Assembly: GCA_002395065.1 (NCBI GenBank)
Contig: DGVS01000007.1
Span: 848-64,847, forward strand
Origin: Bacillales bacterium UBA4278
Lineage (GTDB): Bacteria > Bacillota_I > Bacilli_A > RFN20 > CAG-826
Direction: 5' to 3'
Length of the DNA stretch: 64,000 bases
Below are positions 1 through 64,000 of this stretch, piece after piece. The notes under the pieces are model-generated. The model was given only the letters and a program-made list of their open reading frames with translations, was not told the DNA's origin and did not search any database. Position numbers and translations under genes: made by a program. How positions within the stretch are numbered: position 1 is the first letter of the stretch; every line of letters begins with the position of its first letter.

Positions 1-2
1 TA

Positions 3-728
3 AAAGAGAAACTTGGAGTCGAATTAGTTGATATTTCTTTTGAAAGTTTTCGAAAAGAAATTGATGAAGCAAAAGATGTTGTTGATCCAGTGGTTTTTGA
101 ACCAAAATTAAATGAAAAAGTTTCTTTAGAAACTTTAAAAGGTGCTCTTAAAATCTATAGCGCATTAAGAAACATCATTCAAAAGAACAATTTAAATGGT
201 GTTACAGTTCGTTGTTTTGATCTTCTTGGAACACTTCATAATACATCGTGTTTAGCTCTAGCAATGCTCAATAAAGATGGTTACATTGCGACATGTGAAG
301 GAGACGTTCCAACAATGCTGACAATGGCGCTTGTTCGCCAGTTGACTCACCAGTCTGCCTTCCAAGTTAATCCAAGTTACATCAATGTGAAGAATCGTTA
401 TGCTATTTTCGCACACTGTACACTTCCTCTTGATATGTGTTTAAGTTATCGATTTGACACCCATTTTGAAAGTGGCATTGGACTGGGAATTGCTGGACGA
501 CTTAATCTTGGAAAAGTCACTGTTTTAAAGGTCAATAAGGACTGGTCAAAATTCCAGGTATTTGATGCAAAAATCACCGCAAATCTCGGTCGAAATGACC
601 TTTGTAGAACCCAAGTAAAAGTTGAATTTGATGAAGATATTTCCTCGCTTTTAGATGAGCCATTAGGTAATCATATTGTCATCTGTTATGGGGCGCACAA
701 GAAGGAAATTGAAGATCTTTTAAAATAA
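3..728 (+). CDS. sugar isomerase of the L-fucose/L-arabinose isomerase-like family, C-terminal part (5' end lies outside the window)
   Basis: Frame 3 is open from base 3, with no stop before the listed Met at 90, so the gene starts upstream of the window. The pattern VRCFDLL...SCLALAMLN...ATCEGDVPT resembles the C-terminal half of FucI/AraA-like isomerases. A hairpin terminator follows. Confidence 0.45.
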   Translation, partial: KEKLGVELVDISFESFRKEIDEAKDVVDPVVFEPKLNEKVSLETLKGALKIYSALRNIIQKNNLNGVTVRCFDLLGTLHNTSCLALAMLNKDGYIATCEGDVPTMLTMALVRQLTHQSAFQVNPSYINVKNRYAIFAHCTLPLDMCLSYRFDTHFESGIGLGIAGRLNLGKVTVLKVNKDWSKFQVFDAKITANLGRNDLCRTQVKVEFDEDISSLLDEPLGNHIVICYGAHKKEIEDLLK

Positions 729-743
729 CAAAGAAATCAAAAT

Positions 744-773
744 AGAGAACTCCTAAAAGGGTTCTCTTTTTTT
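744..773 (+). terminator. rho-independent terminator
   Basis: Stem agagaac (744-750) pairs with gttctct (761-767), followed by a T-run at 768-773. Confidence 0.7.
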
Positions 774-800
774 GACAACATCTTTATATCGTGCTATATT
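772..800 (+). promoter_or_regulatory. sigma-70 type promoter of the yloV-plsX-rnc operon
   Basis: TTGACA at 772-777, a 17-nt spacer, and TATATT at 795-800. Confidence 0.6.
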
Positions 801-806
801 ACGGGC

Positions 807-824
807 AAGATAACTTGTTATCTT
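807..824. promoter_or_regulatory. perfect 8+2+8 palindrome (AAGATAAC-TT-GTTATCTT); candidate operator or 5' stem-loop
   Basis: It lies 7 nt downstream of the -10 box, so it covers the predicted transcript start. Confidence 0.35.
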
Positions 825-881
825 TGATTTTAATATCGTGCCTAATTACTTATTTTAAATATCAAAAAGAAGGTGAGCAGT

Positions 882-2546
882 ATGAAAACTATTGATGGAA
901 AAACCTTGAAGGAGATGTTCGTCTCAGCGAGCAACAATCTCTACAATCATTATCCAGAAGTTGACGCACTCAATGTCTTCCCAGTACCAGATGGAGACAC
1001 TGGCATGAACATGTCGATGACGATGACCAATGGTGCTAAATTCGTGAAAGATCTTGATAGCGACGACGCCTACCAAGTTGCTAATACATTTGCAAAAGGC
1101 TTACTAATGGGTGCTCGTGGAAACTCTGGCGTTATTACATCACAAATCTTCCGCGGTTTCGCTCAAAGTCTTGAAGGAAAGAAGAGCATTAACTCAGTTC
1201 AATTATCCGAAGCATTCAAAAATGGTGCTAAGGTAGCATATAAAGCAGTTATTCGCCCAGTTGAAGGAACAATTCTAACAGTTGTTCGTGAATCAAGCGC
1301 GGCGTTAAATGAATTCACCGAAACATCCACAGGAATTGTGGAAGCGGTTGAGAAACTTGTTTCTGAAGCGAAGAAATCTTTAAAACGTACCCCAGATCTT
1401 TTACCAGTTCTTAAAGAAGTCGGTGTTGTCGACTCTGGTGGTGCTGGTTTAGTGAAGATTTTTGAAGGTATGCTTTCTTTCCTTAAAGGGAAATTCATTG
1501 AAAGAGAAGAGAGTGCTTCCCAAGAGAAAGCGAAAGTTGAATCTCCAATCGGAGATATGGATAAGGATGATGAGTTTGGTTATTGCACCGAATTCATCAT
1601 GCGCCTAGGTCCAGCTGACGAAAAAGAAAAGTTCGATGAACAATCGTTTAAAGCCACTTTGATTGAACGAGGTAATTCTATTGTTGTAGTTCGCGATGAT
1701 GATATTGTTAAAGTTCATATTCACACATTAAATCCAGGTAATATTCTTACCTTTGCTCAAGCTTATGGTGAATTTGTCACGATTAAAGTTGAGAATATGA
1801 CTGAACAACATAGTAAACTTCAAACCCCACCTTCTTTAAAGAAGAAAGAGGAAGAATCCAAACCAGTTCCAACTGTTCCAACCCAAGCATATGGCTTGGT
1901 GGCTATTTCTGCTGGCAAAGGTATTGATGAAATGTTTACTGCTATTGGCGCAAACGAAATCGTCAGTGGTGGTCAAACAATGAATCCATCGATCGAAGAT
2001 ATCGCTAACGCCTGCCGACGTTGCAATGCGAAAACAGTTTACGTTTTCCCAAATAACTCCAACATTGTCATGGCTGCTGTTCAAGCTGCCGATGTTCTTT
2101 CTGATGAATTTAAGGTCTATGTTGTTCCAACCAAGACCATTCCACAAGGTATTGCAGCATGCTCCGTCTTTAATGAAGACGTTTCCCCAGCCGAGAACTT
2201 CAAGACCATGAAGGAAGAATTGAAAAACATTCATTCTGGATCTGTTACTTATGCAATCAAGGATACCAAGATGAACGGTGTTGAAGTGAAGAAAGACTAC
2301 TTCATGGGCATCTACGAGAAGAAGATTATCTCCTGCCACCGACGTGTCGCACACGCCTTATATGACTTACTTGAAGCAATGGTGACTGAAGATACATTCT
2401 TAATTACCATTCTTGTTGGTGCTGATATCAACGATGAAAGGATGAATAACATCGCTGAAAAGATCATGAAGAAATATGAGAATATCGAAATTGATATTCG
2501 TCGTGGTGATCAACCAGTTTATTCATTCCTCGTTGGCGTGGAATAA
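882..2546 (+). CDS. yloV: DAK2 domain-containing protein (YloV family)
   Basis: 554 aa from ATG 882, with SD AGAAGGTGA just upstream; the ORF-track GTG at 873 lies inside that SD. It has a Dak2/DhaL-like N-terminus (DGDTGMNM, GARGNSGVI) and a DegV-like C-terminal half. It sits upstream of plsX, the conserved position. Confidence 0.85.
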   Translation: MKTIDGKTLKEMFVSASNNLYNHYPEVDALNVFPVPDGDTGMNMSMTMTNGAKFVKDLDSDDAYQVANTFAKGLLMGARGNSGVITSQIFRGFAQSLEGKKSINSVQLSEAFKNGAKVAYKAVIRPVEGTILTVVRESSAALNEFTETSTGIVEAVEKLVSEAKKSLKRTPDLLPVLKEVGVVDSGGAGLVKIFEGMLSFLKGKFIEREESASQEKAKVESPIGDMDKDDEFGYCTEFIMRLGPADEKEKFDEQSFKATLIERGNSIVVVRDDDIVKVHIHTLNPGNILTFAQAYGEFVTIKVENMTEQHSKLQTPPSLKKKEEESKPVPTVPTQAYGLVAISAGKGIDEMFTAIGANEIVSGGQTMNPSIEDIANACRRCNAKTVYVFPNNSNIVMAAVQAADVLSDEFKVYVVPTKTIPQGIAACSVFNEDVSPAENFKTMKEELKNIHSGSVTYAIKDTKMNGVEVKKDYFMGIYEKKIISCHRRVAHALYDLLEAMVTEDTFLITILVGADINDERMNNIAEKIMKKYENIEIDIRRGDQPVYSFLVGVE

Positions 2547-2555
2547 GGAGAAATT

Positions 2556-3521
2556 ATGGTTAAGTTAATTGTTGATTTAATGGGCGGAGACAACGGCTAT
2601 AAAGCCACTGTTGAAGCGATCAATAAATTTGTTAATGAACACGACGATTGTGAAATCGTTGGTGTGGGAGATCCTGCTGTTCTTTCTGATTTATCAGAAA
2701 AGGTGCGTGTGATTCCATCATCAACCATCGCACCTATGGAATGTAGCGTCATGCAAGCAATGCGCGATAAAGAGTCCAGCGTGTACAAAGCCGTTTCAAA
2801 CGTTATCGTAGAAAACGCTGATGGTGTTGTCTCTGCTGGTTCAACCGGTGCATTCCTTTCACTTTGCACTTTAATCTTGAAAAAGATTGATGGTATTTCC
2901 CGTCCTGCATTAACAACCCCATTCCCAACAAAAAAAGATAAATATGTTATTCTTTGCGACATTGGCGCGTCCGTAGAAAATAACGCCCACGAATTATGCC
3001 AATTCGCAAAAATGGGTCAAGCATATGCCAGCGCATTATACGGGACTAAGAAACCGACATATCAGCTTATATCAAACGGAGTTGAAGAAGGAAAAGGTAC
3101 TCCAGAGCTGATCGAAGCTTATTCAATGATGAAAGCTGATCCTTTGTTTAAAGGATATGTTGAAGGACGTCACGTTGTTGATGGCGAATCAGATGTTGTT
3201 GTCTTCCCAGGATTTGTTGGTAATGTCTTCTTAAAAACAAGTGAAGGCATTGGTAAGATGTGCGGAGATATGTTAAAAGACGCATTCACCAAAAACATTT
3301 TTACAAAAATCGGTTATCTTTTTGCTAAAGGCGGAATGAAAGATTTCAAATCAAAAATGGATTATAAACGCTACGGTGGAGCAATGTTAATTGGTGTGAA
3401 TAAGATTGCTGTTAAGTCACACGGAAACGCTGATGCTCGCACATTTTATAACGCTGTTAATTTAGCATACAATTTAGCGAAAAACGATTTAGTTGGAAAA
3501 GTTAAAGAAAGTTTAAAATAA
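2556..3521 (+). CDS. plsX: phosphate acyltransferase PlsX
   Basis: 321 aa with LMGGDNG, SAGSTGA and VKSHGNAD motifs. SD is GGAGA. The plsX-rnc context is conserved. Confidence 0.93.
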   Translation: MVKLIVDLMGGDNGYKATVEAINKFVNEHDDCEIVGVGDPAVLSDLSEKVRVIPSSTIAPMECSVMQAMRDKESSVYKAVSNVIVENADGVVSAGSTGAFLSLCTLILKKIDGISRPALTTPFPTKKDKYVILCDIGASVENNAHELCQFAKMGQAYASALYGTKKPTYQLISNGVEEGKGTPELIEAYSMMKADPLFKGYVEGRHVVDGESDVVVFPGFVGNVFLKTSEGIGKMCGDMLKDAFTKNIFTKIGYLFAKGGMKDFKSKMDYKRYGGAMLIGVNKIAVKSHGNADARTFYNAVNLAYNLAKNDLVGKVKESLK

Positions 3522-4201
3522 TGAAGAATATCCAAGAATTGCTGGTTAAATTTAACATCAAACCTCATTCGTTAGCGAATTATGAGGAAGCTTTTACACA
3601 CTCTTCTTTTAACGCTGATGCAAACACAAAACACTACGATTATGAACGTTTTGAATTCTTGGGTGATTCTGTGATTAATATGGTTGTAACTGAGTATGCT
3701 TTTAAAGTTCATCCTGAAATGGGTCAAGGCAATCTTACAAAACTTAAAAGTATGCTTGTTGCGACAAACTCCTTAGCGGCACTTTCATTAAAGTACGGAT
3801 TACACGAATACATCCGTGTTGGCAATTCGTTTGTCGCTCAAATTAGTCAATCTAAACACTTGCTAGAAGATGTTTTTGAATCATTCATTGGTGCAGTTTA
3901 TCTTGACCAAGGTTTTGAATTCACCAAAAAACTTCTTTTAGATATTTTTGCAAAGGAGATCGAAAACTTTAATATCTCCGAAATGACGGATTACAAATCC
4001 AAACTACAAGAAGAAACGCAGGCAGAACATCGCGAATCAGTTGTCTATGAACTTATTAATGAGTCTGGGCCGGCACATGACCGTACCTTTACTGTTCGAG
4101 TCTTGTTTGACGGAATTGAACTCGGTGTAGGCACTGGTTCAACCAAGAAACAAGCTGAGCAAAACGCAGCTAAGCAAGCACTAGAAAAACGAGTTAAATA
4201 A
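3521..4201 (+). CDS. rnc: ribonuclease III
   Basis: 226 aa with the RNase III signature ERFEFLGDSV and a C-terminal dsRBD (GPAHDRTF...GSTKKQAEQNAA). It has a TAATG overlap with plsX. Confidence 0.95.
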   Translation: MKNIQELLVKFNIKPHSLANYEEAFTHSSFNADANTKHYDYERFEFLGDSVINMVVTEYAFKVHPEMGQGNLTKLKSMLVATNSLAALSLKYGLHEYIRVGNSFVAQISQSKHLLEDVFESFIGAVYLDQGFEFTKKLLLDIFAKEIENFNISEMTDYKSKLQEETQAEHRESVVYELINESGPAHDRTFTVRVLFDGIELGVGTGSTKKQAEQNAAKQALEKRVK

Positions 4202-4204
4202 TTT

Positions 4205-5188
4205 ATGGGTTTATTTAAATTTCTCAGAGAGAAGTTTTCTAAAAAGCAAGACGAAGAGACTAAAGTCTATGTCGAGGGAATGAGTAAATCCCGCGAGCAT
4301 TTTGCAAACAAACTTGATGAACTTTCCAAACGTTATAAAGAAGTCAATCAAGAATATTTTGAACAACTCGAAGAAATTTTAATTGAAGCCGATGTTGGAG
4401 TTTCTCTAACACTTCGTTTAATTGAAGAAGTCATTAATGAAAGTAAAGAACAAGGCATTAAAGAACCTAAACAAATCAATGAGCTTGTCGTAGACAAGAT
4501 GTTTGTCGGATACGCCGAAAAAGGCGATATTATTAACGAAGTTCAGTTTGTGAAAGATGGTCCGACAGTTTTACTAGTTGCCGGTGTTAATGGAGTTGGT
4601 AAAACAACATCTATTGCTAAACTGGCTTATCGCTATATTGCTCAAGGCAAGAAGGTTAAACTTTGTGCCGCAGATACATTTCGAGCCGGGGCAACAGAGC
4701 AACTAACAATCTGGGCCAATCGACTTGGTTGTGAAATCGTTGTTGGAAAAGCCAATTCTGATCCAGCAAGTGTTGCATATGATGCCGCGTATCAAGCCAA
4801 GCGTGATGGGACAGATCTTCTTATAGTTGATACCGCTGGTAGACTTCAAAACAAAATTAATTTAATGAACGAGTTAGCAAAAATTTCTCGTGTTATTTCT
4901 AAAGAAATCCCAAATGCTCCACACGAAGCATTCCTAATCATTGACGCAACAACCGGCCAAAACGGAGTAATTCAAGCTAAGCAATTCTTAGACTGCATTA
5001 AATTAACAGGAATTGTTATTACAAAGATGGATGGAACATCCAAAGGTGGAATTATTCTTGCTATCCGTGATGAACTTGGTGTACCAGTTCGCTTTATCGG
5101 TTTAGGCGAAAAGATGACTGATTTAGAAGAATTTGATTTAGATAAATATTTATATGGACTTTGCTTAGGAGGAAAGATTGATGAATAA
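4205..5188 (+). CDS. ftsY: signal recognition particle receptor FtsY
   Basis: 327 aa with SRP-GTPase motifs GVNGVGKTTS, DTAGRL and TKMDGTSKGG. Confidence 0.95.
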   Translation: MGLFKFLREKFSKKQDEETKVYVEGMSKSREHFANKLDELSKRYKEVNQEYFEQLEEILIEADVGVSLTLRLIEEVINESKEQGIKEPKQINELVVDKMFVGYAEKGDIINEVQFVKDGPTVLLVAGVNGVGKTTSIAKLAYRYIAQGKKVKLCAADTFRAGATEQLTIWANRLGCEIVVGKANSDPASVAYDAAYQAKRDGTDLLIVDTAGRLQNKINLMNELAKISRVISKEIPNAPHEAFLIIDATTGQNGVIQAKQFLDCIKLTGIVITKMDGTSKGGIILAIRDELGVPVRFIGLGEKMTDLEEFDLDKYLYGLCLGGKIDE

Positions 5189-5474
5189 CATTGAAGAAAC
5201 AGTTCACATCAATCGTTTGCTCGATATTTATGGCGAACTTTTAAGCAAAACACAATATGAAATTATGTGTGACTATTTCTGGGCAAATCTTTCTTTATCA
5301 GAGATTTCACAATTAAGAAAAATCAGTCGAACTGCTGTTTCTGATGCGATAAATAAAGGCATTGAAAAACTCAACATTTGCGAAGAAAAAGTTGGGATTT
5401 GCAAGGTTTTTGATGAATTTAAAGATGATGAAACTGCCCAAAAAATAGAGAGGAAATTACGCCATGGCATTTGA
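5181..5474 (+). CDS. ylxM: UPF0122/YlxM putative HTH protein
   Basis: 97 aa in the conserved slot between ftsY and ffh. ATG 5181, with AGGAGG 8 nt upstream, is preferred over the TTG at 5178. Confidence 0.8.
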   Translation: MNNIEETVHINRLLDIYGELLSKTQYEIMCDYFWANLSLSEISQLRKISRTAVSDAINKGIEKLNICEEKVGICKVFDEFKDDETAQKIERKLRHGI

Positions 5475-6822
5475 GTCTCTTAGTGAAAAGTTTCAAGGTA
5501 TTTTAAAGAAGATTCGTGGTCAGTCTCGATTGACTGAATCGAATATGGAAGACATGCTCAAGGAAGTGCGTATCGCTCTTCTTGAAGCCGATGTTAATTT
5601 TAAAGTTGTTAAGCAATTCACCGAGTCTGTAAAACAAAAAGCTATTGGTGAACAAGTGTATCTAAAAGTCAATCCTTCACAAATGGTGGTGAAGATTGTT
5701 CACGATGAATTGACCGAACTTTTGGGTTCTGGAGATAGTGAACTTAAATTTGAAAAGAACAAACCAACAATCATTCTTTTGGTAGGTCTACAAGGGACTG
5801 GTAAAACAACATCAGCCGGTAAATTAGCTTTGCTAATGAAGAAGAAACTAAATAAAAAAGTTCTTCTTGCTGCAGGTGATGTATATCGTCCAGCTGCGAT
5901 TGATCAGTTATCGCAGATTGGTGCACAAATTCAAGTTCCTGTATTTACAATGGGAACCGATGTTTCGCCTGTTGAAATCGCTAAAAAAGCAAAAGAAAAA
6001 GCATACAACGAACACTTTGATGTGTTGATTATTGATACTGCTGGTCGATTACAAATCGATGAGACTCTCATGAAGGAGTTAAATGATATTACCGATGCTG
6101 TTCAGCCAACAGAAACACTTCTTTTAGTAGATGCTATGTCTGGTCAAGACGCAATTAATGTTGCCACAGCATTCCATAGTGCATTAAACCTCACCGGTAT
6201 TATCATGTCTAAACTTGATGGTGATGCCCGTGGTGGTTCAGCTTTATCAATTAAACACCTAACAGGTGTTCCAATTAAATTTGCTGGTACTGGAGAAAAA
6301 CTTTCAGATTTAGATCAATTCCACCCAGATCGTATGGCGGACCGTATTCTAGGCATGGGTGATGTTGTCACTCTTGTTGAGAAGGTTAAAGAAGAAATTG
6401 ATGAAAAAGAAGCAGCCCGTGAAGCGAACAAAATGCTCGAAGGCAAGTTTACTTTGGATGATTTGATTGTCCAAATGAAACGTATTCAACGTATGGGCTC
6501 ACTCGGTGGACTTCTCCGTTTGATTCCGGGAATGCCAAAGATTACCGAAGAACAAAAGGAAGCCGGCGAAAAAGAAATGCGCACAATGGAAGCGATTGTC
6601 AATTCAATGACACCATATGAACGCAAACATCCAGAAGTATTAAAAAATTCTCGTAAAGTTCGCATCGCGAAAGGTTGCGGAAAGACCAACGCTGATATTA
6701 ATCGTCTTCTAAAGAAATTTGAACAAATGCAAGAGATGATGAAAAAGATGCAACAGTATAAAAAAACCGGGAGAATGCCTCCCGGAATGAATTTACCTGG
6801 TGGTGGAATCGGAGCGATGTAA
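5464..6822 (+). CDS. ffh: signal recognition particle protein Ffh
   Basis: 452 aa with GLQGTGKTTS, DTAGRL and SKLDGDARGG motifs and a Met-rich M domain. Confidence 0.96.
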   Translation: MAFESLSEKFQGILKKIRGQSRLTESNMEDMLKEVRIALLEADVNFKVVKQFTESVKQKAIGEQVYLKVNPSQMVVKIVHDELTELLGSGDSELKFEKNKPTIILLVGLQGTGKTTSAGKLALLMKKKLNKKVLLAAGDVYRPAAIDQLSQIGAQIQVPVFTMGTDVSPVEIAKKAKEKAYNEHFDVLIIDTAGRLQIDETLMKELNDITDAVQPTETLLLVDAMSGQDAINVATAFHSALNLTGIIMSKLDGDARGGSALSIKHLTGVPIKFAGTGEKLSDLDQFHPDRMADRILGMGDVVTLVEKVKEEIDEKEAAREANKMLEGKFTLDDLIVQMKRIQRMGSLGGLLRLIPGMPKITEEQKEAGEKEMRTMEAIVNSMTPYERKHPEVLKNSRKVRIAKGCGKTNADINRLLKKFEQMQEMMKKMQQYKKTGRMPPGMNLPGGGIGAM

Positions 6823-6838
6823 TTCGCTCCTTTTCTTT
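6811..6838. terminator. hairpin terminator between convergent ffh and trmD
   Basis: Stem ggagcga (6811-6817) pairs with tcgctcc (6824-6830), followed by TTTTCTTT. The ffh stop codon lies in the loop. Confidence 0.6.
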
Positions 6839-7610
6839 ACTTTGTAAATTTCTTACCTTTTTCTAAAGCATTTTTTAACCACTTTGGTTCATCTTCACCT
6901 TCATCAATTTCTTTGAGGAGTTTTTGATCCTGTTTGGTTAATGTGTGCTTTTCAAATAAGTCTGGTCGATATTTTCTTGTTAGACGAAGACTTTCTTTGC
7001 GTCGGTATTTTTCGATTGCTTCATGATTTCCGGTATAAAGAATATCTGGAACAACATGACCATCAAATTCTTTTGGTTCTGTGTATTGCGGATATTCAAG
7101 TAGTGAATCGGTGAATGTTTCTTCATCAAGTGAAGCATCAGTAATTGCTCCATCAAGAAGACGAATTACAGCATCTGAGATAGCCATCGCACCAATCTCT
7201 CCTCCGGTTAAAACATAATCGCCAATTGAGATTTCTTCATCGACATAATTTGAGACTCTTTCATCAACTCCTTCATAGTGTCCACAAACGATTGTTAAAT
7301 CTTCAAGTTTTGCAAAATTAACCGCGAATTGCTGGTTAAATTGTTTTCCTTTCGGACTCATTAAGATTTTATAACTATGAGGAGTTTCGATTGATTTTAG
7401 TGCATCTACAATTGGCTGACATTTCATAATTAAACCAGCTCCTCCGCCAATTGGTGGAGTATCAACTCGATGGTATTTATCGATGGTGAAATCACGAATA
7501 TTGATGATCTTAATTTCAACAACTTTCTTTGCCAAGGCGCGTTTAATAATCGAGTTTGTTAAGAACCCGTCAAACATCTCTGGAAATAAGGTTAAAATAT
7601 TGATTCTCAT
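6837..7610 (-). CDS. trmD: tRNA (guanine37-N1)-methyltransferase TrmD
   Basis: 257 aa with PPIGGGAGLIM and YVLTGGEIGAM motifs. It overlaps the rimM stop. Confidence 0.95.
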   Translation of the reverse strand: MRINILTLFPEMFDGFLTNSIIKRALAKKVVEIKIINIRDFTIDKYHRVDTPPIGGGAGLIMKCQPIVDALKSIETPHSYKILMSPKGKQFNQQFAVNFAKLEDLTIVCGHYEGVDERVSNYVDEEISIGDYVLTGGEIGAMAISDAVIRLLDGAITDASLDEETFTDSLLEYPQYTEPKEFDGHVVPDILYTGNHEAIEKYRRKESLRLTRKYRPDLFEKHTLTKQDQKLLKEIDEGEDEPKWLKNALEKGKKFTK

Positions 7611-8116
7611 GCAAGACCTTCAATGTAGTTGACAAAGATTTTTTTGCAATCCAGGTCAACCTCTTTAATAAATGCGTTCACAAATGGAATAAGGACATAG
7701 GTGTCCAACTCCGTTCTTACTCTTAGTGTGGCATAACTAGAATATTCTTCAACTTTAACAACTTTTCCGATGAATTTTCCTTTGTAGAAAAAGACTTCGC
7801 AACCAATCAAATCATTGAAGAAATATGTGTCTTTTTTTAAGAAAGAACGAGCTTTTTCGACAAATAAATCTTTCTTTAAAAAGAGTTGTGCTTCTTCGAT
7901 TGAAGAAATTTCTTCAAAAATGACTTGATCCATCGGTCCATTTTTAACATGTTTTTTGATAGTTAAAGATTTCCAAACTTCCCCATCTTCATTCATTAAT
8001 AAAACGTGATTCCCCACTTTAAAACGAGAATCACGAAAATGAGTTGTTGGATATATTCTAACTTCGCCTTTTAGTCCGACTGTTTTAACAATCGTACCAA
8101 CTAAGAGATATTCCAT
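7607..8116 (-). CDS. rimM: 16S rRNA processing protein RimM
   Basis: 169 aa with a VGTIVKTVGLKGEVRI N-terminus. It lies in the conserved rpsP-KH-rimM-trmD order. Confidence 0.9.
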   Translation of the reverse strand: MEYLLVGTIVKTVGLKGEVRIYPTTHFRDSRFKVGNHVLLMNEDGEVWKSLTIKKHVKNGPMDQVIFEEISSIEEAQLFLKKDLFVEKARSFLKKDTYFFNDLIGCEVFFYKGKFIGKVVKVEEYSSYATLRVRTELDTYVLIPFVNAFIKEVDLDCKKIFVNYIEGLA

Positions 8117-8373
8117 TATTTTTCTTCGTCGAATGATTCGAACTTTAAGTAAATATGTTTGTTTTCAGCTTTTGCAGCAATTGCCATAACTTCTCTTAAA
8201 GCATTGGCAACAGCACCCTTTTTGCCAATTAAACGAGCTGTATCTTCGTTTTCAGCACAAATTAAAAGGGTAACGTTTTTTTCATTATCACTTGGAAGTT
8301 CACGAACCATGATAGCTTCCGGATTGATTAAGAAAGGATCGACAATCGAGTGAATGATCTTTTCGTAATCCAT
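8116..8373 (-). CDS. KH domain RNA-binding protein (YlqC/UPF0109)
   Basis: 85 aa with the KH motif LIGKKGAVANALR. It sits between rpsP and rimM. Confidence 0.85.
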   Translation of the reverse strand: MDYEKIIHSIVDPFLINPEAIMVRELPSDNEKNVTLLICAENEDTARLIGKKGAVANALREVMAIAAKAENKHIYLKFESFDEEK

Positions 8374-8648
8374 TATTTTGCTCCTTTTTTAGAAGCAACG
8401 TATTTTTGCATAATGCCTTTCTTGGTGAAGAGTGTGCGAATGGAATCAGATGGTTGAGCACCTTTTGATAACCAAACTAATGCTAATTCTTCGTTAATGT
8501 CGGCATTTTCTGGTCCTTTTGCTGGATCGAAGTAACCGATTTGTTCAACATAACGTCCATCACGGGCAAAACGTGAATCGGCAACAACGACACGGTAGAT
8601 TGGATCTTTGTGACGTCCAATACGGGTTAATCTAATTTTGACTGACAT
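8373..8648 (-). CDS. rpsP: 30S ribosomal protein S16
   Basis: 91 aa beginning MSVKIRLTRIGRHKDPIYRVVVADSR. Confidence 0.97.
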   Translation of the reverse strand: MSVKIRLTRIGRHKDPIYRVVVADSRFARDGRYVEQIGYFDPAKGPENADINEELALVWLSKGAQPSDSIRTLFTKKGIMQKYVASKKGAK

Positions 8649-8675
8649 AAGTTATTCTCCTTTTCGTCGATGTTT

Positions 8676-8703
8676 ATTATATAAATAATATTGTTAGTGT
8701 CAA
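8676..8703 (-). promoter_or_regulatory. putative promoter of the inverted rpsP operon
   Basis: On the minus strand there is TTGACA (8698-8703), a 16-nt spacer and TATAAT (8676-8681). An SD GGAGAA lies before the ATG at 8648. Confidence 0.5.
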
Positions 8704-8744
8704 GTATTTTTACTTAACACCTTATAATTTCCTTTATAATTTTG

Positions 8745-8773
8745 TTGATTAACAAAACCATATTTGATAGTAT
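8745..8773 (+). promoter_or_regulatory. putative rplS promoter with an extended -10
   Basis: TTGATT at 8745-8750, a 17-nt spacer, and TGaTAGTAT at 8765-8773. Confidence 0.5.
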
Positions 8774-8779
8774 CTTACT

Positions 8780-8869
8780 TGCGAGTTTTAAAAACTCGAT
8801 GCAGACGTTCCGCTTTCAAGTCATGATATGAACGCCCTAAGAAATACTAGTTAGAGGAGGCAAAAAGAC
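8780..8869 (+). promoter_or_regulatory. structured 5' leader of rplS (candidate L19 autoregulatory leader)
   Basis: About 90 nt leader containing a hairpin (cgagtt-ttaaaa-aactcg) and a second imperfect stem (gacgttc...gaacgcc) before the SD GAGGAGG. Confidence 0.3.
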
Positions 8870-9217
8870 ATGAACACAAATATTGTTAATGAAATTACCG
8901 CTCGCCAACTTCGCAACGATGTCCCAGAATTCAAAGGTGGTGACACTGTCAAAGTTAGCGTTCGTATTATTGAAAACAATAAGGAACGTATCCAAGTCTT
9001 CCAAGGCGTCGTTATGCAACGCCGCGGCTCCGGTGTCAGTGAGACCTTCACTGTAAGAAAAATTTCTTCAGGTGTTGGCGTTGAAAGAACATTCCCTATT
9101 CACTCCCCAGCAATCGCTAAGATTGAAGTTGTGAAACATGGTAAGGTTCGTCGTAGTAGAATTACCTACTTACGTAATCGCTCTGGCAAAGCCGCTCGTA
9201 TTAAAGAAGTTATCTAA
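8870..9217 (+). CDS. rplS: 50S ribosomal protein L19
   Basis: 115 aa containing [25 protein letters not shown]. Confidence 0.97.
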
Positions 9218-9232
9218 GATACGAAGCTTAAT

Positions 9233-9262
9233 AAAACCCGTCATTTGGCGGGTTTTTATTTT
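9233..9262 (+). terminator. rho-independent terminator after rplS
   Basis: Stem cccgtc pairs with ggcggg across a 4-nt loop, flanked by A and T runs. Confidence 0.7.
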
Positions 9263-9337
9263 GCACTCATACATCATAGTTGGCGTCCGAAACTTTGTTT
9301 TGTTACCAAACTATTTTCGAGAGTGTATAATAGGTGC

Positions 9338-10057
9338 ATGAGCGAAAAACTGTTAAGCGAAAAACAAATTAAGCGTCGTGTTCTTTGGGACAAGATTACT
9401 TTTGTTTTGGTCGCTGTATTCTTAGCGCTTAGTGCAGTTTTCTCCGTGACATTAATTTATCAAAAAACATATTTCGAGATTAAATGGATCAATGGACAAT
9501 CCATGTATCCAACTTTCAATAAAGATGCCGTTGATCGAAACGGAAAGCCAAAAGGTAAGACCGGTATGGGCGCCTTTAATGGTGATAAAAACTTTGATGT
9601 TGTTATTTGGGATGGTCATGAAGCTACAATGAACAAGATGGAACGTTTTGATGTTGTCATTCTTGCCAAAAACGATACCAAAGACCTTATTAAACGAGTT
9701 ATTGCTTTTCCAGGTGAAACGTTCTACTTTGGAAGCGGAGATGATAACGGTAATTTATATTTGCAAAATAACCAAGGATTGTTTGATTATGTCGAACAAC
9801 CTGTTGGAGAATCTTATATTCGTGAAGGTATTTATGATGGTTATCAAACTCCAACAACATTAGGACCAAACGAGTATTTTGTTTGTGGTGATAACCGTGG
9901 TCATTCGGATGATTCGAGATTTTTTGGTCCGATAGATCGAAGCAAAATTTTGGGTATTGTTGTTGCAGTGGTTGGAAAAGCCGATGCAATTCTTAATGAT
10001 GCTGGTTCACTTGTTTACACTAATCTTCGTATTGGCTGGCCGAGGTGGATTAAATGA
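9338..10057 (+). CDS. lepB: signal peptidase I
   Basis: 239 aa from ATG 9338; the ORF-track start at 9245 would run through the rplS terminator. It has one N-terminal TM and the S26 boxes GQSMYPTF, IKRVIAFPGE and GDNRGHSDDSRFFG. Confidence 0.9.
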   Translation: MSEKLLSEKQIKRRVLWDKITFVLVAVFLALSAVFSVTLIYQKTYFEIKWINGQSMYPTFNKDAVDRNGKPKGKTGMGAFNGDKNFDVVIWDGHEATMNKMERFDVVILAKNDTKDLIKRVIAFPGETFYFGSGDDNGNLYLQNNQGLFDYVEQPVGESYIREGIYDGYQTPTTLGPNEYFVCGDNRGHSDDSRFFGPIDRSKILGIVVAVVGKADAILNDAGSLVYTNLRIGWPRWIK

Positions 10058-10902
10058 GCCAACAAATTCATTGGTTCCCTGGGCACATGAAAAAAGCCCA
10101 GATTGAAATTGAAAAGAAAGTTAAACTTGTTGATTGTGTTATCGAACTTTTAGATGCTCGCATTCCATTAGCAAGTCGTAATGAGACTCTTTATAAGATT
10201 ACTCAGAGCAAACTTCGCTTAGTTGTTTTAACAAAGGCTGATTTGGCCGATGAAGAAGAAACCAAAAAATGGGAAATTTACTTTAAAAATGGCGGTTCTG
10301 CGGTGATTTTTGCAGATTTAAACAAATCTAACGATATCCAAAACATTATTAAAAATGTTGAAAAACTAGGTGAAGCAAAACAACAAAAACTAGTTTCTAA
10401 AGGAATGAAACCTCAGCCGATTCGTGCCATGATCATTGGTATTCCGAATGTTGGTAAATCAACTTTAATCAACAAACTATCAAAACGTCACTCAGCTTCT
10501 GTTCAAAATAAACCAGGACACACTAAGTCTCAACAATTAATAAAAGTATCAAACCGCTTTGAACTTCTTGATACTCCGGGAATACTACAGAATTCATATG
10601 AAGACAAAAATAAAGCAATGCTTTTAGCATTAACCGGTTCAATTAAAAGAGAAATTCTTCCAACTGAAGAAGTTGCTGAAGTTGCCTATAAATACATGCG
10701 TGAGTATTATTTTAAAAATTTAAAAGAGCGCTTTGTTTATTTAGAAGAGAACGATTCCTTTGTGGATGCATTTACAAAAATCGCCCGTTCTAGAGGCTAT
10801 TTAGCAAAAGGCGTGGAAGATACAGGCAAGGCCATGGAGGTCTTCTTAAACGAGCTCAAGAATGGCCAAATTGGGCGAGTTAGTTTTGAAAGAGCAAACT
10901 AA
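10054..10902 (+). CDS. rbgA: ribosome biogenesis GTPase A (YlqF/RbgA)
   Basis: 282 aa with WFPGHM and a circularly permuted GTPase motif order (LTKADL, GIPNVGKST, DTPG). Confidence 0.93.
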   Translation: MSQQIHWFPGHMKKAQIEIEKKVKLVDCVIELLDARIPLASRNETLYKITQSKLRLVVLTKADLADEEETKKWEIYFKNGGSAVIFADLNKSNDIQNIIKNVEKLGEAKQQKLVSKGMKPQPIRAMIIGIPNVGKSTLINKLSKRHSASVQNKPGHTKSQQLIKVSNRFELLDTPGILQNSYEDKNKAMLLALTGSIKREILPTEEVAEVAYKYMREYYFKNLKERFVYLEENDSFVDAFTKIARSRGYLAKGVEDTGKAMEVFLNELKNGQIGRVSFERAN

Positions 10903-10904
10903 AA

Positions 10905-11537
10905 ATGGGCTTAACTTACCAAGACCAATTTTATTCAGACAAAGTTCAATTAATTGTTGGAACAGATGAAGCTGGACGAGGACCTTTAGCTGGTCCTGTT
11001 GTTGCTGCTGCGGTTATACTTCCAAAGGATTATAAGAACGATAGAATCAATGATTCTAAACAACTGAGCGAAAAACAAAGAGAAGCATTATTTACCGAGA
11101 TACATGAACACGCTCTAGCGATTGGTGTTGGCGTTGTTAGTGCCGATGAAATTGATCAAATCAATATTTATGAAGCAGCGCGAAAAGCAATGAAACTTGC
11201 GATTGCTGATATGAAACATAGTTTTGATCTAGTTTTAACAGATTGTATGAAACTTCCTGGATACGATGTTCCGGTAATTGATATTGTTAAAGGTGATGCG
11301 AAGGCTTTACCGATTGCTGCAGCATCGATTATTGCAAAAGTTACACGTGATCGAATGATGGATGAACTCGATTCCCAATTCCCAAATTTTCATTTTTCAA
11401 AAAATAAAGGTTACGGAACCAAAGAACATTTGGACGCATTAAAAAAATTCGGCCCAATCGAGCATATTCATAGAAAAACTTTTAAACCTGTAGAAAAAAT
11501 CATCCATGGTGAGATGAATTTATTTGAAGACTTTTAA
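10905..11537 (+). CDS. rnhB: ribonuclease HII
   Basis: 210 aa with GTDEAGRGPLAGPVV, DSK and KGYGT motifs. Confidence 0.95.
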   Translation: MGLTYQDQFYSDKVQLIVGTDEAGRGPLAGPVVAAAVILPKDYKNDRINDSKQLSEKQREALFTEIHEHALAIGVGVVSADEIDQINIYEAARKAMKLAIADMKHSFDLVLTDCMKLPGYDVPVIDIVKGDAKALPIAAASIIAKVTRDRMMDELDSQFPNFHFSKNKGYGTKEHLDALKKFGPIEHIHRKTFKPVEKIIHGEMNLFEDF

Positions 11538-11594
11538 AACTTTTTGAAAATTTCCTTTCATTTTTGCGAATAAAGATAGTGAAAGGATTTTTTT

Positions 11595-12398
11595 ATGAAA
11601 GCTCGAAATATACTTATCTACTTATCCATGCTTTACAAGGGCGATTTTGATCGAATTTACTCGTCCTTAGTCAATCATGAAGACTTGCCATCTGACGAGG
11701 AAATGCAAGAAGTGATTAAGAAAGTTACATCACCTTGCATCACGATTCTGGATGAAGACTACCCAGAATATCTTAAGCAAAAGGTTTTTCATCCTCCTTT
11801 TGTTCTTTATTACTATGGAGACATCTCTCTTATTAAGGATGAAAATAAAAACATTGCCTTTATTGGTTCAAGAATGTGTTCTATTTATGGACAAAATATG
11901 ACTCAAAAAATTGTTTCGGAGGTCTCGGAAAAATATAACATCGTCTCGGGTTTAGCTAAAGGAATTGATTCATGCGCGCACGCTACGTGCATAAATAAAT
12001 TAGGAAAAACAATAGCGGTGCTTGGATCAGGAATTGATTATTGTTATCCGTCAAAGAATCAAGGGTTATATGAACAAATTAAGAAAAAAGGCCTGGTAAT
12101 TTCCGAATATCCTGTCGACACACCACCTTCAGCAAGAAATTTTCCAATGCGCAATCGTCTCATTGTTGGACTATCTCGCCTAATTGTTATCACCGAGGCT
12201 AACAAACATTCTGGAACACAGATTTCTACAGCTTTTGCCCTTCAATCAGGAAAGGATGTTTGTTGTGTTCCTTTTCCAGCGACAAAGAACTCTCTTTGTA
12301 ACCATTTAATTAAACAAGGAGCATACCTTGTTGAGGATGCAAAAGACATATTTGATGTGATTGAGTGGAGTGGTAGTGGTCCTCTTTTCAGCATCTAA
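11595..12398 (+). CDS. dprA: DNA processing protein DprA (short form)
   Basis: 267 aa with GSRMCS..YG, GLAKGIDSCAH, VLGSGIDYCYP and FPMRNRLI motifs. It sits in the conserved position before topA. Confidence 0.88.
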   Translation: MKARNILIYLSMLYKGDFDRIYSSLVNHEDLPSDEEMQEVIKKVTSPCITILDEDYPEYLKQKVFHPPFVLYYYGDISLIKDENKNIAFIGSRMCSIYGQNMTQKIVSEVSEKYNIVSGLAKGIDSCAHATCINKLGKTIAVLGSGIDYCYPSKNQGLYEQIKKKGLVISEYPVDTPPSARNFPMRNRLIVGLSRLIVITEANKHSGTQISTAFALQSGKDVCCVPFPATKNSLCNHLIKQGAYLVEDAKDIFDVIEWSGSGPLFSI

Positions 12399-12449
12399 AA
12401 AATATTAAAGAAATATATTTATTCTTTAATCAAATAAGGTGTTTGACTT

Positions 12450-14570
12450 ATGCGTACTAAACCAATATATTTTTATGGCGATATGAAGCTAGTTATTGTT
12501 GAATCACCAAACAAATGTCATACCATCCAACGCTACTTAGGCGATGAATATGTCGTCTTAGCTAGCAAGGGTCATATTAGAGATCTTTCCACTAGTGGAA
12601 AGGGTGGTTATGGTGTGGATGTAAATAACGATTTTAAAGCTTCTTATGTAATTACAAAATCAAAGTATCCAACCGTTAATGAACTCAAGAATGCTGCACG
12701 CCAAGCAGACGAAGTTCTGCTTGCAACCGACCCTGACCGAGAAGGGGAAGCGATCGCTTGGCACTTAACTCAAGTTTTAGGACTTGATCCTTTAACAACA
12801 AAACGTTTAGAGTTCCATGAAATTACACGCGCATCTATTAGTGAAGCAATTAAACATCCTCGCACAATTGATATGAATCTTGTTAACTCTCAAGAAACAC
12901 GTCGTATTATCGACCGTATCATGGGATTTAAATTATCTGGATTAGTTCAGAAAAAGATTAAATCTAAATCAGCTGGACGTGTCCAATCTGCGACTTTAAA
13001 AATGATTACAGATCACGATAAAGAAATTGCCGAATTTGTTCCTGAAGAATACTGGCGATTAGTTGTTGAATTTTCTAAAAATAACCGTAAATTCTCGGCT
13101 GAATTTGATAAATACGGTCAAATCAAAGAGATTCCAAATAAGGAAACGAATGACAAAATTCGTTCTGTGTTAGGAAAGGAAATTGTTGTTAAAGAAATTA
13201 AGAAAAGCGTAAAGAGTGTTGAATCCAAACCAGCCTTTACAACCTCATCTTTGCAACAAGAAGCATTTAACGTTTATCACTTCTCAACCAAGAAGACATC
13301 GGAACTCGCTCAAGAATTATATGAAGGTATCAATCTTGGAGATGAACATGTTGGTTTAATCACATATATTCGTACTGACTCAACGTATCTTTCTGATACT
13401 TTCGTTGAAAGAGCAACCAACTACATCACTGAAAAATTTGGTAAAGAATATGTTGGCAAGAGAAAAATCGTTAAACAAGCTCAAGCCCAAAACGCTCATG
13501 AAGCAATTCGTCCAACAAGTAATCATAGAACACCTGAATCAATTAAAGGAGCTTTGTTTGCAAATGCAAAATCAAAGGCAAACGATCTTTATAAACTATA
13601 TAAATTAATTTATGAACGAACGTTGGCTTCTTTAATGGTCGCTAAAAAGGAATCTGTTGAGAAAGTTACATTTGAATCAAACGGTGTTGAATTTAAATCT
13701 GAATACACTTCAACCATCTTTGATGGTTATACAAAGATTTATTCTGCTGAAAAGCAAGAGGAAAAAGCTAACCCAAAATTTGCTGAAGGCGAAAAACTTG
13801 AAATCATAAATATTGTTAATGAACAAAAATTTACTCAACCTCCAGCAAAACTTAATGAAGCAAAAGTTGTTAAGTTAATGGAAGAAAAAGGAATCGGACG
13901 TCCATCAACTTATGCCTCAACAATTGATACTTTATTAAAAAGAAAGTATATTGAGTCAAAACAAGGACAATTCGAGACAACCGAACAAGGCAAGAAAACT
14001 TCAATTGTTCTAAATAAATATTTCCCATCCTTAATCGATGTTAAATATACTGCTAATATGGAATCTTATCTGGATAAAATTCAGGAAGGCGACGTATCAA
14101 GAAGTGAAGTTCTTCATAAATTTTATGATGAGTTTATCAAAATCGCTGAAGATGCTAGCAAAAAAATGTATAAAGATGAAGATGTACCAATTGGCCGTAA
14201 ATGTCCAAAATGTGGTGCTGAACTCGTAATGAAAAAAGGTAAGTTCGGAGACTTCATCGGATGCTCGAATTTCCCAGAATGTGACTATTGCGAAAACGAA
14301 ACCCAACTCGAATATACTGGTGAGAATTGTCCAGTATGCGGTAAACCTTTGGTTTATAGACGTAGTAAAAAAGGCAAAAAATTTATTGCTTGCTCCAACT
14401 ATCCACATTGCGATTACATCAAAAGTGAAAAGAAACCACTCGAGGTTGTTGGTAAGTGTCCAGAATGTGGCGGAGATCTTGTAAAAAGAAAAGCTCGTGG
14501 TCGCGAAATCATTGGCTGTTCAAACTATCCAAGATGTCATCACATTGAATATCCGAAAAAGTCGAGTTAA
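12450..14570 (+). CDS. topA: DNA topoisomerase I
   Basis: 706 aa with a TOPRIM domain (LVIVESPNK, ATDPDREGEAIAWH), the active-site region ITYIRTDS, and three C-terminal CPxCG...C zinc ribbons. SD AAGGTG lies 8 nt before ATG 12450. Confidence 0.95.
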   Translation: MRTKPIYFYGDMKLVIVESPNKCHTIQRYLGDEYVVLASKGHIRDLSTSGKGGYGVDVNNDFKASYVITKSKYPTVNELKNAARQADEVLLATDPDREGEAIAWHLTQVLGLDPLTTKRLEFHEITRASISEAIKHPRTIDMNLVNSQETRRIIDRIMGFKLSGLVQKKIKSKSAGRVQSATLKMITDHDKEIAEFVPEEYWRLVVEFSKNNRKFSAEFDKYGQIKEIPNKETNDKIRSVLGKEIVVKEIKKSVKSVESKPAFTTSSLQQEAFNVYHFSTKKTSELAQELYEGINLGDEHVGLITYIRTDSTYLSDTFVERATNYITEKFGKEYVGKRKIVKQAQAQNAHEAIRPTSNHRTPESIKGALFANAKSKANDLYKLYKLIYERTLASLMVAKKESVEKVTFESNGVEFKSEYTSTIFDGYTKIYSAEKQEEKANPKFAEGEKLEIINIVNEQKFTQPPAKLNEAKVVKLMEEKGIGRPSTYASTIDTLLKRKYIESKQGQFETTEQGKKTSIVLNKYFPSLIDVKYTANMESYLDKIQEGDVSRSEVLHKFYDEFIKIAEDASKKMYKDEDVPIGRKCPKCGAELVMKKGKFGDFIGCSNFPECDYCENETQLEYTGENCPVCGKPLVYRRSKKGKKFIACSNYPHCDYIKSEKKPLEVVGKCPECGGDLVKRKARGREIIGCSNYPRCHHIEYPKKSS

Positions 14571-14586
14571 TTCTCGGCTTTTTTGT
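14556..14586 (+). terminator. rho-independent terminator spanning the topA stop
   Basis: Stem aaaaagtcgag pairs with ctcggcttttt around the loop ttaatt. Confidence 0.65.
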
Positions 14587-14598
14587 TATAATACTCGC

Positions 14599-15885
14599 AT
14601 GAAAAAGGTGAATGTTATTGGCGGTGGATTAGCAGGGTCAGAAGCATGTTATTTTTTGCTAAAACAAGGATATGAAGTACACCTTTATGAGAAAAGACCA
14701 AACGAAATGACGCCAGCCCATCATACCGGTTTATTTGGCGAACTTGTTTGTTCAAATTCTCTTAAGTCAAAAAGACTTGATAATGCATGTGGATTGCTCA
14801 AAGAAGAGATGCGCCATCTCGGCTCAATTATGATGGAAGCAGCTCTTAAAACCGAGGTTCCTAGTGGAAATGCTTTAAGTGTAGATCGTGAGAGATTTGC
14901 AGAGAAAATCACCGCAATTCTCGGTTCTTTTTCTAATTTTCATGTACATCATGAAGATGTTAAAGAACCAAAAGAAGGTGTGACAATTATTGCAACTGGT
15001 CCTTTAACTAGTGAAGGTTTAGCGTCATATTTAATGAAGCAAGTTGGACAGGAGTCTTTGTTCTTCTTTGATGCCTCGGCACCAATTGTAAAACGCGAAT
15101 CTATTAACATGGAAATTGCTTACAAAAAAGCACGCTATGACCAAGGCGATGACTCATACATTAACTGCCCGTTTTCCGAAGAACAATACAACAAATTTTA
15201 TGATGAATTAACTCATGCTGAATTAGCAATGGTCCATGATTTTGATAAAAACTATTTTGAAGGTTGTATGCCGATTGAAGTTATGGCTAAAAGAGGCCGT
15301 GACACACTTCGATACGGGCCTATGAAACCAAAAGGTTTACAAATGATGGATAGACCAAAAGCCTATGCAGTGGTTCAATTAAGACAAGATAATCAGTTTG
15401 GTGACCTTTACAATATTGTGGGATTTCAGACGAATTTAACTTACCCAGAACAAAAACGTGTCTTTAGAATGATACCTGGTTTAGAAAAAGCAGAGTTCGT
15501 ACGTTATGGTTTAATGCACAAAAACATGTATTTGTGTTCTCCGTTAATTCTCAATGACAAGCTTGAAATGAAAACAAATCCGAATGTGTTTTTGGCTGGT
15601 CAATTAATTGGTGTTGAAGGTTATGTTGAATCGGCTGCAATGGGTATTCTTGCCGCAATTTACGCTTATGAAAAAATGGAAAATAAACAGTTTCCAGAAC
15701 TTCCAATTAATACAATGATTGGTTCGTTAAAGAATTATGTAATTAATGCAAATCCTAAAGATTTTTCACCAATGAACGCAAATTTCGGTATTTTTTACGG
15801 AGCATCAAATCACTCTCGTGAAGAGCTTGTTAATCAGTCATTAAAACTCATTGATGAGTGGAAAGAAAAACTAAATGTTAAGTGA
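14599..15885 (+). CDS. trmFO: methylenetetrahydrofolate--tRNA-(uracil54-C5)-methyltransferase TrmFO (Gid)
   Basis: 428 aa from ATG 14599 beginning [16 protein letters not shown]. The ORF-track start at 14497 lies inside topA and its terminator. TGtTATAAT sits 6 nt upstream. Confidence 0.93.
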
Positions 15886-16783
15886 GATAAAAGACTTTCT
15901 TGATCACCTTCAGTTTGACCATGGTTATTCTTTAAAAACTGTCGAATCATATGGAAGGGATATTGAACAGTTTTATAAACTCATTTTTGAACAAGGCGTT
16001 GATATAACCGATGTTGATGCCGGAATTATTCGTAACTACTTGTCTCAATTAATGATGAACGGTATTTCAAAGCGTTCATGTCAAAGAAAAGTAGCTGCTT
16101 TGAGACATTATTATTCTTATTTGCTAAACAAAAACATCGTGGAAGATAATCCTTTTTTATACATTGATCCATTAAAGCAAGAAAAGCGCCTTCCAAGCGT
16201 TTTGTATTTGGAGCAAATCGAAGAAGTATTTAAAAGAAATAGAGAAAGAAACGACACTTTAATGTGGCGGGATCAGGCCATTTTAGAACTTCTTTATGCA
16301 ACGGGTGTTCGTGCTAGTGAATTTGTTAACATTCGAATCCGTGATGTTGATTTAAAGCAAAGAACCATTCGAATTATGGGCAAAGGAAGAAAGGAAAGAA
16401 TGGTCGTTTTTTCTCAATCTAGCAAAGAGACATTAGAACACTATTTAGATGATGTTCGTCCAGGAATTGCTGGTAAAAATCATTTAGAATTCAATAATGA
16501 ATATTTATTTTTAAACGCCAGTGGAGAAAAACTAACTGTCCGTGGTTTGCAGTATATTTTAGAAGATATCGAAAAGAAAATTGGCACAAATTATGGTCTT
16601 CACCCACACATCTTTCGTCACTCATTCGCAACCCACTTGCTTGAAGGTGGTGCAGACCTCCGAGTTATTCAAGAATTACTCGGGCACGAATCTTTGAATA
16701 CAACACAGATTTATACACATGTTTCTGAAGAACAGATTTTAGACCAATTTCACGCTCACCATCCTCGTGCTCATAAAAAATAA
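15875..16783 (+). CDS. xerC: tyrosine recombinase XerC (CodV-like)
   Basis: 302 aa with [36 protein letters not shown] catalytic residues. It lies in the conserved topA-trmFO-xerC context. Confidence 0.88.
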
Positions 16784-16810
16784 TAAGATATTATTTGTCT
16801 ACTAATAAGC

Positions 16811-16843
16811 AGAGTGTTAGAATAATCACACTCTTTTTATTTT
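16811..16843 (+). terminator. rho-independent terminator after xerC
   Basis: Stem agagtgt (16811-16817) pairs with acactct (16828-16834), followed by TTTTTATTTT. Confidence 0.7.
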
Positions 16844-16874
16844 ATAGAAAGAGTAAATACGCACATCACGGATT

Positions 16875-16911
16875 CAACTTCCGAGTCTCTAGTCGCTCTA
16901 GGGGGAAGTTG
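16875..16911 (+). promoter_or_regulatory. stem-loop in the rpsB 5' leader (candidate S2 autoregulatory element)
   Basis: An 8-bp stem, caacttcc (16875-16882) with ggaagttg (16904-16911). It is followed by the duplicated 7-mer atggagg at 16921 and 16938, the second copy supplying the SD. Confidence 0.3.
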
Positions 16912-16951
16912 TTCGAAATGATGGAGGCTTAAAACAAATGGAGGTTCTTAA

Positions 16952-18028
16952 ATGAACGAAGAAAAGAAAGTTTCTGAAGCTGTTGAAGTAGCGGCTCCAG
17001 AAGAAAATGTCATGGAAATGGTCATGCACGATAAAGATGCCAAGATCATCACCATGCGCAAACTACTTGAAGGTGGTGTTCACTATGGACACAACACCCG
17101 TAAATGGAACCCAAAAATGGGTAAATTCATCTACGGTGCTCGTAATGGTATTTACCTCATCGACTTAAACAAGTCTCTTGTTAAAGCCGAAGAAGCTTAC
17201 CTTGCTCTTAAGAGCATTGTTGACGAAAATGGTAAAGCATTATTCGTTGGTATCAAGCCACAATGCAAAGCCATCGTTGAAGAACAAGCATTACGTTCTG
17301 GTTCCTTCTACATTACTAATCGTTGGTTAGGTGGAACACTTACAAACTTCAAAACCATTCAATCACGTATCCGTCGCTTGAAAGAATTAGAAGCCATGGA
17401 ACTTGATGGTAGTCTTGAAAAGTTACCAAAGAAAGAAGTCGCTCTTCTTAAGAAGGAAAAAGACAAACTATCTAAGAACTTAGAAGGTATCAAGGAAATG
17501 CGTAAGCTTCCAAACGCTGTCATCGTCTGTGATCCAGCCGTTGAACACACAGCTGTTGCTGAAGCTCGTAAATTACACATTCCAGTGTTTGGTTTAGCCG
17601 ACACAACTTGTGACCCAGATGTCTTAGATTTCCCAATTCCAGCCAATGACGATGCGACAAGATCCGTTTCCTTAATTATTGGATTACTTGCTGACGCCAT
17701 CGTTGAATCAAAGGGCGGAATTACTGTCATTGCTTACACTAAAGATGAAGGCGAAGAAGTAACAATGAAAGACGCTGTCCGTCAAGCGGATAAAGAAAAC
17801 GCCGAAAGAATTGCTGCCATTCGCAAAGCTCGTCAAGAAAAGCAAGAACGTATGGAAAAATACCAAGCCATGAAGAAGGCTCAACGTGAAGAAGCTGCTA
17901 AAGCAGCTGCTGCTTCACAAGAAGCAAAAGCAGAAGAAAAACCAGCTGAAGCTGCAAAAGCTCCAGCCAAAAAAGCTCCAGCCAAAAAAGCCCCAAAAGC
18001 TGAAGAAAAACCAGCAGAAGGAAAATAA
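16952..18028 (+). CDS. rpsB: 30S ribosomal protein S2 with N- and C-terminal extensions
   Basis: 358 aa with the core GVHYGHNTRKWNPKM. GGAGG lies 7 nt upstream. The C-terminal stretch of about 100 aa is a K/A/E/P-rich low-complexity tail. Confidence 0.95.
   Translation: MNEEKKVSEAVEVAAPEENVMEMVMHDKDAKIITMRKLLEGGVHYGHNTRKWNPKMGKFIYGARNGIYLIDLNKSLVKAEEAYLALKSIVDENGKALFVGIKPQCKAIVEEQALRSGSFYITNRWLGGTLTNFKTIQSRIRRLKELEAMELDGSLEKLPKKEVALLKKEKDKLSKNLEGIKEMRKLPNAVIVCDPAVEHTAVAEARKLHIPVFGLADTTCDPDVLDFPIPANDDATRSVSLIIGLLADAIVESKGGITVIAYTKDEGEEVTMKDAVRQADKENAERIAAIRKARQEKQERMEKYQAMKKAQREEAAKAAAASQEAKAEEKPAEAAKAPAKKAPAKKAPKAEEKPAEGK
17960..17989 (+). repeat. in-frame tandem 15-bp repeat (gctccagccaaaaaa x2, plus a degenerate third copy) encoding APAKK units in the S2 tail
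   Basis: Exact copies at 17960-17974 and 17975-17989. Confidence 0.85.
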
Positions 18029-18030
18029 TT

Positions 18031-18897
18031 ATGGCAAGCATGATTGAACTAATTAAAGAACTTCGTGAACGTACTGGCGCAGGCATGATGGACTGCAAGC
18101 ACGCCCTTGAAGAAAGTAACTCCGATGTTGAAAAAGCTATCGACTGGTTACGTCAAAAGGGTATTGCTAAGGCCCAAGCCAAAGCATCACGTATTGCCGC
18201 TGAAGGTTTAGCTGAAGTTCAAGTTGCTGGCAATAAAGCCATCATCTGCGAAATTAACTGCGAAACTGACTTCGTTTCTAAAGGTGAAAAATTCCATGCT
18301 TTAGTTCGCGAATCGGCCAAAGTTACTTTAGAAAAAGGCTGTGCTTCTTTAGAAGAAGCCAAAGAAGCTACCAAAGCTTTATTCACTGATGCGACTGTTT
18401 CAATGGGTGAAAAACTCGATTATCGTCGTTTTGAAATCGTTGAAAAGAAAGCTGGTGAAGGATTTGGTGCTTATATCCACATGGGTGGTAAAATTGCAAC
18501 TTTAGTTGTCCTTGATAAAGAAGATCCTGAATTTGCAAAAGGATTAGCGATGCATATTGCTGCAAATGCGCCAAAGTATATTGCTGAAGAAGACATTCCA
18601 GCAGAAGTGATTGCTCACGAAAAGGGAATTGCTTTAGAAAATATCAAAGCCGATCCAAAGATGGCTGGTAAACCAGCCCAAATGCTTGAAGGTATCGTTA
18701 ACGGAAAGGTGAAAAAACTTCTTGCTGAATCCGTTTTAGGTAGCCAAGCATACTTACTCGATGGTGAAAAGAGCGTTGCTCAAGTAGCCAAAGAAAAAGG
18801 AATTAAGATTGTTAAATTCATTCGTTACTCTGTTGGTGAAGGAATTGAAAAACGCAAAGATAACTTCGCTGAAGAAGTCATGAAGGAAATTAAGTAA
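18031..18897 (+). CDS. tsf: elongation factor Ts
   Basis: 288 aa containing IKELRERTGAGMMDCKHAL. Confidence 0.97.
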   Translation: MASMIELIKELRERTGAGMMDCKHALEESNSDVEKAIDWLRQKGIAKAQAKASRIAAEGLAEVQVAGNKAIICEINCETDFVSKGEKFHALVRESAKVTLEKGCASLEEAKEATKALFTDATVSMGEKLDYRRFEIVEKKAGEGFGAYIHMGGKIATLVVLDKEDPEFAKGLAMHIAANAPKYIAEEDIPAEVIAHEKGIALENIKADPKMAGKPAQMLEGIVNGKVKKLLAESVLGSQAYLLDGEKSVAQVAKEKGIKIVKFIRYSVGEGIEKRKDNFAEEVMKEIK

Positions 18898-18916
18898 TCA
18901 ATAAAGGAGCCAAAAG

Positions 18917-19630
18917 GTGTATAAACGAATTCTCATCAAATTATCTGGCGAAGCTCTTGCCGGAGACAAAAGTAATGGAATCCTTGACCCAGAGGCTCTT
19001 TTAAATATTTCCAAAGTCATTAAAGAAATTGCCCAAGCCGGCACCGAAGTTTGTGTCGTGATTGGGGCCGGAAATATTTGCCGTGGTTCGATCGTTGAGA
19101 AGTCTGGAATTGAACGTGTTACCGGAGATAAAATGGGAATGCTTGGAACGATTATTAATTCGTTTGCTTTAGCTAATTCATTGCAAAATCTCCAGCAAAA
19201 TGCGGTTGTTTTATCAGCCGTACCAATGGAAACGTTTACTCCAACTTTCTCCGAAGAACTGGCGGATAAGTATTTAAAAGAGAAGACTGTTGTCGTCTTT
19301 GGCGGAGGTACTGGAAAACCATTCTTTACAACCGATACTTGTGCCACTTTACGTGCTATTCAAGTTGGTTGTGATGCGATTTTAATCGCAAAGAATGGTG
19401 TCGATGGTATTTACAGCGATGATCCTCGCTACAACAAAGATGCCTACATGTTTAAGGAAATCACCTGCTCAGAAATCATTGCTAAAGATTTAAAAGTAAT
19501 GGATTTAGCAGCAGTGGAAATGCTCAAGGATCAGAATATTGATGTTCGCGTATTTAATATGCAAAACCCCGATAATTTCTTAAAGGTTGTGCGTAAAGAA
19601 GACGTTGGAACTACAATCAAGAGAGGATAA
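18917..19630 (+). CDS. pyrH: UMP kinase
   Basis: 237 aa from a GTG start after AAGGAG, with ILIKLSGEAL and GGGTGKPFFTTDT motifs. Confidence 0.95.
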   Translation: MYKRILIKLSGEALAGDKSNGILDPEALLNISKVIKEIAQAGTEVCVVIGAGNICRGSIVEKSGIERVTGDKMGMLGTIINSFALANSLQNLQQNAVVLSAVPMETFTPTFSEELADKYLKEKTVVVFGGGTGKPFFTTDTCATLRAIQVGCDAILIAKNGVDGIYSDDPRYNKDAYMFKEITCSEIIAKDLKVMDLAAVEMLKDQNIDVRVFNMQNPDNFLKVVRKEDVGTTIKRG

Positions 19631-19634
19631 AAAG

Positions 19635-20180
19635 ATGGATGATATTACATTAGAATGTCAAAGCAGATTAGAGAAAACTGTTGAAGCCTTACGTGGCGAG
19701 TTAGTTCTCATTCGTACAGGCCGAGCCACACCAGCAATTCTTGACCGAGTCCAATGTGACTATTATGGAGACAAAATTGCGGTGAACCAAATCTCCTCAA
19801 TCACTGTTCCAGAACCACGTCAATTATTGATCAAACCTTATGACCGTAATGATATTAAATCCATTGTTGCTGGAATCGCTGCGGCTAACCTTGGTGTTAA
19901 CCCTGTTAGCGAAGGTGATTGTATTCGACTTACTTTCCCACCATTAACTGAAGACACACGTCGTGAGTTAGTGAAGAAAGCAAAAGCAACTGCAGAAAAT
20001 AGCAAAGTTGCCGTGAGAAATGTCCGTCGTGAATATATTGACTTCGTCAAAGAAGCAGATGACATGACCGAAGATTATCAGAAACGTGTGCAAGATGAAA
20101 TTCAAAAAGTCGTTGATGAAGCGATTTCTGAAATTGACAAAATTCTAGCGGAAAAAGAGAAGGATATTCTCTCAATCTAA
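19635..20180 (+). CDS. frr: ribosome recycling factor
   Basis: 181 aa from ATG 19635, with SD AGAGGA. The ORF-track start at 19587 overlaps pyrH and adds non-conserved residues. Confidence 0.95.
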   Translation: MDDITLECQSRLEKTVEALRGELVLIRTGRATPAILDRVQCDYYGDKIAVNQISSITVPEPRQLLIKPYDRNDIKSIVAGIAAANLGVNPVSEGDCIRLTFPPLTEDTRRELVKKAKATAENSKVAVRNVRREYIDFVKEADDMTEDYQKRVQDEIQKVVDEAISEIDKILAEKEKDILSI

Positions 20181-20181
20181 T

Positions 20182-20209
20182 AAGGAGGCTAATTCCTCCT
20201 TTTCTTTTA
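20182..20209 (+). terminator. rho-independent terminator after frr
   Basis: Stem aggagg (20183-20188) pairs with cctcct (20195-20200), followed by TTTCTTTT. Confidence 0.7.
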
Positions 20210-20264
20210 GAACTTTTTCAATTCTTTATTTATTGTGCTTTCGTATGCGTATATAATATGAAGC

Positions 20265-20999
20265 ATGAAACGTGAAATCGAACTGAATAAACCAATTACC
20301 CACATTGCTTTCATTATGGATGGTAATGGACGTTGGGCTAAAGCACGTGGCTTACCACGAACCTTAGGCCACAAAGAAGCAATGAATCGAATTATTGAGG
20401 TTTTCGAACATTGCAAAGACTATAACATCAAGGTTTTTTCGTTCTATGCTTTCTCGACTGAAAACTGGAAAAGACCAAAGAGAGAAATTTCTCAATTGTT
20501 TAAATATCTAGAAATTTTCTTTAAAAAAGAAATTGATCATTTAATGAGAGATGGAGTTCGTATTGTTCTTTCTGGAGATCTTTCACGTCTTCCAGAAAAA
20601 ACTCAAAAAACTTGCTATAAATCAATGGATATGACCAAAGATAATGACAAGTATGTTATGAACATTTGTCTTAACTATGGTGGCAAAGAAGAAATTACTC
20701 GAGCGGCAAAACAAATTGCCCAAGAGGTTAAAGAAGGCTCATTAAATATTGAAGATATCAATGAACAGGTCTTCGAAAATCATTTATATACAAAAGGTTT
20801 ACCAAATGTTGACCTTCTGATTCGCACCTCAGGCGAAGAAAGAACAAGTAACTTCCTCCCATGGCAATTAGCTTATGCTGAATTTGTTTTCACTAAAGTT
20901 CATTGGCCAGACTTTAAGCGTGAGGCTTTTGTTGATTGTTTAAAAGAATACAACAATCGTAACAGACGTTTCGGAGGTTTAGATGATGGAAAAAAATAA
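20265..20999 (+). CDS. uppS: isoprenyl transferase (undecaprenyl diphosphate synthase)
   Basis: 244 aa with HIAFIMDGNGRWA and LIRTSGEERTSNFLPWQ motifs. Confidence 0.95.
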   Translation: MKREIELNKPITHIAFIMDGNGRWAKARGLPRTLGHKEAMNRIIEVFEHCKDYNIKVFSFYAFSTENWKRPKREISQLFKYLEIFFKKEIDHLMRDGVRIVLSGDLSRLPEKTQKTCYKSMDMTKDNDKYVMNICLNYGGKEEITRAAKQIAQEVKEGSLNIEDINEQVFENHLYTKGLPNVDLLIRTSGEERTSNFLPWQLAYAEFVFTKVHWPDFKREAFVDCLKEYNNRNRRFGGLDDGKK

Positions 21000-21990
21000 A
21001 CTCAGCCCTGAGCAAAAACATTCGATTAAGATTAGAACACTGACAGGAGTAGCTTTAGTTGCTTTGCTTGTTCCAGCTATGATTTTTGGAAGCATCTATT
21101 TTGTTGCTCTTTCTGTTTTAATTGCTGTTTGTTTTGCCTACGAAAGTGTTCATATTACTAATCTAAAAGGAAAAACTCGAACCGTCACATTTGTGGTGGT
21201 AATTATCTTATTAATTGCTACTTGTTACTATGTAATTCTTCGAAATTATATTGATGCCGTACGTGCACATGAACGCATTGATTTTGCAAACTTCTTCACA
21301 GTTAACTTCTCCGAATTAAAACTATCGGAAATGCTTCTTTTGACGACAGCTGCAGTTTTATTTGTCATGTGTTTCTTTAGTCGTGAATTTACGATTCGTT
21401 ACGTCTTCTATTTCTTTTCAATGATTGTTATTTTGAGTTTAGGAATTCAGGCGTTGTTATATTTGCGATTTGCTCCATTCACAATGTTTGGTTCAATAGG
21501 AACTATGATTACCGAAGATAGTTTTGTCTACGGACAATCATTATTGTTAATTGTCTACGTTATTGTTGGCGTATGTGCCAATGATATTGGTGCCTTCTTT
21601 GTTGGCTTAATCTTTGGCAAACACAAAATGGCTCCAGAAATTTCCCCAAAGAAAACTTGGGAAGGAGCAATTGGTGGTATCGTGATTTCGTTCGCCATCA
21701 CATTTGCTTTTGCCATGATTATGGGTGGAGTTGGAATTCCAATTCTTCCTCAACTCGATTTAAACCACTGGTATTGGGTAATGATTATTTCTTTACTTAT
21801 CCCATTCTTCGGAGATATCGGAGACTTCTTCTTCTCTTCTATTAAGAGAAGTTTTGGAGTAAAAGATTTCTCCGCTATTCTTCCAGGACACGGTGGTGTT
21901 CTTGATCGTCTTGATTCATTAATTTTTGCTAGTGGTCTAGTTAGTGGCTTACTAGTTTTTATGGAAATGATAGAAAAGTTTACAGTATGA
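20983..21990 (+). CDS. cdsA: phosphatidate cytidylyltransferase (long form)
   Basis: 335 aa with SPKKTWEGAIGG, GDIGDFFFSSIKR and PGHGGVLDRLDS motifs. Extra N-terminal TM segments are present. Confidence 0.9.
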   Translation: MMEKNKLSPEQKHSIKIRTLTGVALVALLVPAMIFGSIYFVALSVLIAVCFAYESVHITNLKGKTRTVTFVVVIILLIATCYYVILRNYIDAVRAHERIDFANFFTVNFSELKLSEMLLLTTAAVLFVMCFFSREFTIRYVFYFFSMIVILSLGIQALLYLRFAPFTMFGSIGTMITEDSFVYGQSLLLIVYVIVGVCANDIGAFFVGLIFGKHKMAPEISPKKTWEGAIGGIVISFAITFAFAMIMGGVGIPILPQLDLNHWYWVMIISLLIPFFGDIGDFFFSSIKRSFGVKDFSAILPGHGGVLDRLDSLIFASGLVSGLLVFMEMIEKFTV

Positions 21991-23117
21991 AAAAAGTACT
22001 TTTGTTAGGAGCTTCAGGATCAATCGGTTCTCAGACTCTGGATATTATTCGACAGTATTCAAATGAGTTTGAACTTGTTGGTTTTTCTGTTGGCAAAAAC
22101 CTAGCAAAAGCAAAAGAAATCTTAAACGAATTTAAAACAGTAAAATTCGCATATATTACCGGCAAATCACCAGCAAACGAACTCAAAAATGAGTTTAAAA
22201 ATGTTTCTGTTTTTTCAGGTAAATGTGGATTAAAAAGAATTATTAAGAAAACTGATTTTGACCTTTGTGTTGATGCTTTGGTTGGCTTTGTTGGATTAGA
22301 ACCAGCGATTAATGTTTTAAGGAAAAATAAGATTCTTTGCTTAGCTAACAAAGAAGCACTAGTTGCTGGGGGAACAATCATCAACAAACTTCTTGATGAA
22401 GGAAAAGGTAAACTTTATCCAATTGATTCGGAACATGTCGCTTTGGCTAAATGTTTGTCTAAATGCGATATCAAGGATGTGAAGAGTCTAATCATTACCG
22501 CAAGTGGTGGAGCTCTAAGAAATGTCGAGATTTCTAAACTTGCCGAGCAAACTCCAGAAGATGCATTGTGTCATCCAACATGGAAGATGGGCGCAAAAAT
22601 CACGATTGATTGCGCCACAATGATGAATAAAGGTTTTGAAATTATTGAAGCTTATTATTTGTATCATTTTCCGCTCAACAAAATACGTGTTCAGATGCAC
22701 GATGAATCTTTGATTCACTCAGCAGTCGAACTTAATGATGGAACACTGATTGTTGATTATGGAAAACCGGATATGCATGAGCCAATTAAATGGGCCATGT
22801 TTGAAGGAAAGAGTGAATATAAAGTATACAAAGTTAAATCTCTTGAAGAATTCAAAGATTGTCATTTCCACGACTATGATTACAAACGATATCCATGCAC
22901 AGAAATTGCTAAACAAGCTTTGCTTGAAGGTGCATCAAAGATGATTGCTTTAAATGCCGCAAATGAAACAGCTGTATATCGTTTTTTAAATCATGAAATC
23001 GGTTATTTAGATATTGCGAAATTTGTTGGCCAAAAAGTGGCGAAACAAAAATTAATTCGAAATCCATCGCTTTGTCAAATTAAGCGAATCGACAAAAGAG
23101 CTAGAAAGGTGAACTAA
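21987..23117 (+). CDS. dxr: 1-deoxy-D-xylulose 5-phosphate reductoisomerase
   Basis: 376 aa with GASGSIGSQTLDI, LANKE, DSEH and HPTWKMG motifs. Confidence 0.93.
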   Translation: MKKVLLLGASGSIGSQTLDIIRQYSNEFELVGFSVGKNLAKAKEILNEFKTVKFAYITGKSPANELKNEFKNVSVFSGKCGLKRIIKKTDFDLCVDALVGFVGLEPAINVLRKNKILCLANKEALVAGGTIINKLLDEGKGKLYPIDSEHVALAKCLSKCDIKDVKSLIITASGGALRNVEISKLAEQTPEDALCHPTWKMGAKITIDCATMMNKGFEIIEAYYLYHFPLNKIRVQMHDESLIHSAVELNDGTLIVDYGKPDMHEPIKWAMFEGKSEYKVYKVKSLEEFKDCHFHDYDYKRYPCTEIAKQALLEGASKMIALNAANETAVYRFLNHEIGYLDIAKFVGQKVAKQKLIRNPSLCQIKRIDKRARKVN

Positions 23118-24475
23118 TGAGTGCGTTAGATTGGATTGTTGCTGTTGTCTTGTTTGTCATCGCGTTAAGCGCGCTGATTACAATTCATGAACTTGGCCAT
23201 TTCTCAATGGTAAAGCTTTTCAACGTCTATTGCCAGGAATTTTCTATTGGTTTTGGACCAGCTCTAATTCATAAACGCAAAAAAGGAAAAGAAACATACT
23301 TCTCTTTAAGAGCCATTCCTTTTGGTGGTTATGTTTCAATGTATGGAGAAGGAATGGAACTGGAACCTGGTACAGTTATTCCAGAAGAAAGATCCCTCGA
23401 AGGCATTAAAAAATGGAAGAAGTGTATCATTCTTGTCGCTGGTGTTGTTTTAAATGCAATTTTAGCATTTGTTTTAATTGCTATTTCTAACCTCGCATTT
23501 CCAAGAATTGTCACAACAAAGTATGCCTCAATCACTCAAGATAGTGTTGCCGCTTCTACTTTAAAAGATGATGACTTTATGGTCTCACATCATAAGAGCT
23601 ACATTTCTTACGAATACACTGATAACGAAAAAATCATCCATGCCGGTCAATTCTATATGGTCGATAACACTGCGGAAATTGAGTCGAATAAGTATGTGAT
23701 TTGCTATGCTCCAACTGGAACAAAGCATTACACAAAATTTACTGAAGGAATGTTAATTTATCCAGCAATTGCTGGTCAAAATATTGCAACTGATAATGGA
23801 GATGGAACTTATACAGTTCACATTAAATCTCTTTATGATGCATACATGAAAGTTGATGGTGGAATTGAGCAAGAAGGCCTTTACGCTAACTTCACCGAAA
23901 AAGCATATCAACCATTTGAAGGTGTTAGTTTTGAAGCACACCTTAAATTTGCTCGATATAACGAATCAACAAAGAAATATGATGAAGTTCTGTTTAACCC
24001 AACCATCAAAGCCGTGAAGAGCGGAGATAAGTATGTTTGGGATGATATTGGACTTTCTTTTAAAACAATGGATGATAAGGATTGGACCTTTGGCGATAAA
24101 TGGAAACAAACATTTAAAGATTATGGATCAGCTTCCGTTGCTGTTTTTAAAGGTTTAGGAACACTCTTTACTGGTGGTATTAAAAATATGTCTGGCATCG
24201 TTGGTATCTTTGATATGACAGCCAACATTTATGGTTCTTACACCTTTGCCACCTATCTTTATTTCTGGGGTCTAATTAGCGTTAACCTTGCTATCTTTAA
24301 CTTGTTACCATTCCCTGGATTAGACGGTTTTGCTCTATTAATTACAATTATTGAAGCAATTACTAGAAAGAAAGTTCCAACAAAGGTTAAAGGCATCATG
24401 TCAGCAATTGGATTAGTACTCTTATTTGCTTTAATGATTACGATTGTTGTTCTAGACATAATCAAGCTGGTGTAA
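23117..24475 (+). CDS. rseP: RIP metalloprotease RseP/RasP (site-2 protease)
   Basis: 452 aa with HELGHF in TM1 and NLLPFPGLDG near the C-terminus. It sits in the conserved position between dxr and polC. Confidence 0.9.
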   Translation: MSALDWIVAVVLFVIALSALITIHELGHFSMVKLFNVYCQEFSIGFGPALIHKRKKGKETYFSLRAIPFGGYVSMYGEGMELEPGTVIPEERSLEGIKKWKKCIILVAGVVLNAILAFVLIAISNLAFPRIVTTKYASITQDSVAASTLKDDDFMVSHHKSYISYEYTDNEKIIHAGQFYMVDNTAEIESNKYVICYAPTGTKHYTKFTEGMLIYPAIAGQNIATDNGDGTYTVHIKSLYDAYMKVDGGIEQEGLYANFTEKAYQPFEGVSFEAHLKFARYNESTKKYDEVLFNPTIKAVKSGDKYVWDDIGLSFKTMDDKDWTFGDKWKQTFKDYGSASVAVFKGLGTLFTGGIKNMSGIVGIFDMTANIYGSYTFATYLYFWGLISVNLAIFNLLPFPGLDGFALLITIIEAITRKKVPTKVKGIMSAIGLVLLFALMITIVVLDIIKLV

Positions 24476-24479
24476 ATGT

Positions 24480-27400
24480 ATGAATGATAAGATGCGAAGA
24501 TTCTTAAATCACATCCACCTCGAAAACATTGAACGTTTCGATCTTGATTTTGATTTGGTCACTCGTAATCCGTTTAAAAAAGAACAAGTCGACATGCTTG
24601 TCGTTAAAGACACGCCATGGAACTACGATTTATTAGAAGAGTTCCAACACGGACTTGAATCAATTACTTATCCTTATGATTTGAAATTCTCTTATAAGAA
24701 GAAACCGACTGTTAAGGATGCAATTAAACTTTTCCCAGATTGGCATCGCGCTCACAATCGTTTTGTTTCAGATCAAGTTTTAGAAGAAAAAGAAGATGCA
24801 ATTGTCTTTGTTTTTAAAACTGAAGAAGAAAAGCGAAATAACCAGCAAATCTTGGATGATTTCAAAGAATTCCTCAGATTTTTATCATACCGATTTGATG
24901 TTGTTTCGATAGTTCGTTTAGAAGAAAAAACAACTCCTAATGTTTCTCAAGAAGTCCTCGATGAAATGGAAGAAAAAGCCAACCAAGTCTATGAGGAAGA
25001 AATTGCCGAAAGCGGTGATGATGAAAACGAATCCTACTATAAAAACGCCGAAATGGTTGAAGAAGAGGAAGAAGAAAGTGCTTTAAAGGCTTACGAAGAA
25101 GAATATATCGAAACCTTAAAGAACAACATTTCTCAACTGAAAGACCTTGGTAAAAATATAAAGAAAAATAAATCAAAGAGTGATTATGATCCGCAAACAT
25201 GGAGAGATGCCATCCCATTTAAAAAGTACACTGACTTCTCTTTGATTAAAGAGGATAGCGGAAACGTCGACATTACTGGCGAAGTTTTCGGTATCGATAA
25301 AATTCGTACAAATTATTTTGGCAAAGCAGTTTGTCCATGTGGCATAGGAAACGGAAAACAAGCGATTAACATCCGTATTGTTGAAAACAAACATACGACC
25401 GTTGAAGAAATCGAAAAATTGAAAAACGGAATGTATATTCACATTAAAGGTTATGCTGAGGCCGATAAACGTAGCGGACAAGTTTCTGTTACAGCACGCG
25501 GTTTTGAAATCGTTCCACCTCCAGCTATGAGAAGTGACGATGAAGAACAAAAGCGCGTTGAACTTCATCTTCATACCAGAATGTCGGTTATGGATGGTGT
25601 TGCCTCCATTAGTGAATATTGTAAGCTTGCTAAAGCAATGGGTCACAAAGCAATTGCGGTGACCGACCATGGTGTTGTGCAATCGTTCCCTGAAGCACAA
25701 GATGCTCAAAAAGATAGTGGAGTAAAGATTCTTTATGGATCTGAACTCTACATGGTTAACGATGAACTACCATTTGCCCTTAATCCTCAACCAATTCCAT
25801 TACGAAACACGGCTTATGTTGTGTTCGACTTAGAAACAACCGGACTTTCGAAAGAATACGACCGCATTACTGAGTTTGGTGCGATTCGATTTGAACATGG
25901 AAATATTGTGAAAACAGAGGACTTCTTTATTAATCCTTTGATTCCAATCCCACAAAAAGTTCAAGATAAAACTCATATTACACAAGCAATGGTGAACTCG
26001 GCAAAAACTTTTGAAGAGTGTGCCGATCGTATCATTGACTTCTTTAAAGATGCGATTATCGTTTCTCATAACATCACATTCGACCTTGGATTCATCAATG
26101 CTTCCTTAATTAGAATGGGTCGTGAACCAATTAAACCACCGGCGATTGATACTCTTTCGCTATCTCACTATATGTTCCCAGAAGCTGGGTCTCATCGCTT
26201 GGGTTCTTTATCAAGAAACCTTGGAATTCAATCATATAATGATGAAGAAGCTCACCGTGCTGATTATGACGCTAAAGTTTTAAATGAAGTTTGGTTAGCT
26301 ATGCTAAATCGACTCACCGAGCACAATATGGATCTGAAGCATTCTGATTTGGCTGAGATTAAAACAACTGAAGCGATGCTGAAACATATTCGCCCAAGTC
26401 ACATTAACTGTCTTGTCAAAGATGAAGATGGATTCAGAGCACTTTATGAACTTGTTTCTTTGTCACATATTAAATATCTTGCAGATGTTCCAAAGACACC
26501 AAAAAGAGAAATTGCACGATTACGTGAGCATCTATTATTGGGTTCAGCGTGTTGTAACGGTGAAGTCTTTGATGGTGCTCGAACAATGACCAAATCTGAC
26601 CTGAAAGAGGTCATGAAATTCTATGATTATATTGAAGTTCAACCTCCAGAGAACTATCGTCATTTAGTTAATCTTGGAAGTGTTGATAGTTTTGATGAAG
26701 TTAAGAAATACATCAAAGACATTGTTGAGTGTGCTGACGAGATTGGAAAACCAGTTGTGGCCACAGGTGATGTTCACTATCTCAATCCAGAAGACAAAAT
26801 TACTCGAGATGTGTACATCTCTGCCAAAGCGGTTGGAGGCAAACTCCACCCACTTCATATGCGAGACACCTCATTAGAAGCACCTGATCAACATTATCGA
26901 AGCACAAAGGAAATGCTTGATGCTTTCGCTTTCTTAGGAAAGGAAAAAGCTTTCGAGATTGTTGTTACAAACACAAACAAAATTGCTGATTCGATTGGTG
27001 AATTTAAACCAATTAAAAAAGATTTACACCCACCAGTTATTGAAGAGGCACCTAAGATTTTGCGTGATACTTGCTATGCAAAAGCTCACGAAATCTATGG
27101 TGATCCACTCCCAGAAGAGATTCAAAACCGCTTGGAAAAAGAACTTTCTGGTATTATCGATAATGGTTATTCCGTGACTTACTATATTGCTCACGAAATT
27201 GTTCGACGAGCAAATGAAGCTGGTTATGTTGTTGGTTCTCGTGGATCCGTTGGATCTTCTTTTGCTGCACATATGTTTGGTATTACCGAAGTTAACCCAC
27301 TTAGACCACATTATCGTTGTCCAAAATGTAAACATTTAGAGTGGATTGATGATCCAGAAATTCATTCTGGCTATGACCTCCCAGATAAAAAGTGTCCAGT

Positions 27401-28946
27401 TTGTGGTGAACCTCTTGTTGGAGACGGACAAAATATTCCATTTGAAACATTCCTTGGATTTAATGCGGATAAGATTCCTGATATTGATTTAAACTTCCCA
27501 AGTGACTACCAAAAGAAAGCATTCGATAGTACGAAAGATATTTTTGGTGAAAACAACGTTTTCAGAGCAGGTACAATTGAAACAGTTGCTGAAAAAACTG
27601 CTTTCGGTTATGTCCGTGGTTATTTTGAAGAACGTGGCATTGATCCAAGTACAATTCCTTCTTCTTATATTGCTTATTTAGCCAGCCATGTTGCTGATAC
27701 AAAACGTACAACTGGACAACATCCTGGTGGAATTATGGTTCTGCCAAAAACCTGTAATATTTACGATTTCACACCAATTCAATATCCTGCCGACGATAAA
27801 GAATCTGATTGGTTAACAACCCATCTTGATTATCGTGCTCTTCACGACGCTTTGCTTAAACTTGACCTTTTGGGTCACGTTGACCCACTTGCGTTAAGAT
27901 TGATGACCGAAATGACCGGTCTAAAGATGAAAGATATTCCTCTTAATGATAAAAAAGTTATTTCGTTATTTACATCGGATAAAGCTCTTGAAAGAAGTGG
28001 CAACTACCTCAAAGTTCGTAACGGTGCATCAGGTTTGCCAGAATTCGGAACAGATGTGTGTCGTGATATTCTTTTAGGTGCTCAACCAAAATCGTTTGCT
28101 GATCTTGTTGCTGTTGCTGGTCTTGCCCACGGTACTGACGTCTGGCAGGGAAACGCTTCAGAATTAATTAAGAATGGCAAAACCATTCGTGAAGTTATCG
28201 GATGTCGTGATGACATCATGACTTACTTAATTTCCAAAGGTGTTCAACCAAAAACAGCCTTTAATACAATGGAATCCGTTCGTAAAGGTCGTAAGATTCC
28301 AAAAGAAGCCGAAGAAGCACTTAGAGCTTGTAATGTTCCAGAGTGGTACATTGAATCATGTAACAAGATCAAATACATGTTCCCGAAAGCCCACGCTGTT
28401 GCTTATGTGACAATGGCGGTTCGTGTTGGATACTTTAAACTCTATTATCCACTTGAATTCTACGCAGTTTGGTTCTCTGCTCGTTGTAAACAATACGACA
28501 TCGTTCCAATGCTTGGTGGAAAAGAAGCCATTATTCAACGATATGATGAACTAAGAGGTCGTAAGAATAAGCACGAAAAACTTTCTCCAAAGGAGACAGA
28601 TATTTTAAAGATGTTGACAGTGGCGATTGAAATGACTGAACGTGGATACAAGTTTAAAAAAGTTGATTTATATAAATCGAAAGCGACAGAATTTGTTGTT
28701 AATCATGATGACAAAGCTCTTATTTGTCCGTTCATTGTTATTGATGGATTAGGTGATTCTGCTGCTGAAAGTGTTGTTGAAGCTCGCGAGAAAGGGCCAT
28801 TCTCTTCAAAGGAAGACCTTCTCAAACGAACCAAACTCTCTTCAACAAACGTCGAAGATTTAAGTGCCATTGGAACACTTGATGGCATGGGTGAAAGTGA
28901 CCAGATGTCACTCTTTGAGTTTGGTTTAGATGATATCGGGGCGTAG
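24480..28946 (+). CDS. polC: DNA polymerase III PolC-type
   Basis: 1488 aa with a PHP domain (HLHTRMSVMDG), a DEDDh exonuclease (VVFDLETTGL, SHNITFD, HRADYDA), a Zn module (CPKCKH..CPVCG) and the polymerase core. The TAG stop at 28944-28946 lies inside tRNA-Pro. Confidence 0.97.
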   Translation: MNDKMRRFLNHIHLENIERFDLDFDLVTRNPFKKEQVDMLVVKDTPWNYDLLEEFQHGLESITYPYDLKFSYKKKPTVKDAIKLFPDWHRAHNRFVSDQVLEEKEDAIVFVFKTEEEKRNNQQILDDFKEFLRFLSYRFDVVSIVRLEEKTTPNVSQEVLDEMEEKANQVYEEEIAESGDDENESYYKNAEMVEEEEEESALKAYEEEYIETLKNNISQLKDLGKNIKKNKSKSDYDPQTWRDAIPFKKYTDFSLIKEDSGNVDITGEVFGIDKIRTNYFGKAVCPCGIGNGKQAINIRIVENKHTTVEEIEKLKNGMYIHIKGYAEADKRSGQVSVTARGFEIVPPPAMRSDDEEQKRVELHLHTRMSVMDGVASISEYCKLAKAMGHKAIAVTDHGVVQSFPEAQDAQKDSGVKILYGSELYMVNDELPFALNPQPIPLRNTAYVVFDLETTGLSKEYDRITEFGAIRFEHGNIVKTEDFFINPLIPIPQKVQDKTHITQAMVNSAKTFEECADRIIDFFKDAIIVSHNITFDLGFINASLIRMGREPIKPPAIDTLSLSHYMFPEAGSHRLGSLSRNLGIQSYNDEEAHRADYDAKVLNEVWLAMLNRLTEHNMDLKHSDLAEIKTTEAMLKHIRPSHINCLVKDEDGFRALYELVSLSHIKYLADVPKTPKREIARLREHLLLGSACCNGEVFDGARTMTKSDLKEVMKFYDYIEVQPPENYRHLVNLGSVDSFDEVKKYIKDIVECADEIGKPVVATGDVHYLNPEDKITRDVYISAKAVGGKLHPLHMRDTSLEAPDQHYRSTKEMLDAFAFLGKEKAFEIVVTNTNKIADSIGEFKPIKKDLHPPVIEEAPKILRDTCYAKAHEIYGDPLPEEIQNRLEKELSGIIDNGYSVTYYIAHEIVRRANEAGYVVGSRGSVGSSFAAHMFGITEVNPLRPHYRCPKCKHLEWIDDPEIHSGYDLPDKKCPVCGEPLVGDGQNIPFETFLGFNADKIPDIDLNFPSDYQKKAFDSTKDIFGENNVFRAGTIETVAEKTAFGYVRGYFEERGIDPSTIPSSYIAYLASHVADTKRTTGQHPGGIMVLPKTCNIYDFTPIQYPADDKESDWLTTHLDYRALHDALLKLDLLGHVDPLALRLMTEMTGLKMKDIPLNDKKVISLFTSDKALERSGNYLKVRNGASGLPEFGTDVCRDILLGAQPKSFADLVAVAGLAHGTDVWQGNASELIKNGKTIREVIGCRDDIMTYLISKGVQPKTAFNTMESVRKGRKIPKEAEEALRACNVPEWYIESCNKIKYMFPKAHAVAYVTMAVRVGYFKLYYPLEFYAVWFSARCKQYDIVPMLGGKEAIIQRYDELRGRKNKHEKLSPKETDILKMLTVAIEMTERGYKFKKVDLYKSKATEFVVNHDDKALICPFIVIDGLGDSAAESVVEAREKGPFSSKEDLLKRTKLSSTNVEDLSAIGTLDGMGESDQMSLFEFGLDDIGA

Positions 28947-29012
28947 CACAGTTGGTAGTGCGCTTGGTTCGGGACCAAGAGGTCAGGGGTTCGATTCTCC
29001 TCGCTCCGACCA
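28937..29012 (+). tRNA. tRNA-Pro (anticodon CGG)
   Basis: Hand-folded 76-nt cloverleaf. The acceptor cggggcg pairs with cgctccg, the anticodon loop is ttCGGga, the T-loop is ttcgatt, and CCA is encoded. Confidence 0.85.
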
Positions 29013-29017
29013 ACATT

Positions 29018-29094
29018 GCGGTCATAGCTCAACTGGATAGAGCACCTTCCTCCTAAGAAGGGGGTTGGACGTTCAAGTCGTCTTGACCGCGCCA
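29018..29094 (+). tRNA. tRNA-Arg (anticodon CCU)
   Basis: 77-nt cloverleaf. The acceptor gcggtca pairs with tgaccgc, the anticodon loop is ctCCTaa, and CCA is encoded. Confidence 0.85.
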
Positions 29095-29101
29095 CATTAT
29101 T

Positions 29102-29130
29102 AGCCTCAAAATTCTTTGGGGCTTTTTCTT
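29102..29130 (+). terminator. rho-independent terminator
   Basis: Stem agcctcaaa pairs with tttggggct around the loop attc, followed by a T-run. Confidence 0.7.
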
Positions 29131-29169
29131 TACTTTTTATTTATTAAAAGATAATATAGTTAGGCACCT

Positions 29170-29245
29170 GGGTCTGTAGCTCATCTGGGAGAGCGCCTCC
29201 ATGGCATGGAGGAGGTGGCCGGTTCGAGCCCGGTCAGATCCACCA
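29170..29245 (+). tRNA. tRNA-Ala (anticodon GGC)
   Basis: 76-nt cloverleaf with the G3:U70 identity pair and anticodon loop atGGCat. CCA is encoded. Confidence 0.85.
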
Positions 29246-29256
29246 GAACTTGATTA

Positions 29257-29284
29257 ATCACCGTTAATTGCGGTGATTTTTCTT
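29257..29284 (+). terminator. rho-independent terminator
   Basis: Stem atcaccg pairs with cggtgat, followed by TTTTT. Confidence 0.7.
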
Positions 29285-29318
29285 TAGAAATAATTAATGA
29301 TGAATTATAATTTGTGCT

Positions 29319-29990
29319 ATGGATGAGATTGCAAAACGAAAGAAACTTATTGAAAAACTCTGGATTGTTGTTGGAAACACAGGAATTGGAGCGGTTGTTT
29401 TAGGCTTAATTGCTTTATTTATTGGACTAAGAAATACAAACTCAAGTACTTTATTGTATGTTTTCTTTTGGATCTTTATCGCATTAGGAATTATTGCTTT
29501 AATTGGCTGTGTAGTTGCATTAATTGTTTGTCTCAAACTTGGTAGTAAAAAAGCCCTCAGAAAGTTAATTGAACCAGAAATTGCTGGTAAAAATAAGAAA
29601 AGAGAAGTCTTTGTAGTAGCTGGTGCAATCATTAAAGATGGTTATGTTTTTGCTGCCCAAAGAGGTAATAAAGGCGAAACAAAATTTAAATGGGAATTCC
29701 CAGGCGGAAAGATTGAGCCAGGTGAAACTCCTGAACAAGCTTTAGCCCGTGAATTACTTGAAGAACTAAAGATCAAAGTGAAGGTTTATGAGCGAATCAC
29801 AAATATTGTTGATGAGTACCCAACCCAAATCCTTCATATTGATACTTATCGTTGCGAGCTTCTTGAAGGCACGCCAACATTAACTGAACATATTAATATG
29901 GCGTGGTCAAACAAAGAAGAACTCGATAAACTCGAATTTTCCAAAGCCGATGCCCCAACATTAGACAAAATTAAGAAACTTTATTTATAA
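29319..29990 (+). CDS. membrane-anchored NUDIX hydrolase (MutT/8-oxo-dGTP diphosphatase-like)
   Basis: 223 aa. The N-terminal ~95 aa carry two predicted TM helices. The C-terminal domain has the Nudix box GGKIEPGETPEQALARELLEELKI and a MutT-like fold pattern. Confidence 0.8.
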   Translation: MDEIAKRKKLIEKLWIVVGNTGIGAVVLGLIALFIGLRNTNSSTLLYVFFWIFIALGIIALIGCVVALIVCLKLGSKKALRKLIEPEIAGKNKKREVFVVAGAIIKDGYVFAAQRGNKGETKFKWEFPGGKIEPGETPEQALARELLEELKIKVKVYERITNIVDEYPTQILHIDTYRCELLEGTPTLTEHINMAWSNKEELDKLEFSKADAPTLDKIKKLYL

Positions 29991-30020
29991 AATTTTAAAT
30001 TAGTGTATACTTATCGCAAC

Positions 30021-30103
30021 GCAGTGGTGGCGGAATTGGTATACGCGTGGGTCTCAGAAGCCCATCCTGATTCAGGTTGCGAGTTCAAGTCTCGCTCACT
30101 GCA
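30021..30103 (+). tRNA. tRNA-Leu (anticodon CAG)
   Basis: 83-nt class II cloverleaf with a long variable arm and anticodon loop ctCAGaa. The 3' flank is ACCC, so CCA is not fully encoded. Confidence 0.8.
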
Positions 30104-30116
30104 CCCACGATAAAAC

Positions 30117-30198
30117 GCCCACGTGGTGAAATTGGTAGACGCAAAGGACTCAAAATCCTTCGGAGAAATCCATGTCGGTTCGAGTCCGACCGTGGGCA
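30117..30198 (+). tRNA. tRNA-Leu (anticodon CAA)
   Basis: 82-nt class II cloverleaf. The acceptor gcccacg pairs with cgtgggc and the anticodon loop is ctCAAaa. The 3' flank is ACCC. Confidence 0.8.
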
Positions 30199-30207
30199 CC
30201 CAAAACG

Positions 30208-30233
30208 GAGATTGTATTCAATCTCTTTTTTGT
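30208..30233 (+). terminator. rho-independent terminator
   Basis: Stem gagattg pairs with caatctc around the loop tatt, followed by TTTTTT. Confidence 0.7.
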
Positions 30234-30366
30234 TTGATAACACAAATTTTTTAAATTTTTTCACCAGCAATTCTCCAATAAATTGACACAGTACAATTAT
30301 TTTTCTTTACTAATTCATAATATATGAATAAAATTATCGTGCTTTTTTTAAAAGTGAGGTTAGAAC

Positions 30367-31548
30367 ATGGATTTATTTTCAAAGTATAAAAACCCATTGC
30401 TTGAAATGGCTCGTAAGGAAGGCATTTACCCATACTTCCACGAATTACAGTCCAGACAAGCCCCAGAAGTAGTTATGGAAGGCCATCGCATTATTATGCT
30501 TGGTTCGAATAACTATCTTGGTTTAACCGAAAATCAAAACGTTATTGATGCCGGAATCAAAGCATTAGAAAAGTATGGTTCTGGTTGTTCCGGTTCCCGC
30601 TTCCTTAATGGAACTTTAGATTTACATAAAGAACTTGAGAAAGAAATTGCTGAATTCTTACACAAAGAAGATGCTGTTACTTTTTCAACTGGATTCCAAT
30701 CCAACTTAGGTATCATCTCTGCCTTAGCTGGTTTTGGTGATTACATTTTAAATGACCGTGAAAATCACGCTAGTATCTATGATGCTTGTAAGTTAAGTTA
30801 TGCAAAAGTTTTACGTTATCGTCATAGCGATATGGAAGATCTTGAAAGACAACTTCAAAGTATTCCTCAAACTGCAGGCATTTTAATCGTTACCGATGGC
30901 GTCTTCTCTATGAGAGGTGATATTTGTAAGCTTCCAGAAATCTGTGCATTAGCAAAGAAATATGGCGCTCGTGTCATGGTTGATGACGCTCATAGCTTAG
31001 GCGTGTTAGGCGAAGGTGGCCGTGGTACTGCATCATACTTTGGTTTAGAAGACCAAGTTGATGTCATTATGAACACATTTTCTAAATCACTTGCCTCGAT
31101 CGGCGGATGTATGGCTGCTTCTAAAGAAGTCTGTGACTATGTTCGTCACTGTTCTCGTCCATTCATTTTTAGTGCTTCCTTAACGCCAGCTTCGGCTGCT
31201 TGTGCTTTACAAGCACTCCGTGAATTAAAATCTCATCCAGAAATGGTTAGCAGATTAAATGAACTTGGAAATTATTGTAGAAAAGCATTCCAAGATCGTG
31301 GACTCCATATTGTGGAGGCACAAACTCCAATCGTTCCAATTTACACCTACACACCAAAGAGAACATTCATTATTGCTCAAAAACTCTTTGCAAAAGGTGT
31401 GTATGTTAACCCAGTTGTTTCACCAGCTGCACCAGAAGGTGAATGTTTATTGCGTGTTACCTTAATGGCTTCGCACAATGAAAAACTCATTGATGAAGCA
31501 GCGGATATTATTGCTGAAGTTGTAAATAATGAAAAAACAGAAGACTAA
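30367..31548 (+). CDS. PLP-dependent alpha-oxoamine synthase, serine palmitoyltransferase-like
   Basis: 393 aa with GSNNYLGL, GSGCSGSRFLNGT and DDAHS motifs. The PLP-lysine context is NTFSKSLASIGG, with the Lys codon at 31084-31086. SD is GAGGT. Confidence 0.75.
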   Translation: MDLFSKYKNPLLEMARKEGIYPYFHELQSRQAPEVVMEGHRIIMLGSNNYLGLTENQNVIDAGIKALEKYGSGCSGSRFLNGTLDLHKELEKEIAEFLHKEDAVTFSTGFQSNLGIISALAGFGDYILNDRENHASIYDACKLSYAKVLRYRHSDMEDLERQLQSIPQTAGILIVTDGVFSMRGDICKLPEICALAKKYGARVMVDDAHSLGVLGEGGRGTASYFGLEDQVDVIMNTFSKSLASIGGCMAASKEVCDYVRHCSRPFIFSASLTPASAACALQALRELKSHPEMVSRLNELGNYCRKAFQDRGLHIVEAQTPIVPIYTYTPKRTFIIAQKLFAKGVYVNPVVSPAAPEGECLLRVTLMASHNEKLIDEAADIIAEVVNNEKTED

Positions 31549-32323
31549 AGTCGTTGTAATTACTGGTGGATCAAGCGGTATTGGCTTAGCCACAGTAAAA
31601 CACTTTGCATCAAAAGGACATGTTGTCTATGAACTCTCTCGTTCAGGCAAATCTTTTGATAGTGTTAAACATATCTTCTGTGATGTAACAAAAGAAGAAA
31701 CCGTTCAAGAAGCCATCAGCCAAGTTATTGCTGAACAAGGACACATAGATGTCTTAATTAACAACGCTGGTTTTGGCATCTCTGGACCAATTGAATTCAC
31801 CAAATTAGAAGACGCAAAAAAACAATTTGATGTGAATTTCTTTGGTGCGCTAACTGTTGTTAAAGCAGTAGTGCCGTATATGAGAAAAGAACAGAAAGGT
31901 CGCATTGTTTTTGTTTCTTCTGTTGCTGCTGTCTTCTCGATTCCATTCCAAAGCTTTTATAGTGCTGCAAAAGCAGCTATGAATTCTCTTACATTGTCGC
32001 TTGCTAATGAACTTCGTCCATTTCATATTTCAGTCTGTGCTTTGATGCCAGGAGATGTTCAAACAGGTTTTACTGCCGCTAGAGAAAAGAGCGTGGAAGG
32101 TAGTGAAGTTTATACTCGTTTAGAGAAGTCAGTGAAGACAATGGAACATGATGAAACACATGGAATGGCTCCTGAGAAAATGGCAAAGAAATTATATAAA
32201 ATATCCAGCAAATCTCGGGTAAAACCACTTTATGTTGGTGGAGGCAAATATTCTTTCTTCTGTTTCTTAGCTAAAATTTTCCCCACCCGTTTCTTTAACT
32301 GGGTTGTTGGAAAACTTTATTAA
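31529..32323 (+). CDS. classical short-chain dehydrogenase/reductase (candidate 3-keto-amino-alcohol reductase)
   Basis: 264 aa with ITGGSSGIG cofactor and YSAAKAA catalytic motifs. Its start overlaps the upstream gene by 20 nt. Confidence 0.8.
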   Translation: MKKQKTKVVVITGGSSGIGLATVKHFASKGHVVYELSRSGKSFDSVKHIFCDVTKEETVQEAISQVIAEQGHIDVLINNAGFGISGPIEFTKLEDAKKQFDVNFFGALTVVKAVVPYMRKEQKGRIVFVSSVAAVFSIPFQSFYSAAKAAMNSLTLSLANELRPFHISVCALMPGDVQTGFTAAREKSVEGSEVYTRLEKSVKTMEHDETHGMAPEKMAKKLYKISSKSRVKPLYVGGGKYSFFCFLAKIFPTRFFNWVVGKLY

Positions 32324-32398
32324 TTGATTTGCCTCGAAAAATTTCAAAACTAAGTATTGAAATATATAAGTGAATCATTTAATATAATCACGCCCTCT

Positions 32399-32474
32399 GC
32401 CGTCATAGCTCAGCAGGTAGAGCAACTGTCTCGTAATCAGTAGGTCGATGGTTCAATTCCGTCTGACGGCACCA
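32399..32474 (+). tRNA. tRNA-Thr (anticodon CGU)
   Basis: 76-nt cloverleaf with anticodon loop ctCGTaa. The 31:39 position is a U-U mismatch. CCA is encoded. Confidence 0.8.
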
Positions 32475-32482
32475 AAACACTC

Positions 32483-32558
32483 GGGTGTTTAGCTCAGCTG
32501 GGAGAGCATCTGTTTGACGTACAGAAGGTCAGGGGTTCGAGCCCCTTAGCACCCACCA
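32483..32558 (+). tRNA. tRNA-Val (anticodon GAC)
   Basis: 76-nt cloverleaf with anticodon loop ttGACgt. CCA is encoded. Confidence 0.85.
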
Positions 32559-32569
32559 GAACATAAAAT

Positions 32570-32596
32570 CTCCAGTGATTGCTGGAGTTTTTATTT
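32570..32596 (+). terminator. rho-independent terminator
   Basis: Stem ctccag pairs with ctggag, followed by TTTTTATTTT. Confidence 0.7.
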
Positions 32597-32652
32597 TGCT
32601 TTTATTGTGTGCGTGTTATAATGTAAGCGCATTAAAAGGAAGGTTTTTTCTT

Positions 32653-34137
32653 ATGAAAGTATTAAAAATCGTCTTAGCAATCCTCATTCCAGTTGCGGTT
32701 GTTGCTGCTATCCTACCACTAGTTTATCCACTAGTATCACCTTTACCTGGTTATGAGTTTGATTTTGGCAAAATTTTTGAAACTCTTGGTGATGTTTTCA
32801 ATGATTTCTCACGTGCAATTAAACTATTTGGACTTGCTATTGTAATCATGCTTGTCGCTCCAATTGTTGGATCGCTTTTACTTGTCCTTTGGATCGTTTT
32901 TGGAATTGTCAAAAAACGTCTCATTGGTATTTTATTCGGATTTATCGCTGTTATTGCATTAACATTCGGCGCTTTAGGTGTTCTTGTTGATGCTACCTTT
33001 AATGCTTATGCTGTTCTTACGGAAGTTGATAATACTGGCTATGTGATTATGCAATACGTCGAACTCGGCGCAATTGTCTTATTCATTGCGGCATTTGTTG
33101 TTCATGTCATCATTATGTTTAAGGCCGCTAAAGCCCGTAAAGAAGCAAAGAAAGCCGCTAAGGCTGATAAAGCAGGATCTTCTTCTGATAGTTATGAAAT
33201 CGATTATAACGATCTCCCACCAATTTTATTTGAAGAACACAAAAAAGATTCCGATCCTGAACTTGTTCTACATAAAGTGGAACATATTGAAGTTGGTCCA
33301 AATCATGTCTTAAAAGGACACTATGTTCGTGATGATGAAATTGAAGCTTTATTAGCATCAAAACGCTTCTCTCATGAAGATGAAATCCCAGAAAGCATTC
33401 TTCACTTCCTTGATTCTAAACATGAAGCCGAAGAAAAAGGAATCGACCTTCCAATGTTTGATCCTAACTTTGTTCCAACCCGTGAAGAAGATGAACTTCT
33501 CACTGAAGAAGAAAAATTCGTTCTAGAAGCTCTTCGTAATTATCAACCAAAAGGCTTTGCTGAAGAAGAACTTCCACCAAGTGTGAAAGTTGAACATAGA
33601 GCAAAGGAAGAAGAACCTGTTGATGAACGTATCGTTGCTTTCTTAAATAGTAAGCCAGTTGAAGAACAAGTTGAAGATCTCCCAATTTTTGATCCAAAAT
33701 TCGTTCCTCAAAAAGAAGAAGCAGAAGCTCCATCTTTAAGTGAAGAAGAACTCGGTGTTGTTGCTGCAATGGCTAACTTTGAACCAAAGAAAGAACCAGC
33801 AGAACCTGAATATTTTGGCGTCAGCGACGAAGAATATGTTGATCTTCCATTCTTCCGTGAACACGAAGAAGAACCAGTTGAATTTATCGAGGAAATTATT
33901 CGTGTTAGAGATAACCGAGAAGAAGAAGTTGATGCACCAAAATTAGCTAGTTCTAAACCAGTGCATATCTCAAAAAATAAAGATGGTAAATATCAACTCA
34001 AACAAGTTGGTGAAGAAAAACCATTTGCTGAGTTTGATTCCGAAGAAGAAGCCATCAAATATGCTGAAGCCGTCAAACGTGTGAATGGAGTCTCTGTTCG
34101 CATCCATGACGACGAAGGTAAAATTCGTTCTCTTTAA
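32653..34137 (+). CDS. polytopic membrane protein with an acidic repeat linker and a C-terminal DUF2188-like domain
   Basis: 494 aa from ATG 32653, with SD AAGGAAGG; the ORF-track start at 32575 lies in the terminator. It has about 5 N-terminal TM helices and a repeated DLP[MI]FDP[NK]FVP...N[YF].PK unit. The tail is KPVHISKNKDGKYQLKQVGEEKPFAEFDSEEEAIKYAEA...VRIHDDEGKI. Confidence 0.6.
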   Translation: MKVLKIVLAILIPVAVVAAILPLVYPLVSPLPGYEFDFGKIFETLGDVFNDFSRAIKLFGLAIVIMLVAPIVGSLLLVLWIVFGIVKKRLIGILFGFIAVIALTFGALGVLVDATFNAYAVLTEVDNTGYVIMQYVELGAIVLFIAAFVVHVIIMFKAAKARKEAKKAAKADKAGSSSDSYEIDYNDLPPILFEEHKKDSDPELVLHKVEHIEVGPNHVLKGHYVRDDEIEALLASKRFSHEDEIPESILHFLDSKHEAEEKGIDLPMFDPNFVPTREEDELLTEEEKFVLEALRNYQPKGFAEEELPPSVKVEHRAKEEEPVDERIVAFLNSKPVEEQVEDLPIFDPKFVPQKEEAEAPSLSEEELGVVAAMANFEPKKEPAEPEYFGVSDEEYVDLPFFREHEEEPVEFIEEIIRVRDNREEEVDAPKLASSKPVHISKNKDGKYQLKQVGEEKPFAEFDSEEEAIKYAEAVKRVNGVSVRIHDDEGKIRSL

Positions 34138-34145
34138 TCTGTATT

Positions 34146-34172
34146 AAAAGCTCACTCTATGTGGGCTTTTTC
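34146..34172 (+). terminator. rho-independent terminator
   Basis: Stem agctcac pairs with gtgggct (one G-U pair), followed by TTTTT. Confidence 0.6.
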
Positions 34173-34175
34173 TAT

Positions 34176-34249
34176 GCACCTGTAGTTTAGTGGTAGAACA
34201 TCAGCTTCCCAAGCTGATTGTACGGGTTCGATTCCCGCCAGGTGCTCCA
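34176..34249 (+). tRNA. tRNA-Gly (anticodon CCC)
   Basis: 74-nt cloverleaf with anticodon loop ttCCCaa. CCA is encoded. Confidence 0.8.
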
Positions 34250-34282
34250 AAGAAGAAATGCGTTTCGCATTTTTTCTTTTAG
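34249..34282 (+). terminator. rho-independent terminator
   Basis: Long stem aaagaagaaatgcg pairs with cgcattttttcttt around a 3-nt loop. Confidence 0.6.
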
Positions 34283-34327
34283 GTGAGAAAATATGCTAAA
34301 ATAGAAGAAACATAAGGAGATTAATTT

Positions 34328-34612
34328 ATGCCATCAGCACGCGAAGTCGCAGAATGCGTCAAAGACTATTGCCGTCGAGCAAACTCATTTATTATCCATA
34401 GCAACGATGTTCAAATCTATGAGTGTGGAAGTTACGTTTTAATTAATGTTACTTATTATTTGGTAAAAGCTAATGTTGAAGCTGATCGTTCCAAAGCAGA
34501 AATGGAAGTCATTGGAGCACGGGATACAGCCAGAAAAGCAGTTAGTTATGTGAACCAAGTTTACTCAGGTGGACCATACCAATTAGGCGATGTTTCCGTT
34601 GTTGAATTATAA
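34328..34612 (+). CDS. hypothetical small protein (94 aa)
   Basis: It has a TGCTAAAAT extended -10, an AAGGAG SD and its own terminators. I recognise no motif. Confidence 0.55.
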   Translation: MPSAREVAECVKDYCRRANSFIIHSNDVQIYECGSYVLINVTYYLVKANVEADRSKAEMEVIGARDTARKAVSYVNQVYSGGPYQLGDVSVVEL

Positions 34613-34661
34613 ATAACAAACAAAGTTCGTTATATATAACTTTATCTTTAGATAAAGCAGT

Positions 34662-34700
34662 CAAATAAACACATAAAAGTGTTTGTTTGATTGTTTTTAT
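34662..34700 (+). terminator. rho-independent terminator
   Basis: An 11-bp stem, caaataaacac pairing with gtgtttgtttg, followed by a T-rich tract. Confidence 0.6.
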
Positions 34701-34752
34701 TTATAGAATATTTTAGAATATTCTTTCACTTTAGCGGTGAAAAAGGAAATCC

Positions 34753-37122
34753 ATGATGAAAAAGAAACTGTTCGCCTTACTTCTCGCTACCGTTCTTTTG
34801 GCAGGTTGTACTGCTGGCGGAACTGGAAAAAAGAAAAAGAAAAAAACTGATGTTGTGACATCGGTAACGCTCAATCGTTCTGAGCTGACTTTTAATTTGA
34901 ACGAAGAACATCGTTATACTGTTGAAACTCTGATTGTCACTGTTAGTGGTGAAGGAGATTTTGACCAAAGCGTATCTTGGACAACATCCAACGATTCCGT
35001 TGCTACTGTTGATAACGGCGTTGTTAGCGCAGTCGATTTAGGCACAGCCACGATTAAGGCTCAATCTAATTCTAATAAGGACACTTATGCCTTATGCGAG
35101 ATTAGTGTTGTTAACGATATTCCAGTTATTGAATCAGTTTCTATTTCACCAGAAAGTCCAACACTTGATATATATCATTCCAAGACTCTTCAATTAACCG
35201 CTGAAGTCAAAGGCAAAAATGGTCCAAGTCAACAAGTGACGTGGTCTAGCAATAGCAGTGTCTTTAGTGTTAACCAAAATGGTTTGATTACTGCAACCAA
35301 AGAAGGAACTGGAACTGTTACAGCAACTTCTGCTAAAGATACATCCAAATCATGCACAGTGAATGTCACTGTTGCTGACTCTACACCAAAGGTGAATAGT
35401 GTCACGATTATGGATGGTACATCTGCTGCAGGAAATAATTACGTCTTAGATATTTATACTGCAAATCAAAAAACCAAGGAATTTACTGCTAAAGTTGATG
35501 CAACTGCTGGAGTTTCTCAAGAAGTTATCTGGGAAAGCTCTGATCCAACTAAAGTGAGTGTTTCTAATGGATTAGTGACCGCTCTTCAAAAAACAGTTAC
35601 TCCAGTCACAATTACAGCAAAATCTAAATATGATACTTCAAAAGTAGATACTATCAACGTTACTGTTAACGATAGTACACCACGTGTTACAAATGTAACA
35701 GTTGCATTATCTAGTTCAACTGTTCGCTTAAATAAAACTACAACAGCATCATACAGTGTTGATGTTGTTGGTGGATTAGCAAAGACTGCTACATGGTCTT
35801 CATCAAACACCAGTGTTGCAACAATTGATGCAAATGGAAACATTTCTCCAAAAGCGCTTGGTAAAACCAATATTATTGCCACTTCAACTGCTGATACAAC
35901 AAAGTTTGGCCAAGCCTCTTTAGAAGTTTTAGAAGCCAAAGAACAAGATACATATACAATTATGCTTTATATGTGTGGTTCTGATTTAGAGTCAGGTCAA
36001 AGTTACTATTATGGAAATAGACCTGGTGGTGGCGGTTGGCCAGGCGGCGGCGAATGGGAAGATGAAGGTAATGGTGGTGCTGCTAGTAAAGACATTTCTG
36101 AAATTTTAGCTGCAACAAACACTCAACCAGACGACGTAAATATTTTGATTGAAACTGGTGGCGCGAATTCTTGGTCATCCGATTATGATTATGGTATTCA
36201 AGAAGATAAGCTTGGACGTTGGCACGTACAACAAGAAAACCTCGTAAATGATGATCAATTAACTTATGCTTCAATGGGTTTAACATCAACACTTCAATCA
36301 TTTATTGAATATGGAATTACTGAATATCCAGCCGATAAGATGGCGTTTATTTTCTGGAACCACGGAAACGGACTTCAAGGATGTTGCTTCGATGAAAGAA
36401 AGGACGATGACTGCTTAACCCCACTTGAGGTTCAAAGTGCATTTAAGGGCGCGTTCTCGAAAACTGGTTACAAAGAGAAATTTGAGTGGATTGGTTATGA
36501 TTGCTGTTTAAAACAAAACTTTGAAGAAGCCATTCTTAACTCTGAATATGCTAAATATCAAGTAGCTTCGCAAATTTCCGAGGCTGGCGATGGTTGGTAT
36601 TATACACCATGGGTCAATGCTTTGTACGGAAACAAGAACATTGACACAAGCACATTGCTCACATCAATTTGCGATAACTTTGTTAATTTCTATAGTGCTT
36701 CTGACCAACTTGGATCAAACAACGTTATGACCCTTTCTTGGCTTAATTTATCGAATGTTGATGCTTTTGTTTCTGCTTTCAATACCTATACAAGTAACAA
36801 CAATCTCACTGCCTACTGTTCAACAGTAACTTCAACAAAAAATTATACGATTACATTTGAAAGTGATTTAAGATGTTACGATTTAGGAAATGTTTTAACA
36901 CAATTAGGTGGTCCATTAGATGTGACTAGTAAATTTAGTCAACTGGTTGGCTATAAAAAATACATTGATAATGTTTCAGAAACAGAAGAATGGAACATTA
37001 GTTATAAAACATATAAACCATCGGGTTTAAATATTTTCATTGGTTCAGCCAATAGTTATATTTCAAGTTCATACTATTCGCAAGTTGCTTCAGCATTAAC
37101 GAATTGGATTAAAACAAATTAA
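34753..37122 (+). CDS. surface lipoprotein: 4-5 Big_2 Ig-like domains fused to a clostripain-like (peptidase C11) domain
   Basis: 789 aa with signal peptide and lipobox LLAGC, then a K6 run. Repeated V.SV.I....L.......L.A.V......V.W.SS...VA.V...G.V.A...G.A.I.A units mark the Big_2 domains. The C-terminal part has YTIMLYMCGSDLES, FWNHGNG (His) and GYDCCL (Cys). Confidence 0.7.
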   Translation: MMKKKLFALLLATVLLAGCTAGGTGKKKKKKTDVVTSVTLNRSELTFNLNEEHRYTVETLIVTVSGEGDFDQSVSWTTSNDSVATVDNGVVSAVDLGTATIKAQSNSNKDTYALCEISVVNDIPVIESVSISPESPTLDIYHSKTLQLTAEVKGKNGPSQQVTWSSNSSVFSVNQNGLITATKEGTGTVTATSAKDTSKSCTVNVTVADSTPKVNSVTIMDGTSAAGNNYVLDIYTANQKTKEFTAKVDATAGVSQEVIWESSDPTKVSVSNGLVTALQKTVTPVTITAKSKYDTSKVDTINVTVNDSTPRVTNVTVALSSSTVRLNKTTTASYSVDVVGGLAKTATWSSSNTSVATIDANGNISPKALGKTNIIATSTADTTKFGQASLEVLEAKEQDTYTIMLYMCGSDLESGQSYYYGNRPGGGGWPGGGEWEDEGNGGAASKDISEILAATNTQPDDVNILIETGGANSWSSDYDYGIQEDKLGRWHVQQENLVNDDQLTYASMGLTSTLQSFIEYGITEYPADKMAFIFWNHGNGLQGCCFDERKDDDCLTPLEVQSAFKGAFSKTGYKEKFEWIGYDCCLKQNFEEAILNSEYAKYQVASQISEAGDGWYYTPWVNALYGNKNIDTSTLLTSICDNFVNFYSASDQLGSNNVMTLSWLNLSNVDAFVSAFNTYTSNNNLTAYCSTVTSTKNYTITFESDLRCYDLGNVLTQLGGPLDVTSKFSQLVGYKKYIDNVSETEEWNISYKTYKPSGLNIFIGSANSYISSSYYSQVASALTNWIKTN

Positions 37123-37142
37123 ATTTTAGAAAGGAATAACTT

Positions 37143-38861
37143 ATGGAAAAGACGATTAAATTCGAAGAGATTCCTGTAAAGAAATTCTCGTTTAAACAAA
37201 TCGAAAAGAAAATGAAAGCTTTCAACGAACAGCTAAAAGCTGCTCCCGATTTTGAAAGCGGATTTAAAGTGATTAAAGCTTATGAACGATATATGTCCAA
37301 AATGGGCACGAACTTTAATATTATTTCTGTTCGTTTCACTTTGAATACACAAGATGAAGTCATTGCTAAATATCAGGATTTAGTTGATGAAATCTCCCCG
37401 TTAATTGCTAACTTAAGCAATGAATGGAACAAGATTCTTGTTCATCTTCCATACCGTAAACAAATTGAAGAAAAGTATGGAACATACTATTTCACAATGA
37501 TTGAGAACGAACTCAAATCATTTGATGAAAAAATTATTCCTGAATTAGTTGAAATCAATAAATTATCTTCCCAATATGACAAAGTCATGGGTTCTGCCCA
37601 AATTGAATTTAGAGGCAAGATTTATAACATTCCTCAAATGGGCAAATTCTCCTCAAGCGAAGATCGTGAAACAAGAAGAGAATCGGCGATTGCAGTAGAC
37701 AAATTCTTCCAAGACCACGAACAAGAAATAGGCGACATCTATGGCAAACTTGTTTTGCTTAGAGACAAGGCCGCGAAGAAACTTGGCTTTAATGATTTCA
37801 CAGAACTTGGTTACCTTTCATTGGGTCGTGTCGACTATGATGAAAAGATGGTTGCGAACTATCGAAAACAAATTGCTGAGGAAGTTGTTCCTGTTGCGCA
37901 AAAACTCTTTAAAGATCAAGCAAATCGCCTGCAAATCCCTTATAAAAAGATGTTTGCCTATGATTACAATGTCTTCTTCAAAAGTGGAAATCCAAAGCTT
38001 GCTGGCGACTCCCATTATCTTGTCGAATCAGCTCGCAAAATGTACCACGAAATGTCTCCTGTAACTGGTGAATTCTGGGACTTTATGACCGAAAGACATC
38101 TTCTTGATCTTGAATCTCGTCCAGGAAAACAACCTGGTGGATATATGACATTCTTTGATGAATATAAGTATCCATTTATCTTCTCTAATTTTAATGGAAC
38201 CCCACACGACGTTGATGTTCTAACACATGAATTTGGTCACGCTTTACAAGGCTATTTATCAAGAAACATCAAACCAAGTGATTATCGTTCCCCAACACTT
38301 GAATCATGTGAAATTCACTCGATGTCCATGGAATTCTTTGCTGAACCATGGATGGAATTATTCTTTGGTAAAGATGCGGATAAATATCGTTATTATCATT
38401 TAAGTGATTCGATTTGCTTCTTGCCATATGGAATTACCATTGATGAGTTCCAACACTGGGTTTATAAACATCCAACTGCAACTCATGAAGAACGTTGTGC
38501 TGCATTTAAAGAAATTGAATCTCGTTATCTCCCACATAAGAAATATCCAGCCGAGATGAAAGCTGCTGGACATGGTGGATGGTGGATGAGACAATCGCAC
38601 ATCTTTGGCACCCCGTTCTATTACATTGATTACACTCTTGCTCAAGTTTGTGCTTTCCAATTTTGTGTGGAGATGCATAAGAATAGAGAAAAAGCCTGGA
38701 AAAAGTACGTTAAACTTTGTAAATTGGGTGGTAAATATCCGTTTGTTCATCTTCTTGCCAAAGCCCATCTTCGCAATCCATTTGAAGATGGTAACGTTGC
38801 CAAGGTGATTCGACCACTACGAAAAATCCTCAAAGGATTTGATACTTCAAAATTTGAATAG
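37143..38861 (+). CDS. pepF: M3B family oligoendopeptidase F
   Basis: 572 aa with the zinc motif HEFGHALQG and no signal peptide. Confidence 0.85.
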   Translation: MEKTIKFEEIPVKKFSFKQIEKKMKAFNEQLKAAPDFESGFKVIKAYERYMSKMGTNFNIISVRFTLNTQDEVIAKYQDLVDEISPLIANLSNEWNKILVHLPYRKQIEEKYGTYYFTMIENELKSFDEKIIPELVEINKLSSQYDKVMGSAQIEFRGKIYNIPQMGKFSSSEDRETRRESAIAVDKFFQDHEQEIGDIYGKLVLLRDKAAKKLGFNDFTELGYLSLGRVDYDEKMVANYRKQIAEEVVPVAQKLFKDQANRLQIPYKKMFAYDYNVFFKSGNPKLAGDSHYLVESARKMYHEMSPVTGEFWDFMTERHLLDLESRPGKQPGGYMTFFDEYKYPFIFSNFNGTPHDVDVLTHEFGHALQGYLSRNIKPSDYRSPTLESCEIHSMSMEFFAEPWMELFFGKDADKYRYYHLSDSICFLPYGITIDEFQHWVYKHPTATHEERCAAFKEIESRYLPHKKYPAEMKAAGHGGWWMRQSHIFGTPFYYIDYTLAQVCAFQFCVEMHKNREKAWKKYVKLCKLGGKYPFVHLLAKAHLRNPFEDGNVAKVIRPLRKILKGFDTSKFE

Positions 38862-38885
38862 GTTCCTTAAGGAACCTTTTCTTTT
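38861..38885 (+). terminator. rho-independent terminator
   Basis: Stem aggttcc-ttaa-ggaacct, followed by TTTCTTTT. Confidence 0.7.
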
Positions 38886-38988
38886 ACGTGTATAAAAGAA
38901 ATATAGTTTGCTTTATTTAAATAAATAACTGGTGCTATAATATTTGAGTTGAAAATTCAAAATAAATACTAAAAAGGAGGTATTTTAA

Positions 38989-39474
38989 ATGGAAGATTAT
39001 CGTACAAAATGTATCGAATTACTTGAATCCCGTGGTGTTACAGTCAACGACATCGCTGATTGTGCTCGCTTCTTACAAGCTGATTACCACGTCGACTTGA
39101 AGAAAGAAGAACTTCTCGAATCAGTCATGTCTGTCCTTTCTAAACGTGAAGTCCAAAATGCCATTATGACTGGTATTGAACTTGACGTTGCTGCCGAACA
39201 AGGCTATATGAAAGACAAAGACTTAGCCAAAATCCTTACTCGTGATGAGGGCTTATATGGTGTAGACGAAGTCTTAGCGTATGGTATTTGTAACCTCTAT
39301 GGTTCAATTGCCTTAACAAACTTTGGATTCATTGATAAAAAGAAATATGGCATCATTGCCAAATTAAACGAAGACGGTAAAGATACTGGCACTGTCAACA
39401 CATTCATCGATGACATTGTTGGTGCTATTGCTGCTTCAGCAGCTTCTCGTTTCGCTCACCGTTGGGTTAAATAA
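38989..39474 (+). CDS. yutG: phosphatidylglycerophosphatase A-like protein (YutG family)
   Basis: 161 aa, collinear with my recollection of B. subtilis YutG (LESRGV..DIA, ILTGIELD-like segment, YGSIALTNFG, FIDDIVGAIAASAASR). Confidence 0.7.
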   Translation: MEDYRTKCIELLESRGVTVNDIADCARFLQADYHVDLKKEELLESVMSVLSKREVQNAIMTGIELDVAAEQGYMKDKDLAKILTRDEGLYGVDEVLAYGICNLYGSIALTNFGFIDKKKYGIIAKLNEDGKDTGTVNTFIDDIVGAIAASAASRFAHRWVK

Positions 39475-39476
39475 TT

Positions 39477-40253
39477 ATGTTTGTGAATGGTCAATTTGTC
39501 TTAGATAATGTTGCACTCTGGATTGAGTTGATCTTTTTCCTTGTGCTTTTAGGAGCATCGATCTACATCTTACTTCGTGTTTTACGTCGTCGTGTTCCAT
39601 TTGTTATAGCAATTGGAGGGCTTTGTGCAACCATTGTTGCATGGTTCTTTGGATTGACAGCAATTTGGGTCGCTTCTTTAATTGTGACTGTTGGCTTAGT
39701 AACAGTATTTTTGGTTATTAACCAAGGTGATCTTCGACCGCTTGTTGCGAATACTTTATCTGTAAAATCTAAACGTGGTACTGAAAAAGTTTTTGATCGC
39801 CATGCTTTATACACAAGAGTATTCCAAGCAGTTGAAAACTTAAGCAAAACAAAAATTGGTGCGATTATTACGTTTGAGCGTAATACTAACCTTGATGATT
39901 TTATGAAATCTGGAACAGTGGTGAATGCTCCTGTTACACCAGAACTTCTCCAAACCATCTTTTATCCTGGCACCAGACTTCATGATGGGGCAGTTGTTAT
40001 TCGTCGCGATATGATTGCTGCCGCTTCAGTTTATTACACTCCAACGACAAAACCGCTTACTGGTAAATTCGGAAGCCGTCATCGTGCCGCCATTGGTATT
40101 AGTGAAGTTTCCGATTCTGTTACAGTTGTTGTCAGTGAAGAAACTGGAAGAATTTCTCTTGCTGTTGGAGGCGAATTAATCCATGTTACTCCAGACTCAT
40201 TTATGAGAGTTCTTGAGGACTATATGTTCGCCGAAAACGATAAAGAAGAATAG
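39477..40253 (+). CDS. cdaA: diadenylate cyclase CdaA
   Basis: 258 aa with three N-terminal TMs and a DAC domain (HDGAVVIR, GSRHRAAIGISE, VVVSEETGRIS). Confidence 0.92.
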   Translation: MFVNGQFVLDNVALWIELIFFLVLLGASIYILLRVLRRRVPFVIAIGGLCATIVAWFFGLTAIWVASLIVTVGLVTVFLVINQGDLRPLVANTLSVKSKRGTEKVFDRHALYTRVFQAVENLSKTKIGAIITFERNTNLDDFMKSGTVVNAPVTPELLQTIFYPGTRLHDGAVVIRRDMIAAASVYYTPTTKPLTGKFGSRHRAAIGISEVSDSVTVVVSEETGRISLAVGGELIHVTPDSFMRVLEDYMFAENDKEE

Positions 40254-40267
40254 CAATTAAAAATTTC

Positions 40268-40299
40268 AAAAATAACCGACAATTCTCGGTTATTTTTTA
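40268..40299 (+). terminator. rho-independent terminator
   Basis: Stem aataaccga pairs with tcggttatt around a 6-nt loop, followed by TTTTT. Confidence 0.75.
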
Positions 40300-40341
40300 T
40301 TTTGTTTTCAATTGAAATTATTACTATGTTATAATTTCCAT

Positions 40342-40950
40342 ATGAAGTATCAAGAATTTTATGATTTTGTGGTAAAAGTCCACTCAATTGCTAAAATCGG
40401 TTTAACTTATTCTACCGACGCATACGCTATTGATAACTATAAAGAATTAAATGAATTATCTCGCGAAATGCTCGAGAAATTTTGTGATGTAAAGTTTGAT
40501 CGTCCAAGTATGTTCGAACGCGATATTTATCCAACTCCATCAATCTCATCTCGAACAATAATTGTAAATAAGAAACACGAAATTCTTTTAGTTAGAGAAG
40601 CGAATTCTGGATTATGGTCCCTTCCAGGTGGATGGGCTGATTTATATGACTCCCCATCTCAGGCGGCATTTAATGAAGTTTCTCAAGAAGCCGGAATTGA
40701 ACCAGAAATTGTTCGACTAGTTGCTTTACTTGAAAGAACTCCACACAAATCAAATAAGAATGTTCCTGAATATGTGATGGTTTTTGAAGGGAAGATTGAT
40801 GAGAGCAAGTTCCATGACCATTGTCACGAAGTGACTGATGTTAAGTTCTTCCCGATGGATAAGCTTCCAGAAATGTCAAAAAAGATGTCTAAGGAAGAAC
40901 GAGATCGTATCTTTAAAGCGTACGAAGATGGAACAACAATTTTTGATTAG
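40342..40950 (+). CDS. NUDIX hydrolase with an N-terminal Nudix_N-type helical domain
   Basis: 202 aa from ATG 40342, with TGtTATAAT 6 nt upstream. The Nudix box is GGWADLYDSPSQAAFNEVSQEAGIE. Confidence 0.75.
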   Translation: MKYQEFYDFVVKVHSIAKIGLTYSTDAYAIDNYKELNELSREMLEKFCDVKFDRPSMFERDIYPTPSISSRTIIVNKKHEILLVREANSGLWSLPGGWADLYDSPSQAAFNEVSQEAGIEPEIVRLVALLERTPHKSNKNVPEYVMVFEGKIDESKFHDHCHEVTDVKFFPMDKLPEMSKKMSKEERDRIFKAYEDGTTIFD

Positions 40951-41008
40951 ATAATGAAATCTATTCTGCTATTTGATAAAATATCAAGCGGACAATAAGG
41001 AGATTTAT

Positions 41009-41725
41009 ATGGCTACACCACATAATGAGGCTAAAAAAGGCGATATTGCGAAAGTCGTTTTAATGCCTGGCGATCCAAATCGTGCAAGATGGATTGCCGA
41101 AAACTTTTTACATGATGTGAAACTTGTTAATCAAGTTCGCGGAAACCTTTGCTTTACTGGTTTAACCAAGAACGGAAAACGTGTTTCAGTTATGGCTTCT
41201 GGTATGGGACATCCATCCATTGGTATTTATTCTCATGAACTTTTTGCCGAATATGATGTTGAGACAATTATTCGTGTCGGAACATGCGGATCATACCAAC
41301 CAAACATCGATTTCTTTGATGTTTTGCTTTGCGCCGGTGCTTCTACCGACTCCAATTGGATGAGCCAATATGGATTAAATGGAACATATTCAGCTTTAGC
41401 TGATTTTGATGTTTTACTTAAAGCGCGTGAAGTTCTTTTAAAGAAGAAATATCCACATCACATTGGAAACATTTTTGCTGCCGATGTCTTCTATGATCAT
41501 GATAAGGAAATCTGGAAGAAGTGGGCTGCTTTAGGAATTATGGGTGTAGAAATGGAATCTTACGCCTTATATGTCACTGCTAAAGAACTTGGCAAGCATG
41601 CTTTAACTATGTTAACTGTTACTGATAGTTTCGTTAAAGAGGGTCGCTTGACTGCTGAACAACGTCAAACTGGACTTCATAACATGATTGATGTTGCGAT
41701 TGAAACCGCTGAATCATTTGCATAA
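41009..41725 (+). CDS. deoD: purine nucleoside phosphorylase DeoD-type
   Basis: 238 aa. The N-terminus MATPHNEAKKGDIAKVVLMPGDPNRARWIAENFL nearly matches E. coli DeoD. An AAGGAG SD is present. Confidence 0.95.
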   Translation: MATPHNEAKKGDIAKVVLMPGDPNRARWIAENFLHDVKLVNQVRGNLCFTGLTKNGKRVSVMASGMGHPSIGIYSHELFAEYDVETIIRVGTCGSYQPNIDFFDVLLCAGASTDSNWMSQYGLNGTYSALADFDVLLKAREVLLKKKYPHHIGNIFAADVFYDHDKEIWKKWAALGIMGVEMESYALYVTAKELGKHALTMLTVTDSFVKEGRLTAEQRQTGLHNMIDVAIETAESFA

Positions 41726-41729
41726 TAAG

Positions 41730-42332
41730 ATGTCCGTCTTATTTGTTGTTTTAATTATTCTGCTTGGAGTTGCAATAGTTTTAACTATTGCTTTTCCTTA
41801 CATTTATCGATTTGTTTATCGAAAAAAGTATCGTGAAATCTATGGACATAAAGTTTATCGCTTAGCGATGAACAAAGATTATTACTTAATTAATCTTTTG
41901 ACTCTTAAGAGTCATGATAACTCTAAACTTGTGATTGATCACTTAATGTTTGCAAACAAGTTTATCTATGTCTTCTATGATTTCTATTGTGAGGCAGATT
42001 TATATGGCAAAAGTACCGATAACTCCTTTTTGTTAAAAGGAAAGAACAAAAACTCTTATATTGATAATCCGGTACTAATCGCCAAAAAACAACTCAAAGA
42101 ATTATCATCTATTATCAGCTTAGATGAATCCTTATTTGTGCCAATCGCACTAGTTAATGATTCGTGTAATATCATCAATCATGATGATGAACACTCCCTT
42201 GTTTATATTCGTAAACTAAAAGAAGCAATTCGCTTTTATGAGAGCAAGGATGTTAAACCGCTTAACCAAGAACAAATGATGTATGCGGTTCACGACATCT
42301 CCTGTATTAATTTAAGAGACAAAAAAGAATGA
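41730..42332 (+). CDS. TM-anchored NERD-like (nuclease-related domain) protein
   Basis: 200 aa with one N-terminal TM. The segment IDHLMFANKFIYVFYDFY...G resembles the NERD core. It starts 5 nt after the deoD stop. Confidence 0.45.
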   Translation: MSVLFVVLIILLGVAIVLTIAFPYIYRFVYRKKYREIYGHKVYRLAMNKDYYLINLLTLKSHDNSKLVIDHLMFANKFIYVFYDFYCEADLYGKSTDNSFLLKGKNKNSYIDNPVLIAKKQLKELSSIISLDESLFVPIALVNDSCNIINHDDEHSLVYIRKLKEAIRFYESKDVKPLNQEQMMYAVHDISCINLRDKKE

Positions 42333-43378
42333 TTGGAAAAGAAAGCTGGAAAGATTACAAAAAAGACTTCTCTGTCAAATTAACTTTAACAGTGATGTAT
42401 GTTTTCATTTTGGCATGCTCGTTACTTCTAAATATTTTTAGTGGCGTGACAATGATTTTAACCATTCCTTTTATTGTTCTACCATTTACTTTTGCATATC
42501 TCTCCACACTTGCTGGAATCGACGTTTCAAAAAACGCTCCAATTAAGTCATTTTTCTTCTTTTATCCGCTCTATTTCCAAGGCATCTTTTTTAGTGGATT
42601 TAAAGCGATTGTTGGTTTCCTAAAAGCAATCCTTATTTCAATCATCTTTAGCACGGTTTTAACACTTATTCTTTATTACGCTTATTTGAAGGTTCAACCA
42701 GGATTTGCGGAGATTTTGACTGAAATTGAGGCTGCAAAAGACGTTTCATCAATGCGTGTTGCCATGGATAAATTTATGGCGTTTGAACCAGCAAATATTA
42801 CAATAACAATTTCTTCAATTTCTGGATCATTTTTTGGATGTTATACGTTTATTAGACATTGCTTAATTAATAGTGAAAAATTCTATGTTAATTTAATGAC
42901 AACAAAGCCAATGCCAATGAAGGCTATTAATCGCCTTTATGCTCTAGCATCTCGTAACAGAAGAAAAGAGTTTTTAAAAGAATATTATGGTGCTGTTTGG
43001 TATGTCGCTTTGTGGTTTATTATCACCTTTGCTGGTGGTGCAACCGGATCACTACTTCTTTTAAAACTTGATGCCACTCGTTCTTTATTTATTGGCTTAT
43101 TTGTATCTTTGATCCTTTTAATTCCATTTATTCCATACTACTTTTGTGTTTTAAGAAATATCTTCATTGCTTCTAGTGATGATTATTCCAAAGCTTCGAT
43201 TGAGTTAAGTGAAAGAACTTTAGCCGAACTACAGCGAAATAACCAACTCACCGAAGAAGATCGAAGCAAAATTGAAGAAGAAATTAAGAAAAGCAAAGAA
43301 GAATATGAGAAGATGCTAAAAGAGGCTGAAGAGGCCGAGAAAAAAGCGCAAGAGAAACAACAAGAAAATAAAAAATAA
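42329..43378 (+). CDS. polytopic membrane protein with a K/E-rich coiled-coil tail
   Basis: 349 aa with about 7 hydrophobic segments. It has an ATGA overlap with the upstream gene. No motif recognised. Confidence 0.6.
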   Translation: MIGKESWKDYKKDFSVKLTLTVMYVFILACSLLLNIFSGVTMILTIPFIVLPFTFAYLSTLAGIDVSKNAPIKSFFFFYPLYFQGIFFSGFKAIVGFLKAILISIIFSTVLTLILYYAYLKVQPGFAEILTEIEAAKDVSSMRVAMDKFMAFEPANITITISSISGSFFGCYTFIRHCLINSEKFYVNLMTTKPMPMKAINRLYALASRNRRKEFLKEYYGAVWYVALWFIITFAGGATGSLLLLKLDATRSLFIGLFVSLILLIPFIPYYFCVLRNIFIASSDDYSKASIELSERTLAELQRNNQLTEEDRSKIEEEIKKSKEEYEKMLKEAEEAEKKAQEKQQENKK

Positions 43379-43402
43379 ACAGTGCATAGCACTGTTTTTT
43401 CT
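43378..43402. terminator. bidirectional hairpin terminator
   Basis: Stem acagtgc-ata-gcactgt flanked by A and T runs, between convergent genes. Confidence 0.7.
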
Positions 43403-43407
43403 TCCTT

Positions 43408-43481
43408 TGGAGCAGATGACGGGAATCGAACCCGCATAACTACCTTGGCAAGGTAGTGTTCTACCACTGAACTACATCTGC
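43408..43481 (-). tRNA. tRNA-Gly (anticodon GCC)
   Basis: The reverse complement folds as a 74-nt cloverleaf with anticodon loop ttGCCaa. CCA is encoded. Confidence 0.85.
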
Positions 43482-43549
43482 AATTCAGCGTTTATTATTA
43501 TAAAAAATAATGTATAATACTTCAAGACAAATATTGAGAAACAAATTTT

Positions 43550-45214
43550 ATGGCAAACTTTACTGAATTAGCAAACTACATCTTCCCAGAAATTAACGAA
43601 ACAATCGAAGATTTAGAGAAGAAATATCCTCCAAGAAAGCTTCCAGAAGGAGCGGAAGTAACTCGTTTTGCTCCAAGCCCAACCGGATTCCTTCATCTTG
43701 GATCTCTTTTTACATCCTTAGTTGCTCATAAAGTTGCTAAAGACACCAAAGGTGTTTTTTATCTTAGATTAGAAGATACTGATACCAAACGCGAAATCGA
43801 AGGTAGTGGTGAAGAACTTGTTCGTCAACTTTCTTTTTTTGGTGTTGCACCTGAAGAAGGATATCTTGGTGAAAAAGATGTTGGCGAATATGGCCCATAT
43901 CGACAAAGCGAACGTGAACATATTTATCGTGTTTGTATTAAAGAATTAATGCTTAAAGGACGTGCGTATCCATGTTTCTGTTCAGCAGAACAACTTGAAG
44001 AAACTCGCGAAATCCAGGAAATGAATAAAGAAATTCCTGGATATTACGGTGATTATGCCATTTGTCGTAACATTGATCCAAATGATGCTTTAGCACGTAT
44101 TAAAAACGGAGAACCTTATGTCATCCGTTTCCGCTCTTTGGGAAACCACAACAATAAGGTGACATTCCATGATGAAATTCGTGGCGATATCTCTATTGCT
44201 GAAAATGACCTCGATATTGTCATTATGAAATCTGATGGTTTACCAACATATCACTTTGCCCATGCGGTTGACGATCACTTTATGAGAACGACAACAGTTA
44301 TCCGTGGCGAGGAATGGATTTCGTCCGCACCAATTCATTTAGAATTATTTGATGCCTTAGGCTTTAAACTTCCTCGTTACGCTCACCTTCCAGTGATTAT
44401 GAAGCTTGATAACGGAAATAAACGTAAGCTTTCGAAACGTAAAGATCCGGAAGCAAGTGTCTCCCACTTCATAGAAGGCGGCTATCCAGCAGAAGCCCTT
44501 AAAGCTTACTTAATGAGCATCGCCAATTCTAACTTTGAAGAATGGACTGCTGAGAACAAATCATACAATATTGATGACTTTAAGTTCTCCTTCTCAAAAA
44601 TGAGTCTTGATGGTGTTCTTTTTGACCAAGACAAACTCGATTTCTTTAGTAAGGAAGTTATCGCACTATTTAGTGCAGAAGAACTTTACAAACGTTGTTT
44701 AGAGTGGTCTGAAAAATTTGACGTGAAACTCAATAAATTTTTGAATAAATACCAGCAAATCTCGGTTAAAGCATTAAATATCGAACGTGGTGGAGAGAAG
44801 GCAAGAAAAGACTTTAGCAACTATTCTCAAGTCTACCCAATTATCGGTTTCTTCTATCCAGAAAGATATGCCGAAATTGTTAAAGATGGTTATCCATTTA
44901 ACCCAGCAATTGAGTCTTCTCTTGCTAAAAATGTTTTAGAAGATTTTGCCAAGAGTAATGACTACTCCCTTGCGAATGATGTTTGGTTCTCAACAGTGAA
45001 AGAACTTGGTGTTAGACATGGTTTTGCTGAATCTGGAAAAATCTATAAACAAGCACCAGATCAATATAAAGGTCATGTTGGGGATGTCGCGGAAATGATT
45101 CGCGTTGCTCTTTGCGGAGCGAAAAATTCTCCAAATCTTTACTGTGTCCTACAAATCTTAGGCAAAGAAGAAGTAAATCGTCGTATTAATTTAGCTGTGA
45201 CTAGTTTAAAATAA
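43550..45214 (+). CDS. gltX: glutamate--tRNA ligase (long form)
   Basis: 554 aa with the HIGH region RFAPSPTGFLHLGS, then LRLEDTD, and the KMSKS-like KLSKRK. Confidence 0.9.
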   Translation: MANFTELANYIFPEINETIEDLEKKYPPRKLPEGAEVTRFAPSPTGFLHLGSLFTSLVAHKVAKDTKGVFYLRLEDTDTKREIEGSGEELVRQLSFFGVAPEEGYLGEKDVGEYGPYRQSEREHIYRVCIKELMLKGRAYPCFCSAEQLEETREIQEMNKEIPGYYGDYAICRNIDPNDALARIKNGEPYVIRFRSLGNHNNKVTFHDEIRGDISIAENDLDIVIMKSDGLPTYHFAHAVDDHFMRTTTVIRGEEWISSAPIHLELFDALGFKLPRYAHLPVIMKLDNGNKRKLSKRKDPEASVSHFIEGGYPAEALKAYLMSIANSNFEEWTAENKSYNIDDFKFSFSKMSLDGVLFDQDKLDFFSKEVIALFSAEELYKRCLEWSEKFDVKLNKFLNKYQQISVKALNIERGGEKARKDFSNYSQVYPIIGFFYPERYAEIVKDGYPFNPAIESSLAKNVLEDFAKSNDYSLANDVWFSTVKELGVRHGFAESGKIYKQAPDQYKGHVGDVAEMIRVALCGAKNSPNLYCVLQILGKEEVNRRINLAVTSLK

Positions 45215-45221
45215 TCACACT

Positions 45222-45293
45222 GGCCCTATGGTCAAGCGGCTAAGACGCAACCCTCTCAAGGTTGAATCGAGAGTTCGATTCTCTCTAGGGTCA
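45222..45293 (+). tRNA. tRNA-Glu (anticodon CUC)
   Basis: 72-nt cloverleaf collinear with Bacillus tRNA-Glu, with anticodon loop ctCTCaa. The 3' flank is ACCC. Confidence 0.8.
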
Positions 45294-45299
45294 CCCGTA

Positions 45300-45340
45300 A
45301 AAAAATACCCGTTTCCAAGTCGGAACGGGTTTTTCTTTTG
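45300..45340. terminator. bidirectional hairpin terminator
   Basis: Stem acccgtt(t)cc pairs with ggaacgggt, flanked by A6 and T-runs. It separates tRNA-Glu from the convergent minus-strand gene. Confidence 0.7.
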
Positions 45341-45349
45341 GGTGACCAA

Positions 45350-46429
45350 TTAATCAAATCTTAGAACTGGATACCTACGGCGTATTGAAGTAACCTCATA
45401 TTCAATGTCTTTTAATTTACTAAGCTGCATTGAACTAATCTCGTTACCTTCTTTAATTAAGGATTTGATTTCAGCTGATTCCGTCATAAAGGATTGTTCT
45501 AGTGAACGAATGGCAAATGTATTTTCTTGAATGGTTTTTTCGAGCGATTTTAGTGAAGAATTGATAGAGTTTTCTAATGAATCAATCTTTTCCATTAACT
45601 CATTGTGACGGAGCTGAGCATCTAAAAGTTGTAGAGCTTGATAAATATTCGCTGCACGGTTAGATGACATTAGATAAATCAAATAATCCAAATATTTGTA
45701 ATCTTCTTTTTTGATAATGAAAGTGGTGTTATTGAATTGATTTTCAGTGTAGCGTAGTTCATCCACATACTTTTTGGCTAACTTGTTATCATCGTCAATG
45801 ATTTTTTTGTATCGAGCAACTTCATTGTCGTAAGCCTGCTTGGCTTTTTCGTGTGGAAGATATGGATCCTTCTTTTGTCCAAATCTTCCAAATAAATATC
45901 CATTAAGTGCATATATTTCGTTTTCACGCTTTCGCCAGATTGGTAAAGAAATTAACCAGGAGACCATTAGTCCAAATCCTACAATCAATAACGCTCCAAT
46001 TGCAAACACAAGGGCGAAAACAATTAGTGCAAAGAGATGGAAGATAACTTGGAAGAATACGGAATATGCCCATGTGGAAATGTGCAACCATTCTTCTTTA
46101 AAAATAAAGAACACAGTGCCACCAGCAACAACTCCGACAATAGCAGTGATGATATAAATCAAAGTATCTAATGAACGTAAATAATCGATCGGATTAATAA
46201 ATCCATATCTTTTACACTTCAATTCATCGTATCTTTGTTTGAATTTGATTAATTCCGGTTTAAATTTGAGACTATTATTATATTTGCGGTTTTCTTCTCT
46301 AATGTATTCTTGTTGTTTTTCAATATGCTTGGCAATATCAACAAGATCGCGTTTCCTTTTTTCGCGTAAAGCAAAAAGATAGGACATTCTGGCTCGAAGT
46401 TCGAGTAGTTTTTCTAAATCAGAATTCAT
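45350..46429 (-). CDS. hypothetical membrane protein with flanking coiled coils
   Basis: 359 aa. It has an N-terminal K/R/E-rich helix, about 3-4 central TM helices and a C-terminal heptad-like region. No motif recognised. Confidence 0.6.
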   Translation of the reverse strand: MNSDLEKLLELRARMSYLFALREKRKRDLVDIAKHIEKQQEYIREENRKYNNSLKFKPELIKFKQRYDELKCKRYGFINPIDYLRSLDTLIYIITAIVGVVAGGTVFFIFKEEWLHISTWAYSVFFQVIFHLFALIVFALVFAIGALLIVGFGLMVSWLISLPIWRKRENEIYALNGYLFGRFGQKKDPYLPHEKAKQAYDNEVARYKKIIDDDNKLAKKYVDELRYTENQFNNTTFIIKKEDYKYLDYLIYLMSSNRAANIYQALQLLDAQLRHNELMEKIDSLENSINSSLKSLEKTIQENTFAIRSLEQSFMTESAEIKSLIKEGNEISSMQLSKLKDIEYEVTSIRRRYPVLRFD

Positions 46430-46467
46430 ATGTTTATCTTAAAGATATTTTCTTTGTCTGTCTATAA

Positions 46468-46497
46468 ATAAAAAAACTCGCCACAAATGTAGCGAGT
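46468..46497 (-). terminator. rho-independent terminator (minus strand) after the 83-aa gene
   Basis: On the minus strand, stem ctcgc pairs with gcgag, followed by TTTTTTT. Confidence 0.55.
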
Positions 46498-46515
46498 CGT
46501 CGTTTTCTAAATTAA

Positions 46516-46767
46516 TTAACCCATACGGAAGAATTTTCCGTCAGAATAAACCCAAGCGCCAACAACGCGAGAAAAGTTTGAATTGGTTCCATGAGCAACA
46601 TCATTATTATAGAAATAATTCTCCGCTCCACCTTGTGTCATAAACTTTTCAGCGTTTCCAGCGCTAGATGTTGTCATAATATGATCGCCCCTTTTCGTCA
46701 TTAAAAAGGCTTTTTCTCCATCAGCAAACTGAAGATAAATGCAATACTTGCCAAAAACAAATCCCAT
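46516..46767 (-). CDS. hypothetical small protein (83 aa)
   Basis: SD AAAGGAGAAA precedes the ATG and the gene has its own terminator. No motif recognised. Confidence 0.5.
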   Translation of the reverse strand: MGFVFGKYCIYLQFADGEKAFLMTKRGDHIMTTSSAGNAEKFMTQGGAENYFYNNDVAHGTNSNFSRVVGAWVYSDGKFFRMG

Positions 46768-46842
46768 GATTAGATTTCTCCTTTGTTAACTTAATCATAA
46801 CATTGATATATAAAATAATTAAATTAAAATTAGAAGATAGAT

Positions 46843-47715
46843 ATGAATGCACTCTATCTTTATTCAAATAAAACCGGATTACAACGTAAATTTAAAAAGC
46901 ATAACAAGATTATTGAGAGATTACGCAAAACTTTTGATTGCGTTGAACCTCATTTAACTTCTTCCATTGAAGATTTAATGTCGTCTTGTCGCGATGCAAA
47001 GAAAAACGGTTACGATGTGATTATTGTCTGCGGTGGTGATGGAACTTTAAAAGACGCTGTTAATGCCATCGCTCCTTTAAACAAAGAAGAAAGACCAATT
47101 ATTGGCTACATTCCAACGGGAACCGTAAATGATTCGGGTAAGTCATTTGGTGTTAAAGGAAGCATTCGCCAAGCAATCAAAGTAATTGAAAATCGTGAGG
47201 TTTTTGAAATTGATATTTGCAGAGCAAATAACGAATACTGGACATTTGTTGCTGCGATTGGTCAATACACCGATATTTCCTATATTGTTCCTCGTAAACA
47301 AAAGAAGGTTCTTGGACGTTTCGCTTATTACAATCAAGCTGTGAAAGAAGTCTTCACAAAGAAAAGAGTTCAAGTTCATTTGAAATGTGATCAAGGAGAA
47401 TTTGATTTTGAAACACCATTTTTGATGTGCCTTAACGGAGTCAATGTAGGTGGTTTTAGAGTCAATCCGAAAAACTCCTTGTTTGATGGTAAAATGGATA
47501 TCTATATTACTCCGACAACCATTTTTAATGGTTTAACCAACTATATCTTCCATCGAAAGAAGATTACGATAATTAGCACCAAACACGCTGAAATTTCCAC
47601 CTCAGAAAAAGGTTCGTGGTGTTTAGATGGTGAGGAAGGAATGAAGGGCGATCTTGTTTTAGACGTCTTACCACGTCATATCCAAGTGTTTGGATTCTTC
47701 AAAAACAATCGATAA
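46843..47715 (+). CDS. DAGK_cat family lipid kinase (YegS/BmrU/DagK-like)
   Basis: 290 aa with VIIVCGGDGTLKDAVNAI and IPTGTVND motifs. Confidence 0.85.
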   Translation: MNALYLYSNKTGLQRKFKKHNKIIERLRKTFDCVEPHLTSSIEDLMSSCRDAKKNGYDVIIVCGGDGTLKDAVNAIAPLNKEERPIIGYIPTGTVNDSGKSFGVKGSIRQAIKVIENREVFEIDICRANNEYWTFVAAIGQYTDISYIVPRKQKKVLGRFAYYNQAVKEVFTKKRVQVHLKCDQGEFDFETPFLMCLNGVNVGGFRVNPKNSLFDGKMDIYITPTTIFNGLTNYIFHRKKITIISTKHAEISTSEKGSWCLDGEEGMKGDLVLDVLPRHIQVFGFFKNNR

Positions 47716-47810
47716 ATTCAAAATTCCCAGCAAAACTCAACTATTTTTTAAAATTTATTCTTTAACTTTTTTTCTTATTGTTTTACAATATCAGCAACGG
47801 GAGGAAAATT

Positions 47811-49061
47811 ATGGAAGTTAAATCAAAAATGAAGATCATCTCCTTTGCGATTGCTGCTGCTTTTTTTGCGGTCGCATTGTTGCTCTTCTTCCTCGCCCCA
47901 ATTCTTGTTGAAGAAGTTGCCGCTGTTTACTCTGGTGCAACTACTTTATTAGGTGGAGCGAAAACTTTGTTTTCATTCGCATTTGACAACGGCAAATATT
48001 TGATTTTCTTTATCGTATTTGTTTTGTTTGTTTTCTGCTACATTTGGTGGATGATTGTCATCTTAATCCGTAAGAAATACAAATCATTTATTTGGTTTGG
48101 TGTGACCTTTGCTTTAATTCTTCTTAATGCATTTTCACTTTGTGGATTAATGGTTACAGTTGATGGCACCCAATCTGTTTTGAAACAAGTCTTTGCGCTT
48201 GATGGTGCACTGATTGGCAAAGCATTTGTAGCTGCTTCGTTAGCATTCTTCTTCTTCGGTGTGATGTTTACCACACTCTGCGCTTATAGTGACATTTTAC
48301 AATCACTTGAAGCACGTGCTAATGAAAGAAGTGCAGAAGAAGAGGAAATTCGCAAGATGGCTCGCGAAGAAGCCCAAGACGTCTATGACGATAAACGTAA
48401 CGCCATTCTTAAGGAGGATGCAGATATGTCAATTTATGATGATAAATTAAATTTAAAACGTCGTTCTGAGGATAGTAATGATGATTACTATGAAAACCTC
48501 ATCAACGAATTACCAATGTTTAGAAAACGCCGCGGTGAACAACCAGTTGAAAAGAAGGTTGTTGTTGAACACGTTGTCGAACAACCAAAACCAGAACCAA
48601 AACCAGTTGTTAAACCAGCTCCAGTAGTTGCTCCAGCTAAACCAGCTGCCGAACCATTCGAAAGAATTTCTTTCGCAGAACGTTTAGGCAAAGCTGATAA
48701 AGTTCTCAAAGAGCATTACAACGAAATTAAGAGTGAAATTCTCTCTTATGGTATTAAATCCCGTGTTTCCAACAGTGGTGATACATTCCGTCTCCATACC
48801 AAGACTTATGTCAAGGTTGTGGTTGCCGGTAAAGGTCTAAAGCTCTATTTAGCCCTTGATCCAAAGGCCTACAAGGATAGCACATTCCCAATAGGAGATG
48901 CTTCTGGAAAAGGACTTTACAAAGAAATTCCACTTGTCTTCAAGGTTAAATCCGAACTCTCTGTCCGCCGTGCCAAACAATTAATTGGTGAAGCCGCAGC
49001 TAAAGACGGATTAGTCCAAGGCGAAGTCGAAGCTCATGACTGGGCTAAAGAACTTAAGTAA
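47811..49061 (+). CDS. polytopic membrane protein with an acidic/Pro-rich linker and a conserved C-terminal globular domain
   Basis: 416 aa from ATG 47811, with GGGAGG 6 nt upstream. It has about 5 TMs and a PKPEPKPVVKPAPVVAPAKPAAEP linker. The C-terminal ~125 aa (SFAERL...LYLALDPKAY...) resemble a domain I have seen in uncharacterised Clostridia proteins. Confidence 0.6.
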   Translation: MEVKSKMKIISFAIAAAFFAVALLLFFLAPILVEEVAAVYSGATTLLGGAKTLFSFAFDNGKYLIFFIVFVLFVFCYIWWMIVILIRKKYKSFIWFGVTFALILLNAFSLCGLMVTVDGTQSVLKQVFALDGALIGKAFVAASLAFFFFGVMFTTLCAYSDILQSLEARANERSAEEEEIRKMAREEAQDVYDDKRNAILKEDADMSIYDDKLNLKRRSEDSNDDYYENLINELPMFRKRRGEQPVEKKVVVEHVVEQPKPEPKPVVKPAPVVAPAKPAAEPFERISFAERLGKADKVLKEHYNEIKSEILSYGIKSRVSNSGDTFRLHTKTYVKVVVAGKGLKLYLALDPKAYKDSTFPIGDASGKGLYKEIPLVFKVKSELSVRRAKQLIGEAAAKDGLVQGEVEAHDWAKELK

Positions 49062-49080
49062 GCCAAATTATTAACTAACA

Positions 49081-49110
49081 AAAGGTGAGCGTTGTCTCAC
49101 CTTTTTATTT
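49081..49110 (+). terminator. rho-independent terminator
   Basis: Stem aggtgag pairs with ctcacct, followed by TTTTTATTT. Confidence 0.75.
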
Positions 49111-49155
49111 GTTTAAATTGTAATTTAATGCTGACTCAACGATAATAGTATTAAC

Positions 49156-52100
49156 ATGAATAAGTTTCGCTTTAGACTGGTTTATTCATTAGGCGTACTA
49201 ACTTGTGCGCTTCCGTTAGCGCTATCTTCTTCCGTCCTCTCCTATGGAAATGCGGAAGGTCTTTTTGATTATTCTGATGGAAGTCACATCGCTTATTTAA
49301 ACGCCGGAGATTTCTTAGCTAAAAGCGGAATATCACTTGATCAAAGCGAAGTTGATTATTTAAATCAATCTTCATCAAATAAACTTGTCTACACGGAAGC
49401 TTTTAAAGATGATGATGTTAAAACATCTTTTGTTGGTGAGACGGAATATGTTTTCGCTCATGAAAAAAGTTATGTTGTTGCAAACGGAAGAGAATGGAAA
49501 TGGACGCCAAGTTATGTTGTGGCAAACTCCAATATTCCGTTTGTCACCTACGGTGATCTTTATGTTGCGTCTTTCCCATCATCTTTAGGATTAGAGAATG
49601 TTGATGTCTATTATGAGTTAAACCTCGATATTGCCCCACAAGTTTACAATTCATTTATTAATGAATCATATAACCAAGCAGTAGATTTAGACGCGACTTA
49701 CGAAGAATATCTTGATGAACTAGCTTACTATGATCGACGTCCAAAAAGTGAACTGGAATATGATCAACAAGTCAGCATTTATAACCAATACCTCGAAGAC
49801 TACCAGTCTTATTTAAATAAGAGGGAAAACTACGAAGACTATCTCCATAAAATGGAGGAATATAATGAGAATGTTCAGAAATATAATGACTATTTAGCTG
49901 CGAAAGAGCAATATGCAAAAGACTTCCAAACTTATAAGGAAGACCAAGAATACATCGCCTACTATTTAGCAAACATTGAACAAAACACCAAAGAGTACCA
50001 AGAATTTGGAATTAAATATGAAAACTCTCGTTACCAACTCAGTGCAATGAACGTTGCCTACATCCACGATACTGCTCGTCAGTCATCAATGGCAGACTAT
50101 ATTCTTTCGAACACAGTTGCTTCTGTTCTTGCCCGAAAAGACGAACTTTCTGCTCTTGGAGTACCAAATGACTTAATTGATGCTGCCGATGGTGCAACAG
50201 TTAAGCTGAGAACTTGTTTCCGTGAATACAAAGCATTAACCAATGATGAAGCACGTTATTCGTATTATTACATCAACTACAACTACATTAAATCAAACGC
50301 GAATATTTTACTTCGTTCTTTAGAACGTCTAGGAAGATATCCTTCAGTTCGTAATCTTGCTCAAGATCGAGGAAAACTTCCACAATACAACACACTCATT
50401 TTCCAACTAATTTATTTCTGCAACGCCGTTAACGACAACATTGTTTATAACTATGAAGCCTATAATCAAAGTACTGGGAAAGGTGACATGTCTCGACCTG
50501 GAGCAGCGATTCTTGATGAAAACTTCCAAATTGATGGAAGTACTTATAAAACCTGGCTTCAAGGTTACGAATATATTGATACAAGTAAAACCGCAACCCC
50601 AGCCACAGGTATTTTGCCAACTGAACAAGTTGTTCCTTTAGAACCTCCAAAATACTTAGATATGCCAACTGAACCATCATTAGTCCAAAAACCAGTTGCT
50701 CCAGCGGTGGTGAATGAACCAATTGCACCAGAAGAAGTTTTAGAACCAATTGAATATGATCCAGATGCTGTTGCTCCTGATTTACCATCCATTTTGGAAG
50801 TGGCGGCCAATCGCAATCTCTTAAATGCTTATCGAGATGGCAAAGTTGTCGAGAAAGATCTTTTAACTGAATCGGTTGAAATAATCATTTATGGTTATCG
50901 AAATGTTGAACTAAACAAAGATAAAGTGGCGATTTTTTATAACTATGATGACACTCCACTTCATTTTGTTTTCTTTGAAGGCACTGGTGTAATCTATGAT
51001 TACGACCTTCCGGTAAAACCAGGCGATGGTGTTTATAAGAACTTTTTGTTTGATTACTGGGCTGACGCGAATGGAAACCTAATCACTTTAAGTGAACTTT
51101 CTGTATCAACTGATATCTTCCCAGTTTTTGAAAACGGCCAACAAGAAAGGTGGGAAATCACCTGGGTTTATTCAGAAACTAACATTGAAACAAATGAGGT
51201 TCTTGGTGGAAATGTTCCAACTTCACCTAAGGTGCCGACCAAAGAAGCCACAGAAGAACACTATTATGTCTTTAAAGAATGGTCCCCGGAAGTAAAACAA
51301 GCCACGGAAAACGCCACTTATACTGCGATATTTGATGAACTGAATATCTATGATATTACATATGAAATTGATGGAAACCTTATTGTTTCAAAAGAACGTC
51401 AAAATTATTTACCAAACGCTCCAAAAACATATGAAGATAGCGAAGGAACATATTATGTTATTACTGGTTGGACCAAAGAAGGCTCAACTGAACCAGGCTT
51501 AGAAAAAATTGTCGGTGATACTTTGTATCATGCTATTTTTGAAAAATACTACACAATTACATGGAACATCCTTGGAGAAGTTTCAAAAGAAAGATATCCT
51601 GAAGGAGCTGATGTTTCCTATAAGGGAATCATGCCGGAAGAAATTCGTTTGGATCAATACTATAGTGCTTTTGAATTTGACCAAGAACTTGGAAAAGCCG
51701 ATTCTAATCGTACAATTACGGCAACCTATATTGACCATAACTATCCTCAAGTCTTACTTGATGTTGATAATTATATTATCAATCTTACCGGTGACTATTT
51801 GCCAAAAGAATTACCACTCAATGAAGGATACCTTCCTACATCATACAATTCCAGTTCTTATCATTATGAGATTACTGGGTGGACTTTAAACGGTTCAACA
51901 TATGTTGCTCAATTTGAAAAAACACCATTCATTAGTGGTGGCATCACATATAACTTTGTTGGAGAGACCTTAAAAGTCGATGCTTCTTTGAAACAGCTAA
52001 ATGAAGTGGATATCTCTTATCTTCTCTCACTTGTGAGAGATGGAAAACTTACTGAGATGCCTCTAAACATTATTTTTAAAGACGGTGAAGTATTTTTTAC

Positions 52101-52941
52101 TTCTAATCAAGTGAGATACCTTGCCATGAGAAATGCCGCCAGCATTGCACTTGTTTTCAATGATCTTGGTAATAAATCTTATAGCGTCTCAGTGGTTGTG
52201 AAAACAAGTGCTAACCAAGATGTTTTGATTCCTGATTTCTACCCAGTAGTAACACTAAAGAAAGATATCGATTATCTTCATTCCCAAGTTTATTATGACG
52301 AAGAAGAGATTAATGCTTCCTTTACTTATGGAGTCACTAAATTCCGGGCTCAAATAAATCTTTTATATGACATTATTCCATCGTACAACGTATCCGTCAG
52401 TGCATCAAATGCGGTTGAGGTTAGGCTCTCAAAAACAAGTGGCCATGTTGGTGATCAAGTTCATCTCGATTACACAGTCAAAAATGGTTACCACCTAGAA
52501 TTCGTTTCGGCCTACACAAAAGGCGGAGATATTGTTCAAATTGATAGTCAAAATAACATTACAATTCCAACTGATGATGTCATTATTAATTTTGTCTGTT
52601 CACGTGTGAATTATTCGTTAGATCTATACGTTGATGATGCATTATATGCATCATATAGTGTAAGTTACGGTGACACAATCACTCTACCAACATACATCAA
52701 AAAAGTTGGGGATGAGACCTATGAATATCTTTTCACAGGTTGGGGCATTAACTTCGAAACAATCTCGGTTACAGAAGACACCGAATTACACGCTCAATTT
52801 ATCAAAGTAGAACGCGATCAAAAGAGCGAAAAAAAGACTTCAAACGCAGTTAAAATTGCTGGTTATGTCGCCGTTGGAACGCTCTCAACTGGGCTTGTTG
52901 TTGGACTATTCTTTATTTTTAGAAAAATAATTAAACATTAA
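49156..52941 (+). CDS. giant surface protein with Listeria-Bacteroides (Flg_new) type repeats and a C-terminal TM anchor
   Basis: 1261 aa with an N-terminal signal peptide, a Y/E/Q-rich helical region and a Pro-rich linker. Repeated Y.(F/I)(K/T)(E/G)W.......Y.A.F units occur (YYVFKEWSPE..YTAIF, YYVITGWTKE..YHAIF, YEITGWTL..YVAQF, YLFTGWGI..LHAQF). The C-terminus is a hydrophobic helix plus RKIIKH, with no LPXTG. Confidence 0.7.
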   Translation: MNKFRFRLVYSLGVLTCALPLALSSSVLSYGNAEGLFDYSDGSHIAYLNAGDFLAKSGISLDQSEVDYLNQSSSNKLVYTEAFKDDDVKTSFVGETEYVFAHEKSYVVANGREWKWTPSYVVANSNIPFVTYGDLYVASFPSSLGLENVDVYYELNLDIAPQVYNSFINESYNQAVDLDATYEEYLDELAYYDRRPKSELEYDQQVSIYNQYLEDYQSYLNKRENYEDYLHKMEEYNENVQKYNDYLAAKEQYAKDFQTYKEDQEYIAYYLANIEQNTKEYQEFGIKYENSRYQLSAMNVAYIHDTARQSSMADYILSNTVASVLARKDELSALGVPNDLIDAADGATVKLRTCFREYKALTNDEARYSYYYINYNYIKSNANILLRSLERLGRYPSVRNLAQDRGKLPQYNTLIFQLIYFCNAVNDNIVYNYEAYNQSTGKGDMSRPGAAILDENFQIDGSTYKTWLQGYEYIDTSKTATPATGILPTEQVVPLEPPKYLDMPTEPSLVQKPVAPAVVNEPIAPEEVLEPIEYDPDAVAPDLPSILEVAANRNLLNAYRDGKVVEKDLLTESVEIIIYGYRNVELNKDKVAIFYNYDDTPLHFVFFEGTGVIYDYDLPVKPGDGVYKNFLFDYWADANGNLITLSELSVSTDIFPVFENGQQERWEITWVYSETNIETNEVLGGNVPTSPKVPTKEATEEHYYVFKEWSPEVKQATENATYTAIFDELNIYDITYEIDGNLIVSKERQNYLPNAPKTYEDSEGTYYVITGWTKEGSTEPGLEKIVGDTLYHAIFEKYYTITWNILGEVSKERYPEGADVSYKGIMPEEIRLDQYYSAFEFDQELGKADSNRTITATYIDHNYPQVLLDVDNYIINLTGDYLPKELPLNEGYLPTSYNSSSYHYEITGWTLNGSTYVAQFEKTPFISGGITYNFVGETLKVDASLKQLNEVDISYLLSLVRDGKLTEMPLNIIFKDGEVFFTSNQVRYLAMRNAASIALVFNDLGNKSYSVSVVVKTSANQDVLIPDFYPVVTLKKDIDYLHSQVYYDEEEINASFTYGVTKFRAQINLLYDIIPSYNVSVSASNAVEVRLSKTSGHVGDQVHLDYTVKNGYHLEFVSAYTKGGDIVQIDSQNNITIPTDDVIINFVCSRVNYSLDLYVDDALYASYSVSYGDTITLPTYIKKVGDETYEYLFTGWGINFETISVTEDTELHAQFIKVERDQKSEKKTSNAVKIAGYVAVGTLSTGLVVGLFFIFRKIIKH

Positions 52942-52983
52942 TTTTTTGTTTATTAAATTATATCTTTGTATATAATTATAACT

Positions 52984-55900
52984 ATGAAGAAGTTTAGTAA
53001 GTTTTTGAAACGAACAATATTCCTTGTTCTACCTGCGGTTTTCGCATTCACCTTGTCCCTTGGACATTTATCAAACGTCGCCCCATCTTATGCTGACGAA
53101 TCTAGTTCAGTCTCATCTGACTATGATGTTGAAAATGATATCTACACCATTCGTAAGACTGGTGATCATTCCATCGAACTTTTATTTAATGCTAACCCAA
53201 GGGTTTACAAAAACTTCCGTAAACATCATTTAACTGAACTCAAAGATTCCTTAATTGAAATACTTAAGGACATCGTTCATACAAAAATTACTGACTTATC
53301 AAAAGACGAAGTTGACCCAGAAACCGAAGATGTTGATGGTACTGGTGGTGATTATGAATCCATTCCTGAAGCAACTTATACTGGTGGTGGAGAGTTCTCC
53401 GAAGCACTAGTTCATGATGTTCATGATTATGTTTCATTGAAAACATACGCCGATATGTTAACCAGTTATTGTTCAATTGGTGAAGGTGGTGTTATTGGAG
53501 ATCCAGTTTTAACACGTATTACAAGCGCTGTCGTGGTTGCATATGCTCACTTCTGGGTGAAAGGTCAAATTTTAAGACATGACTGGCCAGAATCCGAAAA
53601 AGAAAATGTCTACCACGATTTTTGTGTTATTTTAGCTCAACGTTTACACAGTGCATTTGGTGTTGAAAAACAAGATGTTTATTCCCAAGTCTATGGCGCT
53701 GGTAGCGTCATCCTTGATAGTAGTTACGCTGTAACACTTACCCAAGTGACAGGCCTACTAAACATCATTCTTGGTAAATCCACAACCGGTTCCGATAGTC
53801 TTGGTGTTCGTGACTTACTTGATACAGTAAGTTATGTTGTTCCTGATAGCGATCCAGAAGTTTATATTCAAAATGTTCGTGATGAAATTCTTAGCTTAGT
53901 TTCTAATGCTGATGCTGGTTCATTAAGAACTTTCTTTAAAGAAACTCCATTAAGCGTTATTCAATCAATTGAAAGAGAAATCGACTTTTCCGGAAGTGAT
54001 TTAGACAAGATTCTAGAAGATGTTGGTATTGGTACATTTATTGATATCGCTAGTGATATTGGTGTCTATAAGACACAACAAATTATTGGTGCCTTAGTTG
54101 ACTTCAGAGACTATAAGAGCGATTTTATCTCCAAGGTCACTGAAATGACAACCGCACGCGATGTGTGGAAAGCTATTGAAAATATTCACATTGATGATGT
54201 TGAGGTCATGAAAGAAAAGCAGTTCATTTGGGATGGACTTGTTGAACTCTTCTCTCATTTCCCACCAATGAGCGAACTTAAAAATTATGCCGATAACCAA
54301 TGGAGACATGAATTCCATGTTGTCTTAGATACAGCGGTGGATGAAGTTGTTCTCGATGTTAATCTCGGATTTAAAGGAAACTGTAAATATCTTCGTAAAG
54401 CAGCCGATATTATCGACCGTCATCTCAAGATTCGCCAAGATGGTGACCACTTTGAGGTCGAAATCGATATGCCAAATTTCTTGGCAAGCATGTATCGCTA
54501 CTTATGCGAAGCCGATTTCTTTGACGATGATTTAAAACATGAACTGTGGGATTTAGCCTTCTCAACTGTTGATGAGGCCTACCAACATGTTCACCAAAAA
54601 ACAATCGCCGATTTGATGGCAAATGCTGAACAAATTGATTACAAGGTTCTTGCTGAATCGATTGTTTCTGCCGACGAAATTAAAGAATTCTTTGGAATTT
54701 CTCGTTTTGTCACCCAGGAAAGAGTCGACAAATTTATTGACCTTGTCTTTAAAGCTATTAACAAAGGTTCCACATTTGATATGGAACGTGTCTATGAACT
54801 TGTTGATGAATTCTATGAGATTCCTGCTGATCTAAAAGATCAAATTGATCGTGTTTACCAAAAAGTCGCTAAACTTTTAAAGAAGATTGCTGAACGTAAT
54901 TATGATGCGGAATTTATTCATGATTACTTAAGTAGTCATACATCAGAAGAATTTAATGAGAAGGTTGAAAACAAGATTGACCATTTCCTTGAAAATGCGA
55001 AAGTTCAAAAGTATTACAATCGTTTCCAACGTTTACTCGAAAAAGTTTATGCCAAAGTTCCACAAAAATATCGCACCAAATCATTAATGGATTTCTATCA
55101 AGGCGATAGCGTTTGGTCTGGTTCAGGAGACGCTCATTTCAATATCAAGAAGATTGTCCGTAAGATTCCAAAAATCGGACCAAAACTTGCTGATTTCTTA
55201 AGCGCCTTCTTTGATCGATTCCCAGACTATTTTTCACTTGATTTAAAATTCACTGGTCGTGATTTATATCGCATTTCTTATCACGTGGGTGATGAAGTGA
55301 AAACCGGTGCTCTTCCTATTGATACCGAAGCTACATTCTGGGCTAATCGCAACAGTATAACTGTTGATGAACATGAATATGGCATTGTTGCATGGGGCGA
55401 GAAAACTGGTGAAAATTCGTACGCACATCTAAAAGATATGCCAGCGCGTGATGTGGATGCCTATCCAGTTTATTTCACTACGAGTGCCGGCATCTCTAAG
55501 CCATACGATGGTCTTGAATCGACGCTTGAAGTGACACCAAATATCGAAATTCCACACGCTTACGAATATGTGTGGTATAAAAACGGCGTTAAAGTTGATG
55601 GTGCAACCGAAGCTTCATTAACTGTTAAAAACCATAGCGATAGTGGAACATACTATTGCGAAGTGGACGGAGTTAAACTCGATGAAATTGTTGTATCAAT
55701 TAATCAAGTCGAGGTTCCGTTCCCAACTCAAACCGAAACAATTGTCTGGGACGGAAACTCCCACGACTATTACACCTCCTTTGGAGCAACAAGCGAAGAC
55801 GATCTTCTTTATCATGGAAGCGGTGATGTTAGCGAAATCGAACCAGGAGAATACGAAGTTGATTTAGAACTAAAAGACACCGATAACTATATCTGGAGTT

Positions 55901-57252
55901 CATATCCAGGTCCGTTCACTTGGGTGATTTCAAAGAAAACAATTACTGTTACTTCATCCGACCTTGTTTGGAGTGATGTTGGACCATTCACCTATAATGG
56001 TGAAGAACAAAGTGTCGAACTCAATGGAACGAAACTTCCTCAGGGCGTGCACGCTGAATACACAGGCAATACTGGTACAAATGCTGGCGATTATCACGCT
56101 GTTGCAACAATTGTGGCCGATGATCCAGTTCATTACGAAGTAATCGGTGTAACAGAAGCCAGTTTAGATTGGACAATTAACAAAGCCCACATTACTGTTC
56201 CAGGAACAGTTGGACTTGTCCAAGATGAATTTAGCTATGATGGATCAGAACATACTGTTGAAATTAACCAAGCTGAATTACCAGCAGGTATTACAGGAGT
56301 CAACTATTCCGGTACACAAAAAGCAACCGAAATGGGTGAATATACTGTTAGTGTAACTTATAGTTATGATGAAGCTAACTACATCCTTGATGATTATCAA
56401 CCTGACTTCTCTTGGAGAATTACTTCAAGAATCATTGATATTTCTAATGTTACATGGGATTACACAGGTGCATTCACGTTTGATGAAAAAGCACATAGTG
56501 TCTCCGTGATTAATCTTCCAACAGACGTTAAAGTTGAATACTCCGGAACAGTGAAAGCAACTGCTCGTGGAACATATTTGGCGAATGCTAAACTTTATAC
56601 TACTCCATCTTGCAAATTAAATTACAAGGGCGAAATTGTTGATACAAAACTTTTACAACTCGAGTGGCAGATTGTCGGTGGAACACCTGTTCCAGTCCGT
56701 TCAGAATTCTATTCTGTTGAACAAAATGAATCTGGTACATCTCTTGTTTGGATGAGTTTAAGCCAAGGTGTCAAAGGCAATTACAGCTTGCATGCGGAAG
56801 AAGTTGATTCATCACAATATGACTTTAACAAGATTGTTAAAACTGGTTATGTTGATGTTGTGACTGTTTATAATATCGACCTTTATAACGATGATGACGG
56901 CACAAAAGTTCACTTAAACGTTGATGCGACAGGTAAAGTCATTGATCCAAACTTTACATTTACCGTTCGTATCCTTGTGCCAGAAACACATAAGGATCAT
57001 GAACTTGTCTTAACATATGCAAACGAAAATGGCGAAGTCTCTCGTTTAGACGGAACCCGCCAAGGAGACTACATGGTCTTCACAACAAATCACTTATCCG
57101 TTTACGGATTAGTGGAAACTCACGTTGCTGGTAGTAACGCAACTCCATACATTGTTATGGCGATTGTTGGTGCAGCCGCTTTACAAGCGACAGGCGGATG
57201 GATTCTCATTATTCTTGCCAAACGTAAACGCCGCAACGTGAAGGATAATTAA
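52984..57252 (+). CDS. giant surface protein with an orphan helical N-terminal region, an Ig-like module, MBG-type repeats and a C-terminal TM anchor
   Basis: 1422 aa from ATG 52984, with TATAAT 7 nt upstream. It has a signal peptide and about 800 aa with no recognised motif. An Ig-like YEYVWYKNG...SGTYYCEV follows, then 4-5 repeats of the F.Y(D/N)G..H.V.......Y.G.....G.Y type. The terminal TM is followed by KRKRRN. Confidence 0.7.
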   Translation: MKKFSKFLKRTIFLVLPAVFAFTLSLGHLSNVAPSYADESSSVSSDYDVENDIYTIRKTGDHSIELLFNANPRVYKNFRKHHLTELKDSLIEILKDIVHTKITDLSKDEVDPETEDVDGTGGDYESIPEATYTGGGEFSEALVHDVHDYVSLKTYADMLTSYCSIGEGGVIGDPVLTRITSAVVVAYAHFWVKGQILRHDWPESEKENVYHDFCVILAQRLHSAFGVEKQDVYSQVYGAGSVILDSSYAVTLTQVTGLLNIILGKSTTGSDSLGVRDLLDTVSYVVPDSDPEVYIQNVRDEILSLVSNADAGSLRTFFKETPLSVIQSIEREIDFSGSDLDKILEDVGIGTFIDIASDIGVYKTQQIIGALVDFRDYKSDFISKVTEMTTARDVWKAIENIHIDDVEVMKEKQFIWDGLVELFSHFPPMSELKNYADNQWRHEFHVVLDTAVDEVVLDVNLGFKGNCKYLRKAADIIDRHLKIRQDGDHFEVEIDMPNFLASMYRYLCEADFFDDDLKHELWDLAFSTVDEAYQHVHQKTIADLMANAEQIDYKVLAESIVSADEIKEFFGISRFVTQERVDKFIDLVFKAINKGSTFDMERVYELVDEFYEIPADLKDQIDRVYQKVAKLLKKIAERNYDAEFIHDYLSSHTSEEFNEKVENKIDHFLENAKVQKYYNRFQRLLEKVYAKVPQKYRTKSLMDFYQGDSVWSGSGDAHFNIKKIVRKIPKIGPKLADFLSAFFDRFPDYFSLDLKFTGRDLYRISYHVGDEVKTGALPIDTEATFWANRNSITVDEHEYGIVAWGEKTGENSYAHLKDMPARDVDAYPVYFTTSAGISKPYDGLESTLEVTPNIEIPHAYEYVWYKNGVKVDGATEASLTVKNHSDSGTYYCEVDGVKLDEIVVSINQVEVPFPTQTETIVWDGNSHDYYTSFGATSEDDLLYHGSGDVSEIEPGEYEVDLELKDTDNYIWSSYPGPFTWVISKKTITVTSSDLVWSDVGPFTYNGEEQSVELNGTKLPQGVHAEYTGNTGTNAGDYHAVATIVADDPVHYEVIGVTEASLDWTINKAHITVPGTVGLVQDEFSYDGSEHTVEINQAELPAGITGVNYSGTQKATEMGEYTVSVTYSYDEANYILDDYQPDFSWRITSRIIDISNVTWDYTGAFTFDEKAHSVSVINLPTDVKVEYSGTVKATARGTYLANAKLYTTPSCKLNYKGEIVDTKLLQLEWQIVGGTPVPVRSEFYSVEQNESGTSLVWMSLSQGVKGNYSLHAEEVDSSQYDFNKIVKTGYVDVVTVYNIDLYNDDDGTKVHLNVDATGKVIDPNFTFTVRILVPETHKDHELVLTYANENGEVSRLDGTRQGDYMVFTTNHLSVYGLVETHVAGSNATPYIVMAIVGAAALQATGGWILIILAKRKRRNVKDN

Positions 57253-57261
57253 TCTTTCTTT

Positions 57262-58287
57262 ATGGACCCTTTGTCGTGGCTCTATTTAATTATTATTCTT
57301 GCCTTGGTTAGCCTAAGCGGCTTCTTTTCCTCCACGGAAACAGCCTTTGCTTGTCTAAACCAATTTAAACTCCGAGTTGAAGCTGATAACGGAAAAAAGA
57401 AGGCTAAACTCATTTTAAAAACGTACGAGAAGTTTGAAAAAGTACTAACAGTATCCTTACTAGGATACAACGTCTCTAGTATTGCGATATCAACCCTCTC
57501 GGCGTTTTTGTTTTTTGAAATTTTTAAAAACACTGGTTTAGCTAATACAACAATCTCGATTATTTCTTCAGCGATTATGGCGGTGATTGTCTACATGTTT
57601 TCCGACATGGTGCCAAAGATGATCGCTCGAGCTATGCCAAACACGGTTGCTCGAAATAACATTTATATTGCCCGCTTCTTCATGATTTTGTTTTACCCAC
57701 TCGTTGCTCTCTTTAATGGAATTGCACACTTGGTCAATAAAATCTTCCGTACTGGAGAACAAATGGTTATGACGGAAGAAGACTTTACTAATGTCGTTGA
57801 TGAGCTTGAGGAGCAAGACATCCTTAACGATGACGAGTCTGATTTAATCTATGCTTCTTTAGATTTCACTGATACTTCGGTGAAGGAAGTTATGACTCGA
57901 AGAAACAAAATTCTTTATCTTGATATTAAAAATAAATCTGGGGAACAAATTAAGAATGAGATCCTTTCTATTCCATTCTCAAGAATTCCTGTTTGTTATG
58001 GTTCATTAGACAAAATTATTGGGGTTTTACACGTAAAATCCTATATTAAATCATATTTAAAAAATCCAAATGTTGTTGTCCAAGATGCTGTTCAAAAACC
58101 ATATTTTGTCACAACAAAAATTAAGATGGACGAGATGATTGATGGCTTTAAAAAGCATCACACCCACATCGCGATTGTTCGTCACGAAGGACGAGTTATT
58201 GGTCTAATCACGATGGAAGACGTCTTAGAAGAACTTGTTGGAAAAATTGCTGAACCTCGTCATTTAAAGGAGAGCGAAGAGAAATGA
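57262..58287 (+). CDS. CNNM/DUF21 + CBS-pair membrane protein (hemolysin/CorC family, lacks the CorC_HlyC tail)
   Basis: 341 aa with SGFFSSTETAF in the DUF21 N-terminus and a CBS pair ending in TMEDVLEELVG. Confidence 0.8.
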   Translation: MDPLSWLYLIIILALVSLSGFFSSTETAFACLNQFKLRVEADNGKKKAKLILKTYEKFEKVLTVSLLGYNVSSIAISTLSAFLFFEIFKNTGLANTTISIISSAIMAVIVYMFSDMVPKMIARAMPNTVARNNIYIARFFMILFYPLVALFNGIAHLVNKIFRTGEQMVMTEEDFTNVVDELEEQDILNDDESDLIYASLDFTDTSVKEVMTRRNKILYLDIKNKSGEQIKNEILSIPFSRIPVCYGSLDKIIGVLHVKSYIKSYLKNPNVVVQDAVQKPYFVTTKIKMDEMIDGFKKHHTHIAIVRHEGRVIGLITMEDVLEELVGKIAEPRHLKESEEK

Positions 58288-59546
58288 TTCCCGGAATAAT
58301 TGTAGCGGTGATCGTCCTAGTCTTCTTTTCGGCAACATTTTCAGCTTCCGATATTGTTTACGCGACAGTTAATAAACTTCGTTTAAAGAAGAAAGTTCAG
58401 AAGAAATCCAAAGCAGCGAAGATTGCACTTCGATTTGCAGAAAATTATGATGAAACAATTTCAACCATTCTCTTCTCAAATAACTTAGTTAACATTGGCG
58501 CGTCTTCACTAGTAACTGTTTTGGCCATGACCATTTCTGATTCAGCATGGGCGACAACGATTGCCGAAATCATTCTTTTGGTCGTCATTCTTCTTTTTGG
58601 AGAGTTATTACCAAAGGTAATTGGAAGAGCCTTCTCATACCGTTTATCTCTTGTTCTAGCTTATCCAATAGCCATTTTGCGTATTCTTTTCTATCCAATT
58701 ATTTTTGTTACTTCTAACGTTGGTAAGCTCATCGCAAAGATCTTTATTCGTGAAGAGCATAATGACGTTGACGAAATGAGTGATGAAGAACTTGAAGAAC
58801 TTGTTGAAAAGATTGAAGAAGATGGAACAATCGATGAAGACCAATCCGAATTAATTAAATCAGTTCTCGATTTCAAGGATACTGAAGCTCAAGAAATCAT
58901 GACTCCACGCGTTGATATGTTCGCTATTCCAGTGGATGCTGATATTTATAAACTATTAGCCACTGATGAAATCTTTACTCATTCGCGTATTCCAGTCTAT
59001 AAAGGGACAATTGATAACATTGTTGGTATTTTACCAACCAAACAACTTTTAAAGTCAATTTTGGCGAAAGAAAAGATTAATTTGAAATCTTTAATCATAC
59101 CTGTAAAGTTTGTTCCAGGGGCGATGGGCATTTCAGAAATTCTACAATGGATGAAATCTCATAAAAATCACATTGTCATTGTTAAAGATGAGTTTGGTGG
59201 AACAGATGGTTTATTAACCATGGAAGACATCTTGGAAGAACTTGTTGGAGAAATGTATGATGAAATGGACAAAATTAAAGAACCATGGGTCAAGATTTCT
59301 CGTAATAAATATGTGGTTGATGCGAACATGAACATTGATGACTTCTTCGACCTTTGTGAATTAGATCCTGTTGAAGAAAAAGCGTATAACTCTGTTGGCG
59401 GATGGGTTTTAGATTATCTTGAAAAGTTTGCTAAAAAAGGTGATAAATTTAAATATAAAAATATTGATGTGAAAGTCATTGAAGTAACAGACTTTACTGT
59501 GGAAAAGATTGAAGTTACTGTTCATCATAAGAGAAATAAAAAATGA
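58284..59546 (+). CDS. CNNM/DUF21 + CBS-pair + CorC_HlyC membrane protein
   Basis: 420 aa, paralogous to the upstream gene (TMEDILEELVGE) but with a C-terminal transporter-associated domain. ATGA overlap. Confidence 0.8.
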   Translation: MIPGIIVAVIVLVFFSATFSASDIVYATVNKLRLKKKVQKKSKAAKIALRFAENYDETISTILFSNNLVNIGASSLVTVLAMTISDSAWATTIAEIILLVVILLFGELLPKVIGRAFSYRLSLVLAYPIAILRILFYPIIFVTSNVGKLIAKIFIREEHNDVDEMSDEELEELVEKIEEDGTIDEDQSELIKSVLDFKDTEAQEIMTPRVDMFAIPVDADIYKLLATDEIFTHSRIPVYKGTIDNIVGILPTKQLLKSILAKEKINLKSLIIPVKFVPGAMGISEILQWMKSHKNHIVIVKDEFGGTDGLLTMEDILEELVGEMYDEMDKIKEPWVKISRNKYVVDANMNIDDFFDLCELDPVEEKAYNSVGGWVLDYLEKFAKKGDKFKYKNIDVKVIEVTDFTVEKIEVTVHHKRNKK

Positions 59547-60433
59547 AGTATTTAGATTATGTTGAAAAGAATCTTCCTTCGTTAGAAGGAAAAAGATATC
59601 TAGTTACTGGCGCAAATTCTGGATTAGGTTTTTCCGCATGTAAAACCTTTTTACTCAAGGGTGCGTCTGTGATTATGGCGTGCCGTAATCTAGAAAGAGC
59701 ACAAATAGCAAAACAAAAACTGCTTGAAATTGTCCCTCATGGAAACATCGATATTGTCCAGTTTGATCAAGCCGATAAAGAATCAATCGATTCGTTACCA
59801 AAACAAATCGAAAAATATGAACACATTGATGCAGTGGTCCTTAATGCCGGAATTTTTCATCCAGATAAAAACCTTTTTACTAAACAAGGCTATAGTCTAA
59901 CTGTTGGAACAAACTTTGTTGGACTATATTTTACGGTTGAGGCACTAAAGAAAATGATCAAAGATGGAAAAATTAAACGTCTTGTTTTAGTCACTTCTTG
60001 TGTAACTCATTTTGGACGTTCTCGTCATTATGAAAAATACTTCAAAAAATGGCATCGTTCAGCATTTAAACAATACGCTGTTTCTAAACGGATGATTTAT
60101 GAATATGGATTATATTTATCAACCGCGCTTTTCGGTCAAACTGAAGTTACTTTATGTCACCCAGGACTAGCTTCAACAAATATCGTTGGAGGACAGTCAA
60201 CAAGCTTCTCTAAACGCTTCCAACTCGCTGGAAAACGGTTCATGCATCGCTTTGGAAATAGTTCCGACAAATCCTCACTATGTTTGGTGCTTGCTAGTGT
60301 AAAATCACCAGCAAATCTTGGTTACTTTTATCCAAAACACTTCTTTCATATTCGTGGAATTCCAAAAGAAAAACGACTTCATTTAAACGAGAAAAAGTAT
60401 GCTCGTTTATTAAAATCGTTATCTCATCTTTGA
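59543..60433 (+). CDS. SDR family oxidoreductase
   Basis: 296 aa with VTGANSGLGF and a YAVSK catalytic pair. ATGA overlap with the upstream gene. Confidence 0.8.
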   Translation: MKYLDYVEKNLPSLEGKRYLVTGANSGLGFSACKTFLLKGASVIMACRNLERAQIAKQKLLEIVPHGNIDIVQFDQADKESIDSLPKQIEKYEHIDAVVLNAGIFHPDKNLFTKQGYSLTVGTNFVGLYFTVEALKKMIKDGKIKRLVLVTSCVTHFGRSRHYEKYFKKWHRSAFKQYAVSKRMIYEYGLYLSTALFGQTEVTLCHPGLASTNIVGGQSTSFSKRFQLAGKRFMHRFGNSSDKSSLCLVLASVKSPANLGYFYPKHFFHIRGIPKEKRLHLNEKKYARLLKSLSHL

Positions 60434-60952
60434 TTGATAAAATTCGTAAATTTCATCGGCCACCTGGTCGATGTTTTTATTATCGGTATGGACAACTAAA
60501 TGGACACCAGAAACCTTGTCCAAGGAGAAGTCAAACTGATCGTTTTTAAGTCTTTCTTCGATCTTCTCTTTTTTGTCTCCTCGACCAACCATTCTTTCTT
60601 CTCTTTTCTTGTCGTCACAAAGAAGAAGAACTGTAATCACATGCGGATCATTTAACGCTTGGAATGCATGAAGACCATTTGGATCAAGAACAATAACTTT
60701 GTTATCATCGACTTGGTCTTTTCCGCAACCGTAATAATTTCCATTATAAAGTGATGACTCAACAAACCTTCCTTCTTTCAAACGTTTTTCGAATTCTTTT
60801 TTGGAAATAAAAAAGTAGTCCACACCATCTTTTTCACCTTCCCTTAATTCACGGGTTGTGGTGGTAATGGCTTTAATTAATCCATAACGTTTTTGGAGGT
60901 TCAGAGCAGTAACAGTTTTGCCGCTAGCTGAAGCACCACAGAGAATCAACAT
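60419..60952 (-). CDS. guanylate kinase family protein
   Basis: 177 aa with the P-loop CGASASGKT, then TTTTRELREGEKDGVDYFF and YYGCGK. Confidence 0.75.
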   Translation of the reverse strand: MLILCGASASGKTVTALNLQKRYGLIKAITTTTRELREGEKDGVDYFFISKKEFEKRLKEGRFVESSLYNGNYYGCGKDQVDDNKVIVLDPNGLHAFQALNDPHVITVLLLCDDKKREERMVGRGDKKEKIEERLKNDQFDFSLDKVSGVHLVVHTDNKNIDQVADEIYEFYQSKMR

Positions 60953-61093
60953 AATTTCATTTTAATTGTCCCACCTCAAAAAAACAAAAAAATTTTTAAA
61001 TTTAAAAATATTTTTGAAAAAATTGTGTGAAAAATTCACCTCAAAAATCTCGATAAAGATAATATAAGCAAAATTTTTTCCGGGGGTAAAAAG

Positions 61094-61444
61094 ATGGAAT
61101 CAAGACACAACTATCACTACAAGGAAGTCCTCTTAATGATGGAGATTTTTAAAGGGCTTGACGATAAGTACAAATATATTCGTGAACACACCTGTTTTTC
61201 TTCGATTGGTTACGACTACCTATTAGACAAATATCAACGAGAAACAAAACGAATCCATTTAACTTTAAATTGCCTTGATCCGCTTGAAGCCTACATTATT
61301 ACCCAGTCTTTTGTTAACGACGGAACAATTTATAACGGTTGGTGGAAAGGAATGTTTTCTAAATCTTCTTTCTATCGCATGCGCTATAAAGCCGTTCTTC
61401 ATTTCTTAAAGGAGTACCAGCGCGTATGCAGCGAAATAGCTTAA
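61094..61444 (+). CDS. hypothetical small protein, possible HTH/sigma region-4-like regulator
   Basis: 116 aa and first gene of a tightly overlapped operon. The segment LDPLEAYIITQSF...FSKSSFYRMRYKAVLHFL weakly resembles a sigma-70 region-4 type HTH. Confidence 0.45.
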   Translation: MESRHNYHYKEVLLMMEIFKGLDDKYKYIREHTCFSSIGYDYLLDKYQRETKRIHLTLNCLDPLEAYIITQSFVNDGTIYNGWWKGMFSKSSFYRMRYKAVLHFLKEYQRVCSEIA

Positions 61445-62457
61445 TTATTACTGTAGTTAGTTTATTAACATGCCTTGTTTCTTTTGGTGCAACAGAAGTT
61501 CAACGTTATTGGCTGGACTATTTTTACATTACTCCTGGTTTTACCAATTTAAGCCGAAAAACCAAGGTTTTGATGAAGCTTTCTAGTAATGGTCCTGTGA
61601 CAAAAAAGTTAGTTAATTTCTATATGTATAACTCTAAATACAAAACAGGTTCAATGATCACAAACCTTCGTCCGACCGATGAAACAGGAGTTGTTACACG
61701 TGAAATCACTGGAACAATGTTTATGCCTAATGAAGAAAATAAAACAAAAGTATTTTTTAGCGATAGTGATTCCACTAGAACAAATCACTGGATGTATCCA
61801 GAAGTTAACGTGGATTGTCCACAGTTAATTATTGATAAATTACCTAATGGAGTATATGAAAGTCCACATGTTTTTGCATATGAAAAGGATCGTGGTTATT
61901 TCGCAACAACAAATTCATATATATTTACCAATTGGTACAAAGAGAATGAAATCCCGGTGTTTAACAAGTTTGATATTGAAATGTTTACATTTGAAGAAAA
62001 AGTCGGACCACTTACTGTTGAATCATCAGCAAAAGACTTGTGTATCGCCATTCCGAATAAATATGGCTTATTTGTTGATTTGAACTTGCATAACCAAATT
62101 GTTGACCGTGTTGAATTGGTTCTAAAGCTAGTTGATAGCGGAGGTTATAAATATCATCTCGCTTTTGATACAGAGCTTTATGTGAACCCATACACTTATG
62201 AAATGGCCCGTTCGCAACTTCCGGGTTTTGTTAAAACAAAATATTTATATTTACCAAAGAATGGATTTCATGATTTCAACAAAATGGATCTATACCTTGT
62301 TGGATTTGATTTAGGAACATTAAAACTTTCGTTTAAGTATACTTTCTCAATTGAAGCCGAACGATCTAGAATCGGTGATTGTGTAACTTCTGAATATTGC
62401 ATCAAAACAGGTGATAGCGAATATAGCGATTTTGGAAAGGACTTAAAACATGATTAA
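61426..62457 (+). CDS. hypothetical secreted or membrane-anchored protein
   Basis: 343 aa with an N-terminal hydrophobic signal or anchor (LIITVVSLLTCLVSFG). It overlaps the upstream gene by 19 nt. No motif recognised. Confidence 0.55.
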   Translation: MQRNSLIITVVSLLTCLVSFGATEVQRYWLDYFYITPGFTNLSRKTKVLMKLSSNGPVTKKLVNFYMYNSKYKTGSMITNLRPTDETGVVTREITGTMFMPNEENKTKVFFSDSDSTRTNHWMYPEVNVDCPQLIIDKLPNGVYESPHVFAYEKDRGYFATTNSYIFTNWYKENEIPVFNKFDIEMFTFEEKVGPLTVESSAKDLCIAIPNKYGLFVDLNLHNQIVDRVELVLKLVDSGGYKYHLAFDTELYVNPYTYEMARSQLPGFVKTKYLYLPKNGFHDFNKMDLYLVGFDLGTLKLSFKYTFSIEAERSRIGDCVTSEYCIKTGDSEYSDFGKDLKHD

Positions 62458-62851
62458 TTGTCTCTTTTTTAGTGTCGTTTTCTTCTTGTTCATGTCCTTT
62501 TCCTTTGGAGGAATGAATTACTCGAGCATACACCGAACATTTTTAAATATGCATCGAAGCATTTTAGAAGTCTGTGTCGTCACAGTCGGAAACGATGGAG
62601 AGGATATTAAGCCATATTTTAATGAACCGATTTTGGAAAAATATATTGTTAATTATCTAAAAGATAATGTTTCGAAATACACAACGGATTATCAAGCATC
62701 GATTGTTTATTTTGATAACAATACGAAAGACATCAACACTAACCACCACGCGGATGGAGTACGTATTTCCTTAAACGCGAAAATCAACACCTTTTATCAT
62801 TATAAACATGCTCGTGAATTTACGATTAACCAAAGGGGGCACATCGAATGA
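62450..62851 (+). CDS. hypothetical N-terminally anchored small protein (TadE/pseudopilin-like architecture)
   Basis: 133 aa with a single N-terminal hydrophobic helix followed by a hydrophilic domain. It overlaps both neighbours. Confidence 0.5.
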   Translation: MINCLFFSVVFFLFMSFSFGGMNYSSIHRTFLNMHRSILEVCVVTVGNDGEDIKPYFNEPILEKYIVNYLKDNVSKYTTDYQASIVYFDNNTKDINTNHHADGVRISLNAKINTFYHYKHAREFTINQRGHIE

Positions 62852-63795
62852 ATCATCAATTAGTTTCATATCTTGAATCATCGTTTATATCGCCTCTATT
62901 AAAAGATGATGAGATAACAGATATTTCTTATAACGGAAAAGACATCTATTATCTCCACAATAAACAAGGCCGAAAGAAGGCCAACATCCAAGTGGATAAG
63001 GATGAGGTTATTTCTTTTGTGCGTCAAATTGCTAACTTTGCCGAGAAACAATTTTCCTATACAACACCATCAATTGATGTTTCGGAAGGGAGATACAGAA
63101 TCAACGCTATTCACCCCTCAATTGTTCGTGTTGATAACGAAAAATCAATCTCGTTTTCAATTCGTATTGCCTCACCTACAATTCGCATTTTAACCAGCAA
63201 AACCTTCATGAATTCTGAAATGAAGCAGTTTTTGCATGATTGTTTAAAGAATAAAAAATCCATCATTATTGGTGGACCAACGGGTTCTGGAAAAACAGAA
63301 CTTCAGAAGTATTTATTAACATCTCTTGAAGATAATACACGAGTCATTGTCATTGATAACGTTCAGGAACTAGAGTTCATTCGAACCAATCCAAATCTCG
63401 ATATTACTTCTTGGGAAGCAAATGAAAACCACGAGAAAGCTACGATTAATGATTTAATCCGTCAAGCTCTTCGATCAAATCCGGATTGGCTAGTTGTGGC
63501 GGAGTCGAGAGGAAAAGAAATGAACGATGTTTTAAATAGTGTGATGACAGGTCACCCAATCATTACGACAATGCACGCTAACTCATTACTAGCGATGCCA
63601 CACCGGTTAGTCAGAATGATTGAAATGGCCGAAACAAAAGAGTCATATGACGACATTATGAGCGATTTGATGGCACATATTCCAGTCTATGTTTTCGTCA
63701 AAAGAGATATCACCAAAAGCGGTTTGGTTCATCGCTATATTGAGTCAATTGGTGAAGTTGAAAATAACGTTTTAGTGGAGAAATTTCACTATTAG
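62848..63795 (+). CDS. T2SS/T4P/T4SS-family secretion ATPase (VirB11/CpaF-like, divergent)
   Basis: 315 aa with Walker A GGPTGSGKT (63271-63297), an atypical Walker B region PDWLVVAESRGKE, and the His box TGHPIITTMHANS. The N-terminal ITDISYNG...RINAIHPSI pattern is also present. Confidence 0.8.
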   Translation: MNHQLVSYLESSFISPLLKDDEITDISYNGKDIYYLHNKQGRKKANIQVDKDEVISFVRQIANFAEKQFSYTTPSIDVSEGRYRINAIHPSIVRVDNEKSISFSIRIASPTIRILTSKTFMNSEMKQFLHDCLKNKKSIIIGGPTGSGKTELQKYLLTSLEDNTRVIVIDNVQELEFIRTNPNLDITSWEANENHEKATINDLIRQALRSNPDWLVVAESRGKEMNDVLNSVMTGHPIITTMHANSLLAMPHRLVRMIEMAETKESYDDIMSDLMAHIPVYVFVKRDITKSGLVHRYIESIGEVENNVLVEKFHY

Positions 63796-63803
63796 GAGGT
63801 TTT

Positions 63804-64000
63804 ATGGTTCGAGACGCATTGTTTGTTCTTCTAACAATAATGTTAGCTATGGTTGCATATCTAACAAGTTTTGATATTTATATTCCAATTTTTGTGGTGG
63901 CTAGTTACCTTCTTTATTATTTCGTTCTTGGAAGAAGATATCTCATTAAAAAAGATCGTCTAACAAGAAGAATCCATGCTTGTTACCACTTTATCAATGC
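63804..64000 (+). CDS. membrane protein, 5' part only (candidate TadB/C- or ComGB-like platform protein)
   Basis: AGGAGG lies 6 nt upstream of ATG 63804 and the frame is open to the window end. The translation MVRDALFVLLTIMLAMVAYLTSFDIYIPIFVVASYLLYYFVL is hydrophobic. Confidence 0.5.
   Translation, partial: MVRDALFVLLTIMLAMVAYLTSFDIYIPIFVVASYLLYYFVLGRRYLIKKDRLTRRIHACYHFIN

Follow-up and report, generated by a model that had tools for sequence, protein, structure and literature searches.

A mobile spt-kdsR-like cassette of uncultured Bacilli and Clostridia with a predicted role in sphingoid base synthesis

Background

Whether members of the Bacilli might make sphingoid long-chain bases, and with which genes, is the question raised by two adjacent genes in a 64,000-nucleotide stretch of contig DGVS01000007.1 of Bacillales bacterium UBA4278 (hereafter the window). 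Sphingolipids of Acholeplasma axanthum figure in older lipid-chemistry reports. Predictions of Spt-like genes already extend to about 40 phyla (PMC11334938). The preliminary description of this DNA read the pair, an α-oxoamine synthase and an SDR, as a cassette for sphingoid- or capnine-type lipids in a Mollicutes-like genome. Our analysis favors, with a probability of roughly 0.7, a functional two-gene operon that makes a sphingoid long-chain base de novo.

Organization of the locus

The first gene (spt-like; 30367..31548, forward strand) is an open reading frame with an ATG start that encodes a 393-residue PLP-dependent α-oxoamine synthase, and the second (kdsR-like; 31529..32323, same strand, also with an ATG start) encodes a 264-residue classical SDR. 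As originally described, the two frames share 20 nucleotides, and this overlap of the SDR start with the spt stop points to translational coupling; the unit is an intact, translationally coupled operon. The description of the pair as self-contained between tRNA genes also holds. On its left lie forward-strand genes for tRNA-Leu(cag) (30021-30105) and tRNA-Leu(caa) (30117-30200), both detected by ARAGORN and by the Rfam tRNA model (53-55 bits), followed on the same strand by a terminator-like hairpin (GGAGATTGTATTCAATCTCT, 30207-30226) with a T-run (30207..30236 in all), which was found by consensus scan and by reading the sequence. As a pattern match, this element may end the upstream tRNA unit and insulate the cassette. 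The leader upstream of spt (30306..30359, forward strand) holds a candidate promoter and a ribosome-binding site. The former, a weak σ70-like match from the consensus scan (TTTACT-17-TAAAAT, 30306-30334, forward strand), is a guess, because such matches are no more numerous in the region than in shuffled sequence; the latter, GTGAGG (30354-30359, forward strand), can be read directly from the sequence 7 nucleotides 5' of the spt ATG. No Rfam riboswitch or other leader RNA element was found in the spt leader, and DNA homology with the cassettes of relatives begins at about 30316-30345. To the right are forward-strand genes for tRNA-Thr(cgt) (32399-32474) and tRNA-Val(gac) (32483-32558), both recovered by ARAGORN and Rfam, with a promoter-like site from the consensus scan 5' of tRNA-Thr (32357-32385, forward strand). 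The same scan gave no terminator between the SDR stop and this tRNA pair; the first terminator-like hairpin 3' of the cassette (CTCCAGTGATTGCTGGAG plus a T-run) lies at 32570..32597 on the forward strand.

Affinities of the synthase

The motifs that had been singled out in the synthase are all present: GSNNYLGL (residues 46-53), GSGCSGSRFLNGT (71-83), DDAHS (206-210) and the PLP-lysine context NTFSKSLASIGG (236-247), in which the lysine is K240. The protein matches PF00155 (210.7 bits, residues 42-382), and all the α-oxoamine-synthase models align with it from end to end. The best of these is NF047600, the CFB-type Spt model that includes Bacteroides BT_0870-type enzymes (524.9 bits), followed by the β-proteobacterial Spt model (401.9), Kbl (388.7), BioF (381.9), ALAS (262.8) and CqsA (201.7). 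The NF047600 score lies below the curated equivalog cut-off of 640 bits for that model, as do those of five further members of the same clade (499-543 bits), the Bacteroidales ones included. A CqsA-type autoinducer synthase was considered and rejected (202 bits against a curated cut-off of 428). Among PDB entries the synthase ranks highest with the Sphingobacterium multivorum enzyme SmSPT (3A2B and the 8GUH series; 413.7 bits for 3a2b), followed by the Sphingomonas SPTs (281-287 bits), Kbl (at most 258 bits) and the CFAT structures 7u7h (236.4) and 28eh (231.9). The alignment with SmSPT extends over 378 residues without a gap at 49.5% identity, and identity to E. coli Kbl and BioF is 36% and 32%, respectively. 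In a bootstrapped neighbor-joining tree the clade of the synthase is monophyletic (bootstrap 100) and joins SmSPT (92), with a bootstrap of 97 for the separation of the SPTs from Kbl and BioF. The phylogenetic and HMM placement that the preliminary description had proposed thus falls on the Spt side, outside E. coli Kbl and BioF.

The residues of the active site are in agreement with this placement. The PLP/L-serine-binding residues reported for SmSPT are N52, G80, S81, H138, S185, D210, A212, H213, T241 and S243 (PMC10196870). The synthase shows N48, Y50, G76, S77, H134, S181, D206, A208, H209, T237, S239 and K240 as matches to the SmSPT PLP/L-serine-binding residues; K240 aligns with SmSPT K244, R363 matches the carboxylate-binding arginine of SmSPT, and D207 appears in the residue map beside D206. 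These matching residues are invariant across the 25 clade members aligned. The exception is Ser75, which stands where SmSPT has Ala79, a residue that touches the substrate side chain via a water molecule (PMC10196870). The lysine motif reads N-T-F-S-K-S (236-241), with Asn in place of the Gly of the G-T-F-S-K-S motif named as characteristic of SPTs (PMC10196870). At the PLP-lysine+30 position CFATs have a diagnostic lysine (K281 of SulA), which is Ala in Spt (PMC9304779); the synthase has Ala270 there, invariant in the 25 clade members. TFSKS had been taken at first as the mark of an SPT or a cysteate acyltransferase; the SPT part of this reading is borne out by the HMM, PDB and tree results, whereas the cysteate part is contradicted by Ala270. 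Judged from its sequence, then, the 393-residue enzyme is of the serine-palmitoyltransferase type, not a Kbl, BioF or CFAT.

Besides these residues, the synthase shares with SmSPT and the NF047600 enzymes the soluble α-oxoamine-synthase architecture of about 395 residues and the T-F-S-K-S PLP motif, and with SmSPT in particular its catalytic and serine-binding His, Asp, His, Ser, Arg and Asn residues, an NPVVSPA segment where the Sphingomonas SPT has Arg378, and Ala where CFAT has Lys. It differs from them in its score (525 against 640 bits), in forming a clade of its own with 100% support, in the Ser75 and Asn236 replacements relative to SmSPT and the motif Gly, in the mostly Bacillota hosts of its type, and in the placement of spt in an operon with a reductase.

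The reductase

The SDR contains the two motifs originally quoted, TGGSSGIG (12-19) and YSAAK (144-148), an N-S-Y-K catalytic tetrad (N103 in DVNFFG, S130/S131, Y144 and K148) and a conserved S-R after the second β-strand (S37-R38). Pfam adh_short matches it with 168.7 bits. Its best model, KdsR (NF049977), aligns from end to end (positions 2-267 of 267) with 244.7 bits, which upholds the earlier view of a ketoreductase-type partner; this score lies below the curated equivalog cut-off of 400 bits for the model, and the relatives' SDRs score 213-242 bits on it. The KdsR model is not specific: its lead over a generic SDR subfamily model is just 41 bits, and it also comes out on top for another, unrelated SDR encoded by the contig (125 bits). 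Several unrelated SDRs are able to reduce 3-keto bases (PMC11211663). The SDR tree mirrors the spt subclades, and the support for 3-ketosphinganine reduction is indirect, from the conserved translational coupling of the gene with spt across about 50 genomes.

Because both scores fall below the equivalog cut-offs (525 < 640 and 245 < 400 bits), the two proteins are better viewed as a separate subfamily, with 100% bootstrap and a predicted sister relationship to SmSPT, than as orthologs of the characterized Bacteroides enzymes. The Spt-type reading stands as a statement of type; that of membership among the characterized Spt and KdsR orthologs does not.

Comparison with known sphingoid base and sulfonolipid pathways

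The Bacteroides thetaiotaomicron reductase BT_0972 (KdsR) resembles the SDR of the window in being a classical SDR of about 265 residues with the cofactor motif and catalytic tetrad. With 245 bits against a 400-bit cut-off, the window protein can at most be placed in a related subfamily; in B. thetaiotaomicron the genes for the reductase and for Spt (BT_0870) are not neighbors, whereas the window genes overlap. The Caulobacter ceramide pathway (Spt, bCerS, CerR, a dedicated ACP and an ACP synthetase) likewise has Spt as its first enzyme, and both systems could plausibly draw on acyl chains bound to ACP. CerR is a member of another reductase family. In Caulobacter, acylation by bCerS comes first and reduction by CerR after (PMC10865984, PMC11087976), whereas the window couples a KDSR-type SDR directly to Spt and has no linked bCerS or CerR. 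The sulfonolipid enzymes SulA/CapB and CapC/KCR offer another parallel, in that an α-oxoamine synthase followed by an SDR keto-reductase gives a long-chain amino alcohol in gut bacteria; there, in the published cases, the KCR and cfat genes lie apart (PMC11211663).

Proposed pathway and acyl supply

The most likely function of the cassette would be the conversion of serine and an acyl-ACP or acyl-CoA to 3-ketosphinganine and then to sphinganine. The 393-residue enzyme would act as a homodimeric bacterial-type Spt that forms an external aldimine with L-serine at K240 and catalyzes the decarboxylative Claisen condensation of serine with a long-chain acyl thioester, giving 3-ketosphinganine. The 264-residue SDR, probably with NADPH, would reduce the 3-keto group to yield sphinganine (dihydrosphingosine). 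The acyl donor is probably an acyl-ACP derived from scavenged fatty acids via FakA and PlsX, with acyl-CoA as the alternative.

Genes for such a supply are found elsewhere in the window, outside the cassette: fakA (873-2546, forward strand; Pfam Dak2/FakA-like) and plsX (2556-3521, forward strand; Pfam FA_synthesis). Directly after plsX comes rnc (3521-4201), and, as first pointed out, this locus lacks fapR, fabD, fabG and acpP. We infer that the FakA/PlsX route, from exogenous fatty acid through acyl-phosphate to acyl-ACP, might feed the Spt. The preliminary description had proposed a search for a ceramide synthase and an ACP. A stand-alone ACP-like gene lies 1.8 kb past the right edge of the window; bCerS, the Bacteroides CerS, CerR and head-group enzymes were not found among the window proteins, unannotated ones included, and no bCerS, CerR or head-group gene turned up at distances of up to 4.5 kb from spt in the 80 relatives. 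A DAGK_cat protein in the window was rejected as a sphingolipid enzyme, being a generic YegS/DgkB-family kinase. The absence of ceramide-synthase linkage says little, because in Bacteroides spt and kdsR are likewise unlinked (BT_0870 and BT_0972; PMC9278070) and CerS and CerR lie at separate loci (PMC10865984).

Distribution, selection and transfer

A contig scan for relatives gave at least 600 pattern matches, with the window's own species not among the matches listed. Among those listed, an SDR ortholog lies immediately 3' of spt, mostly overlapping it, in about 50 of 80 relatives from three phyla; the remaining 30 or so have no adjacent SDR. The listed carriers are mostly uncultured gut or rumen Clostridia and Paludibacteraceae and include human-gut metagenome-assembled genomes (UMGS, Hadza isolates); the clade members are known from uncultured organisms, as metagenomic sequences. 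The relatives among the Bacilli carry the taxon name "Bacilli bacterium", which qualifies the label "Mollicutes-like". The novelty first claimed for the lineage was overstated: the cassette is also widespread in uncultured Clostridia and Paludibacteraceae. We found no paper in the open literature describing a Bacillota spt-kdsR. Clustering of the neighbors in 80 loci gave no other conserved neighbor; as a third linked gene it offered only housekeeping functions (ABC ATPase, LD-carboxypeptidase, 5'-nucleotidase, Mdh, Rrf2-IscS).

Both genes are under strong purifying selection (dN/dS 0.04-0.11 for spt and 0.06-0.10 for the SDR, at dS of at least 1). The same protein and context recur in at least six independent assemblies from different projects, with the shared gene order polC-tRNAs-NUDIX-tRNAs-spt-SDR-tRNAs-DUF2188 on contigs of 56-175 kb. 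Together with the conservation of the pair in about 50 of 80 relatives and the low dN/dS values, this recurrence makes the arrangement of the locus more than chance. The cassette has moved horizontally among divergent Bacilli, in which the identity of Spt can be 92% where that of PolC is 60%. In the Bacilli it always sits within tRNA gene arrays, which in the relatives are other arrays than in the window. As a unit of about 2 kb, the pair travels between uncultured Clostridia of gut and rumen, this lineage of Bacilli and the Paludibacteraceae.

Alternative interpretations

The alternative that deserves most attention accepts condensation and keto-reduction and differs in the product, which would not lead on to a membrane ceramide. 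Candidates are a free long-chain amino alcohol and a variant base made with alanine, with glycine or with an atypical acyl chain; such a compound might function in signaling or as an antimicrobial, or might be N-acylated by an enzyme new to Gram-positives. The lack of a linked bCerS, CerR or head-group gene in the window and the 80 relatives would fit such a product, as would scores beneath the equivalog cut-offs, the change from Ala79 to Ser75 at the contact with the substrate side chain, a mobile 2-kb cassette of the kind typical for an accessory trait, and the low-efficiency use of Ala, Gly and homoserine by SmSPT (PMC10196870). Against this, the serine-binding set is identical to that of SmSPT save for Ser75 and invariant in the clade, and in Bacteroides, too, linkage is lacking between spt, kdsR and the ceramide synthase gene (PMC9278070, PMC10865984); we therefore regard this interpretation as rather unlikely, though worth keeping in mind. 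A capnine or sulfonolipid cassette, with a CFAT (SulA/CapB) and a 3-ketocapnine reductase (CapC/KCR), was part of the original proposal and would involve the same chemistry and the same types of genes; CFATs are related to the Bacteroidota Spt, and KCRs, being ordinary SDRs, are not easily distinguished from KDSRs by sequence (PMC11211663). It becomes very improbable in the face of Ala270, which replaces the diagnostic SulA Lys281 here and in all 25 aligned clade members, and of the CFAT structure scores (232-236 bits against 414 for SmSPT); a search for a cysteate synthase, also suggested at the outset, found none among the window proteins.

There is hardly any room for a housekeeping α-oxoamine synthase, be it Kbl with a threonine dehydrogenase or BioF for biotin. 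These models do match at 382-389 bits, and the fold is common to these enzymes, but both scores lie under the curated cut-offs (460 for Kbl and 426.45 for BioF) and 136-143 bits below that of the Spt model. Clustering inside the Kbl or BioF clade, named beforehand as the outcome that would speak against a sphingoid function, was not seen in the neighbor-joining tree, with its 97% separation, and the identities (36% and 32%, against 49.5% to SmSPT) point the same way. The partner is a classical SDR with KdsR as its top model and not the Tdh that pairs with kbl in E. coli, and tdh and bio genes are absent nearby. The notion that a Bacteroidota fragment was mis-joined to a Bacillota contig in assembly or binning draws on the Paludibacteraceae being the closest non-Bacilli relatives among the matches listed and on the metagenomic origin of all the sequences. 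It is barely credible given the identical gene order on 56-175 kb contigs of at least six assemblies from different projects, the occurrence of 82-92% identical Spt proteins on long polC-bearing contigs of other Bacilli, and the composition of the cassette, which shows no anomaly in GC, GC3 or codon usage relative to the host genes.

Implications

Gut-bacterial sphingolipids have been attributed to the Bacteroidota (e.g. PMC10865984), and Bifidobacterium is said not to make them (PMC7910519). The whole subfamily described here escapes the curated Spt and KdsR models, and the current annotation of its genes reads just "aminotransferase class I/II" and "SDR oxidoreductase". Sphingolipids from gut bacteria reach host tissues and influence both immunity and lipid metabolism. 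If functional, the conserved spt-reductase operon, which hundreds of genomes of uncultured Clostridia and Bacilli carry, would add these bacteria to the potential producers as a second large group. More tentatively, it is possible that de novo synthesis of sphingoid bases via the mobile spt-kdsR cassette, with scavenged fatty acids supplied through FakA, PlsX and ACP, occurs in many of the uncultured Clostridia and small-genome Bacilli of gut and rumen, and that these bacteria finish the lipid with an N-acyltransferase or head-group machinery unlike bCerS/CerR or the Bacteroides enzymes. The two-gene operon is compact and open to direct heterologous expression, and it would offer a genetic handle on any sphingolipids of wall-less or Gram-positive bacteria. 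Should this wider, more tentative scenario be true, gut sphingolipids would not come from the Bacteroidota alone, and Gram-positive cells devoid of an outer membrane would use sphingolipids in their single membrane.

Organization of the cassette

The spt-like gene (window 30367..31548, plus strand, 393 aa) and the SDR gene (31529..32323, same strand, 264 aa) overlap by 20 nt. Every motif quoted in the preliminary description is found in the two proteins: GSNNYLGL (residues 46-53), GSGCSGSRFLNGT (71-83), DDAHS (206-210) and NTFSKSLASIGG (236-247) in the synthase, and TGGSSGIG (12-19) and YSAAK (144-148) in the SDR. The flanks, too, are as it stated, with tRNA-Leu(cag) and tRNA-Leu(caa) (up to 30200) followed by a terminator-like hairpin with a T-run (30207-30226) on the left, and tRNA-Thr and tRNA-Val on the right. 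In the AT-rich spt leader, where no Rfam elements were found, a ribosome-binding site (GTGAGG) precedes the ATG by 7 nt. As the SDR gene starts inside the end of spt and has no strong Shine-Dalgarno sequence of its own, it is predicted to be translationally coupled to spt. No terminator was found 3' of the SDR stop before 32570-32587, i.e. past tRNA-Thr and tRNA-Val.

Affinities of the synthase and the reductase

The best NCBIfam match of the synthase is the CFB-type serine palmitoyltransferase (Spt) model (524.9 bits), ahead of the models for beta-proteobacterial Spt (401.9), Kbl (388.7), BioF (381.9), ALAS (262.8) and CqsA (201.7). Among solved structures, the Sphingobacterium multivorum enzyme (SmSPT) scores 413.7 bits, Sphingomonas-type SPTs 281-287 and Kbl at most 258. 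The SmSPT alignment is gapless over 378 residues, and mapping based on SmSPT-ligand structures (PMC10196870) shows that all the residues holding PLP and L-serine are identical: N52, Y54, G80, S81, H138, S185, D210, A212, H213, T241, S243 and K244 of SmSPT correspond to N48, Y50, G76, S77, H134, S181, D206, A208, H209, T237, S239 and K240, and its carboxylate Arg to R363. These residues are unchanged throughout the clade formed by the window protein and its relatives, as judged from an alignment of 25 members. The single active-site difference from SmSPT is Ser75 in place of Ala79, a position that varies among SPTs (Asn in the aligned Sphingomonas enzyme) and has been equated with human SPTLC1 Cys133 (PMC10196870).

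The reading of TFSKS as an SPT signature in the preliminary description is backed by the naming of G-T-F-S-K-S as the SPT-characteristic PLP motif (PMC10196870). In a neighbor-joining tree of 101 sequences, anchored by SmSPT and the Sphingomonas enzyme SpSPT (both from search alignments) and by E. coli Kbl and BioF, the clade has a bootstrap value of 100, its grouping with SmSPT 92, and the separation of SPTs from Kbl and BioF 97; the window protein is 49.5% identical to SmSPT, 40.5% to SpSPT, 35.9% to Kbl and 31.8% to BioF. A capnine-type product, the other option raised at the outset, would point to a cysteate acyltransferase (CFAT). Radka et al. propose a Lys 30 residues beyond the PLP-lysine (SulA K281) as the CFAT discriminator (PMC9304779), and at that position, 30 residues beyond K240, the window protein and all of its clade have Ala (Ala270); two CFAT structures score 236 and 232 bits versus 413.7 for SmSPT. 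A CFAT assignment is thus excluded as far as sequence can exclude it.

The Spt score lies below the 640-bit equivalog cut-off, and five further clade members, including three from Paludibacteraceae/Bacteroidales MAGs, score 499-543 bits on the same model. The best model for the SDR is KdsR (NF049977, the BT_0972-type 3-ketodihydrosphingosine reductase), which aligns end-to-end at 244.7 bits (cut-off 400), only 41 bits ahead of a generic SDR subfamily; the SDRs of the relatives score 213-242 bits on it. By these scores both proteins appear to form a separate subfamily rather than canonical orthologs. No close solved structure was found for the SDR (best match 97 bits). KdsR is also the top NCBIfam model (125 bits) for an unrelated 274-aa SDR adjoining an ATP-grasp protein on the same contig outside the window (17437-19481, minus strand, of L097, the stretch reaching past its right edge), showing that this model attracts generic SDRs of the subfamily. 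As several dissimilar SDRs moreover reduce 3-keto long-chain bases (Wu et al., PMC11211663), the SDR sequence alone is weak evidence of function.

Phyletic distribution and linkage of the two genes

A scan of species-representative genomes recovered at least 80 loci with Spt proteins 64-71% identical, mostly from uncultured Clostridia (Oscillospiraceae, Christensenellales, Lachnospiraceae, Ruminococcaceae and 'Clostridiales' MAGs). Among the matches listed, the Clostridia carriers come from rumen, rabbit, chicken and human gut, about 15 loci belong to Paludibacteraceae/Bacteroidales and one to Sphaerochaetaceae. An SDR ortholog (46-59% identical) lies directly 3' of spt in about 50 of the 80 loci listed, mostly overlapping it or separated by a few bases; no third gene family consistently accompanies spt in these 80, where the recurrent neighbors are lineage-specific housekeeping genes. 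The local subclades of the Spt tree mostly recur in the SDR tree, which indicates that the pair evolves as a unit, and the SDRs share signatures invariant beyond the catalytic residues (AG.GISG..E.T, PGD....FT..R.K and ME.DE..G). With dN/dS at 0.04-0.11 in three comparisons (dS at least 1), purifying selection on both genes is strong. The conserved coupling is the stronger evidence, though indirect, for the predicted reductase role of the SDR.

One Clostridia subclade (L008, L026, L057, L060 and L083; spt at ~10001-11190) has no adjacent SDR. Its spt is followed by conserved genes for an Rrf2 regulator and IscS (class V aminotransferase), and preceded by three conserved function-unassigned genes; these genomes may have their reductase gene at another place, or may use spt differently.

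Genomic context in the host

The window contains an ordinary stretch of chromosome from a low-GC (37%) Bacillota. In it, fakA-plsX-rnc-ftsY-ffh are followed by ribosomal/translation genes, uppS-cdsA-dxr-rseP-polC, tRNAs, a NUDIX gene, tRNAs, the cassette, further tRNAs, the gene of a DUF2188 membrane protein, that of a C11 peptidase, pepF, pgpA, a diadenylate cyclase gene, gltX, the gene of a DAGK_cat lipid kinase and those of two very large proteins without annotation. Contigs of 56-175 kb from at least six assemblies, the MAG GCA_002392585.1 among them, carry an identical Spt protein in the same gene order, which rules out a chimera. As the close relatives by Spt (93% identical) and by PolC are named only 'Bacilli bacterium', the label 'Mollicutes-like' given to the host earlier is plausible at most. 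The sample and isolate labels suggest that the carriers derive from rumen and gut metagenomes.

The genes fakA-plsX-rnc are contiguous (873-4201); as previously noted, rnc lies directly 3' of plsX, without intervening fab or acp genes. In model Bacillota fapR, fabD, fabG and acpP occupy this position, and their absence from it is compatible with a fatty-acid scavenger. Outside any fab operon, 1.8 kb past the right edge of the window (L097 14386-14610, ~window 65811-66035), lies a stand-alone gene for a divergent ACP-like protein of 74 aa (PF00550, motif LGLDSLD). The protein scores under all ACP equivalog cut-offs (42.5 vs 71), and is a candidate carrier of acyl groups from scavenged fatty acids.

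Several further features of the region deserve mention. The DAGK_cat protein (46843-47715) belongs to the YegS/Rv2252/BmrU family (TIGR00147, 145 bits, above cut-off) and is probably an ordinary DgkB-like diacylglycerol kinase; sphingosine and ceramide kinases use the same catalytic domain. For the two very large adjacent ORFs (49156-57252; 1261 and 1428 aa) no Pfam family is recorded; a 427-aa ORF without Pfam or NCBIfam match precedes them, and two CNNM/CorC transporters follow. The last 10 nt of polC (28937-28946), stop codon included, overlap the start of tRNA-Pro(cgg), while 1 nt separates the two in the Bacilli locus L091. The MutT-like NUDIX protein (29319-29990; 223 aa) has a ~95-aa hydrophobic N-terminal extension that its 138-aa L091 homolog lacks.

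Mobility of the cassette

Between L091 and the window, host markers (24480-28946) are 45% (CdsA), 62% (Dxr), 51% (RseP) and 60% (PolC) identical, yet the cassette (30367-32323) retains 92% identity in Spt, 86% in the SDR and 80% in DNA. The L092 lineage, closer by PolC (about 77%, its link to L092 being tentative), reaches only 82% in Spt, 75% in the SDR and 74% in cassette DNA. Cassette and host histories are thus strongly incongruent within Bacilli, which indicates horizontal exchange among divergent Bacilli of the same rumen samples. As the GC, GC3 and codon usage of the cassette are indistinguishable from those of host genes and dS is saturated, these transfers are old rather than recent.

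Homology of cassette DNA starts 20-50 nt 5' of the ATG and stops at the SDR stop. Three different sites were seen in the Bacilli contexts examined, each time in a tRNA array: between tRNA-Leu/Leu and tRNA-Thr/Val (window 30021-32558 and L092 9686-12192); after tRNA-Ala(ggc) in L091 (tRNA 9761-9836), again 3' of polC; and between tRNA-Ala(tgc)/Met and tRNA-Cys/Arg/Pro in L089 (9689-12367), adjoining a DUF1295 membrane protein. No integrase or repeat was seen at these four loci; co-transcription and a recombination hot spot are both possible reasons for the placement. The DUF1295 (PF06966) gene of L089 (8651-9610) and a choline-kinase/APH-family gene 4.5 kb 5' could be lipid-modifying neighbors. 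In the Spt tree, which contains no canonical Bacteroides sequences, the Bacilli and Paludibacteraceae subclades are sisters (bootstrap 97 for the pair, 93 for the Bacilli) inside the Clostridia radiation. This suggests a Bacillota-centered family that also reached rumen Bacteroidales by transfer.

Predicted pathway and implications

The locus holds an SPT-type synthase gene and, coupled to it, that of a KDSR-like SDR, both intact and under selection. On entirely computational grounds, we give a probability of roughly 70% that it makes a sphinganine-type base. From the established mechanisms of SPT (PMC10196870) and KDSR (PMC9278070), L-serine would form an external aldimine on K240 and condense, with decarboxylation, with a long-chain acyl thioester to 3-ketosphinganine, whose C3 the SDR would then reduce, yielding sphinganine. 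NADPH is suggested as the SDR cofactor by a conserved Ser-Arg after β-2. FakA and PlsX convert exogenous fatty acids via acyl-phosphate to acyl-ACP. Since both are encoded here together with the ACP-like protein, the usual plsX-rnc locus shows no FASII genes, and the related enzyme SulA prefers acyl-ACP (PMC9304779), the acyl donor is probably acyl-ACP. With a KDSR-type SDR coupled directly to Spt, reduction would probably precede N-acylation, as in Bacteroides; in Caulobacter, bCerS acylates before CerR reduces (PMC10865984). No ceramide synthase, CerR or head-group enzyme was found in the window or near spt in the relatives.

As the chemistry and both enzyme families are already known, and Spt-like genes had been predicted earlier in about 40 phyla (PMC11334938), finding a putative Spt beyond Bacteroidota and Proteobacteria is no surprise by itself. 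The feature is real, and its new aspects are the Spt/KDSR subfamily and its operon form, in new hosts: in the literature open to our search we found no description of this Spt subfamily, of its spt joined to a reductase as a mobile two-gene operon, or of its breadth across gut and rumen Clostridia and Bacilli. Sphingolipids in Acholeplasma axanthum, also mentioned in the preliminary description, were reportedly described in the lipid chemistry of the 1970s. Gut sphingolipid production has been attributed to Bacteroidota (PMC10865984), and Bifidobacterium named as a non-producer (PMC7910519). If the predicted activity is confirmed, the set of gut sphingolipid producers would widen.
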